A DNA stretch of 64,000 nucleotides. Origin: an uncultured Planctomycetota bacterium. Lineage in GTDB: Bacteria > Planctomycetota > Planctomycetia > Isosphaerales > Isosphaeraceae. A model generated the notes under the pieces. It did no database searches. It was not told the origin of the DNA and was given only the letters and a program-made list of their open reading frames with translations. Below, in pieces: positions 1 through 64,000 of this stretch. The stretch is taken from NCBI GenBank assembly GCA_963823665.1, contig CAWGMQ010000008.1, forward strand, positions 1,952,001 to 2,016,000, given 5' to 3'. The position numbers were made by a program, and so were the translations under genes. Within the stretch, counting starts at the first letter, position 1. Every line of letters starts with the position of its first letter.

Positions 1-1024
1 GTCCCGACATGACGGCCCGGTCGAGCTACAAGGCCCTAGTCACGATCTTCAGCCAGCAGTGCGAACTGAGTGAGGGCAAAGTTGTCGTGAAGGCCAAGAC
101 CGGCGGTGACTGCGTTCAGAACCCGTCCGACCTCAGCGCCGGCTACGACGCCCACAAAGGTAAGGGCTATCAGGTGCAGATCACCGAGACGTGCAGCTCT
201 GAGAACGAGGTGCAGTTGATCACAGGCGCTCTGCCGCAGGGTGCCGCGGAGCACGACGGCACGGCGGTGGTGCCGATGCTCGATCAACTCGAAGACTCGA
301 AGTTGTTGCCCGAGGAGATGCTGGCTGACACGCTCTACTGCGGCGACGAGAACGTACAAGCGGCCGAGGACCGCGGCGTGGAGCTGGTCGGACCGATCCC
401 CGGTCGGGAGCCGGCAAGCGACCCTGGGCGCTGACGCTGGACGACTTCGCGGTGGATGAACGGACCGGGCGGGTGGAAGCCTGTCCGCAAGGGCACATGC
501 CGCTTGTGGTCGAGCGGAACGAAGAAGTAGGCACGACGCGAATCCAGATGGCGGCGGCAGCGTGCGAAGGATGCCCGTTCCGCACGTCGTGCCCGATCCA
601 CCAAACGCGGGATGGTCGCTACGAGCTGGATTTCAGTGACAAGGATCATCGGATGGCTGGGCGTCGCCGGGAACAAGAGACACCGGTATTCGCGGAGCGG
701 TACAGGATGCGCTCGGGCATCGAGTCGACCAATAGCGGCTTGAAGAATCGGCTGAGGTTGGAACGTCTGCGAGTGCGAGGCCGCGGGAGTGTGTTCCGTG
801 TGATCCTGCACAAAGTGGCGGGCTGGAACGTGCTACGGGCGGCAGCGTCGAAGAAGCTGCGCGCGTGGGTGAGCCGCGAAGTGGCCCAGACGCTGAAAGG
901 AGCTGAATCTGGGCCAACTGGGCGACTCTGCGCGCTCGTTCTGAGGCTGTGGGACGGTTTTCAGATGATTTTCCGCGGTTCTCACGGCTGTTCGGTTGAT
1001 CTTGGAGGCTGTTGGGCCGCTTGA
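1..1024 (+). mobile_element. IS1182/IS4-like DDE transposase, 5'-truncated by window edge, frameshifted near 425-431
   Basis: ORFs 9..434 (GYDAHKGKGYQVQITETC, ADTLY) and 452..1024 (YRMRSGIESTNSGLK..RLRVRG) join in frame if one base is restored near 428. Confidence 0.75.
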
Positions 1025-1081
1025 GCGTGCATCACTGACAATTCACAGGCGGCATTCTGTCGGCAGCGTCATGAGTATTAT

Positions 1082-2158
1082 GTGGAGCCTTTGGTCAAGC
1101 CGGCGGGGCGAGGTGTGAACGCTGGATCGAACGAGTCTGTGCCGGCGGCCAGCGCGGGAGCGGACGGCTCACGGAGTGAGCCTGCTACTTTTGGGAGTGG
1201 TGTGGACCAGAATCGGGGGGCGACGGGGTTGGCGGCGGGCGGCTCACGGAGTGAGCCTGCTACTTTTGGGACCGGTGCGGACCAGGAACGGGGGGCGACT
1301 GCGCTGGCCGCGGGCGGCTCACGGAGTGAGCCTGTTACTCTGGGCGGGGCGGAGAGAGGGTGGGAGTCGGTCAAGGTCGAAGCTGAGGACGTTGTGGCGT
1401 GTCAGGGGTTCCTTCCGACACGGTGCGTTGGCTTGGACGGTGACGATCGAGACGCTGGCATAGGCAGTGCTACCCGAGACACTGGCGTAGTCAGTGAGAC
1501 GCAAGAGTGGGATGCTGGTGTCGAAGGCGACGACCCAGATGGGGACACTGGTTTGGGCGGTGACATGTATGAGGATGCTGGTTTAGCTGGTGGATTCTTT
1601 CCTGTGCGACGACCCCCCACCGCCGCCGGAGGCGGCATCTTCCCCACGAGGGGGGAGGAAATCGTGACGAACGAACCTAAACTCGATCAGGATGTGATCA
1701 CAGCACAAAATGAGGAGTCTGTTGAGGTTGTGGCGAATTCCGGTGTTTTTTCGGGACTTGACACGTTACGAACGAACCCAAAGCCGGGGTGCGGCGGGGA
1801 AGAAGAGGAAGGTGCAAGATCGAAATCCGTAGATCTCAATTCGAAGCACGAATCGCGAAATTCGGAATCCGAAGAGGAACGAGATCCCGGTGATAGCGGG
1901 AACGAAGACCAGCCGTTGGACGTGCGGCGTGCGGATATCTTGAGTCGAACGACTTGGGCGGAGACCCTCACCCCGGCCCTCTCCCGGGGGGAGAGGGAGC
2001 GTGATTCGGAGCGTTCGGCTTCCGCGGAGACCCTCACCCCGGCCCTCTCCCGGGGGGAGAGGGAGCGTGGTTCGAAGGACCCTGCGAAAGCTTTCCTACG
2101 CGCGAACCCCCCACCTCCGCCGGGGGCGGCACCTCCGCCGCGAAGGGGGAGGACGTGA
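1082..2158 (+). CDS. Low-complexity hypothetical protein built largely from palindromic repeats; may be non-coding
   Basis: 358-codon open frame containing RSEPAT x3, TLTPALSRGERE x2 and TNEP/RTNP motifs; overlaps the sigma factor start. Confidence 0.35.
   Translation: MEPLVKPAGRGVNAGSNESVPAASAGADGSRSEPATFGSGVDQNRGATGLAAGGSRSEPATFGTGADQERGATALAAGGSRSEPVTLGGAERGWESVKVEAEDVVACQGFLPTRCVGLDGDDRDAGIGSATRDTGVVSETQEWDAGVEGDDPDGDTGLGGDMYEDAGLAGGFFPVRRPPTAAGGGIFPTRGEEIVTNEPKLDQDVITAQNEESVEVVANSGVFSGLDTLRTNPKPGCGGEEEEGARSKSVDLNSKHESRNSESEEERDPGDSGNEDQPLDVRRADILSRTTWAETLTPALSRGERERDSERSASAETLTPALSRGERERGSKDPAKAFLRANPPPPPGAAPPPRRGRT
1166..1332. repeat. Three REP-like palindromes GGCTCACGGAGTGAGCC with 75-bp period
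   Basis: Copies start at 1166, 1241 and 1316. Confidence 0.9.
1958..2069. repeat. Two REP-like CCCTCACCCCGGCCCTCTCCCGGGGGGAGAGGG elements, 66-bp period
   Basis: Identical 46-bp copies at 1958-2003 and 2024-2069. Confidence 0.9.
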
Positions 2159-2802
2159 TGGCGGACGAGAGCGAAGATTTCCGGGGGTTGATGGACGCTG
2201 TGCTCAAGGGGAATGGAGATGCTCTGGCATCGCTGTTCTCGATGTACCGGGAGCGGCTGCGCAGGATGGTCGAGCTGCGGATGGATGCCCGGCTTCGGGG
2301 TCGAGTTTCGCCGTCGGACATTCTTCAAGAGGCGTATCTCGGTGCGCTCAAGCGATTACCGCATTATCAGGCGAGCCCGGAGGTACCATTCTTTGTGTGG
2401 CTGCGGTCGGTGACCATGCAAAGGCTGATCGATGCTCAGCGGCGGCATCTGGGGGGGCAAGCTCGGGACGTGCGGCGGGAGGTTCGGCTGGGCCAGGTTG
2501 AGGCGATTGAGGCTCAATCGGGACAGATCGCGGAGCTGATCGCCAACACCACTTCGCCTAGCCTGGCGGTGCGCCGGGGGGAGATCATGATGCTGGTGCG
2601 CGATGCCCTGGAGCAGCTCGATGCGATCGACCGCGAGGTGCTGGTGCTGCGGCACTTCGAGCAGATGAGCAATCACGAAGCGGCGGCGGCGCTTGAGATT
2701 AAACCGGCTGCTGCAAGCAAACGGTATGTGCGTGCCGTTGAGCGGCTGAGGAGCGTGCTGGAGCAGATCACGGGTTTTGAAGGTGAAGGAGGCTCGCCGT
2801 GA
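2155..2802 (+). CDS. ECF-type sigma-70 factor (planctomycete kinase-linked type)
   Basis: Region 2 (LRRMVELRM..SDILQE, WLRSV) and region 4 (DREVLVLRHFEQMSNHEAAAALEI); TSPS linker; GGAGG upstream. Confidence 0.92.
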   Translation: MMADESEDFRGLMDAVLKGNGDALASLFSMYRERLRRMVELRMDARLRGRVSPSDILQEAYLGALKRLPHYQASPEVPFFVWLRSVTMQRLIDAQRRHLGGQARDVRREVRLGQVEAIEAQSGQIAELIANTTSPSLAVRRGEIMMLVRDALEQLDAIDREVLVLRHFEQMSNHEAAAALEIKPAAASKRYVRAVERLRSVLEQITGFEGEGGSP

Positions 2803-5346
2803 ACGAGGCGGATGCGCGGCCAGGGCCGATCGATACGGTTGACATCACCGGTGACGGCGAACGTGAGCCGTTCGAACGCGTGGCTGAAGAGTTTGTCGAG
2901 CGATGGCGGCGCGGGGAATCGCCATCGGTCGACGAGTACCTGGAGCGCTATCCGGAGCTGGCGGAGAAGCTTCGCAAGCTGCTGCCTGCGGTGGCGATCA
3001 TCGAGCGTCTGGGGCGAAGTGCGCTCCCACAGGCGGAGACACCGCCGTCTCGGTCGATACCGTCGCAGCTCGGCGAATTCCGGATCGTTCGCGAGTTGGG
3101 GCGCGGGGGGATGGGCGTCGTCTACGAGGCAGTCCAGGAATCGCTCGAGCGCAACGTGGCGCTCAAGGTCATGCACCAGATGCAGATCGACGGCCGAAGA
3201 CTGGAACGCTTTCATCGCGAGGCTCTGGCCATTGCACGGCTGCATCACACGAATATCGTGCCGATCTTCGCCGTGGGCGAACACGAGGGACTGCCGTATT
3301 ACGCGATGCAGTACATTCGAGGGCGCGGGCTTGATGCCGTGATCGAAGAGTGGAAGCGCGACAAGATGCCGCTGGACGGAGAGCGGCGGCAGTTCGTGGC
3401 CCGGGTGGGAACCCAGGCTGCGGAAGCGCTTCACTATGCCCACGAACAAGGAATTCTGCACCGGGACGTGAAGCCAGCGAATTTGCTGGTCGACGAGCAT
3501 GTTTCGGTGTGGATCACGGACTTCGGTCTGGCGAAGCTCGCCGGCCAAGACGACCTCACGCGAACCGGCGACGTGATCGGCACGCTGCGGTATCTGGCGC
3601 CCGAAGCCCTGCGCGGACGCACGGGGCCGGAAAACGATATCTACAGCCTGGGACTGACGCTTTACGAGCTGATCACGCTGTGTGCTCCATTTGGCGACGT
3701 GAGCGCGAGCGAGCTGCTGCGCCAGGTGAGCGAGAGCCAGCCGACCCGACCGCGCAAGCTCGACCCGACGATCCCGCGCGACCTTGAGACCATCATACTG
3801 AAAGCGATTGCTCCGGAGCCGGAAGACCGATACGCGACCGGGCTGGAGCTGGCCGATGATCTGCGCCGATTTGTCGAGGACCGGCCGATCCGGGCGCGTC
3901 GCGCGACGGTGTTCGAGCGAGTTTCGCGTTGGAGCCGCCGTAACCGGGCGGTTGCGGCGCTTGGGGCGACGGCGGTGGCGGCGCTTTTACTGGCCGCGAT
4001 TGTGGGATGGGCGGGATATGCGAGCACCAGGCAGGCACTCAAGCGGTCCGACGCGAATGTGAAACTCTCACTGGCGGTTTTTGGCGAGCTATTTGACAGG
4101 CTCTCGCCGGAGGAGGACTTTTTCCCGCCACCGACCGGGCGCAGGGGTGCGCGGCGGAAGGGCGCTGGTCCGTTCGAACGCGGGCAGCCGCGTGGCGGGG
4201 AAGGGGGGTTTGGTCGGGCAATCGAGGCCGGGGGCGAGTCAAAGTCTCGCCGGGGCGATGGACCGGGGCGGCGGCCTACTCACGGCGAGGGTCCCGACGG
4301 ATTCGGACCGAGGGGCGGGCCGCTTGGTGCAAACCCGTTTGCGAGCGATCGACCGAAGGCGGGCGACGGCTCCGGTCCGCCGCGAGCCGCAGATGCGGAA
4401 GCGGACTCTGCTCTTTTGCTCTCGGTTCTCGATTTCTACGAACAATTTGCTCAGCAGAACGAAACCAATGCGAGTCTTCGGGCCGAAGCGGCACGAGCGT
4501 ATTTCAAAGTGGGCTCGTTGCTGGCGCGGCTGGATCGGTCTCGAGGAGTCGGAGCAGGCGATGGCACGGGCGGTCTCGAACTTTGAGGCTCTGGCTGCGA
4601 GCTTTCCGAAGGTGGCTGAGTATCGCTCGAAGATCGTTGAAATTGCGATCATGACTGACCCGTGGTCGGTCGATCCGTCTTCATTGGTGACGCTGGAGAA
4701 TCGGCTGCGACTGGGGCGCGAGCTGGTGGATCAGCTTGCCGGCGAGGTGCCGCGAAATCTTGAGTATATTCAGTCGCAGATTCACGTTTACGCGAAGCTG
4801 GGCGCCGTGCTGCAGCGGCTGGATCGGCCGGGCGATGCGGAAGCGGCTTATCGACGGGCCATCGAGTTTGCGGGGTCGTTGATGGCAAGAGCGAGCAACC
4901 CGGCGCGGGCGACGATCGACCGGGCTGATGTGCGGGAGGCGCTGGCTTCACTGGCTCTCGAGGAGGGCAATCGAGACGCGGCGCGTGGGCTGCTGGAGGG
5001 GGCTGTGGGCGATTTGCGATCGCTTGAAGGGTCGCCGCAAATTCGGCCATTGCTGGCGGAGAGGTTTGCGAGCCTCGGGGAAGGGTTCCGAAAGCTTGGC
5101 GACATCGAGCGGGCGGAAAAGGTCGCGAGCTGGGCTGGCCCGGCGGGCGCGGGGCGCCGAGAAAGCCATCGGGGGGACTTGGTGAGCGGGGGAGTGCACT
5201 CAAACCGAGGGGTGAATCTCGTTGAAAGGCGATCTCTGTGGTCAGTTGCGGAATGCACCGAACCCGATTGGCGATTCTCGTTGAAAGTGCAAAAGCGCAC
5301 AAGGAAGCTGCCGGGCGGGGCACAGAAAGCGCGCACTTTTATCTAA
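2799..5346 (+). CDS. Membrane Ser/Thr protein kinase with TPR-like helical C-terminus, split by a frameshift near 4540
   Basis: GRGGMGVV, VALK, HRDVKPAN, DFGLA and APE motifs plus a TM segment. LARLDR continues as LEESEQAMARA in the 4081..5346 frame. Confidence 0.88.
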
Positions 5347-5874
5347 AGGTGGCACTTCTACCGGCCTAATCGCCAAAACCCGAAGTGGGCCCAGAAATAT
5401 ATAGACATTCTTCGTTGCCGATTGCTGTCGGATGGCGTATACTAAACGTAAAGAGAATGTACGCGCCTCATTGTCAGAGACGTAGCCTCATTCTCTTTCT
5501 CTTTCCCACCATCTTTGCTCTGGTTCAATGAGGGGTTTTCACCCATCGACCTTCCCGTCTCGAACACGTCCGTTCTTTGGCCTACGAGGGCGCGCCGGAG
5601 CGGCCTCAGCGCTTCGGAGATCCGCGAGTGTGGCCGGATGGAAATTCGCCGCAAAATTGATCACGGATTATCATTTTTTATCACGTCCGGTGAAGCTCGT
5701 GACCGCAAGGAAATCCAACTCGCAGTTGAACTTGCGCAAGGAGTTTCGATCTCCGGGTAGGCGCGGACACTTAAAGCACCCAGGACCTCGTTTAATCGGT
5801 GGGCGCGCGCCCCGATCGCGATCTTTAATGAACGATATTCGACGATCGGAGGTCCGCTCGTGGGCGCGGGGGTC

Positions 5875-5942
5875 GTCAGGCTGAAGCCTGACCTACTTGG
5901 GGTGTGGGTGCGGGGGGATTGTCAGGCTGAAGCTTGACCTAC
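5875..5942 (-). repeat. Two GTAG-type REP palindromes (GTAG-GTCAGGCTTCAGCCTGAC)
   Basis: Copies at 5875-5896 and 5921-5942, just downstream of the oxidoreductase stop. Confidence 0.8.
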
Positions 5943-5944
5943 TT

Positions 5945-7285
5945 TCACGCGTGGATCGAGAAGCCCCTACGGTAGTCGCGCCTGATGAACTGGTCGGCGG
6001 ACGGGACGTTTTTGGCTTTGAGGGCGACGGGGTCCCACTCGATGGTCGTGCCGGCTTTGAGGGCGACGACACCCAGCAGGACGGTTTCGGTGAGACGGCC
6101 TGCGTAGTCGAAGTTGGACATTGCCTTCTTGGGGTCGCCGGCCTTGATGGCATTTACCCACTCGGTGAAGTGGCCCGGTGAGCGCGGGAGGGTTGGTTTG
6201 GGTTTTTCCACATCCTTGAATTTGTCTTTCGGAAGCAGGACGTGTTCGGCGCCGTAGTCGTTCTGGGAGAAGAACGAGCCCTTTTCACCGATCAAGAGCA
6301 GTCCGCTGTCGGGAACCTCGAGGCCTTGCAGGTGTTCCTTGTAGATTTTCTTGTCGTTCGGGAATTTCTCACCGCCGTCGAACCAGGTCAGGGTGAGTGG
6401 GGCGCGGCCGTTGCGCGCACCGAACCGGGTGCGGATGATCGACCAGAGCGGGTAGCTTTCGCGATCGACGATGCCGGAGGTATCGACTACTTCGATCGAC
6501 TCGGGGTCGAAGAGCTCGAGAGCCATGCAGGCTATGTTGATCGTGTGGCAGGCCATGTCGCCGAGTGCGCCTGTACCGAAATCGAGCCATCCGCGCCATT
6601 TGAACGGTTGATAACTCGCGTGGTAGGGGCGATCGGCGGCGGGGCCGAGGAATTCGTACCAGCGAACGTGGTTGGGGATTCCGTGTGTATCCTTGGGGCG
6701 GCCCATGCCTTGGGGCCAGATCGGGCGATTGGTCCAGACCAGGATTTCCTTGATCGGCCCGAGGATGCCCGAGCGGATGAGCTCGACGCCCGAGCGAAAC
6801 CCGGGCTCGACGGTGCCCTGGTTGCCCATCTGGGTGCAGAGCTTCTTTTCGGCGGCCAATGTGCGCATCAGCCGCGCTTCCTCGACCGACCAGGTGAGCG
6901 GCTTCTGGCAGAAGCAGTGTTTGCCCATGCGCATGGCCATGACACTGGCTGGAGCGTGGCTATGGTCCGGCGTGCTGACGGTGACGGCGTCGATCTTGTC
7001 TCCCAGGTCTTCGAGCATCTTGCGGTAGTCGAAGTACTTCTTCGCCTTGGGATACTTCTTCCCCATCTCGTCGAGGACTTTGCTGTCGATGTCGCAGAGG
7101 GCGACGATTTCGCCGTGAGCGCCGGCGTCGTTCGTGTCGCTGTCTCCTTTGCCGCCCACACCGATGCAAGCGAAGCGCACTTTCTCGTTCGGCGACTGCG
7201 CGGCGCTCAGTACGGGAGCACCGCCCAGGAGCAGCGAGCTGGTACCGGCCAGAGCGGATGTGCGGAAGAACTCACGACGATCCAT
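5945..7285 (-). CDS. Tat-exported Gfo/Idh/MocA family oxidoreductase
   Basis: MDRREFFR twin-arginine signal, CIGVGGKG, VSTPDHSH, CQKPL, GALGDMACH; start moved to ATG 7285. Confidence 0.93.
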   Translation of the reverse strand: MDRREFFRTSALAGTSSLLLGGAPVLSAAQSPNEKVRFACIGVGGKGDSDTNDAGAHGEIVALCDIDSKVLDEMGKKYPKAKKYFDYRKMLEDLGDKIDAVTVSTPDHSHAPASVMAMRMGKHCFCQKPLTWSVEEARLMRTLAAEKKLCTQMGNQGTVEPGFRSGVELIRSGILGPIKEILVWTNRPIWPQGMGRPKDTHGIPNHVRWYEFLGPAADRPYHASYQPFKWRGWLDFGTGALGDMACHTINIACMALELFDPESIEVVDTSGIVDRESYPLWSIIRTRFGARNGRAPLTLTWFDGGEKFPNDKKIYKEHLQGLEVPDSGLLLIGEKGSFFSQNDYGAEHVLLPKDKFKDVEKPKPTLPRSPGHFTEWVNAIKAGDPKKAMSNFDYAGRLTETVLLGVVALKAGTTIEWDPVALKAKNVPSADQFIRRDYRRGFSIHA

Positions 7286-7462
7286 GGTGGAGACTCCGAG
7301 GGCGAGTGTGGTGGGTGGGCGAGTACGGGAATCCTGGGAGGGGCCGGGGCTTGGGCGCGGAGGCACCGGTTGAGAGCCACGCAGACGCCGGCGAGGTTCC
7401 AGCGGCTCTTTCAGCATGCCGTTTCGCGGCGGCGGTTGCAACCTGTTGCTGCGAAAGTTGTC

Positions 7463-10186
7463 TCAGCGTTTGTTTCCGGCGACGGCATGGAGCAAAGCGG
7501 CCATGCCTTCAAAAAGGGCGCCGAGGGTCGACGCAGACTCCTCGGGTGCCTCGATCAGGACGTTTCCGCTGGGAGCGCGGCTGACCTTGAGCTGGGAGAA
7601 GAACTGGCGGACTTCGGCCGCACTTGGCATGGCGGCGACGGCCGCGGTCGTCGCTGTCGCATCCGGCGTTGTGGGAACCGTGGAGCGGGACGCTTCGAAT
7701 GGCACCGCCTGAGCCACGGCTGCCGGCGCGGGCTCTCCGTTGGCGGCGGCACGGTCGTGGGATTCGTCGGCTGCCTCGACCAGCTCATCGAAGGGATCGG
7801 CGACGGAATCGTCGAGACCGGCATCGCTCGAATCAGGATCGTCATCGACGGATTCGTGTGTGTCAGCGGCATGCTCAGTCGCCTCGACTTCGTAGAGTTT
7901 CTGGACCTTGGCCAGGAAGCTCGCGGACTGGTCGAACTGGACCGAGTCGCTTTCGCCGTCGAAAAGGCCCTTGAAGAACGCCTGCTTGGATCCGACGAGT
8001 GCGGAGATGCGCGATTCGATGCCCTGCTCGCAGACGAGATTAAAAACGTCGATGGGGAGCTTCTGGCCGAGGCGGTAGATCCGCCCGATGCGTTGTTCGA
8101 GCACGGCGGGGTTCCAGGGGAGCTCGATGTTGATGACGCAGTTGGCGGCGTGCTGGAGGTTCAAGCCGACACCGCCTGCATCACTGGTGAAAAGGATCCG
8201 GAAGCCGGGATCATCGTGAAATTCGACGATGTTCTGCGTACGGCGGCGCTGGCCTTCGGCGCCGGTGAAGAAGCCGCTGCGGAGGCCGTTATCACCCAAG
8301 AGGTCACTCACTGCCCACTGGGCGAGGGAGAGCATCCGGCGCCACTGGCTGAAGACGACGACCTTGCGTCCCTGATCGACCACGAGCTGGCGAACGAGCT
8401 GGCGCAGCTCGGAGAGCTTGGGCGAGGAGATCCCTTGCAATGTCGTTTCATCGGGGCGGCGTTTCTGAATTGTCGGCCAGAGATCCTCGAACTGAAGCTG
8501 GGCCATCCCGTTGGAGATGATTCGCTGCGTCGCGAGATAGCCCATGAGCCTCAAGAACTCGACCTGGGTAAGCGGGCGCTTGAGCGAACGCTGGACGAGC
8601 TGGGCGATCGGTTGATTCAAGTCGTCGTGCGCGGCCTGCTGCACTTCGGTCAACTCGACGGGGACCCGGGTATCCGTTCGGGGTGGGAGCTGGTCGAGGA
8701 CATCCTGGCGGACGCGGCGAACCATGCAGCTTTTGAGGCGGTCGCGAATGGTGTCGAGGTTACGGGCGCCGATCACCTCGTGGCGGCCATCGGAGCGGAT
8801 GGAGTGCAACGAGCTCAGGCGCCATTTGGGCTCGAGGGCCATGTCGTCGACCCACTCAACGACGGAGGCCAGCTCGTCGATGCGGTTTTCCATCGGCGTG
8901 CCGGTGAGCACGAGGCGATACCGTGGGGACAGGCCCTTGACGGAAAGGGCGGTTTTGGTTGCCCAGTTCTTGATGCGTTGCGCCTCGTCGAGGACGACGA
9001 GCTCAGGGTCCCAGCGGCGGACGGTATCGAGGTCGCGGAGGAGCTGTTCGTAATTGATGATGAGGAACGTGGCGGCGCGGCTCGAGTATGCGGCCTGCCG
9101 TTCGTCGGGAGGGCCGTCGACAACCTGGATGGGAAAATCAGTGAACGAAGCCCACTCGCGAGCCCACTGAGGCTTGAGGCTAGCCGGCGCAATGATCAAC
9201 CCGCGGCGGATGCGGCCGCTGTGCCGCAGGATATGACAGCATGCGATCGCTTGCGCGGTTTTGCCGAGCCCCATATCGTCGGCGAGCAGCAATCTGCCGG
9301 TGGCGAGGAAGCGATCCACGCCCGTGCGCTGGTATGGGTAAAGTGGGCGCTTGAAGTGCTTGATGGCATCGCGAATTTCGGCGGGACGCAATGTGCTGCC
9401 CAGGCGCTCCTTGAGGGAACGACGCTCGTTCTCGAGCAGAAGGCGCAGGGCGGGATCGTGCAGCGACTCGGTGGCCGCGGCAGGAAGAACCCTGAGCAAG
9501 TCTTCGACGAGCTCGAGGCGGCGAGCGGGCTGATCGAGGAAGCTGGACTTCACGCGAGCGATACCGTCGCCATCGCACCGAAACCAGCGAGCGGCCTGGG
9601 CGGCGCGAGAAGAGCGTGCCTTGGCGATCTCGAAGTCTCCGTTCCAGTGGACGCGATCCAACCAATCGCCGACTCCGATGAGTGGACGAATCGGGTCCCA
9701 GCGGAGGCTACCTGGGGCGGGGCGGCCGTTCCATTCTTGTTCCTTGAGCGCTTGCCGCAGCAGGCGCGGACGGGAGTGGAGATGCTCGAGCACGACGAGG
9801 ACGTGCTTGCAGATGCCGAGCGAATTCTTGAGGAAATCCGGACAATTGCAGCGAGCATCGATGGGATCAAGGGCGTGCAAGGCGGTTCGATACGGCCGTG
9901 CTTCCTTGCCGGTGCGGCGGGTGAGGTAGAAACCGAAAAGGCGGCCGCCACCGGGGCGTGCCTCGACGCGGAGGCTATCGCGCCGGATCGACTCCAGACG
10001 GCGCACGATTGCGTCCATCGCATCGACGCGGGTCTGCCATTCCTGAGCGGGGACGCAGGCGAGGACGTGCCGGATGAGCAGTTCGGGCGGGATACTCCCG
10101 GTCTTGCGCCCGTGGCGGCCGAGCAGTTCCTTGTAAGCCTCGGATTGCTCGAGTGTCGTCTGAAGTTCGGCAACGGTGTCGATCAT
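7463..10186 (-). CDS. SNF2-family helicase/ATPase with N-terminal SWIM zinc finger
   Basis: CNCPDF..CKH, LADDMGLGKT, DEAQRIKN, LTGTPMEN, VFSQW, QRIGRIYRLGQ. Confidence 0.93.
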   Translation of the reverse strand: MIDTVAELQTTLEQSEAYKELLGRHGRKTGSIPPELLIRHVLACVPAQEWQTRVDAMDAIVRRLESIRRDSLRVEARPGGGRLFGFYLTRRTGKEARPYRTALHALDPIDARCNCPDFLKNSLGICKHVLVVLEHLHSRPRLLRQALKEQEWNGRPAPGSLRWDPIRPLIGVGDWLDRVHWNGDFEIAKARSSRAAQAARWFRCDGDGIARVKSSFLDQPARRLELVEDLLRVLPAAATESLHDPALRLLLENERRSLKERLGSTLRPAEIRDAIKHFKRPLYPYQRTGVDRFLATGRLLLADDMGLGKTAQAIACCHILRHSGRIRRGLIIAPASLKPQWAREWASFTDFPIQVVDGPPDERQAAYSSRAATFLIINYEQLLRDLDTVRRWDPELVVLDEAQRIKNWATKTALSVKGLSPRYRLVLTGTPMENRIDELASVVEWVDDMALEPKWRLSSLHSIRSDGRHEVIGARNLDTIRDRLKSCMVRRVRQDVLDQLPPRTDTRVPVELTEVQQAAHDDLNQPIAQLVQRSLKRPLTQVEFLRLMGYLATQRIISNGMAQLQFEDLWPTIQKRRPDETTLQGISSPKLSELRQLVRQLVVDQGRKVVVFSQWRRMLSLAQWAVSDLLGDNGLRSGFFTGAEGQRRRTQNIVEFHDDPGFRILFTSDAGGVGLNLQHAANCVINIELPWNPAVLEQRIGRIYRLGQKLPIDVFNLVCEQGIESRISALVGSKQAFFKGLFDGESDSVQFDQSASFLAKVQKLYEVEATEHAADTHESVDDDPDSSDAGLDDSVADPFDELVEAADESHDRAAANGEPAPAAVAQAVPFEASRSTVPTTPDATATTAAVAAMPSAAEVRQFFSQLKVSRAPSGNVLIEAPEESASTLGALFEGMAALLHAVAGNKR

Positions 10187-10387
10187 GGCAGCAACTCCTC
10201 CATGCTCATGGTGGGAAACGAGCTTTCCAAACGGGCACCATTATTCCGAGCCGCCTCGCGTCGTGCCAGAGCAGGCTTGTCCGATGGACAAGAGTACGGC
10301 AGTTCGTTAGGCTCCCTGATGCGGGGAACGAAGCAGCAGGCTGGTCGTCACGGGCCGCGGATGCGGCGCGTGAAGAAGCGTGATCCC

Positions 10388-11419
10388 ATGGCATTTTCCG
10401 ACGATCTTCGCCGCTACGGGCCGGGCACCAAGAATCGACTCTCGCGTGAGGCGTCGCTCGAGTACTGCGCGCGCCTGGCCGCAGTGCACTACGAGAATTT
10501 CAGCGTCGTGACCTGGCTGACTCCGCACGAACATCGGCCGGCCTTTCGAAGCATTTATGCATTCTGCCGATGGTCCGACGACCTGGGTGACGAGGTCGGA
10601 GACCGCCAGCGATCGCGCGAGCTGCTTTCATGGTGGCGGGACGAACTGCGGGCGATGTATCGGGGTCAAACCAGTCACCCGGTGATGATCGCTCTACGGG
10701 AGACGGTCGAGCGATACGGTATTCCGATCGAGCCGTTCGAGCGGCTGATCTCGGCGTTCGAGCAGGATCAGGAGGTCACTGAGTACGAGACTTTCGCGCA
10801 GTTGCTCGACTATTGCGAGCGGTCAGCCAATCCGGTGGGGCATCTTGTCCTGCACGTGGCCGGAGCGTTTATTCCCGAGAACGTGTGTCTGGCCGATCCG
10901 ATCTGCACGGGCTTGCAGCTCGCCAATTTCTGGCAGGATGTGGCTCGGGACCTGGCAATCGGCAGGATCTACCTGCCGCGCGAGGATCGGAACCGATTCG
11001 GCTGTTCGGAGGCCGACCTGCGAGCGGGAGTGTGTACGCCGGGGATTCGCCAGTTGATGGAGTTTGAGGTTGAGCGCGCGCGCGGGTTCTTTACCCAGGG
11101 GCGCTCCCTCGTTCGCCGGATGCCGCGCTCGCTGGCTGTCGACGTCGACCTTTTCGTGCGCGGGGGTCTGGCCATTCTTGATGCGATCGAGGCGCGAGGC
11201 TTCGACGTGCTGGGCGCGCGACCGAGTCTATCGCGCTCGACCAAGCTGCGTTTGATTGCGCGGGCGGCCGCGGTGCAGGGAGTGAATACAGTCGCGCAGA
11301 CGTTGCTGCGTGCCCGCCCGAGGCTGGGCAGAAGCGGCGGCGATCGTGACACGCGGGATCGCGATCTTCAATCGCGCTCGAAGATGGTGCCGCAGTCGAG
11401 CACGGAGGAATCGCGGTGA
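10388..11419 (+). CDS. hpnC: Squalene synthase HpnC
   Basis: HYENFSV, YAFCRWSDDLGDE, YCERSANPVG, LQLANFWQDV..RIYLP; start is ATG 10388, not 6242. Confidence 0.92.
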   Translation: MAFSDDLRRYGPGTKNRLSREASLEYCARLAAVHYENFSVVTWLTPHEHRPAFRSIYAFCRWSDDLGDEVGDRQRSRELLSWWRDELRAMYRGQTSHPVMIALRETVERYGIPIEPFERLISAFEQDQEVTEYETFAQLLDYCERSANPVGHLVLHVAGAFIPENVCLADPICTGLQLANFWQDVARDLAIGRIYLPREDRNRFGCSEADLRAGVCTPGIRQLMEFEVERARGFFTQGRSLVRRMPRSLAVDVDLFVRGGLAILDAIEARGFDVLGARPSLSRSTKLRLIARAAAVQGVNTVAQTLLRARPRLGRSGGDRDTRDRDLQSRSKMVPQSSTEESR

Positions 11420-12354
11420 GCGCAACCAAAGCACTTCAGTCGAGCTATCATTTTTGCGCGGATTTGTCGCGACGGGAAGCGCGGCATTTCTTTCATGCGT
11501 TCCTGCTGTTGCCAAGTTCTCGAAGAAGGTCGATGTGTGCGCTTTACGCGTTCTTGCGGCATACGGACGACCTGGCTGATGCGGCGGGTGCGGCTGAGTG
11601 GAAAACGGAAGCGATCAGTTCGTGGCGACTTGAGCTCGATGCGGCGCTGCAAGGGCGGGAGTGTCAATGGCCCGGACTGCCGGCCGTGGCCGACACGGTT
11701 GCCCGCCACCGGATTCCGATACATCTGCTCCATGAAGTGATCACGGGGGTGTCCATGGACATCGAACCGCGCGGATACGCGACGTTCGCGGACCTGGCGG
11801 GATACTGCTATCGGGTCGCCTCGGTCGTCGGCATTTGTTGTCTGCACATCTGGGGGTATCGTTCCGAGGGGGGACGGGCCGAGAGTCTCGCCGAGAAGTG
11901 CGGTCTTGCGCTGCAGCTCACGAACATCATTCGCGACGTGCGAGGCGACGCCTGCAACGGGCGGATCTACCTGCCGGAAGATGACCTCGAGCGTTTCGGC
12001 GTGGCGGCCGGCGAATTGACGGCCAGTGGTCCGCCGAGCGAAAGACTGCGCGCTTTACTGGCGTTTGAGGCCCAGCGCGCGTTTGGCTACTACGAGGCAG
12101 GGCGTGAGCTGGTACCGCTCATCGCGGCGGTGGGCAGACCGGTCCTTCTGGCAATCGTCGGCACGTACCGAGGCTTGCTTGATGAGATCGTGAGCCGGAA
12201 CTACAACGTCCTGGACGGTCGCATTTCCGTATCGCACTGGCGAAAGGCAACCGTGGTGCTGCGGGCGCTGGCCGCCGGCCTGGGCTCGCCGCGCGACGCG
12301 GGCCAACACACCGACAGGACAAGCGACCATTCCGCAAATCCCCCATACCACTGA
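11416..12354 (+). CDS. hpnD: Presqualene diphosphate synthase HpnD
   Basis: YAFLRHTDDLAD, YCYRVASVVG, LQLTNIIRDV..GRIYLP; 4-nt overlap with hpnC. Confidence 0.88.
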   Translation: MSATKALQSSYHFCADLSRREARHFFHAFLLLPSSRRRSMCALYAFLRHTDDLADAAGAAEWKTEAISSWRLELDAALQGRECQWPGLPAVADTVARHRIPIHLLHEVITGVSMDIEPRGYATFADLAGYCYRVASVVGICCLHIWGYRSEGGRAESLAEKCGLALQLTNIIRDVRGDACNGRIYLPEDDLERFGVAAGELTASGPPSERLRALLAFEAQRAFGYYEAGRELVPLIAAVGRPVLLAIVGTYRGLLDEIVSRNYNVLDGRISVSHWRKATVVLRALAAGLGSPRDAGQHTDRTSDHSANPPYH

Positions 12355-12355
12355 G

Positions 12356-13873
12356 ATGCCGATCATTTTGAAGCCTCCTGCTCCGCATGTCGTGATTGTC
12401 GGCGGCGGACTCGCGGGCCTTGCCGTCGCCTCGTGTCTGGTGAATCGCGGCCTGCGCCTGACGCTGCTCGAGAGCCGTCCGAGGCTCGGGGGACGCGCGA
12501 GCTCTTTTCAAGATCCGGTGACCGATGAGCTTGTGGACAATTGTCAGCACGTCAGTATGGGCTGCTGCACGAACCTCGCAGACTTTTGCCGGAGGGTCGG
12601 GATCGATTCGTTGCTGCGACGCGAGCGAGAACTGGTGTTCCTGGATGGCGACGGGAGAGTCTCACGATTCCGAGCTGGTCTGCTGCCCGCTCCTTTTCAC
12701 CTTGCGGGCAGCTTTCTGCGCGCTCGCTTTCTGGGATTTCGTGAGAAACTACAGCTCGCTTGTGGCCTCGCGCTCCTGGCTTGCCGTCGCGATGAACGGG
12801 CTGGAGAGTCGTTCGAGAGCTGGCTCGTGCGGCACGGGCAAGGCCGCCGCGTCATCAAACAATTCTGGGAGCCTGTGCTGGTTTCCGCGCTCAACGAGCG
12901 GATCGGTCAGATGGATGTCGGGTACGCGCGCAAGGTCTTCCTCGACGGCTTTCTGCGAAGTCGCGATGGTTTTCAGCTCGAAATCCCGATTGTTCCACTC
13001 GGCGAGCTCTACGGAAAGCGGCTGGAGAACTGGCTGGCGAAGCAGGGCGTGACGGTTCGTCTGAAGACCGGGATCGAGAAAATCGAATGTGACGAGGAGG
13101 GCTCGGTTTGCGGAGTGTCGTTGCGGACGGGCCAAGTGCTCGAGGCGGACATGATCGTTCTCGCCGTTCCGTTCGATAAGGTCCTGCGTCTGGCTCCCCC
13201 GGCATTGCGCAAGAAGATTCCCGACCTGGAGCGTCTCGATTGTCTGCGTTCAGCGCCAATCGTGGGGGTGCATCTTTGGTTCGACAAACCGGTGTGCCCT
13301 TTCGATCACGTGGTGACTCCAGGGCGACTGATTCAGTGGGTGTTCAATCATACGGCGATTCAAGGTCGAGGCGTGCCGGCTTCCGATCAACGGCCTGAAC
13401 TCGGGGCAGGGGAGCAAGCTGTCGCGCCGGGCGCAGCAGGCCAGTATCTGCAAGTGGTGATCAGCGCGTCGCACGACCTGGTGGCGCTCGACAAGGTTGC
13501 AATCCGCGATGCGGTCGTGGCGGAACTGGCGGAGATCTGGCCGGAGGTCAGAGGGGCGAATCTACTGAGATTCTGGGTGATTGTCGAACACGGTGCCACT
13601 TTCTCGGTGAGACCAGGTGTTGATGCGTTTCGCCTCGCTCAACGAACCGGTGCCGATGGGCTGTATCTCGCCGGAGATTGGACCAGTACGCGCTGGCCCG
13701 CCACGATGGAAGGAGCGGTTCGAAGCGGATATCTGGCAGCGCAGGAGGTGCTCTCGTCACTCGATCAGCCGGCTCGGCTGATCCGACCTGGGCTCAAGCA
13801 AGGGTGGCTCGCGCGGTGGTTGTTCGGCGGGGCGGAGTCCGCATCGTCTTTGACTACCGGCAATGGGTCATGA
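12356..13873 (+). CDS. hpnE: Hydroxysqualene dehydroxylase HpnE (FAD-dependent)
   Basis: VIVGGGLAGL, LGGRASSF, DNCQH, LAGDWT..WPATMEGAVRSG; third gene of hpnCDE. Confidence 0.92.
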   Translation: MPIILKPPAPHVVIVGGGLAGLAVASCLVNRGLRLTLLESRPRLGGRASSFQDPVTDELVDNCQHVSMGCCTNLADFCRRVGIDSLLRRERELVFLDGDGRVSRFRAGLLPAPFHLAGSFLRARFLGFREKLQLACGLALLACRRDERAGESFESWLVRHGQGRRVIKQFWEPVLVSALNERIGQMDVGYARKVFLDGFLRSRDGFQLEIPIVPLGELYGKRLENWLAKQGVTVRLKTGIEKIECDEEGSVCGVSLRTGQVLEADMIVLAVPFDKVLRLAPPALRKKIPDLERLDCLRSAPIVGVHLWFDKPVCPFDHVVTPGRLIQWVFNHTAIQGRGVPASDQRPELGAGEQAVAPGAAGQYLQVVISASHDLVALDKVAIRDAVVAELAEIWPEVRGANLLRFWVIVEHGATFSVRPGVDAFRLAQRTGADGLYLAGDWTSTRWPATMEGAVRSGYLAAQEVLSSLDQPARLIRPGLKQGWLARWLFGGAESASSLTTGNGS

Positions 13874-13924
13874 ACTGGGGAGATGGCAGCCGTGACGCGG
13901 GAGTGGAGAAAGGAGGGGAAGAGC

Positions 13925-15304
13925 TCAGGCTATCCGAGCCGACCGTACATGTCGCGCTCGCAGGAGCCGGAAGGCGGCGAATCCGACGGCGGCCAGGCCC
14001 CACATTGCCAGGGTGGCCGGCTCGGGAATCGGAGGAGGATTAACTTCCTGAGCACCGAGCAGGCTTGTGGATGCCGGTTGAGCTTGCGATGCCAGGGCCT
14101 GGTTGATCGCCTGGGCGGCCGCAGTGCTGAACGTCGAGTTCGGATTCACCATCATCGCCCAGCTCGCAATTTTGGAGTCAATGAAATTGCCGGTCGTGTC
14201 GTAGTTCTCAGGCACTCCGAACGCGAGCATCAGCTCGTGAGAGATATTGTGAGCGACGATCCATTCGAGCTGGTCGAGGGACTGGGCAGAATGTGCGATT
14301 TGATCGATGAAGCTGAAACCGCTGCTTCCAACCTGAGTCATTCCGATTGCGGTCGAGAGTGCGGAACTGGCCGTATTCGAGACGAGGCTGATGGTGTGAA
14401 GTGCGGGAACGTTGGGATTCTCGGTCAGCGAGACGGAGATGCCGCTTTGACTGAAGGTTTGCTGCACTCTTTGCAGGACCGTGTTATCGAAGCTCTGGAT
14501 CTGCTGGGCTGTGGGTTGGCCGCCGAAGAAGCTGGTCAACTGGGTGCTGTTGTACCAGGGCTGAGCACCACCCGTGGTGATGGCGGCCGCCAGTGGGTAT
14601 GTGCCGCTGCCGACGTTGATAAACGCCTGGACGGGTGCAGCGACGACTGGAGCGGACGAGATGGCCGAGGGGCTGGTGGTGGTCATTGCGACGGGCTGAC
14701 TGCTCATTTGCGTGGTGTTTGGGAGAACGGCCGACGGTGTGTGAGGCATGGCTTGCACGGTTGACGGCTGCGAGGAAACGGGCTGGATATACGATAGAGG
14801 CTGAACCGTCGATGTCTGGGAAGTATTGGAAGGAGAATAGGTCGATGGCGGTGAACTGGTGGGAACCGTGTAAGTCGATGCGGGTGAACTCGCGGGCGGA
14901 GTGTAGGAGGGAGGCTGAACCGGCGCCGATGGCGTGGAAGCGATCGGCGGATCAGACGGCAGCACTGCGCTGGCAGCGGGTGCTGTCTGGGATGGTGGCG
15001 ATGAAGAGTACGCGTTCGTGGCCGCCTGAACCGGGGCCGACACTGATGACGCCGCGTCGGGAGCGGCGAATGCGATTGGGGTCGGAGCCGGGGAAGTGGC
15101 CGCCGGCGTGGCTTGGACCTGGGCCGGGGCGGCTTGCGGGCTGGAGTAAGGCAGGGGACCGGTGCCAGGAGCCCCGGCGGGCGCCGCGAGGTAGACGACC
15201 CAATTATCCAGTCCGCTTGGCCACGAGATGGCATCCGCGTGTGCAGTTGCTACGATCGTTCCGTAGATGACGAGAGGCAGGATGATCGATTTGCAAGCGG
15301 ACAT
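13925..15304 (-). CDS. PEP-CTERM surface protein with S/T/P-rich linker and zincin-like domain
   Basis: Signal peptide; C-terminal IPEPATLAMWGLAAVGFAAFRLLRAR; HNISHELM motif. Confidence 0.85.
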   Translation of the reverse strand: MSACKSIILPLVIYGTIVATAHADAISWPSGLDNWVVYLAAPAGAPGTGPLPYSSPQAAPAQVQATPAATSPAPTPIAFAAPDAASSVSAPVQAATNAYSSSPPSQTAPAASAVLPSDPPIASTPSAPVQPPSYTPPASSPASTYTVPTSSPPSTYSPSNTSQTSTVQPLSYIQPVSSQPSTVQAMPHTPSAVLPNTTQMSSQPVAMTTTSPSAISSAPVVAAPVQAFINVGSGTYPLAAAITTGGAQPWYNSTQLTSFFGGQPTAQQIQSFDNTVLQRVQQTFSQSGISVSLTENPNVPALHTISLVSNTASSALSTAIGMTQVGSSGFSFIDQIAHSAQSLDQLEWIVAHNISHELMLAFGVPENYDTTGNFIDSKIASWAMMVNPNSTFSTAAAQAINQALASQAQPASTSLLGAQEVNPPPIPEPATLAMWGLAAVGFAAFRLLRARHVRSARIA

Positions 15305-15791
15305 CGCGAACCTCCTGTTCCAGCCGAAGGGGGGCGCCCTCATGACGACCCCCGCTGTCACTTCCGATCCGCCCGCATCGCTCTGGCCGCCCGGGTTGTA
15401 AGCGCAAGCATTCTCGCTGGAGGCTTTCGCGATTCAACCTGGAGCATTAACCCGGACAGGAAAGAAGTGATTTGAGAACGAGCAGCGAATTCAGCAACTG
15501 CCGTGCCAAATACCGGGCGAGCTCTTGACATCTTGGAAATTACAAGAACGTTTGGGCGTCGACGTTGCTTTAACTAACGGATCTAACGTTTGTTCAGAAA
15601 ACGTGCACGGGCATTCGAGTGAGCGAGCGAGCCGGTGGCTGGCGCGGATTCTCCGAATTCTGTCGGTGTGGCGGTTCTTACAAAACGCGAGCGTTGTTGC
15701 AATCGCGTTCGCACGAACAAAGAAAACTGAAGTCATGCGTGATTCTTACCGGGCTGAGCCCGATCGGAAGCTGAACGTCGGACTCTGGCCG

Positions 15792-16168
15792 TCAGTAAGC
15801 AGCGGGACGTCGGCCGGCGCCGAGGATGCTACAGGCCTGGATCACGTTGAGGCCGAGGCTCTCGGCGCGGGCAACAATTTCTGGAGACTCAGAGCCGGGA
15901 TTGAGCCAGAGCTCACGGACGGCCTTGCGCTGAATTTGCTCGAGCAAACTGACACCAATGGCGGGAGGTACGTAGAAGCTCACCTGGTCGAGCGCGGTTA
16001 CGGGCAGGGAGTCGAGGTTCGGATAGGCGGCAAGCCCTCAACTTGCGTGAGGACGGGGTGGATCGGAAAGACGGTCCAACCCGCGTCGTGAAATGCGCGA
16101 ACGGCCTTGTTCCCGAATTTGCTGCGGTCGGCGCTGGCACCAACAACGGCGACCGTCTTGGCGGACAT
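15792..16168 (-). pseudogene. CoA-binding protein (YccU-like), one-base frameshift near 16028
   Basis: VAVVGASADRSKFGNKAV..PIHP, then WLNPG..ACSI in a second frame. Confidence 0.82.
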
Positions 16169-16388
16169 TATCGCGGTCTCCTTCGCTCGTCGCGCTTCGA
16201 GAGCGCGAGTGAAATGGGCATGAAAGTCACGGTCGGGCATCGAGGGCAGGTCTCACTACACCCGCACTTGGTTCGATGCGCCACGAGCGACTTCGGGTAC
16301 AATAGTATCAATCCAGGACCGGCGGTTCGCGAAGATAGATGGATCTAGCCGCAGAAGAGATTATCTCTAACTCGTATTGGATTCGGCA

Positions 16389-17633
16389 ATGCACGACGAA
16401 CTCTCGAGGATAGACGATGCCTTGCAGGCGCTTCAGGCTGGCGGGGTGGTGATCGTTGTCGACGATGAGGACCGGGAGAACGAGGGTGACTTTGTTGCGG
16501 CCGCCGATAAGGTTGGTCCCGAGACAATCGAGTTCATGATCACACACGGGCGAGGTCTGTTGTGCATGCCGATCCTGCCCGAGGTGGCGGCTCGGCTTCA
16601 TCTCGGACCGATGGTGGAGAGAAATACTGCCCCGCACCAGACCCCTTACACCGTTCCGGTCGACCATGTCACGTGCCGAACGGGCATCAGCGCCCAAGAG
16701 AGGGCTCGGACAGTTCGAGCGATCATCGACCCGGCGACACGGCCAGAGGAGCTAGTTCGCCCCGGGCATCTGTTTCCGCTTGTCGCGAAGGAGGGAGGCG
16801 TTCTTCGTCGGGCCGGGCATACGGAAGCCACTGTTGACCTGGCACGCCTGGCTGGGCTGGCTCCGGCCGGCGTGCTTTGCGAGGTGCTCGACGGAACGGG
16901 AGTGGCCAGTCGGCGGCGGTTACATGAGATCGCCCGAGAGCATGCTCTGCCAATCGTTTCGATCGAGGGCTTGATCCGATATCGCCGAATGCGGGAGAAG
17001 CTGGTGCACCGGATCGCCGAGGCTGAATTGCCGACGCGCTATGGTCGCGGGCGCCTTATCGGCTATCGCGTGCAACACGAGCCCGGGAACGAACCGATCG
17101 CAATCGTGATGGGCGATCTTGGCGCGGTGCAAGCGCCGCTCGTGCGACTTCATTCGTCGTGCTTTACCGGCGACCTGCTCGACTCGCTGAGGTGTGATTG
17201 CGGGGACCAGCTTCACATGGCACTAGCGATGATCGGCAACGAGGGGGCAGGGGCACTCATTTATCTGCCGCAGGAAGGTCGGGGGATCGGGCTGATCGAG
17301 AAAATCCGAGCGTATCAACTTCAGGATAGCGGGCTGGATACCGTGCAGGCGAACGTCGCTTTGGGTTACCGCGCTGATACGCGGGACTATGGCATCGGGC
17401 TGCAGATCCTCAAAGACCTTGGGCTCTCTCGCGTGCGTCTGTTGACGAACAATCCGAAGAAGACGGACGCGTTTGTTTACTACGGTTACGAATTGAAAGT
17501 TGTGGACCAAGTTCCGATTGTTGCGCCTGACGTTGCTGAGAGGCGCAGATACCTGGACGCAAAGCGCGAGAAGTTGGGACACGTGCTACCGTCTGCCGGG
17601 TACTGCGAATCGGCCCAGGCGGCGGAGCATTGA
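16389..17633 (+). CDS. ribBA: Bifunctional DHBP synthase / GTP cyclohydrolase II
   Basis: DDEDRENEGD, RPGHLFPL, RAGHTEA, RLHSSCFTGD..RCDCG, QEGRGIGL, LLTNNP. Confidence 0.96.
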   Translation: MHDELSRIDDALQALQAGGVVIVVDDEDRENEGDFVAAADKVGPETIEFMITHGRGLLCMPILPEVAARLHLGPMVERNTAPHQTPYTVPVDHVTCRTGISAQERARTVRAIIDPATRPEELVRPGHLFPLVAKEGGVLRRAGHTEATVDLARLAGLAPAGVLCEVLDGTGVASRRRLHEIAREHALPIVSIEGLIRYRRMREKLVHRIAEAELPTRYGRGRLIGYRVQHEPGNEPIAIVMGDLGAVQAPLVRLHSSCFTGDLLDSLRCDCGDQLHMALAMIGNEGAGALIYLPQEGRGIGLIEKIRAYQLQDSGLDTVQANVALGYRADTRDYGIGLQILKDLGLSRVRLLTNNPKKTDAFVYYGYELKVVDQVPIVAPDVAERRRYLDAKREKLGHVLPSAGYCESAQAAEH

Positions 17634-17669
17634 CGTCCGGCCGCAGTTTTATCACGCAAAGGAACCTAG

Positions 17670-19112
17670 ATGTTCACGAACCGCAACGAACGACCACATC
17701 GGACGGAGCCGAGCAAACTCGCAGTTCTGCTCTGGCTGGGTGTGGCTCTTGGATTCAGCTCATCAGTCTGTGCCCAGACGGTCGCGAAGAGGACGATCGA
17801 GCCGGGCGTGAGAAAAGACAACCCCAGAGCACGCGCCCTTTTCGACGAGGTTGTGAACGCGTACCGGGCGCTTAGTTTTTATTCCGACAACGGGGAATTC
17901 GTCGTTGCATTCAAACTCGGCGGCACGATCCAGAAGCAAGTGCTGCCAATGAAGATGACATTCGCGCGGCCCAATCGATTCGACTTCGATAGCGGACATG
18001 TTCGCGTTACGAGTGATGGCACAACCTTGACGACGGCCGTCGTCCCTTTGAAGCGCTACACCGTGACCGCGGCACCGACAACGCTAGGAATCGACGCGAT
18101 TCGTGAAGGCCCGATCGGAGCCATGATCTTCGGCGGTCCTGCTAGTGCACCGATGTTTGTTCTTGTGAATCTTTTAACGGCAGTGGATCCGGCGGCCGGG
18201 ATCGCTCAACTCGGCGGCACGCTGCGTTTACCTGAGGCGCGTTCCACCGATCCGAAGGCAGCCGGCGAGACGGAGAAAATCTCGGCAATCACGATCGACT
18301 TCGACAACCCAAAGAGGCAGTTCCTGTTGAAAGTCGATCCAGTCAGTAAGCTGATATCTTCGATCGAGATCGGAGTTGATCCCAAACAGCTCGCTCTGGG
18401 AGTACAAGACGGACACGAACTTGCAGTTGAGCAGCTTGCTTGGAATTCCGGCAAGATTGTGACCGATCTTCCGAATGGGCTGAGGTTCGTGTACGCGGCC
18501 CCCAAAGGCTTTACGAAGGTCGACTCGCTTGGCGACCGAGAGCGCCCTAAAGAGAATCGCTTACTCGGCAAACCCGCGCCCGCATTTACTCTCACCGTGC
18601 TCGACGGGGCGGGTAAGACGAAGACCATCACGAAGGCCGAACTCGCTGGAAAGGTGGTCGTGATCGACTTCTGGGCCACGTGGTGCGGGCCGTGCATGCA
18701 GGAGCTTCCAGAGATCCAGAAACTCGTCGAGTTGTATGTGGCTTCAAAAAAGGACGTGGTGATCGTAGCGCTGAGCCAAGATGATGATCCGGCCGAATTG
18801 TCACAAGTTCGAAAACTTGTGGAGAAGACGATCTCGGAAAGGAAACTCAGTTTGTCGGCGGCCCCCGTGGGCTTGATCGGACTGGATCCGAGCAAGTCGG
18901 TGGGCGAAGCCTTTGAGCTTGAGGGTTATCCCACGCTCGTGATCCTTGACAAGCAGGGAATCGTGCAATCTGTGCACGTCGGCTTCGATTCGACTTCCAG
19001 CGTGCCGCTCTACAAGGCACTCGCCAAGGAGATCGACACGCTGATGAGCGGCAAGTCTCTTGTGACGAGCACTGAGATCGGCAAGGAAGCTGAGAACAAG
19101 ATCGAGAAGTAA
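17670..19112 (+). CDS. Exported TlpA-like thiol-disulfide oxidoreductase with N-terminal DUF2092/LolA-like region
   Basis: Signal peptide; IDFWATWCGPC; GYPT cis-Pro motif. Confidence 0.85.
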   Translation: MFTNRNERPHRTEPSKLAVLLWLGVALGFSSSVCAQTVAKRTIEPGVRKDNPRARALFDEVVNAYRALSFYSDNGEFVVAFKLGGTIQKQVLPMKMTFARPNRFDFDSGHVRVTSDGTTLTTAVVPLKRYTVTAAPTTLGIDAIREGPIGAMIFGGPASAPMFVLVNLLTAVDPAAGIAQLGGTLRLPEARSTDPKAAGETEKISAITIDFDNPKRQFLLKVDPVSKLISSIEIGVDPKQLALGVQDGHELAVEQLAWNSGKIVTDLPNGLRFVYAAPKGFTKVDSLGDRERPKENRLLGKPAPAFTLTVLDGAGKTKTITKAELAGKVVVIDFWATWCGPCMQELPEIQKLVELYVASKKDVVIVALSQDDDPAELSQVRKLVEKTISERKLSLSAAPVGLIGLDPSKSVGEAFELEGYPTLVILDKQGIVQSVHVGFDSTSSVPLYKALAKEIDTLMSGKSLVTSTEIGKEAENKIEK

Positions 19113-19122
19113 TCTGCCTGAA

Positions 19123-19938
19123 TCAGCGCCTGGACTCGACCGCTTGAAGATCACGTACAGTGATGAGGCGCGACTGCAACTCTTCGTTGTAATGGGCGAC
19201 CCCTCGAACGCCCACCTTTCGGGCGAGTATTGGCTCCGGGTCGAGGCCTGGTGGGATGTCGAGGTAAGCAAGAGTTTCGCCATTCCTACCGACCAAGAGG
19301 AAAAGCTTGTGGCCGTCGATTTTTTGAGCGGAGGACTGCATGAAGCCGATGGCTTCATAAGTGCTGGATCGAGCACCGTTGGCGGCTGATGTCCGGATCC
19401 GCAATTGACGGCTTAACTGAACGATTTCACGGTCGCGTTTGTGAGTTTGGGCCAGGATTGCCTCGAAGGACACAGCTGCTTTTGCAGCCAGCTCACGCCG
19501 GGCCAAGCGTTGGAGACGATCGCGGATGACATTTTCAATGGCGGGCTCTGCCGGCAGAGACTTCACCAGGGCTTGATAGCGGGCGCGAAGGTCGTCAAAA
19601 CGCCAGCGATCGATTGGCATGTCAATTTCGATTTTTCTCTCCATCGCGTCGATCTTCTTGAGCTCCGATAATATCGCAGGTGGAATGTCGTGGGTAAGTG
19701 CGTCTTCATCCTTTGTGGGACTCTGATGGGCCTGTTCCAAGAGCGGTCGCTGTTCAACGGCAAGCGCAGATGGCTGGGCCCGCGAGAGTTGGGCGGCGGC
19801 GCTGGCGCGGCGAACCTGGCTGGGCGGAGGAGTGGCATTCGCCGACGGCAATTTCGCTGACTGCGCCAAAGCCCACGTGGTCACGACGGCCATAGAAAGC
19901 CGGGCGCATTGGATTTTGTTTGCGTTGGAATTCCTCAT
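19123..19938 (-). CDS. Hypothetical exported protein
   Basis: 271-codon ORF with signal-like N-terminus, filling the gap before rplU. Confidence 0.6.
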   Translation of the reverse strand: MRNSNANKIQCARLSMAVVTTWALAQSAKLPSANATPPPSQVRRASAAAQLSRAQPSALAVEQRPLLEQAHQSPTKDEDALTHDIPPAILSELKKIDAMERKIEIDMPIDRWRFDDLRARYQALVKSLPAEPAIENVIRDRLQRLARRELAAKAAVSFEAILAQTHKRDREIVQLSRQLRIRTSAANGARSSTYEAIGFMQSSAQKIDGHKLFLLVGRNGETLAYLDIPPGLDPEPILARKVGVRGVAHYNEELQSRLITVRDLQAVESRR

Positions 19939-20293
19939 CGCCTTCTGGTCTTTCTCCTGGCAGACGGAGTGAGCAGGCGTGGTTTGGCCCTGGGATCAAG
20001 ATGGAATCCACCGATCAGCGGTGAGTGTATGTGCGGAACACGGTGTGCGCTCAGGGTTCGAAGTGGTTCTCGGCCTGCGGCTTGTAAACGGGATCAGCGC
20101 TCTCGTCAATCCGGGTCTTCTCTTTTCTCCGACCAACCATTAAGATAGGTGTTTGCTCGCGAGTCGCTTTCGTCAGCGAAGTGGATGACCGATCCAATTG
20201 GCAATCACCCCAGGAAGTTCGAGAAACCCGGCACCGCTAACCAGTCCTTGTATTGAGACAGTGGTGTGAGTTCGCGCAAGGAGTTTTGAAGGT

Positions 20294-20611
20294 ATGTACG
20301 CAATTATTGAAGAAGGCAGTCATCAATTCCGCGTTCGGGAAGGTGACCGGATCTGCGTGGACCGGCGTGACGGAAAGCTTGGTGACGAGCTTGTCTTTTC
20401 GACGGTATTGCTGATGGCGGGAGAGGACGGGGTTACAAAGATCGGTCAGCCAGTTGTGCAGGGCGCTCGCGTGGCCGGAAGAATTGTCAATCAGTTTCGG
20501 GCGAAGAAGTTGATAATCCAGAAGTTTCGGCGGCGTAAGAACGTGCGTCGAAAGAAGGGTCATCGGCAGCCGTTCACTCTGGTTCAGATTACAAGTCTCA
20601 TTCAGCCGTAA
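20294..20611 (+). CDS. rplU: 50S ribosomal protein L21
   Basis: MYAIIEEGSHQFRV..KFRRRK..KGHRQPFT. Confidence 0.97.
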   Translation: MYAIIEEGSHQFRVREGDRICVDRRDGKLGDELVFSTVLLMAGEDGVTKIGQPVVQGARVAGRIVNQFRAKKLIIQKFRRRKNVRRKKGHRQPFTLVQITSLIQP

Positions 20612-21285
20612 AGACCAATCGTCGCGTGGTGCTTCGAAGTGGTTAGATTTGCGCCCATCGATGTGTTTCAACTGCCATTATCGGCGAGAAAATGGATTTT
20701 CTAATTTTTGGCCCGTAGATGGTTTTCAGCGGGCTGTCAGATGCTTACGATATGCGGGCTCCGGTTGGTGGCTCTCGGTTGGAAAACGAGGGGGTAAGAC
20801 GGATCGACGCGGGAGTGACGAAGCTCAGCGTGAGCGAAAGAGCGATGGATCACGCATTTTTCTTCGTTGCCACGGAACAGCGGGTGCGTGTTCGAATTCG
20901 CCAGTTGCTCGACGCTATTCCGGAGCGCACTGTGTGGCTTCTACGTAAAGCGAGACCTGTTGCCGAACGGTTCCCGGCAATGATGTTTCGGAGCGCTGGC
21001 CGGCATGAGTTGCGAGCTCGCGGTTGCGAACGCGGATTGGAGGACAAGGTCGACAACGAGTCGACCCGTTCAGTGGGTGCCGCAGGGGGGGAAATCGCAT
21101 GAGGGTCGTGGTCGAATATCGGTAGATTCAACTGGATCGCCCCATCTGCCGATCTTCGGGGTTGGTGCGCGATGTTTGACTCGACTCCAGTACATCTATG
21201 GACTTCAGAACACCAACGATTTACCCTGATGGGAGTCGGGTTCCTGGAATGACCCGAGGGGTGAGTCGAGACGCGGAGAGCGGAC

Positions 21286-24200
21286 ATGGCAACAGTTAGC
21301 GAACGGGCGGGCGTCGTGGGGCCGTCGGAACTTCGGGAGATCGCGTGGGACAATGGAACCGAGAACGGACAGACCGCGGTGCCGGGGATGGTAATTCCGC
21401 GGGTCTTCAGCAAGGAGGGAACGAGCCCTTACGATGAGGTTGAATGGGAGCTGCGCACAGCGGAGATTAAGGACGAACGTGGACGGATCATCTTTCAGCA
21501 GACCGGGTGCGAAATCCCTCGGGCCTGGGGTCAGCTCGCGACGAACGTGGTGGTGAGCAAGTACTTTTACGGCGATCTGGGCAGCGGCAACGGCAGCCCG
21601 GCTACAGGAAATCGTGAGTATTCGGTTCGGCAGTTGATCGATCGAGTTACTCGGACCATCGCCGACTGGGGAAGAAGCGACGGTTATTTTGCCACGGCGA
21701 GTGACGCCAATCGATTCTACGATGAGTTGACGGCACTGTGTTTGAACCAGTATGGCTCGTTCAACTCGCCGGTTTGGTTCAACGTGGGCCTCTTCCATCG
21801 ATACGGGATTTCCGGGCCGGCTAACAATTGGCGATGGGACGAAGAGAGTCGGACAGTGAACAAGGCGACGAGCGCCTACCAGTATCCACAAGCGTCGGCC
21901 TGCTTCATCCAAAGTGTCAGCGATGATATGGAAGGAATCATGCGCTTGGCGACGAGCGAAGCGATGCTCTTCAAGTTCGGATCAGGAACAGGCACCGACC
22001 TCTCTAGCTTGCGTTCGAGTCGCGAAAAGCTCTCCGGTGGAGGCAAACCGTCCGGTCCAGTTAGCTTCATGCGGGTATACGATGCGGTCGCCAGTGTCGT
22101 CAAGTCGGGGGGTAAAACGCGTCGCGCTGCGAAAATGCAAACGCTCAAATGCTGGCACCCGGATATTTTGGACTTCATCGAGTGCAAGGCGAGAGAGGAG
22201 CAGAAGGCACTTTCTCTGATACATGCAGGGTACGAGGCTAACTTTAATGGCGAGGCATACAGTTCGGTTATGTTTCAGAACTCGAATTTGTCGGTCCGCT
22301 GCACAGACGCCTTTTTAAGCGCCGTTGTGGCCGATTGGGACTGGACGACGCGAGCGGTGACGACAGGCAGGCCGATGGAGACTTTCAAGGCACGGATGCT
22401 GATGAACAAGATCGCCGCGGGGACTTGGCTTTGCGGCGATCCTGGCGTGCAATACGAGGATACGATCCAGCGGTGGCATACGTGCCCGAACACAGCTCCG
22501 ATCAATTCGTCCAATCCGTGTTCCGAGTATATGTTTATCGATGATTCAGCGTGCAATCTCTCGTCTATCAATTTGATGAAGTTCCGGCGAGACGATGGGA
22601 GTTTCGACGCCGAGCGATTCCGAGCCGCAGTGACAATACTTATCACCGCACAGGAGATCTTGGTCGACCACGCGAGCTACCCGACTGATCGAATCGCAGC
22701 GAATAGCCACAGATTTCGGCCGCTCGGGCTCGGCTACGCCAATCTGGGAAGCCTTCTGATGGCCTCGGGGCTTCCATACGACTCAGACAGCGGCAGGGCG
22801 CTGGCGTCCGTTATCACTGCGATTATGCACGGGCAGGCGTATTTGACTAGCGCGGAACATGCAGCCCACCTCGGAGCTTTTGACGGCTACGCGATTAATG
22901 AAGAACCGATGTTGCATGTGATGGAGATGCATCGCGACGCAGCCACCGCAATAGACCGATCGGCGCCGGCAGAGTTGTTGGCCGAAGCACGATCTGTGTG
23001 GGCCGAGTGTGTGGAACTCGGCCGCAAACACGGCTACCGAAACAGCCAGGTGACCGTTTTAGCTCCGACCGGGACGATTGCTTTTATGATGGACTGTGAC
23101 ACAACCGGGATCGAGCCGGATATTGCCCTCGTTAAGTACAAGCAACTCGCCGGTGGAGGAATGTTGAAGATCGTCAATCGAACCGTCCCAATGGCCCTCC
23201 GCAAGCTAGGTTATGACGACGTCGCAGTCCGCGGGATTTTGGACTACATCGATTCGCACGATACGATCGAGGGATCTCCCGGTATGAGGGACGAGGACCT
23301 GCCTGTCTTTGATTGTGCGTTTGCCCCGCCTCAAGGTGGTCGAAGCATCCACTTCCGCGGACACCTGCGCATGATGGCCGCGGTTCAGCCGTTTCTATCA
23401 GGAGCGATCTCGAAGACGTGCAACGTGCCCCAAGAAGCGACCGCAGAAGAAATTCGTGACGCCTATCTTGAGGGCTGGAAGCTTGGGCTCAAGGCGCTTG
23501 CGATCTATCGTGACGGCTCGAAGGGAAGCCAGCCGCTGAACACGAAGGTCGAATCAAGCGACATGGCTCGCTCCCCTGGATCACAGTCGTCTTCCTCTTC
23601 CGATGCAATGGGTCCGAGGAACCGCTCGGCTGGGGGGTCCGGTGGGCCTTCCAGCCAGCCGCGTCGCGAGCGATTGCCACATACGCGGCGGAGTTTGACC
23701 CACAAGTTCGATATTCAGGGCCACGAAGGTTATATCAACGTCGGCTTCTATCCCGATGGACGGCCTGGCGAGCTCTTCATCACCATGGCAAAGGAGGGCT
23801 CAACGATTGGTGGCTTGATGGATGTTCTGGGCACGGCGATCTCGATCGGATTGCAATACGGAGTGCCGTTGGAGGTGTTTGTCAATAAATTTGCGCATAG
23901 CCGCTTTGAACCGGCGGGCTTCACGAAGAACCGGGACATTCCCATCGCCAAAAGTGTAGCCGACTATATCTTCCGATGGCTTGGCATGGAATTCATCCCC
24001 GGCTACCGTGAAGCCAACGCCCCGAAGCGTCCGGCCGCGGAGGCAGAGGAGGATGGTGTGTCGACTACTGCTGCGATTCTGAATGTCAACGGTTTGCGAG
24101 CCGCGACGATGGCCGACCTCGAACATGCTGAGGCCGTGATGGGAGCGGGGTCGAACGTTGTGATGGCTGAACCTCATTCCTATGTTTCAGAGGAACGCCC

Positions 24201-24345
24201 GCCTGAAGGACTCACCGAGCAGGACCGACAGTTTGCGCACTTCCAGTGTGATGCTCCGTCTTGCGATAACTGTGGCGCCTTAACGGTCCGTTGCGGCACT
24301 TGCTATCGTTGCTTTAACTGCGGGAACAGCATGGGCTGCTCATGA
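21286..24345 (+). CDS. nrdJ: Adenosylcobalamin-dependent (class II) ribonucleotide reductase with TSCPD and C-terminal Cys cluster
   Basis: FNSPVWFN, SACFI, NPCSEY, APTGTI, SGAISKT, GRPGELF, CDNCG..CFNCG. Confidence 0.96.
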   Translation: MATVSERAGVVGPSELREIAWDNGTENGQTAVPGMVIPRVFSKEGTSPYDEVEWELRTAEIKDERGRIIFQQTGCEIPRAWGQLATNVVVSKYFYGDLGSGNGSPATGNREYSVRQLIDRVTRTIADWGRSDGYFATASDANRFYDELTALCLNQYGSFNSPVWFNVGLFHRYGISGPANNWRWDEESRTVNKATSAYQYPQASACFIQSVSDDMEGIMRLATSEAMLFKFGSGTGTDLSSLRSSREKLSGGGKPSGPVSFMRVYDAVASVVKSGGKTRRAAKMQTLKCWHPDILDFIECKAREEQKALSLIHAGYEANFNGEAYSSVMFQNSNLSVRCTDAFLSAVVADWDWTTRAVTTGRPMETFKARMLMNKIAAGTWLCGDPGVQYEDTIQRWHTCPNTAPINSSNPCSEYMFIDDSACNLSSINLMKFRRDDGSFDAERFRAAVTILITAQEILVDHASYPTDRIAANSHRFRPLGLGYANLGSLLMASGLPYDSDSGRALASVITAIMHGQAYLTSAEHAAHLGAFDGYAINEEPMLHVMEMHRDAATAIDRSAPAELLAEARSVWAECVELGRKHGYRNSQVTVLAPTGTIAFMMDCDTTGIEPDIALVKYKQLAGGGMLKIVNRTVPMALRKLGYDDVAVRGILDYIDSHDTIEGSPGMRDEDLPVFDCAFAPPQGGRSIHFRGHLRMMAAVQPFLSGAISKTCNVPQEATAEEIRDAYLEGWKLGLKALAIYRDGSKGSQPLNTKVESSDMARSPGSQSSSSSDAMGPRNRSAGGSGGPSSQPRRERLPHTRRSLTHKFDIQGHEGYINVGFYPDGRPGELFITMAKEGSTIGGLMDVLGTAISIGLQYGVPLEVFVNKFAHSRFEPAGFTKNRDIPIAKSVADYIFRWLGMEFIPGYREANAPKRPAAEAEEDGVSTTAAILNVNGLRAATMADLEHAEAVMGAGSNVVMAEPHSYVSEERPPEGLTEQDRQFAHFQCDAPSCDNCGALTVRCGTCYRCFNCGNSMGCS

Positions 24346-24401
24346 GGATTTGCACGAACGCGTCGTCACAGCTTGGCGCTGGCGAGTTTTGTGGGGTTGA
24401 C

Positions 24402-27400
24402 TAGTGCCCCGTCGAATCTAAATCTTGGGGTTGCCAAGAGCGTCGGTTTTGGAGAACTTCCGCAGTTACAAGGAGGTTCCCATGAACAAAAAGTATATTG
24501 TTCGGCTCACGGACGAGGAACGCGCAATCTGCGAAGTGACGGTCAAGAACGAGAAAGGTAAGTCGGAGAAACTGCGGAGAGCGGTGATCTTGCTCAAGGC
24601 GGACATGGACGGTCCGGGTTGGAATGACGAGAAGATCAGCGAGGCCGTGGGCTGTCGAATTCGGACCGTGGAGAACGTGCGTCGGGAGTTCGTTCTGGAA
24701 GGCTTCGAGGCCGCCCTGGTGCGCAAGAAACGGACGACGTCTCCCACTCCCAAGTTGCTGGACGGAGCCGCCGAGGCGAAACTGATCGCCCTGCGGTTGG
24801 GGAAGCCGCCAGTCGGCTATGGCCATTGGACGCTACGATTGCTCGCCGACCAACTGGTGGAACTGGAGATCGTGGAATCCATCAGTCCCGAAACGGTCCG
24901 GCAGACACTCAAAAAAACGGCGTGGTTCAAAAAGGGCCTTTTTCGGGTATCAGTACGAACCTTCGACGGGCCTTGACGGGCAAGGTTCTCGGTGGCTCGC
25001 CAGGGGACGACTACGTCATCCGCGGGCAAAGAGCGTGTAGCCGAGCATCTCTAGCCAGTGCGGGTGAGGCTGGCCAGTTAATAGCTCGGCGGGTGTCTTC
25101 CCCACACGCGCAGGGCGATGGCTGCGCTCCAACCGTCGATGGTTTAGGTAGAACTGCAGTAGGGCCAAGTAGTCCGAGCCCAAGTGTCAGCGGAGGAAAA
25201 AGTAGCTTCGGAGGCGACTATTGAGGTTCTCCACCAACGAACTAGCCCTGACCGTCTCTTCCGCCAGCGCGTTTACTGCAATCTGAACCACATGGAACCG
25301 GCCCTGCAGCTTTTCTCGCGCAACTGCTTCCTCAGCCCAGCGCCGTGGATCGCGCTCGTCGCGCGACAGCGTCTTGAGCAGGCGTCGTCCTAGTTCCGTG
25401 GGAATCTGCAACTCCTGCCCTAATTGCTCCAGATTCTCATCGAGCCGGCGTGCGAAGGCGAGTAGGTCATCGCGTTGATTTTGCAAAACGCGGCAGATGG
25501 GCTCCAGCCGATGGGGGCATTTCGAGGCGCGAGCCTTCAGCTCGGCCACCACAAAGTCGTACAGTTCGCAACGGTCGGTGTAAGACGGGCCGGCGACCGC
25601 GAAAATGTCGTGACGAAGCCAGCCGACCAACAATGTGACGTCCTCGGCCAGTGCCACCGCTTCATCACTGGCACTGCGGGCTCGACGCAGACGCTGCGCC
25701 GGGCCGGCCGTGCGCTGACTTGCCGCGCCGGCGCTTAGTCGGTCGCCGCAGACGCTCGCGCTTTCGATCGCATTGTTCGGTGGTCTCGAAAGTGTCGTAC
25801 GCGCGGTTCTCCAGGAAGCTGGCCACGACATTCAGGTCGCGGACCATATGGAAAATATCACCTCGGCAGGGGACATTCGGGAGAGCCAGAGCTTGGCCGG
25901 CGCGGAGCCTGCTACCCGCGTCGGCCACGGTTGCTTCGGGATTGAAGCCCTGATCGACTAATTCGAGCAGGCGGACGCCCCAGGTGTCGGCATCGCGATG
26001 TTCTTCCGGGCTAAGCAAGTAGCAATAGGTGGACGCGGGGTCGATGCCCACGAGCACTGGGTCGCCAGCCTGGAAGATCTCATCGTGGGCACCGATGCGC
26101 ACGCCGCCAAGATGGTAACCGCGGCTGATCGCTCGAGCCGCCTCAACTGCGCTGCGCACGATATTGTGCACCGTGCCCAGTGAGTTATGCCAGTTAAAGA
26201 GGTCGCGAAAGAGCTCGACGACAGCCCGATATGGGGCATGGCCAACCAACACCAGTGCAAGGACCAATTGACGCAACCACGCCTTGGTGACGGGGAGGTA
26301 AAAGAGAACATCCTCGTCCTTCGGTTCAGGTTTGAAGGCATGGGTCAGCGCCGCGCGGGCAGTGTCGGCCTGCTGATAGAGGAAATTGCGGCTAACCTCA
26401 TGCTGTTGGGCCAACTCCGCGACCGGTTGAGCCCCGGCGAGCACTTGTACAGCCAGCTCCTGCCGTTCCTGGGGCAGCAAACCTCTGGGCGGGCCAGAAA
26501 GGCGGGCTGGGCAGTTCCGCAGCCGGGCCGACATCGGATTGCGGGAATGAGCACGAGAACGTAGCTTGGGCGTCCATGCCTGTTTCCTTTGTGATGGTGT
26601 GGGTTTGATACTCCCGACGCCAACATGGAGGAAACAGGCATTTTAGAAAACCCCACCTTACTCAGCCTTGTGTTACCTCACTCTGAACCAGGCCAAAAAG
26701 TGGCATGACCAAGCGAAAGATCGAGTATTGGGTGATCCCTCCCGATGCAAACGGCGAGTTCGTCGCGCACATGGAGGAGGTGCTGGAGACCTACGAAAAA
26801 GCCCACGATCCCGACTGCCCGGTGGTATGCATGGACGAGCAGCCCGTGCAACTGATTGGCGAGACGCGCGTGCCGATTCCCGCGACCAAAGAGCACCCCA
26901 AGCGCGTCGACTACGAATACGAACGCAAGGGGACGGCAAGCATCTTCATGTTCGCCGAACCGCTGTCAGGCTTCCGGCAAGCGACGGCGCGACCGCACCG
27001 CACCAAAGACGATTGGGCTCACGAAGTCGCCCAATTACTCGACACTCGGTACGCGAATACGCCGCGAATCACGCTGGTCTGCGACAACCTGAACACGTAT
27101 ACGAAAGGGGCGTTCTACGAAGCGTTCCCTCCCGAGAAAGCCCGCGAGTACGTGCGACGGATCAACTTCGTCTACACCCCCAAGCACGGCAGTTGGCTCA
27201 ACGTGGCGGAATGCGAACTGAGTTGCATGGCCAGCCAATGCCTGTCCGACCGCCGTATCGGCGACATCGTGACGCTGCAATCGGAAATAGCCGCCTGGGC
27301 CGCTCGAACAAACATCAAGCAACGGGCCGTCGACTGGCAATTTACTATCGAGAAGGCACGCATCAAACTGAAGCGGCTTTACCCGAAAATTTAGATTGGA

Positions 27401-27410
27401 CGAGGCACTA
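24402..27410 (+). mobile_element. IS630-family element interrupted by a nested element
   Basis: TIRs TAGTGCCCCGTCGAATCTAAAT / ATTTAGATTGGACGAGGCACTA with TA ends; orfA HTH 24482-~24920 ends at an A7 slip site; orfB 26705..27394 (CMDE, VCDNL, WLNVAE). Confidence 0.92.
24923..26690 (-). mobile_element. Unclassified IS with degenerate DDE transposase (25016-26577) carrying a C/D-xx-H motif
   Basis: Ends TGGTTCA/TGAACCA; motifs HDEIF, VADAG, GDIFH, SSLVENLNS; premature TGA at 25187 and frameshifts. Confidence 0.72.
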
Positions 27411-27443
27411 GGCTGGTGGGAATAAGAAGGTTTCTATCGAGGG

Positions 27444-27670
27444 TTATACATCGTCCGACTCACAGATTACGAGCGAGACGAGCTTCTCGACGACGTCAAG
27501 AAACTGAAGAAAAGCAGTGAAGATAATAGTGCGTCTGGCTCTGATCTTGGCCGAGGCAGACGTCGACGGAGCCGAACTGGCTGGATCGGCAATTAGCCGA
27601 TGCTGTTTCTTTTAGCTTGCGGACGGTGAAAACGCGCGACGGCGTTTTGTTGAGCACGGCTTCGAAAAGA
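27444..27670 (+). pseudogene. Decayed second IS630 orfA fragment
   Basis: Piecewise translation YIVRLTDYERDEL..ALILAEADVDG..RRRFVEHGFE, similar to orfA at 24482. Confidence 0.6.
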
Positions 27671-27728
27671 TGCCGAACAGAGCCAAGCGTGCAACCGTTG
27701 ACCGGGAGTTTCTCGGCGGAGACCAAAC

Positions 27729-30669
27729 TGAAATGGTTCTGCGTGAAACGGAGTTTCTCGGCACCGGAGAAGCACCAGGAGCGAAGGATTGCCGCGCTTC
27801 AGGACAAGCTTCAGCGCAAGAACGAGGTCGTGGCCGAGTTGTTGGAGGAGCACGTGAAGCTAAAAAAAGTACTTGGGAAACTCTGACTGGAGCCTGGCTT
27901 CCCCATGACATTCGCGACCAGGTCGTCGACTACGTTCGCTATTGGTCAGACCGGACGGAGACCCCGACCAAGCAGCTCGTCCAATGGATCGGCCTCAGCC
28001 AGAGCAAGTTCTATGACTGGCGGAAGCGCTACGGCAAAGCGAACGAGCATAACGGCTGGATTCCCCGCGATTGGTGGCTCGAAGACTGGGAAAAGCAGGC
28101 CATCGCTGAGTTTCACGACCAAAACCCGCTTGAGGGTTACCGGCGTCTCACCTTCATGATGCTCGATGCCGATGTGGTGGCAGCTAGCCCCTCGAGCGCC
28201 TACCGAGTACTCAGCGACGCTGGACTGATGAAGCGGCATAACACCAAAGCGTCCCTCAAAGGAACCGGCTTTCAGCAACCACTCGGTCCGCACGAGCACT
28301 GGCACGTCAACATTGCCTACATCAATGTTCGGGGGACTTTCTTCTTTCGCCTCCTCAGCAGAATCTGTGGGTAAATTCTGGCTCAGGCAGGGCGCCAAGG
28401 CTGTGATACAAGGCGTTTTTCACTGCATCGAACGTCCGAAAACCGTACGCCTTTCTCGTCGTCAATTTCACCTTGTTGTTCAGGCCCTCTGCAATGCCTG
28501 CGGAAATCGTCCCACGGGCCTTGAACCAATTCAGGATCAATTCTTCATGGCTGCGAAGCCTTCGAGCCACTTTCTTCATTGGCTCGATCTTTGATCGCAT
28601 CGTCCTGGTGCACCACTCGTGCAGAAATCGACTCGCCCAGCCGTGATATTGGTAAGTCCAGAAACGCTGAAAATCCTCCCGCAAAAGATAGCTTCTCACG
28701 GACTTTAGGTTGTACTGCACCAGTTCGGCCAATCTCACGGTCTGCTTCTTTGTTAGGTTCTCCGGCCGCTTCAGCAGGCACCATCGCGCCCGTTTCAGGA
28801 CTGGCTCGTAGCCATCTCGCTTCAGCCGGCGCGCTTCCTCGGCACGTACTTCGTCGATCGCCTTATTCATCGCTTGCATGATGTGAAAGCGGTCGAGCAC
28901 GTGGATCGCGCCAGAAACCTCTTGGGCCAGCACGTTGAGGTACGGTTTCCACATATCGCTGCATAGATAGCGGATCGAGTTCTTGGTCTCGTCGGTTATG
29001 GTTTGGAAAAAGCCACGCAGGCTTTCCTCCGTCCGGTCCAACCCAATCCAGAGCAACCGCCTGAACCCAGCGTCAATCTGGTAAACCAGCGTCAGGTAAT
29101 GATGGCCCCTTTGCCACTGCACTTCGTCTACAGCGATGGCCTTGATTCCGGTCATCGTCCGTCTCGCCAAGCCCCATGCGACTGCATACTCGACCGAGCG
29201 GTACACAGTTTCCCAGGTAGTATGGAATATCAAGGCGACTTCCAGCCACGAGAGCCGCTTGGCCCAACCGGCTAGAAACCATCGGTAGGCCGTAGTCACC
29301 GGGCTCTTGCCGTCACTCCACGGGACCTCTTCGACGATCACACCGCACTTCGGGCAGTCAACGCGCCTCATTGCGTAGACAAAGAACACAGCGATCTGCC
29401 AGAGCGGCACGAACTCGAACCTTCGTACAGGTAGTTGATCATACCCGGCTCGCTTACGGTGGCACCCGGAGCAAACAGCTCGGCTGTTGCGGCGGGCTTC
29501 AATTTCTACCTCCAAGGCAAGTTGCTTTCCTTTCGAGACCAAACTTACCTTGCCGTACACGAAGGACTTTTGCGGTGCAATGCGATTGAGGATAGTCTTG
29601 AGGAGCATCGTGTGGGGCCTCTCGATTGGGATGGTCTTGGTAACCCTTCCCTAACCGACGGCCGCGCACGATGCACTACCCTACCTTCTTCAAAAAAACC
29701 TTTCTCAAGAACGAGTCCGCGAAGAGCTATTTAAAACTGAACCATCAAATGTGAACTTCGCCTACCCCTCCCGCCTTCACCTTCGCTTCGCCCTCAACCT
29801 AGCAGGGCGGACCGAATGTGAAGGTGGGAGGGAGAACCCTCCTGTCGAGCCCGAGCCGAGCTGCTGCATCGTTTTTCAACCCACAAATTCTGCCGAAGAC
29901 CCCTTCTTTCTTTGCAGCTTGCTCGATGGTTACAGCCGATCGATCGTGCACTGGGAAATCCGCCCGAAAATGGAAGAAAGCGCCGTCGAGACGATCTTCC
30001 AGAGAGCACGTGAGTGCTATCCGGGTGTCTCTCCCCGGATCATCAGTGACAATGGTCCACAGTTCATTGCTCGAGAATTCAATGATATAAGTTACATATG
30101 TTGTATTATACATGTTCCAACTTCGCCTTACTATCTCCAAAGCAATGGCAAGATCGAGCGATGGCATCGTTCGATCAAATCGGAGTGCATCCGTCCTCGC
30201 ACACCACTTTCAGTGGACGATGCCGTTCGCCTAATTGACGGCTATTTCCGGCACTACAATGAGGCGCGGCTCCACCGTGCGATCGACTATGTAACTCCGG
30301 TGGACAAGATGTGCGGTCGCGACAAGCAGATCTTCGCTGACCGAGATCGTAAGCTCGACGAAGCAAGGAGCCGCCGGCAGGCGGTTTGTGTCCAGCAGCG
30401 TCAAGCTGGTTGACGTGATTTGGGAGCAGTTGTTAATGCCAGCGCGTGGACTTACGATGGCCAGTGGCCCGGGGCGGAGGATAGGGCTCCGTGGCGACAT
30501 GACCTGAGCGCCGTCCCAGGGACCAAGACCGAGGAAGGGCGGCAGGAAGCCGCCCCGCATTCCACCTACGGGATTGGTACCAAAGCGCTAAATCGCTCTT
30601 GCTCGCTTTTTTCTCAACCACTACCTAACGCCGCAAACCGGAAACTCCATTTCACGCTGAACCATTACA
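27729..30669 (+). mobile_element. IS3-family element (orfA mostly deleted, orfB split by ISL3)
   Basis: ~29-bp TIRs TG(A/T)AATGGTTC(T/A)GCGTGAAA; A7G slip site near 27862; orfB GYRRLT..HEHWH / ISDNGPQF..SNGKIER. Confidence 0.88.
28349..29902 (-). mobile_element. ISL3-family element, transposase 28355..29608 apparently intact
   Basis: 8-bp target duplication CTTCTTTC (28341-28348, 29903-29910); imperfect TIRs; CSGC/CPKC finger, VDE, SDMW, DRFH, EGLNNKVK..AYGFR. Confidence 0.95.
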
Positions 30670-32748
30670 TGGTTTGGAGAGCTGCGGCACGAGGGTAAAG
30701 TCGTACGTGTCGAAGTCCCGCAAGAGCGGGAACTTTGCATTCCTGATCCGTGTCGCGATCGCATCGGCAGCCCGCGTCGCCAGCTCGGTCTCAGTCAGAC
30801 CGAGCAGGAACTGGAAGAAGCTCTGATTGTTCGCGGTCGCATCCCGTGCCAGCCTCTCGAACTCACGGCCCATCGTCGGCAGCCGCAACTGCCGGAAATG
30901 CGCCTGGAGCAAGTCGATCACTGCATCCGCCATCGGCATGGTCTATCCCAAGGAAATGTCGAAGAACGGTTCGAACTCGCCAATCGAGTCCGAGACGCAT
31001 CGGGAACACTCCGTCAGGTGAAAAACATGGTGACCCGTCTCTCAGCAGAAGCCTCGGCGGCCACGACAACTCCTGGGTCATCGGGTTTTCCGTAGTACGC
31101 CGAACCATCGAGGAGTTGATTGAAACAGCTCAATTCAGGGAGTGGCACTTGAATTTGTGGTGCCGTAGTCAGCTCAGTCGTCCACGGTGGCGAACGACGC
31201 GGCTGTGCTTCATGAACTGCCTGAGTGAGCGTTTGCTGAATCACAGATTCGGCGCTGATCAGTTGGCGCATCCGCAAGTCTCAATCGCCTGACGTATGCG
31301 GGTAATAGGGTGGTCGACCAGAAGCTGCAGCACTCGCACGTAGCGTCGTGCGCCAGCTATGGCGCCATGATTATTCCTCAAGCTCCGCGCGGTACGCGGC
31401 GAAGCATCCTGGGAGCTTCCATTCCCGGTACACCGGAGCATCCTCAAGGGCCCCCGGTTTGCGGTCCAGAGTCGCAAGATAGTGCAATGGGTCATGGACC
31501 ATTGTGTGCGGCTGTAAACAGCGCGTGTGCGTGGCGATGACTTGACCGCCGGACACAAACACGACGCGGTCCACATAGCCCTTGATGGTCACCATCTGGA
31601 AGGCGGAGCGTCTGGGAACGCCGTAACGATTACGCTCGAACGCGATGGTTTGATATTTATCCAGAGGGGCGGCGGGGAGGATCACACACGGATCGAACCG
31701 GTGTTTCGGAAGCGGGGCCACCGAGGCTTCTTCCTCAGAGAAGCGAGCGCCGATCACAAACAGACCAAACATCGACCGAACAGTCCGCTCCCGTTCGGCC
31801 TCACAGCGCTGATGAAAGTACCGGTTCAATTCGTCGAGGTCGTTTACGCGCGGGACCGGAGTCGAGAACCGACGTTGCACAGCCCGTACGGTGCGCTCGG
31901 CGTCGGGCTTCTCATTACCCCAAGCGGGCATGCAGAAGAGAGGCTTGAAAGCGTAGCGGCTGGCCAGCGCCGCATATCGAGGATGAAGCTTGCGTTCGCG
32001 ACCGAGAAGAATCGTGGTGCCGCCGGTCTTCGGGTTGTCCAACCAAACCTCCTCGGGAATACAGCCAAAAAACTCGAAGGCTCTGACCATGCCTTCGAGG
32101 ATCGCCTCAGTTCGCTCAAAGGGAACTGCCAGAACAAACGGGTAATTGGAATAAGCCTAGGTGGTCATCAGGAATGGAACGAGCTTACGTCAGTCAGGAA
32201 AATCAACGTGAATATGGCCGAAATCGGCTTCAAGCCGCTGGCCTGGAGGATGTCCCAGCGGAATGAAGGATTCTTTCTCTCGCCGGCGATTCTTGAACAG
32301 GTAGCATTGCACCTGGGCGTGGCCGCCGCAGTAGCCGTGCTCGTCGCGGTGGCGACAGCGCACTTGAGCGGCGCATGCCGCTGATTTGGCGGCGCGGACT
32401 CGTCGTCTCGAAGGATCTGGTCAACGATCGCAAAGAAAGGTCCCAGGACAGGTACGATTCGGTTCCTCACCTGGGGAATCGGATTGCGCTCGGGGTTCGC
32501 CAGTACCTTGCGGATCGTGTTGCGCGAGTGTTCAAACTCACGAGCGATCTGTTTGATAGAGACCCCATTGCGATGGGCTCTGCGGATGTCACCATAATCG
32601 TCCACCGTAAGCTTTCATTTACCTCCATGCATGGCGAGCGTTCCTTGATGAAACGTTCACTGTACAGGAGGCGCTTATGGGGGTCGTTCTTAGACGATCA
32701 AATTGCCCGGAAAGGGGTCACTTTTTAGAAGATCACTGCCAGGCGACA
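30670..32748 (-). mobile_element. Degenerate IS21-family element (istA frameshifted, istB truncated by IS3)
   Basis: istA HTH start, DNPK, GNEK; istB QLRLPTM..AKFP..DFD; TG terminus at 32748 with two subterminal repeats. Confidence 0.85.
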
Positions 32749-33163
32749 GGAAACTCAGAGTAGTCGTCCCCGGTTCATTGCTCTTGGGAATTCACAGACG
32801 CGCGCGTACGATGTTTGGTCAAGAGGGTGATTCTGACATAATGGAGGTGATTCGCCTTCGACTTCATCGCGTCGCGAGAGGTGGCAACGTCATCGAGCCC
32901 GGCGGTGCTCCGGTAATAATTAATAGCTCCGACCCAGATTCGACAATGAACAAAGCCGGAGCCAGAACCTCGTACGGGACCCGAATCCGCAAACACGCTG
33001 CCCACCACATCGACTGACGGTGTGGAACGAGAAGAGCGGGCGATCACACCAAGCGAGGACTGTCCCGTGTCACACTGACAGTTTCGTCGCAGAAAACTCT
33101 TGTTCTAATCTACGGATCGGGGTTCAGTGACGCACACGCGTTATCTACGTTGAGTCCAGAATC

Positions 33164-34342
33164 GTGGGGTATCGAGTGGATGATGAGTTAACACTCCCGG
33201 GTGTAATCGGCTGCAGTGCAGCCTTGCGCGAGGTCATTCGAATCACGCGTCAGGTATCACCATCGCGAGCCTGTGTGTTGATCATTGGCGAGACGGGAAC
33301 AGGTAAGGAACTAATAGCTCGAGCCATTCATGATCTGAGTCCACGGGCAACGGGACCGTACATCAGGGTAAATTGCGGCGCTTTAACAGAGAGCCTACTC
33401 GAAAGCGAGTTGTTCGGCCACGTCAAGGGCTCGTTCACTGGAGCAGTGGATAATCGCACTGGTCGGTTTGAGGCTGCGCACGCCGGCAGCATCTTTCTCG
33501 ACGAGATCAACAGTACGTCACCCAAGCTGCAGGTCAAACTCCTTCGTATCTTACAAGAAGGAGAATTCGAGCGGGTAGGCGACAACAATACTAAAAAGGT
33601 TGACACCCGAATCATTGCTGCTACCAATCGCGATCTCCTTGATGAGATCGAAGCCGATCGCTTTCGCGAAGATCTCTTTTACCGCCTTAACGTGGTGCCA
33701 ATCTACCTGCCGCCGTTGCGCGAGCGGCGCGAAGATATTGAACCACTAGTCTTGTTCTTTCTCGAACGCTATGCCGAACAAAATCAACGCACAATGCGGC
33801 GTGTTCACACGAGTGCCATGCGCCTCTTGCGTGAGCACGATTGGCCAGGGAACGTCCGTGAGTTACAGAACTACGTTGAACGGGCTGTTATTCTTGGTAC
33901 GGGACCCGAGTTAAGCGTTGAGCACTTGCCGCCACAACTTCGAGGACAACCTGTGCCACGACCGGTCCGTCCTAGGGTAGGAGGAGCTGATTTCACGGTC
34001 CTTTGCGCGGCACTTGTTCGCCAGGGTATCATTACCGCCGGACCAGGCGCCAATGACTTGTACGACCGCATTGTGGGACAGGTTGAACGCGAATTGATAC
34101 AACAGGTTCTTCAAAACTGTGACCGCGTGCAGATCAAAACCGCCTCAAGACTAGGCATTAACCGCAACACTTTGCATAAAAAGCTCTCCGAGTATCGACT
34201 GGACGAAAGTGGATTTCGGGCTACGGGTGACACTGCTAATCCATCTGGCACTAAGCAGCCAAACGGCGATATCGACGACACAGCCTCTAATGAAAGTGCC
34301 GAGAACGTCAGTGACTCTCCGCCATATGCCCGGTCAATCTAA
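33164..34342 (+). CDS. Sigma-54-dependent activator (AAA+ plus Fis HTH) without a sensor domain
   Basis: GETGTGKE, ESELFGHVKGSFTGA, FLDEI, FREDLFYRLNV, WPGNVREL, LGINRNTL. Confidence 0.93.
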   Translation: MGYRVDDELTLPGVIGCSAALREVIRITRQVSPSRACVLIIGETGTGKELIARAIHDLSPRATGPYIRVNCGALTESLLESELFGHVKGSFTGAVDNRTGRFEAAHAGSIFLDEINSTSPKLQVKLLRILQEGEFERVGDNNTKKVDTRIIAATNRDLLDEIEADRFREDLFYRLNVVPIYLPPLRERREDIEPLVLFFLERYAEQNQRTMRRVHTSAMRLLREHDWPGNVRELQNYVERAVILGTGPELSVEHLPPQLRGQPVPRPVRPRVGGADFTVLCAALVRQGIITAGPGANDLYDRIVGQVERELIQQVLQNCDRVQIKTASRLGINRNTLHKKLSEYRLDESGFRATGDTANPSGTKQPNGDIDDTASNESAENVSDSPPYARSI

Positions 34343-34623
34343 CCCGACTTTTGTAGGCAAGAATCACGAGACGGACCATGTAGTAGCTACCCTGAACTCC
34401 GTGTTCAGAGGCGAGAGCTTGGTAAACGCGCTCACGGCTACGAAATTCACCGGCGTGATTGAAGAGCCACCACCGGTGGCATCCGGGACTACGATAAATA
34501 GTCCTTGCAAGCGTGATCAGCGACAATTATGATTCCCCAGCGTAGCGCCACTGCGAACGCGCGTTTGGCCTGCCGTCTCGTTCGCGCTGTCGCGCAAGCT
34601 AACACTAACACCGGAGGCTCGAG

Positions 34624-35019
34624 ATGATCAGCCTCCCTCATTCCATCCGAGTGTTCCTCCACGCTCCAGCCTCAGATCTCCGTAAGGGCTTCGATGCGCT
34701 TTCTGGTCTAGTAACCACCGCCTTTTGCCAGGATTCGACATCCGGCCATCTGTTCTTGTTCGTTAATCGACGCCGCGACCGCCTCAAGATCCTCCACTGG
34801 GATCGCGACGGTCTGGCGATCTGGTACAAGCGACTCGAGACCGGCTCATTCGAGCTTCCTGCGGTCACCCGCGATGCTGTGTCGATCGAAATGAGTTCTA
34901 CCCAATTGACACTGATTCTCTCCGGTATCGACCTACGCTCTGCCCGGCAACGTAAGCGGTACCAGCGTCCCAAACCAGAAGCTGAAACTTGGCCGGTCAC
35001 CTCTTATAACGTTGAATGA
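34624..35019 (+). CDS. tnpB: IS66 accessory protein TnpB
   Basis: DLRKGFDAL, LFLFVNRRRDRLKILHWD..G..WYKRLE.G.F. Confidence 0.9.
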   Translation: MISLPHSIRVFLHAPASDLRKGFDALSGLVTTAFCQDSTSGHLFLFVNRRRDRLKILHWDRDGLAIWYKRLETGSFELPAVTRDAVSIEMSSTQLTLILSGIDLRSARQRKRYQRPKPEAETWPVTSYNVE

Positions 35020-35766
35020 TCATGATATCATCTATATGACGATTACTCCAAAGTCATGGCCGACTGATCCTCGCGAGTGTCACGACCTGCTGAACCGGCT
35101 CGCTCAGCAGGTCGAAGACCTCCAAGCCGCGCTCGATGAAGCTGCGAAACTCCACAATCAGATCGTCCAGAGCACGAACAGTCCCTGGAAGAATTGCGTC
35201 GCCAGATCGAACTCTACCGTTGCTACGTCTTCGGACCACGGCGGGAACGGCTGGTTGATGCCCCGGGCAAGGCCACCTCTTCCAGTTCGAAATGGCCGAG
35301 AGTGTCGCTTTACCTCCCGAACCGGCACAGCCGCAGGCGTCGGCATGCCCACGCCGATCACGTGAGCTAGACGACGACGGGCGACGCGCGATGCGTCAAG
35401 CAGAGGCGGTGCCGATTCTAGAGCGGCTCCGGCAGGAACTGGATCGACTGTCGATCAGATTGCTACCGAAGTCGGGTTTGGCCCAAGCGGTGACGTATGC
35501 GTTGAACCAATGGCGGGCATTGTGTCATTACACAGAGGACGGCCGTTTAACGATCGACAACAACGTATCGGAACGTCGGCTTCGCGATCAGGCAATTGGC
35601 CGCAAGAACTGGATGTTCCTGGGGAGCGTCGAGGCGGGACCCCGAGCGGCCGTGCCGTGCACGATCATCGCAGGAGCGAAGCGGCATCGGCTCGACGCTC
35701 CCCAGGAACATCCGGTTCTTGCGGTTATGTTGAGCTGACGAAGAGAATTGTATCCGAGGTGCTTAC
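35012..35766 (+). pseudogene. IS66 transposase TnpC remnant with large internal deletion
   Basis: LPKSGLAQAVTYALNQW..IDNNVSER..GRKNWMF; probable TTAC end at 35766. Confidence 0.8.
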
Positions 35767-36142
35767 GCACGCGATCGGCGATCCAAACGGCCGTCGCGGC
35801 AATTTGGGTACAATTCGTTGAGCTGAGCCGCGCGGCATGGCGGAGTTATGGAGTTTCAATCGGCGGTATCTCGCGTCGGAGTGGGATGACGAGGCGAAGA
35901 ACCTGCCGAATCCAGTGCCGTGTTGTCGAAAGATACGGATTGCCTGGCATGTTTTCGGCCTGTTCTCGTCGCCGCGGCAGAACGGTTCGCCGTCATCTTA
36001 CTAATACGACGAGGAATCCTCGTCCCACTGCGAGGAGTGGTTTCCTTTTAGGCCTGTCTTGGTCTTACCTCCTGGTCTTTGACACTCATATCATACTGAC
36101 TTCGAATTCTAATCGTTATGCAAATACCCCTGATCCGCACAA

Positions 36143-38498
36143 TGTCACCGGGCGCTTCAAAACCAGCCAATTATGGGCGCTTATCGGTAGTTCAAAACCA
36201 GCCACCCCGTTCGGGTAGTTACATTGGTCAATTCAATACAGCTCTACGGTAATCACGACTGACTGAGAACTTGCTTTGCTTGGCCGAATCGGTCTTTGAC
36301 TTTTCCGGCGGAGCCGAATTGGCTCCTCATTTTAACGCTTCGTTGTGGTCTTGCCTCCTCCCTTTCCGCTGGCGTTGGAGCCAGATGGCGCCTTGGCTGG
36401 TTTTGAATCTGGTGGGTTCTCTTCCGACCCGGAGGGCGCTTTGGCTGGTTTTGAATTCGAACCACCATGCTCAGAGCCGGAGGGCGCTTTGGCTGGTTTT
36501 GAATCTTCAAACCCGTTTCCGCCCGAAGCCGATTGGTGCCGCAGGCGGTAACTTCGGCCCTCCAATCGCACGAGCTCGGCATGATGCAGGAATCGATCCA
36601 AGATCGCCGTGGCACTCGGCACATCCCCGAGAAGCTTTCCCCAATCCTCGAGCGGACGGTTCGATGTCATCATCGTTGACCGTGTCTCATACCGCCGCAT
36701 CACGACCTCGAAGAGACATTCACCGGAACGCCTCGGCAATTGCTTCATTCCCATGTCGTCGATGATCAACAACTCGGGCTTCAGGTACATCGTCAGCATC
36801 TTGTCCTCCTGCCCCAACACCTGATCATGCAGGAAGTCCCGGACCAGGTCGAAGACCGAGCGGTAAAGAACCGTGTAACCGGCCTTGACGGCTTGATACC
36901 CGATCGCTTGTACGAGATGGCTCTTTCCGAGGCCGGGCGGTCCCAGCCAGAGCACGTCGCGCCCTTCGCGGAGGAACCGACAGCTCGCCAAGTCGTACAC
37001 CTGCTTGCGGGGGATCGACGGGTTGAACGACCAGTCGAAGTCTTCCAACGACTTCCGCTCGCGAAACTCAGCCGCTTTGAACCGTCGCTGGAATTGGCGA
37101 TCGGCTCGCACCGCCAGCTCGTCTTGAAGGATCAGCTCAAGGAACTCGCTGTGGCTGAGGCCGTGGCCAGCGGCCTCCTGTAGGCGAATCTCCAGGCTCT
37201 CCAAGAGTCCGGAGAGCCGTAGTTGCCTCAATACATTTCTCAGTGGTTCATTCATGGAGAAAACTCCTGGTGTGGTGTGGAAAATGTCGTGCTCGATCTC
37301 GATCGCCGATCACAGAATCAAAATGTCATCTCCGTCCCTCCCGCCTTCGCCATCGCCTCGCCCTCACTTGAACTGGGCGAGGCGATGGCGAAGGTGGGAG
37401 GGAGCATCCCTCTTGCCGAGCCGGAGCTGAGCCCCGTCCCCTCTTTTTCGCCGGAAACTCGGTAGCCACTGCAACGTTGTTTGCACCGTGACCGGCGGAG
37501 GTCTGCCAAGTCGATTCAGGCACTCCCGCTCAAAGCAACTCTGATTCATGAGTTGTTCCCCTCGTATCGAGATTGGAATGCGTCGCGGACAAACTGGCCA
37601 TATTCACTCATTGGTCGGATCATAGGATGCTCGCTCATGAATGGCAGCAACTCTTGCTTGGGTCCCTGGCGCTTCAGGAGCGCACGGATTGTCCGGAGGC
37701 GATACTCGCCGTAACCGTGCGCAATTTCGCAAGCGTGATCGATTGCCGAGGCGAGATGCCGGCTGGAAAGGTTCAAAAGGCCGATCAACACTCGCACTCC
37801 CTCGACTCCGCGGGCTCGGATCATCGCCTCTGCCCAAGCGGTGCTCTTGAGTCCCAGCCGAGTGGTCACTCTGCGCAGAAGCCAGGCTGCCCCTTTCTCG
37901 ACCCCGCTGATCTTATTGGGGTGAATCAGTTCAGGCGGTGTGCTGAAACGACCTGGTTCCTTCCTGAGATGCACGGCGATCTTCTCCATCCGATCGTTGT
38001 AGATCGACACCAGGCGGCTGTCCCAGCGCACCCAGACGTCCCGGTCCCGGTATTCCGGCGGCACCGCATAGTAGGCCCGCTTGACCTCAACATGGCCATC
38101 GCGGTGGACAGTGCGGCGGCCCTCGTGGAACGACGGGAATAGACCCAATGGCAACGGTACCAGTGCCTCGCGCTCGACCTCGGCGAAATGCTTGCCGACC
38201 TGGCGACGGGTGGTGCCATGGATCCGGGTGTCAGCGACGGTCAGCTCCCAGTTCAGTAGGAAAGCATTCTGCTCCTCCAGGCTGGGGAATCGCCGTGCCT
38301 TGAGAGCGTTGCTCTGGACGTAGTCGACGCTTTTTTCGACCTTTCCCTTGTGCCGAGGTGTCCGGGGTCGCGTGGGCCAGAAGACAAAGCCGTAGTGCTC
38401 TCCGAAGGAGCGGACCTTGGGATTGAGCTCGGGATCAAACCAGTCGGCCTTCGTCACGGCGGCCTTCAGGTTATCCTGAACCAACCGTCTCGGTACGC
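36143..38498 (-). mobile_element. IS21-family element: intact istB (36332..37255), istA (37546-~38490) 5'-truncated by IS3
   Basis: istB GPPGLGKS, IIDD, TSNR, AILDRFLH; istA DNLKAAV, PRHKGKVE; TG end at 36143 with TTCAAAACCAGCCA x2. Confidence 0.92.
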
Positions 38499-40126
38499 TG
38501 TCTTGGTTCACCGTGAAATGGAATTTCGTCCGATTGGCGTAAATGAATGGGGAACGGCATCGTGGCCTGGATGTCGCGGCATCGTGCCGCGAAGGTTTGT
38601 CGCATTGGTGCCAATCCCGGAGCTGTCGTGCTGCGATCGAGGAGAGAGCGCAGAGCCGAGGTATGCTCGGCTCTGGCTCCGGTCTTGGCCCCTGGCTCGG
38701 CGCTCGGGGTGCTCCTCAGCAGTGCCCTATCCTCCGCCCAGGTCAACATCGTTTGTAGCTCGTCCGCGATCTTCACGCAACCTCTTGTGACCCGTGTCTA
38801 ACTGTTGCTCGACGCTCGCGCGCCTCCTCCAGCTTGCGGTCACGCTCAGCGAAGATTTCTTTTTCCAGCCCGATCAACTTGTCGGCTGGGGTCAAATAAC
38901 CTAACGCGCTATGCAACCGTATATTATTGTAGTGATCCACATATGATGCAATGTGACGTAGAGCCTCATCGAACGAAGACACCGCCGCTGGCCGTACGCA
39001 CTCGCGTTTCAAACTGCCGTGCCAGCGCTCAAGTTTTCCGTTCGATTGCGGATAATACGGGCTCGTCCGAACGTGCGTTATGCCCGTCAGCCGGATGAAT
39101 TCCTTGAAATCCCGGGCAATGAACTGCGGGCCATTGTCACTGATGATCCGTGGCTTTTCTCCTGGATGCCGCTCCAACGCCCGCTGGATGATTGTCTCGA
39201 CTTCGCGCTCGGTCATGCTCTCACGAATCTCCCAGTGCACAATGTATCGGCTGCAACCGTCCAGCACGCTCGTCAGGTAGTAAAACGTCCCCGAGACGTT
39301 GATGTAAGAGATGTCCACATGCCAGTGTTCATGAGGCACCAGTGGTTGCACGAAGCCGGTTCCCTTCTTCGACGGTGAGAACCGCCTGCGATCGAGCCGG
39401 TTCGCTTGCTTGAGCACGCGATAGACGCTCGCTGGGCTGACGGCCACCACGTCGTCGTCGAGCATCATGAAGGTCAAGCGGCGATATCCTTCGAGAGGAT
39501 GGCGATCGTGAAAATCGACGATGGCTCGTTTTTCCCAGTCCTCGAGCCACCAATCGCGCGGGACCTTGCCGTTGTGCTCGTTGACTTTGCCGTAACGGTG
39601 CTTCCAGTCGTGGAACTTACTTGTGCCCAGGCCGAGCCAACTCAGGAGCTGACGAGCCGGAAGCTCCGTGCGGTCGACCCAATGCTTGACGTAGTCGACG
39701 ACCTGGTCACGCGTGTCGTGGGGAACCCAGGCTCCGTTCAGAGTTCCCCAAGTTCTTTTTTTAGCTGGACGTGCTCCTGCATCAGCTCGGCGATGACCTC
39801 GTTCTTCTTGACGAGACTGGATTGGAGCCGCTCGACGAGCTTCGCTTGAAGCCGCTCTGCGCGGGGCGGACGGCCTGCTGCGCGCTCCAAAGCATGCTCG
39901 GCCTGGTCGAGTACCTGCTTAATCCAGTTGTGGATCTGGCTGGGTTGAAGGCCGAACTCATCGGCCAAGTTGGAAACAGGCTCTTTGCCACTGATATGGC
40001 GACGGACGATTTGAGCCTTTTGCGGCGCTGAGAAATGCCGGCGCGACTGTCTCATGGAACTCACCTCCGATAGGGTTAATTATAACCCAACCGGCGCGAC
40101 ATTCTATTTTCAGGTGAGGCAGGACA
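38499..40126 (-). mobile_element. Complete IS3-family element (orfA 39738..40064, orfB to 38773 via -1 frameshift)
   Basis: TG..CA ends with imperfect TIRs; AAAAAAAG slip site; WHVDI, ISDNGPQF, SNGKLER; no target duplication. Confidence 0.93.
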
Positions 40127-40948
40127 CCCTCGCCTCCAGCGTCCCCTGCTTTGCCCACTCAGTCGACGACAGGTTGCTCGAATGATCTACCATGCCGTCC
40201 GTCGGCACCCCAACAGGCCCAGATACGTCAGCGACGAATGCTCATAGCCAACACAGCACACGAAATCATCGAGCGTGTCTGCGGGGTTCGCACACGACGG
40301 GGGGCCGGCCCGGGGTGGATTGTTGTTGAAAGCCTCTCCGTTCCCCACCTGGAGGTAACTCACATGGTTCTCTTTGAGGACTGTCTGAACGAGCGCGGCC
40401 GTCGCCCCGACTGACAGCTTGAGTACCGGCGCTTGCGGGATGCCCGAGTCGGCGATCCGTTCGATGTCCGCGTACGCGTGCGGCAGCACGCCCTGCTCGT
40501 TGAAGACGCGAAATGCCCGCCACCAAAGATTGCTAAGCCCCGAGCGGCTGTATTTTCCCTCCAGTAAGAATATGCACCGGGTTTCGAATCAAGACAACGA
40601 AAGCATCCCAACAAAGTGCAATCACTCAATTGACATGGCTGCAACGCCAGGAGTTACGGCCTTGCACGATTTCTTTGTTAATCGTGAACACGCGGCTGAT
40701 CCGATCCCCATCGGAAAGATCCCGGCAAGGCTTGCCCTGGGTCCACGGACGCTCGAACCTGAGCCCGCGGCTCCGGCCAATCGCGACGACCTGTTCGGAT
40801 CGGGTGTTCGATGGGAAGTGACCTGCATTCGGCGTGATGGACAGGGAACGTCCAGCCCACCCTCGAGCGAACCCGGCCGTCGCGCCGGGCCGTTCGAGCG
40901 GCCGATTCCTTGAAGAGCGGGCTCGCGTCGACCCGAGTCTCTGACCCA

Positions 40949-40987
40949 GAATCCGAAGGTTGTAGGTTCGAATCCTACCTGGCGCAC
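40949..40987 (+). other. 3' half of a tRNA (probably Arg), att-site fragment, not a full tRNA gene
   Basis: AATCCGA-AGGTT-GTAGG-TTCGAAT-CCTAC-CTGGCGC-A; no D-arm or 5' acceptor strand upstream. Confidence 0.85.
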
Positions 40988-41090
40988 TTCCTGACTCCCC
41001 CCGTCCAGAAGCGTCAAATCGCGTCCAGAGCCGTCTTTTCCAAGGATTAGTGACACTTGGGGAGTCGAACCGTCCGATACAGCCATCGTG

Positions 41091-41450
41091 TCAGGATGCG
41101 ACACAAAAACGACGCGAAACATCTCCTGCTCGCTGACAGAGCGCTATCACGTCGGGACGGGTCGGCGTCGCAGGGTCGGTACCCGTCGCGGACAAAGCCT
41201 CTGATTGCTTGCATGTGAACGGATCGAGGAGATTTTCCACCGTCGAGGCGATGTCGGCCAGGCGGGCATGGGCGTAAACCCCGAACGTCAAGACGAGCGC
41301 GCTATGCCGCGCCAACTCTTGAGCGCTCTTGACCGTGGCGCCGATCGCCACAACGTTCGACACGAATGTGTGTCGTAGGCTGTGAAGGTCGATCACCCCC
41401 GAGGCGGTCTCTTGTTCGATCCCCGCCATTCTCAGGTCGCGATAGAGCAT
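41091..41450 (-). pseudogene. Tyrosine integrase C-terminal remnant
   Basis: DLHSLRHTF..ARHS..VYAH catalytic boxes; transcribed toward the tRNA fragment. Confidence 0.85.
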
Positions 41451-41527
41451 CTTCTGGGGCTTGTCTGGGAGATTGAATACCGGAGCGTCCAGGGGCGCTC
41501 GATTGACGACGAGCCCGGCCGCTAAAC

Positions 41528-41688
41528 ATGCCGCCGCGATGGAACAGTGGCAAGCGGATCAAATCGGCCCCGATGGCAAAGAGAAGAAAACGAAGCCCCC
41601 GCCGCCGCCGAGGCCTCGGAGGATCGATATCAACGATGCCACGATGGAAGTGTTGCCCGGCCAGCTTCAGCCAGTTAGCGACAACTAG
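41528..41688 (+). pseudogene. DUF3987/YfjI-like fragment
   Basis: KPPPPPRPRRIDINDATMEVL resembles the DUF3987 PP..R..DAT.E motif. Confidence 0.45.
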
Positions 41689-41901
41689 CTTCTCTGCCGT
41701 CGGTGCGAGCCCTGGTAAACAGGCTGTATTGGGCCCAGACGGGATTTTCCGATGGCGCCTGGGTATAAGTTTATCGTGGTATTTACAGTCCCCCTTCACA
41801 CGGGATAGGCTTTGCCAGTCGCGCATAGCTTCCGCCTTCCTGCCGCACGGTGCCTTTCTGGAAGGAGGAGCCTATACCATCTCTGAAAGAGCGAGGAAAC
41901 C

Positions 41902-42627
41902 ATGTGGAAACGAATTAAGCGCAGGATACGTAATGCCGCAAAGTATATCGTCAAGGAGGCGATTGAGGAGGCATTGGAGGACGACGCATCCAACATGGAG
42001 CGACAGATCCAGCGAGGCGCGATGATTAAATCGTCGGAGTTCATTTGCGAGAATATCGAACTGAGCAAGCTGTTCGGCGATCGATACAAGTTGATGAAGC
42101 GGTGCCTGGAACTAATCTCTCCCTCGGGACTGATCCTCGAGTTTGGAGTCTACAGGGGCAACTCGATCCGTTTCATCGGTGAACAGGTTAATTCCCGTCT
42201 AGTGTTCGGCTTCGACTCTTTCGAAGGTCTGAACGAAGCCTGGGGTTTCATGCCTCGCGGTGCATTCGCGGATGTTCATCAACTGACTCAAATCCCACAA
42301 AACGTGACCTTGATCAAGGGATGGTTTGACCAGACGCTTCCGGGTTTCCTTGAAGAGCATGCCGGTCCTGTCGCCTTGGTTCACATTGATTCCGATCTCT
42401 ACTCGTCGTGCTCATATGTGCTGAGCACGCTATCGCCGCGGCTGATTTCCGGCTCGGTAATTGTCTTCGACGAGCTCTTGAATTATCCCACCTGGCAACA
42501 AGGGGAGTTCCGAGCCTTCAACGAGTGGAAAGATGCGAACGGAGTCAGGTTCGAATTCGTCGGCTTCGTTCCGCGACCAGGAATTGGGGCGTCTGGGCAC
42601 CAGGTTGCAATTCGGATCGTAGAGTGA
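41902..42627 (+). CDS. TylF/MycF-like class I SAM methyltransferase
   Basis: LEFGVYRG, GFDSFEGL, KGWFDQTL, VHIDSDLYSS, IVFDE. Confidence 0.9.
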   Translation: MWKRIKRRIRNAAKYIVKEAIEEALEDDASNMERQIQRGAMIKSSEFICENIELSKLFGDRYKLMKRCLELISPSGLILEFGVYRGNSIRFIGEQVNSRLVFGFDSFEGLNEAWGFMPRGAFADVHQLTQIPQNVTLIKGWFDQTLPGFLEEHAGPVALVHIDSDLYSSCSYVLSTLSPRLISGSVIVFDELLNYPTWQQGEFRAFNEWKDANGVRFEFVGFVPRPGIGASGHQVAIRIVE

Positions 42628-42635
42628 TCTGATTC

Positions 42636-44033
42636 ATGGTTGTGCTATTGCGATCAAAAAAACGTGCGGCCGCTGGCCTGCCGTACAAATCAACGTCGCT
42701 CACCTGCAAGTCAATCAACCCAACGCCGGGGCTCAACGTGAAGCCTGTAGAACATCGAATTTTCGCGAACTCGATCAGCGATGGGGATTCCAGTCTTTCC
42801 ATCGGATACTATAGCCCGCAATGGCCTCCTGAAGGATCTGCCAACGGGATCGTCACTGCGATCGCCACCCTCACTCCGGCACTGAGGGCCCAGGGCCACA
42901 AAGTCACGATTCTAACCCCGCACAATCCGGTGCCAAAGAAGGAAATAGTTTGTGCAGCCCCGGTTTATGTGTTGACGGACTCCCAGCGTGATTGGAATCT
43001 AGTCGGGGGAGCCGTTCGTAAGTTGGGGCATCGCCTGTTCCCCAACTTTACTTTCAACTATGTGATGGGAAATTTGATCAAGGCGGCGCTGAGACGAGCC
43101 CAAACCGAACAGGGGATCCAGTTGTTCGAGATGGAAGAAACGTTCGGTCTGGCGCAGCGGGTCTGCTCAGAAGCCTCGATCCCGATTTGCGTGCGTCTCC
43201 ACGGGCCGAGGTTCCTCAACCATGCGATGATAAAAGAAGCCGCCCAAACCGCCACCTTACGGCGATGCATCCGCCTCGAGGGGGAAGCGATCCAGGCCGC
43301 TCATGCGATCACAGCTCCTTCAAGGGACGTTCTGGACCGAGTCCGCCAGTTCTACGGGATTACACTTCCCGATGCTAAAGTGATCCCGGGCACAACGCCC
43401 GCGGTTCCCGTAGAGAGCCGGTGGCGACTGGAAACTGCCGAACCCAAGACAGTGCTGTTCATCGGGGATGGCACCTACAGAAAAGGGTGGGACCTGATCA
43501 TTCAGGCTTGTGTTCGCGTCTTCCGAGAGGTTCCCGAGTCGCAGCTCTGGCTTGTCGGTCGGCCGGGGTTATTCGTCGGCGAGGATGGACGGCGATGGAC
43601 GCATGAGGACTACATCAACGATCGACTCCCCGGCGCCCTGCAACGCAACCGGGTCAAGTCTCTGGGCTACCAGCCACCCGCTGAACTCGAGGCGCTGCGA
43701 CGAAAGGCTTTCCTGACGGTCATCTGCTCGCGGTACGAGACGTTCTCCTCGGCAACGCTCGAGGCGATGACACACGGCTGCCCCGTCGTTGCAGCAAGAA
43801 TCGGTGGGATGACTGAGATCGTTCAGGAAGGGATCGACGGATTAATGCATCGTGCGGGGGATTCCGAAGACCTCGCTACCCGGATCATCGAACTGCTCGA
43901 AGATCCCGACCGTGCCGGGCGCTTTGGTCGAGAAGCCGGGGAATCCTGCGAGCGACGTTTCCACCCCCAGGTGATCTCCGCCCGGATGACCGAGTTTTAT
44001 CGGGACGTGATCCAGAAATGGAAATCCCCCTGA
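42636..44033 (+). CDS. GT4-family glycosyltransferase (true start may be downstream)
   Basis: RKG, SRYETFSSATLEAMTHGCPVV..GGMTEIV (EX7E). Confidence 0.88.
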   Translation: MVVLLRSKKRAAAGLPYKSTSLTCKSINPTPGLNVKPVEHRIFANSISDGDSSLSIGYYSPQWPPEGSANGIVTAIATLTPALRAQGHKVTILTPHNPVPKKEIVCAAPVYVLTDSQRDWNLVGGAVRKLGHRLFPNFTFNYVMGNLIKAALRRAQTEQGIQLFEMEETFGLAQRVCSEASIPICVRLHGPRFLNHAMIKEAAQTATLRRCIRLEGEAIQAAHAITAPSRDVLDRVRQFYGITLPDAKVIPGTTPAVPVESRWRLETAEPKTVLFIGDGTYRKGWDLIIQACVRVFREVPESQLWLVGRPGLFVGEDGRRWTHEDYINDRLPGALQRNRVKSLGYQPPAELEALRRKAFLTVICSRYETFSSATLEAMTHGCPVVAARIGGMTEIVQEGIDGLMHRAGDSEDLATRIIELLEDPDRAGRFGREAGESCERRFHPQVISARMTEFYRDVIQKWKSP

Positions 44034-44299
44034 ACTCGTCACGCCGGGGGCAGACATATCCGACGTGTGCGACCGACCGGCTCTCGATTCGCAGCGCAGC
44101 CAGATCGATCGACCGCTTCTGATATACCGCAGACAACTACATGGATATCGACTATCCGGCGGTCCTTCTTACGATCGTCGAGAGCGACGCGCTGGGGTTA
44201 ATGACCGTGATTCGGAACGAGAATCGATGGGACAGGAGCATGTGCTATTCGAGGACGGCCGTCTGCTCTGCTATGATAAGAAGGCACCCACGCCCGTGA

Positions 44300-44544
44300 T
44301 GAGGTACATCGACTATGTCAAGGCCCTCCAGCATGCCAAGTCGATCGGGGCCGACATCTGCGGTATCGTCGGCCGCGACGGCGGCTACACTGCAAAAGTC
44401 GCCGACGCCTGCATTGTGATCCCCACCGTCAATCCCGAGACCATCACACCTCACTCCGAGGCCTTTCAGGCGGTGATCTGGCATCTGCTCGTCTCGCACC
44501 CGTCCCTCAAGGCGGTTGGCACAAAGTGGGAGTCGATGCGATGA
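44300..44544 (+). pseudogene. C-terminal remnant of GmhA-like SIS phosphoheptose isomerase
   Basis: VKALQHAK..GIVGRDGG..TPHSEAFQAVIWHLLV; N-terminal half absent. Confidence 0.72.
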
Positions 44545-45062
44545 TCTCCCACTGCGCTGTCTTCCTCGACCGCGACGACGTTTCCTGCTATAACCTAACC
44601 GAGATGGAGATCCTGCCCGGCGTCGCGGAGGCGATCAACCGTTTCAAAGACCCCGGTCTGCTCCGGATAGTGGTCACCAAACAGCCCAACGTCGCCCGCG
44701 GAACAGAGACTCGCGAGGCCATCGGGGCCATGAATCTCGCGCTCGTGGAGCGACTGCCGCTGGATGATGTATTCACTTGCGATCATGATACTCCCGATCG
44801 ATGCTCCTGTCGAAAGCCGTTGCCCGGGGCTTCTCCACCCCAAACCGCCGAGAGGCACGGGATCGATCTGGCCGGGAGTTTCATGGTCGGCGATCGCTGG
44901 AGTGACGCCGTGGCTGGACTGACTGCAGGCTGTCGGACCTTCCTGATCGCCGAGTCCTGCAGCCAGCGCGAGTACCGCGGGCCCGACTTTGAAGTATCGG
45001 ACGTCGCCACCGTCCCCGATGTGATCTCCCAGTTCTTATCCCAAGACACCCCCGAGCGATGA
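44541..45062 (+). CDS. GmhB-like HAD-IIIA phosphatase, possibly degenerate
   Basis: FLDRD, CSCRKPLPG, SFMVGDRWSD; atypical DRDD and TKQ motifs. Confidence 0.75.
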   Translation: MISHCAVFLDRDDVSCYNLTEMEILPGVAEAINRFKDPGLLRIVVTKQPNVARGTETREAIGAMNLALVERLPLDDVFTCDHDTPDRCSCRKPLPGASPPQTAERHGIDLAGSFMVGDRWSDAVAGLTAGCRTFLIAESCSQREYRGPDFEVSDVATVPDVISQFLSQDTPER

Positions 45063-45069
45063 ATCCACC

Positions 45070-45825
45070 ATGTCTCTGATCACGAACCTGCGCACCAAGA
45101 TCTTCGCGGACGGAGCCGAGCTAGCAGGTATGCTTGACATGGCCCAGAAGCCATACATCTCTGGTTTCACGACCAATCCCACGCTGATGCGAAAGGCCGG
45201 CATCACTGACTACCGGGCCTTCGCCAAGCAGGTCGTCGCCGCGATCCCAGACAAACCGATCTCGTTCGAGGTTTTCTCGGACGAGTTCGACGAGATGGAG
45301 CGGCAAGCACAAGAAATTGCCACTTGGGGCCGGGAGGTCTACGTCAAGATTCCCGTGACGAACACCCGGGGCGAATCTGCATGTCCGTTGATCGAGCGGC
45401 TGGCCGCCAGGGAGGTCAAGCTCAACGTCACAGCGCTGATGACCCTCGCACAGGTCCGCGCCGTCTCAACTGCCCTCGAGGCTCACGCCCCGAGTTGCAT
45501 TTCCGTGTTCGCCGGCCGGGTTGCAGACACCGGGCGCGACCCTGTACCGCTGATGTCCGAGGCGGTCGCCGTTATGAGGCCCTATCCGTCACAGCAGCTC
45601 ATCTGGGCCAGCCCACGGGAACTGCTCAACATCTTCCACGCCGACTCGATCGGCTGCCACATCATCACGGTGACCAACGACATCCTGAAGAAGCTGACGC
45701 TGGTCGGCAAGGATCTTTCGGAATACTCTCTCGATACCGTTAAGATGTTCCACGATGACGCCAAGGCGGCCGGATTTAGCCTCAGACCTCCTGATCCGCG
45801 AGCCGAGAGTGATAAAGATAATTGA
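45070..45825 (+). CDS. tal: Transaldolase (short type, linked to heptose loci)
   Basis: KIFADGA, GFTTNPT, VYVKIP, NVTA, SVFAGR, WASPRE. Confidence 0.88.
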   Translation: MSLITNLRTKIFADGAELAGMLDMAQKPYISGFTTNPTLMRKAGITDYRAFAKQVVAAIPDKPISFEVFSDEFDEMERQAQEIATWGREVYVKIPVTNTRGESACPLIERLAAREVKLNVTALMTLAQVRAVSTALEAHAPSCISVFAGRVADTGRDPVPLMSEAVAVMRPYPSQQLIWASPRELLNIFHADSIGCHIITVTNDILKKLTLVGKDLSEYSLDTVKMFHDDAKAAGFSLRPPDPRAESDKDN

Positions 45826-46619
45826 CAGCTGCGGATCCTCTCCAGTGCCGACTTCGACGCCAAGTCGCTCTTGACGGTGGTGTTCTCGGGGGACGGGCGA
45901 CACACCGATCGGGACTCACGATCGGCCCCGCTCGCGCGTGTTATGGCCTGGCTTTCCGGCGCCCAGACGCCCGGACCATCGCCACGATGCCGGCGCGGAC
46001 AGCCTCGGGCAGTCGATCCCACGCCTCGATGACGGCGGTCAAACCGGGGTCATTCGATGCCTGCGCGCTGTCCCTACGCTGTCAACGCGGGTTGTGCTTG
46101 CCCTAACTTCTTGATATTCCTCGTGGTTGCGTCGAGCGAGTCGCGGACTTCGAATCCGCGAGCAGCTTCCTGCGCGGGGCTTCGTCTTGGCGGCTTGGCC
46201 ATCCTCCTTGCAATCCATGAGACCAGGTACGCTTTAGTTGAACAAACCATTGTTTACCTGATGCACAATCCGCGCGCGAAATCCGGATGAACCTTAAATT
46301 CATGGTGAACTCGCACAAGAGGCCAGTCCGAGCACGCGTTTTGATTCGACCGCGTGTTCACAATTAACAAAGAAATCGCGCAAAGCCGTATCCCCAGAGT
46401 TAACAGCCGTATCCATTGAGTGATTGCACTTTTTTTGGAGTGTTTTATGGCCGGGAAGAGGAACCCGTCGCATATTATACACAGACGATGAGGTGAGCCT
46501 GAAGTCGACGCCCGACAGAACGCAGCATGAGAAGTGCGTACCCAAATCACGCAAGGCTATTTAGGAACTGGAACGCAATTCCGGTTGGGTTCCAATGAAT
46601 CCAATCGGAGTCAACATCC

Positions 46620-47152
46620 ATGAACCAGACACACAAGCACTTTGTCCGCGGCGGCCAAACAATGCAAAATCTTCTTCCACGAGCTGCCGCGAAGACCAGT
46701 CCCTTCAAGCGAAAACCCAAATTCGATACGTCAGTCAGCGAGTATGTTTGGCTGTCCGAATCGGATTCTGGTATGAACGCAAGGAAGCCAGTGGTTCGCG
46801 CGAGAAACAGAGTGCAGAAAATTCCCTCTGCAGCCGGTCAGGGGCGACTAGCGTTTCAAATCTTTCCGCAAGCACCGCGATTGGTGCCTTTATTTCCTAT
46901 CGGAAGCTATACGCCTCACTCAAAATGTCGCACTCCGGACCAATCGAACGCGGTTCAGTGTTTTGCTGCATGGTCTGCCATACTTCCGGACAAGACGACC
47001 ATCCTGCGCTCAAGTACAGCCGTGCTGTTGATCTAAACGCCGAACTAGAACACAAGCGCTTGCTGGTAAGCAAAGCATATTCGCAGCAGCCACTATTTAG
47101 TGTCACTCGAAGACAGCGCAGACAGAAGCTATTCGGTGCTCATCCGAGATAA
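46620..47152 (+). pseudogene. Frameshifted Cys/His-cluster hypothetical protein
   Basis: LFPIGSYTPHSKC in one frame continues as HSGPIERGSVFCCMVCHTSG in another. Confidence 0.35.
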
Positions 47153-47336
47153 ATGATCTCAGCGAGACTCCGAGATCGGCTAAACCGACAAACGTTACGC
47201 CAGAATGTCGCGATCGTATGCCGAGAGGATGCCGTAGATTCTTTTGCGATCACACCAGCCGGCGTGATTTCCGATTCGAGGCAAACCAAGACCGGATCTG
47301 ATCGCTTCCGCTATTGTTTACAACCCCGAGAACAAT

Positions 47337-48110
47337 ATGTCCCTCGAAATGCCACCGACTACACTGCTGGCAACGCCAACTTCGACGCCAGCTCCAGTTG
47401 CAGCGCCCCCCCCCAACGTCCCAACACCAACGGCGACTCAAGCCGCCGCCCCGGCGACCGTCACGATCCCGCTCGACCAGCTTAACGCCTTCACGGCGAT
47501 GCAGGCGCGGCTCGTGAAGGTCGAAGAGGAACAACAGAAACGCGAAGCCGCGGTGCGCGAGGAGCAGGTCAAGATTCTCGCCGCCAAAGGGCAGGTCGAA
47601 GAGGCGCTCCGTCAGCAGCGCGAAGAAGCCCAGCGGGCCATCGAGGCCGAGCGGGTGCAGCGCGCCCAGACCGAAGAACGGGCCAAGCGGTACGCCCTGG
47701 ACGGCGAGCTCGCCCGGGCGCTGGGATCGCAACCGCTCGTCCCTGGCGGCGCCGAGCAATTGACGCACCTGCTCCGCGACCATTTCGTCGTTGAGCAGGC
47801 CGGGAACTCGTTCCAGGTTCGCACGCAAGACTTCCGGTCGGTCGGCGACTATATCGGTGCCATGCTCGGCCGCTCCGAGTTTGCCCATTTCCTGCGGGCG
47901 CAGAACCCCGCCGGCGGGACCGGCGGCGTCGGCACGCAGTCGGCTCCGTCGTCGCCGGCCAATCCCGCGGCGCCGGTCGAGCCGAAGAACTTCTCCGAGG
48001 CCGTCCTGATGCAGTACGCCGCGACCGCGAAACAGTCGGCCGACCCGCGGCTTAATCCGACGGTGCCGTTCGGGTTGCGGGGAGTCGGACCGGCGGCGAA
48101 GACGGGCTAA
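47337..48110 (+). CDS. Phage capsid scaffold-like protein
   Basis: P/T/A-rich N-terminus, coiled coil, GG-rich tail; lies upstream of the capsid gene. Confidence 0.65.
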   Translation: MSLEMPPTTLLATPTSTPAPVAAPPPNVPTPTATQAAAPATVTIPLDQLNAFTAMQARLVKVEEEQQKREAAVREEQVKILAAKGQVEEALRQQREEAQRAIEAERVQRAQTEERAKRYALDGELARALGSQPLVPGGAEQLTHLLRDHFVVEQAGNSFQVRTQDFRSVGDYIGAMLGRSEFAHFLRAQNPAGGTGGVGTQSAPSSPANPAAPVEPKNFSEAVLMQYAATAKQSADPRLNPTVPFGLRGVGPAAKTG

Positions 48111-48113
48111 GCG

Positions 48114-48329
48114 ATGCCAACCCCCCAAGCCCAGTGGCTCACTCTGGCGTTCCTCCTACTCGTCTCGGCGACCGTCGTCGCTTACGACGTTTTGATCATC
48201 CGCGCCGCCGGCCCCGACGCTTCGATTTCGCGGGTCCTCGGCCGTCTGCTCGAGCTGCCGTCGGCGTTCGTCGTTTTCGTCTTCTGGCTCGGCGTGCTCG
48301 TCGGGCATGTTTGGGTTCCCGCAAGATAA
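48114..48329 (+). CDS. Small two-TM membrane protein (holin-like)
   Basis: 71 aa with two hydrophobic helices, tight operon spacing. Confidence 0.55.
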   Translation: MPTPQAQWLTLAFLLLVSATVVAYDVLIIRAAGPDASISRVLGRLLELPSAFVVFVFWLGVLVGHVWVPAR

Positions 48330-48404
48330 TCGCCCCTCGAGGGCACTCCGGCCGGGCATCGCAGCCGACCCGAGACCCGTGCACCGCTGCTCTGAGACGT
48401 TCCC

Positions 48405-49586
48405 ATGTCCGCCAATTTCCTTCAAGGGTTCCTCGGCACCCAGCAAGCCGGCATCGAAGCACGGAATGACATCACCGTCGCCGTGCGCAACTGGTTCGCC
48501 AACCGAAACCCGCTCGTGACCCGGCTGCCGTACGTCCCGGTCGAGCGCGTCGACTTCCTGATGTACTCCCACCAGTACCGCAATCGGTCGACCACGCTCG
48601 CCACGGCGATCTCGGCGTCGCACGACGACCGGTCTGGTGCTCGGCGACTCGACGTTCCTGATGAATCACGACGTCCTCGAGCTGGTCGACTCCAACGGGA
48701 CGACCGAGCGTGTCCAGATCAACGGCGACCCGACGTCGTCGCTCGACGATCACGGTCATTCGCGGGGTCGCCGGCACGACCGCGACCACGACGCTGTCAA
48801 CCGCGACCGTCGTCAACCTGATCGGTAACAGCCGGACGGGCGCCGAGGTCAACCAGACCGGCCTGACGACGATCGGCGTGTCCCGCACGCAGTATTGCCA
48901 GACGTTCCAGTTCCCGGTGCAGATCGGCGGCTCGGCCCAGACGGCACGGGCGCAGGTCATGCCGGGCGGCATTCAGTCGCCGTTCGACTTCAACATGACG
49001 ATCCAGCTCCAGAACATGGTCGACGACATCGAGAACACCTGCTATTACGGGATCTCTCAGGCCCCCGTCGACTGCCGCCGGCACGACCGCCAAGATGAAC
49101 GGGCTGCGGTACATCCTGCAGACGAACAACATCAGCCCGGCGACCAGCACGACGCCGACCAACGCCTCGGCCTACGGCTCGACCGACCTGATCCGCGACA
49201 CGCTCCAGGCCGCCCGCAGCGGCGGCGGCGAGCCCGACCTGCTGGTCGTATCGACTAACTTCATGAGCGGCTTCGCGACGTGGGGCCAGGCCGTCCAGCG
49301 CATCCCGGCCGGCGAGACCGTCTTCGGCACGCCGATCAACGTGCTCGAGGCGCCGTTCCTTCACGGCGTGACGATCGTCGAAGCGCCGCTCTTGCGGCCG
49401 TACACCGCGATCGCCCTGACGTCGAGCGAGGTCTACATCCGCAACAAGCGGAACCCGTACTGGAACCTCCGCGGCAACCGCGGCGACATGGTCGAGGGCG
49501 ACTGGATCGCGGAACTGGCGATCGAGGTCGTCAACGAGTCCCACCACGCCTGGGTCGAGGGCATCACGGCCTTCAGCGCAAACTGA
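48405..49586 (+). CDS. Major capsid protein, DUF5309/SU10-like, with three single-base insertions
   Basis: RTQYCQTFQFPVQIGGS, KMNGLRY, GDMVEGDWIAELAIEVVNE; extra bases near 48621, 48742 and 49073. Confidence 0.72.
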
Positions 49587-49638
49587 AGTAGCGTACCGTC
49601 CGTGCCGGCCGACTGCCGGCGGCTGATTAACGGCGACC

Positions 49639-50027
49639 ATGAAGACGCGGCGCCGCGGCGAAATCACCACCCCTACGGAACACCTTATGCTCTGGCGCTT
49701 CCGCGGCACACCCCACTACCTCGGCCAGCAGGCCAGCCGGCTCGGCGTGACTCCGGTCCTCGCCGACCGCGCCCGCAACAACCAGGAAATCTACCGCGTG
49801 TCGGTTCTGCTAGCCCAGCTCTGCGAGCGGTACCACAAGGCCCGCAAGGAAGACGGCCGGCCCGTCCTGCCGCTGACCGAACTGGCGCAGGTCCGCGGGA
49901 CGCTTCAGCAGGCCGAGCAGGAATGCGCCAAGCTGCACGCGCTGGCCGCGACCGCCGCCGACATGATCGACGAGGCGTACCGCGCTTTCGCGACCGAGCA
50001 GCCGCGGCGGCACGTTCCTCGTCATGA
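49639..50027 (+). CDS. Phage-region hypothetical protein (probable frameshift near 50000)
   Basis: Protein-like composition to ~50000; TGA 50025-50027 lies in the neighbouring frame; the ORF-track extension overlaps the next gene. Confidence 0.5.
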
Positions 50028-50116
50028 GCGATTACGACATCCCCACCATTCCGCTACCGCTCGGCGACGGCACCGTCGGGATTTCCGCCGCGGTCGGCGA
50101 CTAAGAGGTACAGCCC

Positions 50117-50869
50117 ATGTCCTACACGGCACCGAGCGTGGTCGCGAGCGGCATCAACTTCGCGACGTTCCAATCCGACGGCGCCTCAGGCCACCTCGAG
50201 GCCCTGATCACCGCCCAGGCCGCGACCGCGGCCCCGACGGCGGCGCCGACGCTTTCCGAAACCGGCTCCGGCGGTACGCTGCCGGCCGCCACGTATTACG
50301 CGGTCATCACGGAGTCGAACGGCTTCGGCGAGACGACCGCCAGTCCGGCCTCGACCGGCCAGGCGATCACGCTCGGCCAGGACCTGGTCGTCACGTTCCC
50401 GACGCTCAAGTCGGGCAACGTGTCGCGCAACACGTATGTCGGCACGGCGAGCACCGGCCCGTTCACGCTGGCCGCGTCCGGCACGACGGCCTCGACGGTG
50501 ACGATCTCCGCGCCACTGCCGATCAACAGCTATGCCGCCGCTCCGCCGACGATCAACACGACCGGATTGACGTACACCGACGCGAACGGGAACGTCCATA
50601 ACCGGCGGCTCGAGCTGCTACGGGCCGTCAAGGACGGCAACCTCGAGATGGTCTACCAGTTCCTGCGGCAGGTCGTCTACGACTTTAATCATGGCATGCC
50701 GATGTCGCTCGCGGGAACGATCTCGCGGTTCCGCGACGCGCATTGCGTGTTCGCCATCCTTTCGACGCTCTGCTCCGAGGCCGGTACGCTCGTCGACGCC
50801 AACGCGGGGACGCTCGGGACGTCGACGAACGTGATCGGGAACGTGACCAACAAACGGACCTGGCCCTAA
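50117..50869 (+). CDS. Virion structural protein
   Basis: GAGG RBS; GGTLPAATYYAVIT..GETTAS beta-rich motif seen in phage structural proteins. Confidence 0.65.
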   Translation: MSYTAPSVVASGINFATFQSDGASGHLEALITAQAATAAPTAAPTLSETGSGGTLPAATYYAVITESNGFGETTASPASTGQAITLGQDLVVTFPTLKSGNVSRNTYVGTASTGPFTLAASGTTASTVTISAPLPINSYAAAPPTINTTGLTYTDANGNVHNRRLELLRAVKDGNLEMVYQFLRQVVYDFNHGMPMSLAGTISRFRDAHCVFAILSTLCSEAGTLVDANAGTLGTSTNVIGNVTNKRTWP

Positions 50870-50872
50870 GAG

Positions 50873-51709
50873 ATGAAGCAACCCAAACCGCTATTCCGCC
50901 GCTCGACCCCGACGACCGAGCACGAGTCAGTCCCGATCCCGCCGCCGGTCGACGTACCGGCGTTCCAGCCCGACCGCCACATCGTGCACGTCCCGGTCGC
51001 CCGGTTCATCGAGCTCGATTGCGACCATTGCCTGCGGGCGCTCGAGCATCAGTACGGCGTCCGGGTCGATCGGTCGAAAGGTTCGTCGGCGATCGATATC
51101 GCCCGCAACATCCGGGCAACCGAGTCGATGGTCGAGGGATTCGAGTCGGTGCTGTTCATCGACTCCGACATGATGTTCGACCCGGCCGACGCCGTGCGGC
51201 TCTTTTGTTCGCCGGAACCGGTGATTGCGGGCCTGTACGCCGCCAAGAAACTCGGCAACGGTCAGGTCAATTGCAACTTCGAGGACGGAATCGACTCCGT
51301 CAAGATCGGGCCGTGGGCCGACGAGCCGTACCCGATCCAGGCCGTCGGCGCCGGCTTCCTGCGGATCAAGACCAGCGCCCTGAAACACGTTGCCAAGACG
51401 CTCAACCTGCCGTACTGCAACATGGCCGAGCGGCGGGCCTACCCGTTCTTCCAGCCGATGATCGTCGAGATGGACGGCGTGCCGTGCTACCTCGGCGAAG
51501 ACTACAGCTTCATTCACCGTTGCCGCCTGGCCGGGCTGCGGCCCGTCGTCGACACGTCGTTTCGGCTCTGGCACATCGGCGATTACGCCTTCGGGATCGA
51601 AGAAGCCGGCGGCCAGTACATCGAGCGAAGCCGCAACCTGCTTTATCAGATCGGCCGCCAAAAACTCGGCAACGACCCGCGCGATACGGCGCCGCCTTCA
51701 TTGGATTGA
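50873..51709 (+). CDS. GT-A fold glycosyltransferase-like protein
   Basis: LFIDSDMMF (DxD), GAGFLRI, LGEDYSF, HIG. Confidence 0.75.
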   Translation: MKQPKPLFRRSTPTTEHESVPIPPPVDVPAFQPDRHIVHVPVARFIELDCDHCLRALEHQYGVRVDRSKGSSAIDIARNIRATESMVEGFESVLFIDSDMMFDPADAVRLFCSPEPVIAGLYAAKKLGNGQVNCNFEDGIDSVKIGPWADEPYPIQAVGAGFLRIKTSALKHVAKTLNLPYCNMAERRAYPFFQPMIVEMDGVPCYLGEDYSFIHRCRLAGLRPVVDTSFRLWHIGDYAFGIEEAGGQYIERSRNLLYQIGRQKLGNDPRDTAPPSLD

Positions 51710-51712
51710 CGC

Positions 51713-52108
51713 ATGCCGAAACCGCAACTCACCCGCCGCCAGCGCTGGGCGCCCTACGTCCGGCAGCTCGGCGACATCCTACGTCTACGCGACTGGCGGC
51801 TCGAGGTCGCCGAGGACGCGCCGGCCGATCCGACCGCGATCGCGTCGTGCTGCCCCGTCGATGGCCGCAAGTATGGCGTCATACGTCTTGGCGAGTCATT
51901 CCTGACTGACGATCCGGCGGAACAGCGGCACACACTGGCTCACGAACTCATGCACTGTCACCTTGGCCCGATGTGCCGAATGATCGAAGCACATGACGGA
52001 ATGCCGCCGGCCGCCAAGCTGGCGATGGAATACTGCGTCGACGGCCTGGCCGACGCGATCGCGCCGCTTCTCCCGTTACCGCCGGCAAGCACCCGCTCCC
52101 AATACTGA
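51713..52108 (+). CDS. Small HExxH metallopeptidase-like protein
   Basis: TLAHELMHCH with downstream E. Confidence 0.7.
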   Translation: MPKPQLTRRQRWAPYVRQLGDILRLRDWRLEVAEDAPADPTAIASCCPVDGRKYGVIRLGESFLTDDPAEQRHTLAHELMHCHLGPMCRMIEAHDGMPPAAKLAMEYCVDGLADAIAPLLPLPPASTRSQY

Positions 52109-52120
52109 AAGGACCATCCA

Positions 52121-52465
52121 ATGGCCAACGTAGAACGCGGAGTCGTCAAGGGCTCCAACATGGAAGGCGCCGGCGGCGACCGGCGCGCTAACGGCTTCAT
52201 GCCGCTCGGCGGCGGCGCCGCGACCGTGCACCCCGCCAACCGCGGCGCCGGCGGCGACCGACGGGCCGGCTCGTTCCCGCTGACCGCGGGCGGCGCCGGC
52301 ATCACGCCGCCGAATCACCGGTTCGACGTCGGGATGGTCAAGATGCCGCAGCCCGAGTCGGCGATCGAGCCGGGCAAGGGAACCGTCCCCGTCAACCCGT
52401 TCCTGCCCGGCGGCGCCGCGGCGCGGGTCGCGGGGCAGGTTGCGGATGAGGGAAAGCCGCGTTGA
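52121..52465 (+). CDS. Gly-rich hypothetical protein with duplicated GAGGDRRA motif
   Basis: AAGGA RBS; 114 aa. Confidence 0.6.
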   Translation: MANVERGVVKGSNMEGAGGDRRANGFMPLGGGAATVHPANRGAGGDRRAGSFPLTAGGAGITPPNHRFDVGMVKMPQPESAIEPGKGTVPVNPFLPGGAAARVAGQVADEGKPR

Positions 52466-52549
52466 TTTTAGATTTCGGATTTTAGATTTGCGATTGAAAG
52501 AAGACGATGACTTCCCTAATCCAAAATCCAAAATCGCAAATCCAAAATC
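52464..52549. repeat. Heptamer-repeat palindrome (GATTTTA/G)n..(CAAAATC)n
   Basis: 4-5 seven-base units facing their complements. Confidence 0.85.
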
Positions 52550-53070
52550 CAGCAGCTCCGAACCCGGAACTGCTAAGGGCTCTCCGCCCCGAGGCCGACC
52601 GCGCCGCCGGCATCGTCGCCCGGCGACTGGCCGACGCGAAGACCCACGCCGCCGCCGGCAACCTGCCGACGGCGAACCGGCGGCTGGCCGAGCTGACCGA
52701 GTCGTTATCGCGGCACGTCGCCGATACCCGCGGCCATTTCTACCGGGCGGCGTTCGCGCAGCATCGGCGGAACGGGCTCGACCCGGCGATCCACCAGGTC
52801 GACCTGACGCCTGACCCGGAAGGGGAGGCCGTCGTTCGCAAGACGCCGGTCCTCGGCCGAAATTACGTCGCCGACTTCCTCGATATCGTCGCCGACGCCG
52901 AAGCGGGGCTCCAAGCGGCCGTCCTGGCCGGCGGCGGCGATTACCTCGAGGCCTGGGAGGCCGAGCACTCCGACCGGCTGACGGGACGGGCGACGGCGGA
53001 GCTATCGAACAGTCAAATTGCGATCTTTGAAGCGGTCGGGCAAATCTTGGTGAAGCCAGAGTTCCGATAA
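52507..53070 (+). CDS. Phage-region hypothetical protein
   Basis: 187-codon ORF with GC3-rich codons; N-terminus reads through the heptamer repeat. Confidence 0.6.
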   Translation: MTSLIQNPKSQIQNPAAPNPELLRALRPEADRAAGIVARRLADAKTHAAAGNLPTANRRLAELTESLSRHVADTRGHFYRAAFAQHRRNGLDPAIHQVDLTPDPEGEAVVRKTPVLGRNYVADFLDIVADAEAGLQAAVLAGGGDYLEAWEAEHSDRLTGRATAELSNSQIAIFEAVGQILVKPEFR

Positions 53071-53136
53071 GGTTATATCCTTTGTCAGTTATCAGCCGCA
53101 CCTTGCGGCTGGTTCAACCTCATTCGGAGTTACCAG

Positions 53137-53373
53137 ATTGCAACGAAGATCAGATCGAAAACGTCGGTAGGTCGCCAGACGACCAAAGCCAGCCGCGGCG
53201 GCGCCAGCGCCACCGCCGCGAAGAAAAGGAGCATGGCAAGTGCGACTCGAACAGCGGCCCAGATGAACAAGGGCGCCGTCGGCGCCAGCCCGAAGTCGAA
53301 GCCGATCGCTCGACCGTCCTGCGGAACGAAGACCGGCGGCGGCAAGGCTCCGGGCGGCAAGCGGGGATGCTAA
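53137..53373 (+). CDS. Highly basic 78-aa protein with ATT start (absent from ORF track)
   Basis: GGAG 7 nt before ATT; K/R/A/G/S/T-rich with no acidic residues; TAA at 53371. Confidence 0.55.
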   Translation: MATKIRSKTSVGRQTTKASRGGASATAAKKRSMASATRTAAQMNKGAVGASPKSKPIARPSCGTKTGGGKAPGGKRGC

Positions 53374-53458
53374 AGCGCGACTACTGACGCGCAACCTTCG
53401 GGTCACGTATGAGCCGGCCGGGTACGTTCCCGGCCGGCGCCTTTCGCGGGAGAATTTG

Positions 53459-54091
53459 ATGAAACGCCGCACGCTTTTCGGTCTGCCGCTCATCGGGCTT
53501 TTCGGCTTCTGGCCGCGGCGGTGGGGCGCCGACGAACCGCTCCCCGTACCGCCCGCCGCGCCGATCGAGCCGTACATGGCGTGGGCTCGGCTGCGGTCGA
53601 GGACCGGGCCGACGATGGATCGGCTCATCGACCTGGCGGAGAACGACCCGCACGCCCGCGGCGATTACGATCGTTTGCTCAGCATGGCACTTCAACAAGT
53701 CGGTGTGCCGCTCCTCGGCCACGAGTCGACCAATCTCGGCATCATCTACCACTGCGGCGAAATACCAGCCGCTCCATTCGGCCATAGGAAGGCGCTGAAT
53801 ACGAAGGGCGTCGTCCGTCCCCGTCCCCGAATCGCTGCTCTCCTACTTCCGGCCCGAGAACCGCGGCGAAGACTTTCCGCGGGGCGTGCCATACAAACAC
53901 ATGCCGTGAGGCAATACCGATGGCCGACAAACACTCCCACTGGATCGGACTCGCACACCTCGACAAAGGCGCCTTGCGCCGCGAGACGCACACCGCCGCC
54001 GGTAAGGACATCAGCGAGAAGCGGCTTCACGCCGCAGCGCACTCGAAGAACGGGACGATCCGCAAACAGGCCGAGCTGGCCGAGACGCTGA
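53459..54091 (+). CDS. Hypothetical protein with twin-Arg-like N-terminus; 3' end uncertain
   Basis: MKRRTLFGLPLIGLFGFW; the 3' part overlaps the next gene. Confidence 0.4.
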   Translation: MKRRTLFGLPLIGLFGFWPRRWGADEPLPVPPAAPIEPYMAWARLRSRTGPTMDRLIDLAENDPHARGDYDRLLSMALQQVGVPLLGHESTNLGIIYHCGEIPAAPFGHRKALNTKGVVRPRPRIAALLLPAREPRRRLSAGRAIQTHAVRQYRWPTNTPTGSDSHTSTKAPCAARRTPPPVRTSARSGFTPQRTRRTGRSANRPSWPRR

Positions 54092-54108
54092 AGAACCTGC
54101 ACCGCTAA
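53920..54108 (+). CDS. Small basic phage protein
   Basis: GAGG RBS; WI..KGAL..I...L.AAA...G..RKQAELAETLK resembles a small basic phage protein family. Confidence 0.65.
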   Translation: MADKHSHWIGLAHLDKGALRRETHTAAGKDISEKRLHAAAHSKNGTIRKQAELAETLKNLHR

Positions 54109-54202
54109 TTTTGGATTTTGGATTTCGGATTCTAGATTGGCGGAACCCAGTCGTTGCTAGTCGCGCTTGCAATCCAGAATCGCAAATCCAAAATCTAAAA
54201 TC
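54108..54202. repeat. Second heptamer-repeat palindrome
   Basis: ATTTTGGATTTTGGATTTCGGATT..AATCCAGAATCGCAAATCCAAAATCTAAAATC. Confidence 0.85.
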
Positions 54203-54527
54203 GACAAGTGGCCGAACGACAAATCATCTCCGGCGAAGAATGGGTCAGGATCGCACAGTCTCGGTCCAAAGCTCTCCGCTCCCGCCCGTTATACCGACAA
54301 ACGAGCCGACCGCCGCGGAATGCCGTCGTCCGCGAATAGAAATGGTCGGCGAAGTCGTCGCCGTCGGGCCACGTACAGCGCGCCATCACGCCCGAGGCCG
54401 ACAACGGGATCGTCTCCTCGACGCCGTTGCGCGGGCCGCCGTCAAGATAGACACGCAAACCGCCGGTTGCTCGTTTGCAATCGACGATCGCAAACCGCTT
54501 GAATTTGTGACCTGCCGGAGTCGTCAT
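54195..54527 (-). CDS. Hypothetical protein, opposite to module direction
   Basis: 110 codons; VYLDGGPRNG motif; fills the gap exactly. Confidence 0.4.
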   Translation of the reverse strand: MTTPAGHKFKRFAIVDCKRATGGLRVYLDGGPRNGVEETIPLSASGVMARCTWPDGDDFADHFYSRTTAFRGGRLVCRYNGRERRALDRDCAILTHSSPEMICRSATCRF

Positions 54528-55209
54528 GAGTAACCTCCCTGAGCTGACCTCTCCCGTCTATGCTACTGACGAGGACATCCTGGTCAACGCCAGTGGCGAC
54601 TTCGCGACGCTGGCTCCGACCTGGCAGTGCATGGCAAAAGGGACGGACGGCGTCTTCAATTCCGGCCAGCCGTGGATCCTCAACTCGGCCTCCGTCAACT
54701 TCGCGTTGCAGGGCGTCGCGCCCAATCAGGTTGTATGCCTGTCGGGTCCGAAATCGTCCTATCCCGGCGGCGGCGATTTCCTGGCGATCGATTCCGTTTC
54801 CACAAATACGATCACGCTGCGCCGGCCGTACAAAGACCTGAACATCGGCTCGCCGCCCGGTCCGTCGGCCGGCCTGACCGGCGTCACGTTCAACATCACG
54901 ACGTTCGACCCCCAGACGGCCGCTTCAACGTTCGACATCAAGCGGCGGTTCGGGATCGACGAGAATATCACCTTCCGCGACTCGAGCTGGATCTACGATA
55001 TCCAGGACCTGCGGATGGCCGTCGTGTTGTCGGTTCTCTATGACCGCTACACGGCCGAGCTCCGATCGGACCGCGGTGACTGGGTTCGCAAAATGGGCCA
55101 CATTCGCAGCAAGCGGGACGAGATCATCGACCGCGTCCAGGTCCGCTGGGGTCCGTACGGCAACTCGGCCGAGCCCTCGACCGTCTTCTCCTGCAAGATC
55201 AGCCGATGA
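54526..55209 (+). CDS. Head-tail connector-like virion protein
   Basis: GGAG RBS; YAT.ED N-terminal motif, beta insert, helical C-terminus. Confidence 0.55.
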   Translation: MSNLPELTSPVYATDEDILVNASGDFATLAPTWQCMAKGTDGVFNSGQPWILNSASVNFALQGVAPNQVVCLSGPKSSYPGGGDFLAIDSVSTNTITLRRPYKDLNIGSPPGPSAGLTGVTFNITTFDPQTAASTFDIKRRFGIDENITFRDSSWIYDIQDLRMAVVLSVLYDRYTAELRSDRGDWVRKMGHIRSKRDEIIDRVQVRWGPYGNSAEPSTVFSCKISR

Positions 55210-55310
55210 GCACGCTCACCGTAAAACCGAGCAAGATCCAGCAAAACCCTTCGGCCTATCAATCGCTATCGAGAACGCCTCGATATCGACGCTACGTGAG
55301 TCAATAGCCC

Positions 55311-55724
55311 ATGTCGATCAGCTATCAAGACGCCGTTCGTAATACGCGGCTGAACGCCGTCACAACGGCGCTCGGCACGACCGCGTACCTCGAGATTTTC
55401 ACCGGTGCGCCGGCCGGCAAAACCGCCGGGGTTTTCAACGCCGATCCGGGGACGAAGCTCGCATCGCTGGCGTGCTCGAACCCCGTCGCCGGCTCCGCAT
55501 CGGGCGGCGCCCTGACGTTCAGCTCGATCTCGCCGGCCGCGGCGCTCGCCAGCGGGACACCTGGGTCGTTCCGGTTCAAGACCGCGGCCGGCGGCGCACC
55601 GTCGACCGTCATCATCGAGGGCGACGCGGCCGTCGGTTCGGGCTCGCTCAACTTCGCGTCGACGATCTCCAGCGGCGGCACGGTCACGATCACGGCGGGG
55701 GCGATTACCGAGGGCAACGCATGA
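55311..55724 (+). CDS. Phage tail-associated structural protein
   Basis: RNTRLNA..LEIFTG.P..LA..ASGGALTF..GT...FR..VTIT pattern. Confidence 0.7.
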   Translation: MSISYQDAVRNTRLNAVTTALGTTAYLEIFTGAPAGKTAGVFNADPGTKLASLACSNPVAGSASGGALTFSSISPAAALASGTPGSFRFKTAAGGAPSTVIIEGDAAVGSGSLNFASTISSGGTVTITAGAITEGNA

Positions 55725-55984
55725 CGATCACCGAACCGAAGGCGACGGCGACGCTCCGCGGCGAGTGCACCGCCGGCCGCGGACCCGATCTATCGAAGTA
55801 CCCGCTGCTCGCCTTTGTGCCGGGTGAGGGCGTACGGATCGCCAGCAGTGGAACTGGCGCTGTGCGAGTCGCCATCGCCGCGCATCTCGAAATCTACTCG
55901 GCGGTCGCCGCGCGCTTCGGCATCACGGCCGAGGAGGCCGAGCAAGCCTACCGTTATTACACGACTGGTGGGAGCGGCGATTAA
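55721..55984 (+). CDS. Small protein, DUF433-like HTH C-terminus
   Basis: ATGA coupling; VAARFGITAEEAEQAYRYY. Confidence 0.5.
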   Translation: MTITEPKATATLRGECTAGRGPDLSKYPLLAFVPGEGVRIASSGTGAVRVAIAAHLEIYSAVAARFGITAEEAEQAYRYYTTGGSGD

Positions 55985-56700
55985 TGCCTGGCGGCTCCCC
56001 CATAAACGGCGCCCTATCGGTGACCGAAAGCCGCGACATCTTCGCCGGCGCCGCGACGTGCGGCGCCAGCGGCAGCTTGTCGGGCACCGAGCGGCGCGAC
56101 GTCTTTCTGGGCGTCAATACTGGCGCTCTCTACCAGGTTTTCTCGAACACGGGGATCGGCGACGCTATCAATTACGGCGTCCCGATCGCGACGACCGCGG
56201 CGCTTTCCTGGACATCGTCACCGCTGGCCTATCCCGGAACCTGGCGGTTCGGCGTGCGAGCTTTTGACACCGGCGGGGAAGAAGAGAACCTCGACTGTGC
56301 GCTGACCCTGATCCTTTCCAGCTCGGGACTCGACGTCTCCCAGCAACCGGCGCCGCCGTTCGGCTTGCGGGCGTTCCCGACCGCGAACGGCGGGATCCGC
56401 GTCGAGTGGGCGTACAACACGATCAACCCGAAAGTCATCCCGACCGGCTTTCATGTCTACATCGGAACCGGCGGAACCCCCAGCTACGCCATCCCGGCGG
56501 CGACCGTTTCGTTCGCGACCGCGATCGCCGCAACGTTCGTCGCCAATCTGACCGGCCTGTCGAGCGGCACGACGTACACGATCGGCGTCCGGGCCTATAA
56601 CGCCGTCACGGAAGAACCGAACACGAACACTGTCAACTGCACCGCCGACTCGACCGGGCCGTCGGCCGTTGTCTCGCTTACCGCAATGGCCATCGTATAG
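55984..56700 (+). CDS. Fibronectin type III domain virion protein
   Basis: IRVEW..GFHVY..LTGLSSGTTYTIGVRAYN. Confidence 0.8.
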   Translation: MPGGSPINGALSVTESRDIFAGAATCGASGSLSGTERRDVFLGVNTGALYQVFSNTGIGDAINYGVPIATTAALSWTSSPLAYPGTWRFGVRAFDTGGEEENLDCALTLILSSSGLDVSQQPAPPFGLRAFPTANGGIRVEWAYNTINPKVIPTGFHVYIGTGGTPSYAIPAATVSFATAIAATFVANLTGLSSGTTYTIGVRAYNAVTEEPNTNTVNCTADSTGPSAVVSLTAMAIV

Positions 56701-56711
56701 AGGGATACCCC

Positions 56712-59700
56712 ATGTCGCTAAGTAAACTGAGCGGCTCACAGCAGCTCGTGACGGGCCTGACGGCCGTGGGCTCGAGCCAGACGACCGCACTCCAGCTCGC
56801 CGGCCGAAACTCCCTGCAAGAGATCACGACCGTCGGCTCGAGCACCGGCGTCATGCTGCCGGCTCTGACGGAACTGCCCGCGCAGGTCACGATCTGCAAT
56901 CAGGGAAGCAACGCGCTTTCGGTCTACCCGGAAGTCGGCGGGACGATCGATAACGGGATCACCAACGCGGCGGCGATGCTCGGCGCCGGCAAGGCGGCGA
57001 CGTTCGAGGCTTCGAACCTGACCAATTGGTATACGGTTGCGACGACCAACGCCGGGGGCGGCACGGTGAACTCCGTCGCCGCCGGGACCGGCCTGGCCGG
57101 CGGGACGATCACGACGACTGGAACGCTTTCCCTGGCGGCGATCGCCGACAAGTCGGTCCTGGGCAACACTAGCGGCGGGACCGCGGCGCCCGCGGGCGTG
57201 ACGCTTTCCGCGATGATTGATGAAGCAATCGGCAACACGCGGGGCGATATCCTCTATCGAGGCGCGTCGACTTGGTCGGTACTGGCGCCTGGTAGCTCGG
57301 GCAACGTCTTGACGTCGGGCGGCGCCTCGGGCAATCCATCATGGTCGAGTGCTGCCAGCGGCACCGTGACCTCGGTCACGTTCACGGGCGACGGGATCGT
57401 CCTTAGCGCAACCCCCAGCTCGGCCGTCACCACCAGCGGGACCCTGACGGCGGCGCTGGCGGCCCAGTCGGCCAACGTTATCTTGGCCGGGCCCACCACC
57501 GGCTCGGCCCACGTCCCGACGTTCCGGGCTTTGACGGGAGCCGACCTGCCGAACCCCGGCGCCAGCAGCCTTGGCGGCGTCGAGTCGTACGCGGCTGTTT
57601 CCCATCAGTGGATCAATGCGATTTCGACGAGCGGCGTCCCCAGCTCGACGCAGCCGGCCTTCACCGATATCTCAGGGCAAGCCACCCTTGCGCAGCTCCC
57701 CTCGATCGGCACGCTAACGATCCTGGCCAACACGACCGGCGGATCGGCGGTCCCCGCCGCCGACACACTGACGTCGATCATCGATTCTTGCATCGGCTCG
57801 ACTCAGGGCAATATTCTTTATCGCGGAGCGTCGAGCTGGTCGGTACTGGCGCCCGGCACGTCGGGCCAGGTTCTTCAGACCGGCGGCGCCTCGGCCAACC
57901 CATCGTGGACCAATGCCACCGGCGGCGGGACCGTGACCTCGGTCACGTTCACTGGCGATGGGACCGTCCTTAGCGCAACCCCCAGCTCGGCCGTCACCAC
58001 CACCGGGACCCTGACGGCGGCGCTGGCGGCCCAGTCGGCCAACGTCATCTTGGCCGGGCCCGCCACCGGCTCGGCCCACGTCCCGACGTTCCGGGCTCTG
58101 ACGGGAGCCGATCTGCCGAACCCCGGCGCCAGCAGCCTTGGCGGCGTCGAATCGTACGCGGCTGTTTCCCATCAGTGGATCAATGCGATTTCGACGAGCG
58201 GCGTCCCCAGCTCGACCCAGCCGGCCTTCACCGATATCTCGGGGCAAGCCACCCTTGCGCAGCTCCCCTCGATCGGCACGCTAACGATCCTGGCCAACAC
58301 GACCGGCGGATCGGCGGTCCCCGCCGCCGACACACTGACGTCGATCATCGATTCTTGCATCGGCTCGACTCAGGGCAATATTCTTTATCGCGGAGCGTCG
58401 AGCTGGTCGGTACTGGCGCCCGGCACGTCGGGCCAGGTTCTTCAGACCGGCGGCGCCTCGGCCAACCCATCGTGGACCAATGCCACCGGCGGCGGGACCG
58501 TGACCTCGGTCACGTTCACTGGCGACGGCACTGTCCTGTCGTCAACCCCCAGCTCGGCCGTGGCCACCAGCGGAACCCTGACGGCGGCGCTGGCAACCCA
58601 GTCGGCCAACGTCATCCTGGCCGGCCCCGCTTCCGGCTCGGCCCAGGTCCCGACGTTCCGGGCTCTGACGGGAGCTGACCTGCCGAATCCAGGTGCCAGC
58701 AGCTTGGGCGGCGTCGAGAGCTATGCGGCCGTCAGCCACCAGTGGATCAACGCAATTTCGACGAGCGGCGTCCCCAGCTCGACTCAGCCGGCCTTCACCG
58801 ATATCTCGGGGCAAGCCACTCTTGCGCAGCTTCCTTCGATCGGCACTCTGACGGTCCTGGCCAACACGACCGGCGGATCGGCGGTTCCCGCTGCCGATAC
58901 GCTGACGGCGATCATCGACTCGTGCATCGGCTCGACCCAAGGTGACGTCCTCTATCGCGGCGCCTCGGCCTGGTCGGTCCTGGCGCCGGGTACCTCGGGG
59001 CAATTCCTTCAAACCGGAGGCGCCTCGGCCAATCCATCGTGGGCCAATGCCGCGGCCGGCGGGACCGTCACATCGGTCACGTTCACGGGCGATGGCACGG
59101 TCCTGTCGTCGACGCCCAGCTCGGCCGTCACGACGACCGGAACGGTCGCGGCATCGCTTGTGAACCAATCGGCGAACGTCGTACTCGCCGGCCCGGCGAG
59201 CGGATCGGCTGCGGCCCCGACGTTTCGGGCTCTGGGCGCCGCCGACGTGATCGCGGCCAACAATTCGTTCTACTTCGGTTCGGGCCAGGACTCGGCGGCC
59301 ACGATCAGCAGCGGCACGACGACGTTGACTCGTGATATGTACTACACGAACCTGACACTGTCGGGCACCGGTGTGCTCAAACCGGCCGGGTTCCGTGTGT
59401 TCGTGAGCGGCACCCTCGATATTTCCGGTGCTCAAGCGGGCGCGATCGTATTCAACGGCGGCGCGGGCAGCAACGCCACGTCGGCGACCGGCGCCGCTGC
59501 TGGCGCGACTTCGTATGGATCTAACACCACCCTCCAAACCGCGGCCGGCGGGACAAATTCCGGCGGCAGCGGCAGTACAACAAACGGTGGTGGCGGCGGC
59601 AACCCTAACGTGGGGCTGTTGTGGAACGTTCAGTTCTCCGCGCAGGCCGGCGCTGGCGGCGCTGGGACCGGAGGTACGGGCGGCGCTACCGGCTCGGGAA

Positions 59701-60278
59701 CGGGGCCGAATCAAGCTTCCTATCCCTATCGTTACGTGACCGACTTCAAGTCCCCCGTGGCGGTAAACAACGGACAATCAGGCGCCGGCGGCGGTGCGGG
59801 CGGCGGCGATAGCACGAACCCGGGTGGGGGGGGCGGGGGCGGCGGCGGCGCCGGTGGACCCCTCTGGATTGCCGCCGCTACGATCGCCCGCGGCACCAAT
59901 TCAACGGTCGGGATCATCCAGTCAAAAGGCGGCGTCGGCGGCAACGGTTATACGCCGACGGCGGGCAACTGCGGTGGCGGCGGTGGCGGGGCGGGCGGCC
60001 AGGGCGGGCCGGTCGTCATCTATTACGGAGCCGTAACCGGATCGACGATCACGGACGCGATCGACGTCACGGGCGGCGCCGGGGGCACCGGTGGCTCGCT
60101 GGTCGGCTCAGGTAGCGCCAACGGCAACGGCGGCGGCGGCGGACCGGGCGGTTACGTGCTCGTTACGAACCTGGCGACCAACACGCTAACCCAGACCAAT
60201 GGACCGGCCCGCACTAATGCGGCATCGGGCGGCACGACCACGGGCTCGAGTGCCACCACGTCCCAGGCCAATCTGTGA
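56712..60278 (+). CDS. Tail-fibre-like protein with 189-aa tandem repeats and Gly-rich C-terminal domain
   Basis: GTVTSV, PTFRAL and GDILY motifs; repeat starts 57360, 57927, 58494, 59061. Confidence 0.8.
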   Translation: MSLSKLSGSQQLVTGLTAVGSSQTTALQLAGRNSLQEITTVGSSTGVMLPALTELPAQVTICNQGSNALSVYPEVGGTIDNGITNAAAMLGAGKAATFEASNLTNWYTVATTNAGGGTVNSVAAGTGLAGGTITTTGTLSLAAIADKSVLGNTSGGTAAPAGVTLSAMIDEAIGNTRGDILYRGASTWSVLAPGSSGNVLTSGGASGNPSWSSAASGTVTSVTFTGDGIVLSATPSSAVTTSGTLTAALAAQSANVILAGPTTGSAHVPTFRALTGADLPNPGASSLGGVESYAAVSHQWINAISTSGVPSSTQPAFTDISGQATLAQLPSIGTLTILANTTGGSAVPAADTLTSIIDSCIGSTQGNILYRGASSWSVLAPGTSGQVLQTGGASANPSWTNATGGGTVTSVTFTGDGTVLSATPSSAVTTTGTLTAALAAQSANVILAGPATGSAHVPTFRALTGADLPNPGASSLGGVESYAAVSHQWINAISTSGVPSSTQPAFTDISGQATLAQLPSIGTLTILANTTGGSAVPAADTLTSIIDSCIGSTQGNILYRGASSWSVLAPGTSGQVLQTGGASANPSWTNATGGGTVTSVTFTGDGTVLSSTPSSAVATSGTLTAALATQSANVILAGPASGSAQVPTFRALTGADLPNPGASSLGGVESYAAVSHQWINAISTSGVPSSTQPAFTDISGQATLAQLPSIGTLTVLANTTGGSAVPAADTLTAIIDSCIGSTQGDVLYRGASAWSVLAPGTSGQFLQTGGASANPSWANAAAGGTVTSVTFTGDGTVLSSTPSSAVTTTGTVAASLVNQSANVVLAGPASGSAAAPTFRALGAADVIAANNSFYFGSGQDSAATISSGTTTLTRDMYYTNLTLSGTGVLKPAGFRVFVSGTLDISGAQAGAIVFNGGAGSNATSATGAAAGATSYGSNTTLQTAAGGTNSGGSGSTTNGGGGGNPNVGLLWNVQFSAQAGAGGAGTGGTGGATGSGTGPNQASYPYRYVTDFKSPVAVNNGQSGAGGGAGGGDSTNPGGGGGGGGGAGGPLWIAAATIARGTNSTVGIIQSKGGVGGNGYTPTAGNCGGGGGGAGGQGGPVVIYYGAVTGSTITDAIDVTGGAGGTGGSLVGSGSANGNGGGGGPGGYVLVTNLATNTLTQTNGPARTNAASGGTTTGSSATTSQANL

Positions 60279-60328
60279 GCAATCACTTCCCCCGCCAAAC
60301 TCCGCGCTTTTGAGCAGGCACTTCGTCA

Positions 60329-63300
60329 ATGGGCATCCAGTTTTCGACGGTCTCCTCGACCGACAACTTCTACATCGCGACCCCGTCGAATTCGATTGGC
60401 GCGAGCCAGTCGTCGATGTCGGTCCATTGCGCGTTCCAGATCGACGACGTTTTGGGCGCCGGCGACGTGATCTACCTGTTCGGCCAGGGAACCTACAACG
60501 GTTTCCTGGTTCTCGCTTACCGAAGCCGGCGGCAACAACGTTGCCTATTTGATCCTCGACGGGCCGGGCGGCGCTGCCGAAGCCTCGAACGTCGCGCTCG
60601 AGCTCAATACCCCGTATTTCGTCGACATGGTCTGGACCTCGGGTACCCAGACTTTCTATCTCAACGGGCAGGTTATCGCCACCCGCTCGATCAGCGGTAA
60701 CACCCAGGTTGGCCAGCCGATCCATATCGGGTGCTACGGCGGTTCGACCGGGCTCACGATCACGTTCAGTGCTCCCGCGGTATGGGACGGATACGCTCTG
60801 ACGGCGGCCGACGTCGTCAACCTGATGACGGCCCAATACACGCCGCTGACGCTGGTCGGATCGGTTACGACGACCTTGGAAGCCGCGGCCTGGTGCCCGA
60901 CGCTCGAGGGGACGCTCAACGCCACGCCGCAGGCCGGAGACGCGGGCCTGGCCAATCCTGGCACAGCCGGCGCGGGCGCCGGCAACATCAACGTCCTGTC
61001 ATCGTTCACGACGACTTCGGGCGGCTCGGCCCATTACGTCGCCGATCTGGTATTCACGCCGGTCTCGATGACGACGTATGTCAACAGCTCCGGGACCGGC
61101 CTGGTTGTCGGCTTCACGTCGACCAGCGGCCAGCCCACAACTGACACGGTCATTTCGGCCGTCTCGGCGACGCTGCCGACAGTCACCGTCACGCACGCCG
61201 ACCTGACCACGACCGCGTCGACGCTGTACGGTCCAGTCTGGGCCGATACGTCGCGCGACATGCCGTGCGTCGTGTATCAGTTCACGAAGACCTCCGACGG
61301 TTCGCAGCTCTACATCTTGCCGACCGACACCGTCACCTGCACGATCCCCTTCGCCACGATCACGACGACCGGCCTCGGACCGAACGGGCCGGTCACGAAC
61401 GCGACGGTGCCGAATTACGTCGGGCAATACGCGCCGGGTTTCAACGGCTGCACCGGCTTCACGCCTGACCCGACGATGGGAGTCGGCTACTGCGCGGTCG
61501 GTGGGTTCATTCCCGCGTACGACATCAAGCCGGCCCGCAACGCGCGTCTGAGCTTCGGCAAGATGGGCACGCCCGGCACTACCAGTTTCTACGACGCCAA
61601 CAACCAGCCCCTGTACTGGACGCCGGGCGGGACGTTCAGCGCGGCGTTCTGGAACGTTGGCTATCCGAATTACCTGGACAACAACACCTGGCCGACCGCA
61701 GTAGGCGTCTATAGTTTCGTCTTCAAAGACGCCAACGCGCTGAACTCTGGCCAGATGAAAGTCTGGATCACGGCGTCGTCCACAACGTGTCACGGCCAGG
61801 ATACGTCGGCTCCTGGCAACGGCGCCACGTCGACCTACGTCCGCACGGTCGCCGCGGACGGCGTCACCGTGACGGTGTCCTACTGGCTCACCTATGCCAG
61901 TAACCCCAATTTTGCGCACGGGTACAACCTTGCGTTGAACGTGAATTTCTCGAGCACCTCCGGGTACTGGTCGCAGGCCGGGGCGGGGGGTTCTCCCGGC
62001 TCGGGACCGATCAGTGACTTCTGGATGTTCGTTCCGGGCGACTCGACGACGACGGTCTATAACCAGACTTCGTCGGCGACGTCGCAGACCGTGGCGCCTT
62101 GCACGACCGGGTACAGCGGCACGACTCCGTACACCGGGCCGTTCCCGAACACGGGCGGCAACGACACGTCCGACCCGCTGGCGATCTCGGCCTATCTGAA
62201 ATTGATCCTGACCGCCGCCAACGGCAACGGCCCGGCGACGCTGCGGTCGATGCCGCTTAGCCAGGGTTTGCTGAACTGGCAGGTCCCGGCCGATCTGCCG
62301 ACCGCCAGTCTCTGGTCTTACGCGCAAGACATCGTCACGAACGAGCTCACGATCACGAGCATCCGCGCTTACAACACCGACCCGACCAACACCAATTACG
62401 ATTGGTCGAGTACGAAGATTTATCACCCGCTGCTTGGTTTCGACGGCAACGACTACCCGACTGTCGGCGGCAACAACTCGGCAGCCGGCAATTACGTCGA
62501 CCTGACGCTGCACAATAACGCCACCACGGGGTTGCCCGGCACCAAGGACATGGGCGCCTGGATGGGTTGTTGTATGGAAGCCGTGTGCGCTACGGCGCAC
62601 GGTTACCGCGGCGGCGACATGATCACGTTCCCGAACTCGCCGGTCGTCGTGCTCGCGACCACGGGTTACCCCTATACGGCCCTATCGGGCGACTGCACGG
62701 TCACGCAGAACAGTACGACGATCACTTTCGCGACCAGCCAGACGATCATCAACAACACGTGGCTCACGTTCAGCTCGGCCGGGCCAGCGTATCTGATCGC
62801 GACCGGCGGGACCGGGACCACGTTCACCATCAATCCGGAATACGTGGGATCGACCTCGAGCACGGCCACGGCCAGGGTCATATCGGGGACGCCGATCTCG
62901 GGCGCGACGGTTAGCGCGACAAATAACAACACGTCGATCACGTTCACGTCCGGCCGGACAATCGCGAATAACACATCTGTCACGCTTGATTCAAGCGGCT
63001 TGGCGTACGTGATTGGAACGGGGGGAACCGGAACTGCTTTCACGATAGCGCCCGCCTACCAGGGCACGACGGCCAGCGGGCTCACCGCCACGGTCGTCGC
63101 GTCGATTCAGACCTCCCAAAACGTTTCGACGGTCTACCCGACCGGAGCCGACACTTTTACCTTCGTCAGCGGCGAGCTCCGCGGATACGTCAACGGCCCG
63201 ATCCAGCTCCTTGCCACGTCGCCGGTAACGATCAGTATCCCGCTCGTGACCCCCTACACGAACCAGGGAGTCGGACCGCCAGAGTTCTGGGCCAACATAT

Positions 63301-64000
63301 CGGCGAGCGTCGGCGCGGACCCGTGGCTGTTCCTGATGCCACACATGAGCGACGGCTGCCTTCAGCAGTTCGCCGCCAACATCGCCCCGTATTTGCCGTC
63401 CGGGTCGGTAGTGAAATGTGAACTGGGTGATGAGCACTGGAACAATACGGAACTGCTCGGCGAATACTGCGGCTCGTACGCCGGGCTGCTGAACTACATC
63501 ACGCCCGGTACGGCCGTCAATGAGTTTTACACGATTCCTTCGTCGGGCTCGCCGGTACTGAACAACGACGAAACATATACGATCATGGCGGCGCATCAAC
63601 ACGCCGTTTTGCAAGCCAAGTTCGATGCTCTGGGCTCGGGCATCCTGGTCGAGCCGGTGTTTGGCTCATGGTGGACGGGAGGCAGCGGGACAACCGGGAA
63701 CATAATCAGCGCGGCAACCGGCACGTTATCCAATGGGAAGACGTTAACCCAGAAAGTGCCGATCGGCAGCATCGCCGTTGCTCCATACGAGGAAACCCGA
63801 ACGACCAACGTCACGTTCAATGAGGCCATCTCGACGAGCGGCACGAATCCCGGTTCGTGGCCGGTGACCCTGATCGACGATTTCACGGCCCTGTGCTTCA
63901 AGTATTCGACGTTCCAGTGGGGATTGTTTGCGGGCCACAACTCAAAGATCATTCTATACGGGACGAACGGCGGCCCCGCCGCCCGAGCCGGCCAGGTCAA
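60329..64000 (+). CDS. Giant virion/surface protein: LamG-like N-terminus, beta repeats, clan-A glycosidase-like region; frameshift near 60510; runs off window
   Basis: Frame from 60516 read codon by codon, stop-free to 64000; FYLNG..IHIG; GADPWL..ELGDEHWN; IAVAPY. Confidence 0.75.

Follow-up and report, generated by a model that had tools for sequence, protein, structure and literature searches.

The window, a stretch of 64,000 nucleotides from an uncultured Planctomycetota bacterium, contains two IS3-family elements, each carrying a copy of a candidate structured RNA between the end of orfB and the right inverted repeat (Table 1). The element hosting copy 2 scores above the cut-off of the IS3 model NF033516 and encodes an OrfB matching rve/rve_3; its insertion point is an IS21 istA gene, and six near-identical copies of it are found in genome G000. 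The element hosting copy 1, which interrupts an IS21 istB, is mutated and has been split by an ISL3 and a short insertion, with its N-terminal part lying at about 27617-28374. All 14 RNA copies in G000 and all 18 in a second genome, G506, are located within IS3 elements or IS3 end remnants. No tRNA was found in a search of the window, and strict single-site promoter and terminator scans gave no call in either window copy.

The initial annotation had described blocks common to both IS3 copies and about 260 nt between the orfB stop and the right TIR. Both copies indeed carry the blocks at the positions given, the distance from stop codon to element end being 256 nt for copy 1 (30413-30669), compared with 274 nt for copy 2 (38773-38499), and all four of the paired differences listed there are present in the sequence. 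Its 3' boundary was too short, as the conserved tail extends just beyond it (30583-30595 and 38594-38605).

Table 1. Features of the two IS3 elements and their RNA copies in the window
Feature	Position	Strand	Remark
IS3-family element, copy 2	38499..40126	-	intact, 1628 bp; hosts RNA copy 2
orfA, copy 2	39738..40055	-	HTH_Tnp_1 match, sequence; A-run frameshift-type signal at its end
orfB, copy 2	38773..39741	-	
Predicted sigma-70-type promoter, RNA copy 2	38752..38780	-	-35 TTGCGT (overlaps orfB stop), 17 nt, -10 TACAAA; predicted from family-wide positional enrichment
Conserved core, RNA copy 2	38691..38744	-	P1, P2, purine-rich internal loop, P3, C-loop-type 3x1 loop, P4 capped by purine tetraloop
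P5a, variable "guide" segment, RNA copy 2	38676..38689	-	
P7 hairpin, RNA copy 2	38651..38675	-	terminator-like family-wide; no U tract in copy 2
"Site" of copy 2	38594..38623	-	P5b (guide complement), 6-nt spacer, conserved GCGnnAAA tail
Two short REP-like hairpins	38556..38592	-	3-nt loops; 3' of copy 2 tail
Right inverted repeat, copy 2	38499..38523	-	
C-terminal orfB remnant, IS3 copy 1	29900..30413	+	
Predicted promoter, RNA copy 1	30430..30458	+	-35 TTGTTA, 17 nt, -10 TACGAT; predicted from sequence
Conserved core P1-P4, RNA copy 1	30466..30521	+	decay mismatches
Guide P5a and P7 hairpin, copy 1	30522..30555	+	
"Site" of copy 1	30569..30595	+	P5b and tail
Right inverted repeat, copy 1	30645..30669	+	

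Fold and covariation of the RNA element

Both window copies adopt the same two-stem fold on the orfB strand, with z-scores of -1.5 and -2.2 compared with +0.45 and -1.0 on the opposite strand. Taken alone, these two folds are modest support, and it is the larger family that confirms the structure. Across 92 aligned copies, 74 of them chosen by a motif pattern, 94.1% of the P1-P4 cells are paired, compared with 78.7% in shuffled and 29-47% in slid controls. The family covariation also holds in a set selected solely by the OrfB protein (29 usable of 32 rows), in which 288 of 290 core cells pair. Two P4 pairs have each changed seven times on the OrfB tree, both sides always changing together, and G-U outnumbers A-C mismatches by 32 to 1 on the RNA strand. 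The letters of the internal loop and tail are nearly invariant across the family, while the GA/GA internal loop said to be kept is so within the window IS3 clade and not family-wide. Types A and B have a 23-nt C-loop/tetraloop module in common, and types A, B and C have been exchanged among IS3 relatives. In addition, the invariant GCG of the tail might plausibly pair with the right strand of the core loop; in type B this pairing matches at five of six positions, and both sides are invariant, hence no covariation signal is possible. A Pistol-like alternative pairing of the core fits the CUC variant and fails in the commoner CAA variant (60 of 110 rows).

In each window copy, one frame runs through the motif without a stop codon. 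In the wider family, core-to-tail length is spread over all three classes modulo 3 (35/29/26), at most 41 of 90 copies are free of stops in any given plus frame, 21 of 90 have a usable start codon, and the third-position excess of change that was looked for was not seen. A small protein-coding ORF was rejected because frame, start codon and codon pattern are all unconserved. Searches of Rfam 15 gave no match in the window, on copy 2 (up to an E-value of 10) or in 20 loci covering types A, B and C. Covariation is present, and neither a coding frame nor an Rfam family accounts for the conservation, so that all three outcomes named in the initial annotation as refuting it are absent. Judged from the alignments, the motif is a selected, structured, non-coding element with strong strand-specific covariation.

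Promoter, guide and movable site

A sigma-70-type -10 box stands at a fixed distance 5' of the motif in 81 of 124 copies, compared with 3-12 in six control windows, and 34 of the 81 have a TTG 16-19 nt from this box (7 in controls). Downstream of the P7 hairpin, at least five T within 8 nt are found in 36 of 147 copies, compared with 1.1% of 881 control hairpins, and at least four T in 57 of 147 (6.6% of controls). The other 90 copies, both window copies among them, have fewer than four T, so that their guide would base-pair within the transcript that carries it and one continuous RNA fold fits equally. The positioned promoter, the G-U bias, the C-loop-type internal loop and the terminator-like hairpin together favour RNA over single-stranded DNA for the 5' half. 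As regards expression, a type B copy (G132) was represented in DNA-laden RNA libraries by contigs only; three libraries had long contigs with flat depth on the flanking gene, and a fourth yielded no contig.

The cassette, read from its sequence, is composed of two modules, one comprising promoter, core, a guide of about 16 nt and the terminator-like hairpin, and the other a separate site. The site consists of the guide complement, 6 nt and GCGnnAAA, often followed by a hairpin with a 3-nt loop. Guide-to-tail spacing falls at 5-7 nt in 122 of 130 cases, and among 97 hairpins 3' of the tail, 59 have 3-nt loops and only one is a GNRA. Other lineages have a G-rich hairpin in place of the two short REP-like hairpins of copy 2.

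The site lies downstream in cis in 114 of 156 copies by strict counting, and in more if weaker second matches are counted. In 16 loci representing eight guide lineages it has been relocated upstream and still matches its own guide, on the opposite strand in 15 loci and 5' of the promoter on the same strand in one. In 12 of these 16, the cognate guide outscores every other-lineage site. The 15 opposite-strand sites show no excess of promoters of their own (bottom-strand TANNNT in 5 of 15, compared with 33 of 116 controls), while the top-strand TANNNT is present in 13 of 15. A bidirectional promoter making two RNAs in these split forms is not favoured, since bottom-strand -10 boxes are not in excess. 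The site is antisense to the transposase in most lineages and sense in the window IS3 clade, L253 and L258, where it could be RNA. Moreover, locus L228 resembles a circular permutation of the cassette.

Host elements and related systems

The RNA element is found inside IS3, IS21, IS110, IS256, IS481/ISNCY and ISL3 elements, that is, at least six IS families, the host lineages counted not being independent of one another. Among 125 distinct copies outside the OrfB-protein-picked set, 66 are at a gene 3' end (IS3 32, IS21 14, IS110 10, IS481/IS1202-like 5, IS256 4, ISL3 1), seven are 5' of IS110 or ISL3 genes, eight after AAA_25 (replicative) helicases, three after ExeA-type ATPases and one before a Rep_1 gene, while 34 have a neighbour that is not assignable. 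IS-borne copies are mostly antisense to the transposase. Passages of 10.1101/2023.06.07.543989 list IS3, IS21, IS256, IS110, ISL3 and IS1202 as circle-forming, and all assignable IS hosts, as identified from their genes, belong to circle-forming families or close relatives. No cut-and-paste host was found among the neighbours examined; as a base rate, five genomes of one phylum contain 367 DDE_Tnp_1 matches versus 18 strong IstB matches. Neighbouring IS1182, IS5 and IS701 proved to lie outside the cassette's element or to be inserted into it, and the DDE_1 matches at L120, L140, L141 and L224 were an inserted element, elements past the host's end, or reverse-strand frames. IS1, IS30, IS6, IS91, IS200/605, IS1380 and Tn3, which the neighbour library did not contain, did not turn up in IS-family scans of neighbours, nor were TnpB, IscB or an HNH nuclease found among those scanned.

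Distribution is patchy, with the RNA carried by 9 of 100 genomes of the class. One cultured carrier is Tautonia sociabilis GM2012 (L032). Among close IS3 relatives, 32 of 60 rows carry it and 13 of 60 have a short end without any insert, and related elements have different RNAs in that slot. The earlier description of a selected IS3-encoded RNA or ssDNA structure stands as regards selection, structure and non-coding nature, and is unsupported as regards IS3, given hosts from six or more IS families as well as a plasmid. A partner role comparable to that of the IS110 bridge RNA or IS200/605 omega RNA is likewise unsupported, given the occurrence of the same element with unrelated transposases and on a plasmid without one, and the relatives that lack it.

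Single-strand origins of rolling-circle plasmids are usually positioned upstream of the nick site. Plasmid HG796808.1, which has Rep_1, one ORF and no transposase, carries the RNA element on the rep strand, with the cassette about 95 nt upstream of CTTGATA, given as the Rep_1 nick motif in a section of PMC10378824. The tail matches the CS-6 box of such origins (TAGCGA/T) at five of six letters in many copies. At L121, unlike HG796808.1, the rep gene and the site are on different strands. Plasmid and phage collections contained one free plasmid and no credible phage, and 11 matches in a viral scan with the type B pattern looked chance-like on inspection. These collections also gave matches to G-rich hairpins without the core.

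Several known systems are partly comparable. The ColE1 RNA II primer is about 550 nt long and has an antisense RNA I; the cassette similarly has a predicted promoter, a folded RNA and an A-rich spot, with a G-rich stretch in many cases, directed towards an origin or through the element, but it is about 130 nt long, is carried by ISs and has a separable site, and no RNA I partner was seen. RNA-OUT of IS10 and art200 of IS200 are cis-antisense RNAs over the transposase start; the cassette resembles them in its IS-internal promoter and small RNA mostly opposite the transposase strand, but is found 3' of the stop codon, runs in the sense direction in several lineages and has one core in many families. 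Like bridge and omega RNAs, it is structured, occupies a non-coding IS end and has a segment covarying with a site elsewhere, yet it has no dedicated protein, is common to unrelated families and has a guide that matches an element-internal site rather than a target or donor junction. Unlike the bridge RNA, whose loops vary with its target and donor junctions, it has nearly invariant internal loops, and only 13 of 125 copies are beside IS110, to which it is an addition encoded on the other strand; unlike omega RNA and HEARO, it has no TnpB, IscB or HNH nuclease neighbour. Known self-cleaving ribozymes differ in that no catalytic core in Rfam matches, and CsrB/Rsm-type sponge RNAs in that the cassette has one conserved hairpin loop only, with some P4 loops lacking GGA. 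Single-strand origins (ssoA with CS-6) and the GEBRO motif (PMC5737381) invite comparison with the one free plasmid, HG796808.1, where the cassette is a rep-strand structure upstream of the Rep_1 nick site with a CS-6-like tail and may have a role in second-strand priming. The cassette differs in its promoter of double-stranded type, its terminator-like hairpin and its movable guide and site, occurs mostly in ISs and has no Rfam match. The Breaker-lab mobile or repeat candidates (PMC11109978) are likewise covarying, multi-copy, adjacent to transposases and inconsistent in orientation, but the cassette moves with its host IS, not alone. It is a candidate new RNA class in the sense of having no Rfam 15 model, with the 250 unnamed candidates of PMC11109978 outside the comparison.

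Possible functions of the cassette

Our tentative preference is for a guide-like RNA that docks on the single-stranded DNA of its element and aids priming of second-strand synthesis. Mobile elements with circular or single-stranded intermediates would have acquired the two-part cassette many times. The host RNA polymerase would transcribe an RNA of about 90 nt, or a read-through form, whose guide would pair with the site once that DNA strand has become single-stranded, for example as the strand that a copy-out IS circle or rolling-circle plasmid displaces. The core might then dock on the tail and bind a host protein, and the complex would prime the second strand or recruit its priming, acting either like a single-strand origin supplied by RNA or like the R-loop primer of ColE1. 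Circle formation would thereby be more efficient, and the cassette would be patchy because it is optional. Host range, the lack of cut-and-paste hosts, the plasmid position, the movable site, displaced sites without a selected promoter, U tracts after P7 and 3-nt-loop hairpins were counted in favour, while few-T copies, sense-strand sites, the strand at L121 and the single plasmid were counted against. The full generalization is doubtful: a new class of small RNAs that act like guides, in two or more variants on one core module, in which a reprogrammable segment of 14-16 nt pairs with a cognate single-stranded DNA site beside a fixed motif and supplies or recruits a second-strand primer, recruited repeatedly by copy-out ISs, rolling-circle plasmids and helicase-bearing elements, using host proteins only, and retargetable.

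It is possible, though unlikely, that the core instead acts on any transcript carrying the site, controlling transposase or rep transcripts or insulating small circles, whether by cleavage (as a new ribozyme that exists in permuted and two-piece forms), stopping, stabilising or put-like termination resistance. With the site mostly downstream in cis the whole transcript can fold as one, and the permutation-like L228, the tight guide-to-tail spacing, the prevailing antisense orientation and invariant letters such as a catalytic or binding pocket would have are all consistent with this; the put element is similarly promoter-proximal with two adjacent stems. However, no ribozyme in Rfam matches, opposite-strand forms have no selected promoter for the site strand, the terminator-like hairpin often stands between guide and site, and the absence from cut-and-paste families is unexplained by RNA-on-RNA action alone. 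We give still less weight to a cargo decoy with a core that would sequester, to the advantage of the element, a host protein such as a silencer, an anti-plasmid defence protein or a ribosomal protein, P5 and tail being no more than part of the fold. Its own promoter in either orientation, the patchy distribution and the 23-nt module of types A and B, swapped among IS3 relatives along with type C, would suit a decoy, as would a module layout like that of a 16S rRNA gene region in related genomes, which we take to be helix 15; but the 16S likeness is by eye (no 16S rRNA gene was obtained in G000), and C-loops recur in many RNAs. CsrA/Rsm requires GGA, which not all P4 loops keep, and a decoy leaves unexplained the retention of a guide-matched site after a strand switch or an upstream move.

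A structure of single-stranded DNA alone would be an sso/ssi-type signal whose -10 box is an ssDNA promoter without a stable RNA product, but opposite-strand forms cannot fold from a single DNA strand. The plasmid position and CS-6 likeness agree with it, DNA tolerates G-T pairs, and sso-like motifs are hard to distinguish from RNA according to parts of PMC5737381; the TTG at -35 spacing, which points to a double-stranded promoter, and the U tracts 3' of P7 nevertheless make it improbable. A guide- or bridge-like partner of the IS3 transposase, or a small protein, is extremely improbable: the frame open in both window copies and the RNA in 32 related IS3 rows would fit, but length, frames, start codons and third-position pattern all argue against a protein, and an IS3-specific partner is rejected by the distribution across families and the plasmid, with 13 relatives lacking any insert.

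To our knowledge, the known IS-encoded RNAs are each tied to one family and one protein, while the present cassette is common to a plasmid and six or more IS families that differ in mechanism. Host restart proteins have been implicated in copy-out second-strand priming, but as far as we know the priming of the second strand in a copy-out transposon circle is not settled, and the cassette offers a concrete, deletable element for this question. Moreover, its naturally split and permuted forms, with matching guide and site, make it a candidate programmable RNA. If the cassette should instead be a ribozyme, an antiterminator or a decoy, it would still represent an abundant RNA class without an Rfam model.

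Conserved fold of the RNA and its copies in the window

The shared blocks and paired differences that the initial annotation had reported between the two RNA copies of the window are present in the sequence as described, and folding places the same structure on the orfB strand in both. No Rfam match was found in the whole window, for copy 2 up to E 10, or in 20 related loci. The element carrying copy 2 occurs in six near-identical copies in the genome, and the host of copy 1 is a second IS3 lineage, now broken, whose OrfB is ~69% identical to that of the copy 2 lineage. Promoter-like boxes belong to both copies (TTGCGT-17-TACAAA for copy 2, TTGTTA-17-TACGAT for copy 1); a strict promoter scan called neither. 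Target repeats of 3-4 bp are usual for IS3 elements, and no target-site duplication was found around nine of nine intact copies of two elements of this IS3 clade (window 38499-40126; loci L001-L006 and L035-L037 from the searches).

Features located in the window and in three loci from the searches (L numbers)
Feature	Sequence	Coordinates	Strand	Description
RNA copy 1	window	30466-30595	plus	in IS3 3' end
RNA copy 2	window	38594-38744	minus	in IS3 3' end
IS3 element with copy 2	window	38499-40126	minus	intact, 1628 bp
Nested IS island	window	24400-41450		IS630, ISL3, IS66, two IS21, two IS3 pieces; surrounds a sigma-54 activator gene
Hairpin-rich short insert	window	29740-29890		separates ISL3 element from resumed copy 1 orfB
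tRNA-like stretch	window	near 40910-40990		seen by eye; ARAGORN makes no call
1745-codon open frame	window	6182-11416		sole Pfam match a C-terminal squalene/phytoene synthase domain; downstream, another synthase gene and a gene of amine-oxidase type
Two open frames >1100 codons	window	56601-64000		no Pfam match at E 1e-5
Cassette between istA and istB of IS21	L191	1153-1296		antisense to both genes
Cassette flanked by 16-nt direct repeat	L401	~1480-1780		own transposase absent
Cassette with palindromic 29-nt insert within P4 loop	L321	1501-1669		rest of core intact

The RNA belongs to a cassette (type A) that consists of a promoter, a core (P1-P4), a guide (P5a), the P7 hairpin and a site (P5b with a GCGnnAAA tail). 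An OrfB protein search returned at least 564 relatives; 80 loci were kept. Together with loci from the genome itself they yielded 72 distinct 3' ends, 38 of which have the motif (L098 and L103 were excluded after inspection). Pattern scans added at least 120 metagenome loci, then 3 and later 8 viral loci, and the alignment held 92 copies, 18 protein-picked and 74 pattern-picked. Across these copies, 94.1% of P1-P4 cells are paired, versus 78.7% when shuffled and at most 47% when slid; P3 and P4 each exceed 99.5%, and P5 reaches 69.5% in this sequence-only alignment. Cognate arms of P5 pair at -18.0 kcal/mol versus -8.2 for non-cognate arms, and those of P1 at -9.4 versus -5.1 (n=112). Because the search pattern fixes some letters, the count was redone on protein-picked rows, where 288 of 290 cells are paired (29 usable rows of 32), and the proposed conserved structure stands in the covariation test. 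On the OrfB tree, left, right and pair changes in P4 number 7/7/7, 7/7/7 and 6/6/7, and a seemingly invariant pair (columns 11-50) appears as A-U, G-C and U-A under a relaxed pattern. Strand specificity is seen in 32 G-U versus 1 A-C, and the given strand is the better folder in 45 of 56 cases. Between P3 and P4, the loop reads CAA/A or CUC/A in 100 of 110 rows, which is the C-loop pattern. The coding-frame test indicated that the motif is not a reading frame.

Host elements and the IS3 slot

An IS3-specific feature, as the initial annotation had considered, is not borne out, since the cassette is found in several IS families and in a transposase-less plasmid. Among 125 distinct copies, 66 are located at 3' ends of IS genes, namely IS3 (17 sense, 15 convergent), IS21 (14), IS110 (10), IS481/IS1202-like (5), IS256 (4) and ISL3 (1), and seven are found 5' of IS110 or ISL3 genes. 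Others follow genes for AAA_25 helicases (8), ExeA-type ATPases (3) or DUF1670 (1); one has an inserted group II intron, and one precedes Rep_1. The nearest match is an adjacent or inserted element in four (L118, L120, L130, L224), and 34 have no assigned host, 19 of these with short flanks. Further hosts beyond the 125 are two ISNCY-like elements, one IS481-like element and one relaxase neighbour. At L119, L127, L136, L158, L210, L211, L221 and L226, the AAA_25 gene ahead of the RNA ends in short tandem repeats, and the kind of element is unassigned.

Circle formation has been described for IS1, IS3, IS21, IS30, IS256, IS110/IS1111, ISLre2, ISL3 and IS1202 in the accessible part of 10.1101/2023.06.07.543989. 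No cut-and-paste element was found as cassette host among the loci examined: the downstream hairpin of L120 has received an IS1182 insertion, and the sequence places the IS5 elements next to L224, L141 and L401, and the IS701 next to L253, outside the host element's end. At L321, an IS66 with unmapped boundary lies ~350 nt upstream, and the convergent neighbour is an IS3. Five genomes hold at least 367 DDE_Tnp_1 matches versus 18 strong IstB matches; the host skew is treated as a bias, not a p-value, because the hosts are related. In several lineages, IS terminal repeats lie between the promoter and outside DNA.

The distribution is patchy: an exact pattern found the cassette in 12 of 400 genomes from the phylum, and the model search in 9 of 100 genomes from the class and in 8 of 41 from one surveyed family, f34. 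Some f34 copies have no transposase nearby and are located between host genes. This type A lineage (L319, L320, L322-L328) is mostly found in such places, followed in several loci by an ISL3-like end, and possibly represents non-autonomous remnants or domesticated copies.

When slot contents are mapped on a 60-protein OrfB tree, type A occupies 32 rows (one a deleted remnant, one cut off), a short end 13, and type B, type C and something else 5 each. Three type C rows are nested in a well-supported A clade. As judged from this mapping, the type A RNA is optional and exchangeable in the IS3 clade. Type B (L068, L072, L082, L092, L109, L113, L114, L314-L318) shares a 23-nt P3/C-loop/P4 module with type A, and its promoter, core, stem, hairpin, tail and downstream hairpin follow one another as in type A, although the internal loop and tail differ. 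It shows covariation of 93.5% versus 76.4% (10 sequences) and deserves a separate covariance model. A third conserved element, type C, folded singly only, occupies the same slot just past orfB residue 303 (L045, L046, L056, L093, L090). It overlaps an extension of orfB by read-through, and takes the place of type A in a multi-copy element. The clade also has further long 3' ends rich in hairpins (L108, L106, L098, L111), which match none of the three types.

Guide and site as separable modules

Of 124 copies whose upstream DNA is distinct, 81 have a TANNNT box starting 17-24 nt upstream of the core, versus 3-12 in six control windows, and TTG precedes the box by 16-19 nt in 34 of the 81, versus 7 in the control. 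In the AAA_25-linked copies inspected by eye, no such -10 box is present, and these copies may be co-transcribed. At least four T come after P7 in 57 of 147 copies and at least five in 36, versus 6.6% and 1.1% among 881 control hairpins; in the mirror test, five or more A precede P7 in 2 of 147.

The core-to-P7 stretch is tight (median 16 nt, sd 3.4) and the P7-to-tail stretch loose (7-150 nt, sd 16), and in 92 of 130 cases the distance between the last paired P5b base and the tail is 6 nt. At 16 loci with 8 guide types, hand-picked from the site survey plus L126, the P5b-tail unit is not, or not only, downstream. The relocated site is upstream on the opposite strand in 15 of 16; at L228, it keeps the same strand and precedes the -35 box. 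The cognate site is better than every other-lineage site in 12 of 16 and beats their mean energy in 16 of 16, a comparison that somewhat favours the cognate, as the site is the best of local tail motifs. One IS3 lineage has a common guide in cis and split forms, with the site strand constant relative to the transposase and the RNA gene flipped. Displaced sites have no excess of -10 boxes (5/15 versus 33/116 controls). At L237 and L259, a site is present on both sides. One miniature element derived from IS21 retains the site and has no core, and five copies with full flanks have no site above the cut-off, one lying just under it. The tight and loose spacings and the relocated matching sites suggest a 5' half that behaves like a gene of free orientation and a 3' half that behaves like a site acting in cis.

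Possible function and novelty

The 2376-bp plasmid HG796808.1, which encodes Rep_1 and one other ORF and no transposase, carries the promoter, core, terminator-like P7, a long spacer and then the site. On the rep strand, this site is followed after ~95 nt by CTTGATA; according to the accessible part of PMC10378824, CTTGATA is the Rep_1 nick site and TAGCGA/T the sso CS-6 box.

Tentatively ranked first is the reading in which a guide-like RNA would dock at a single-stranded DNA site and, once docked, would help prime second-strand synthesis, each functional step being one that we infer. No other reading joins the host bias, the site position in HG796808.1, a site that moves and has no promoter of its own, the terminator ahead of the site and the 3-nt-loop hairpins downstream of the tail. 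Control of one RNA by another is a less probable account, a decoy RNA is unlikelier again, and a signal acting purely as single-stranded DNA is improbable. Counting against the priming reading are the lack of a U tract in most copies, which would fold in cis, the occurrence of the site on different strands, and the disagreement of locus L121 with HG796808.1.

The comparisons draw, as background, on the C-loop, ColE1 RNA II, put, RNA-OUT, art200, CsrA sites and the usual position of an sso. No description of the cassette was found in the literature searched, which took in accessible parts of 10.1101/2023.06.07.543989, PMC9208149, PMC8944449 and PMC10378824, most subscription papers and ISfinder notes being outside reach. 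As far as accessible, the main text of 10.64898/2026.10.21.760802 does not mention IS3, and the motif has no match in one supplement file of PMC8632094 or in eight of PMC8040213. The cassette may be held as an unnamed cluster in the database of 10.64898/2026.10.21.760802, or have a prior unnamed listing in PMC5737381 or PMC11109978.

The modular guide/site design fits no system that we could name, and the cassette was not found in Rfam or in the literature searched. On sequence evidence, the cassette is a real and abundant structured RNA element of mobile elements, new as an architecture, with a putative functional role.
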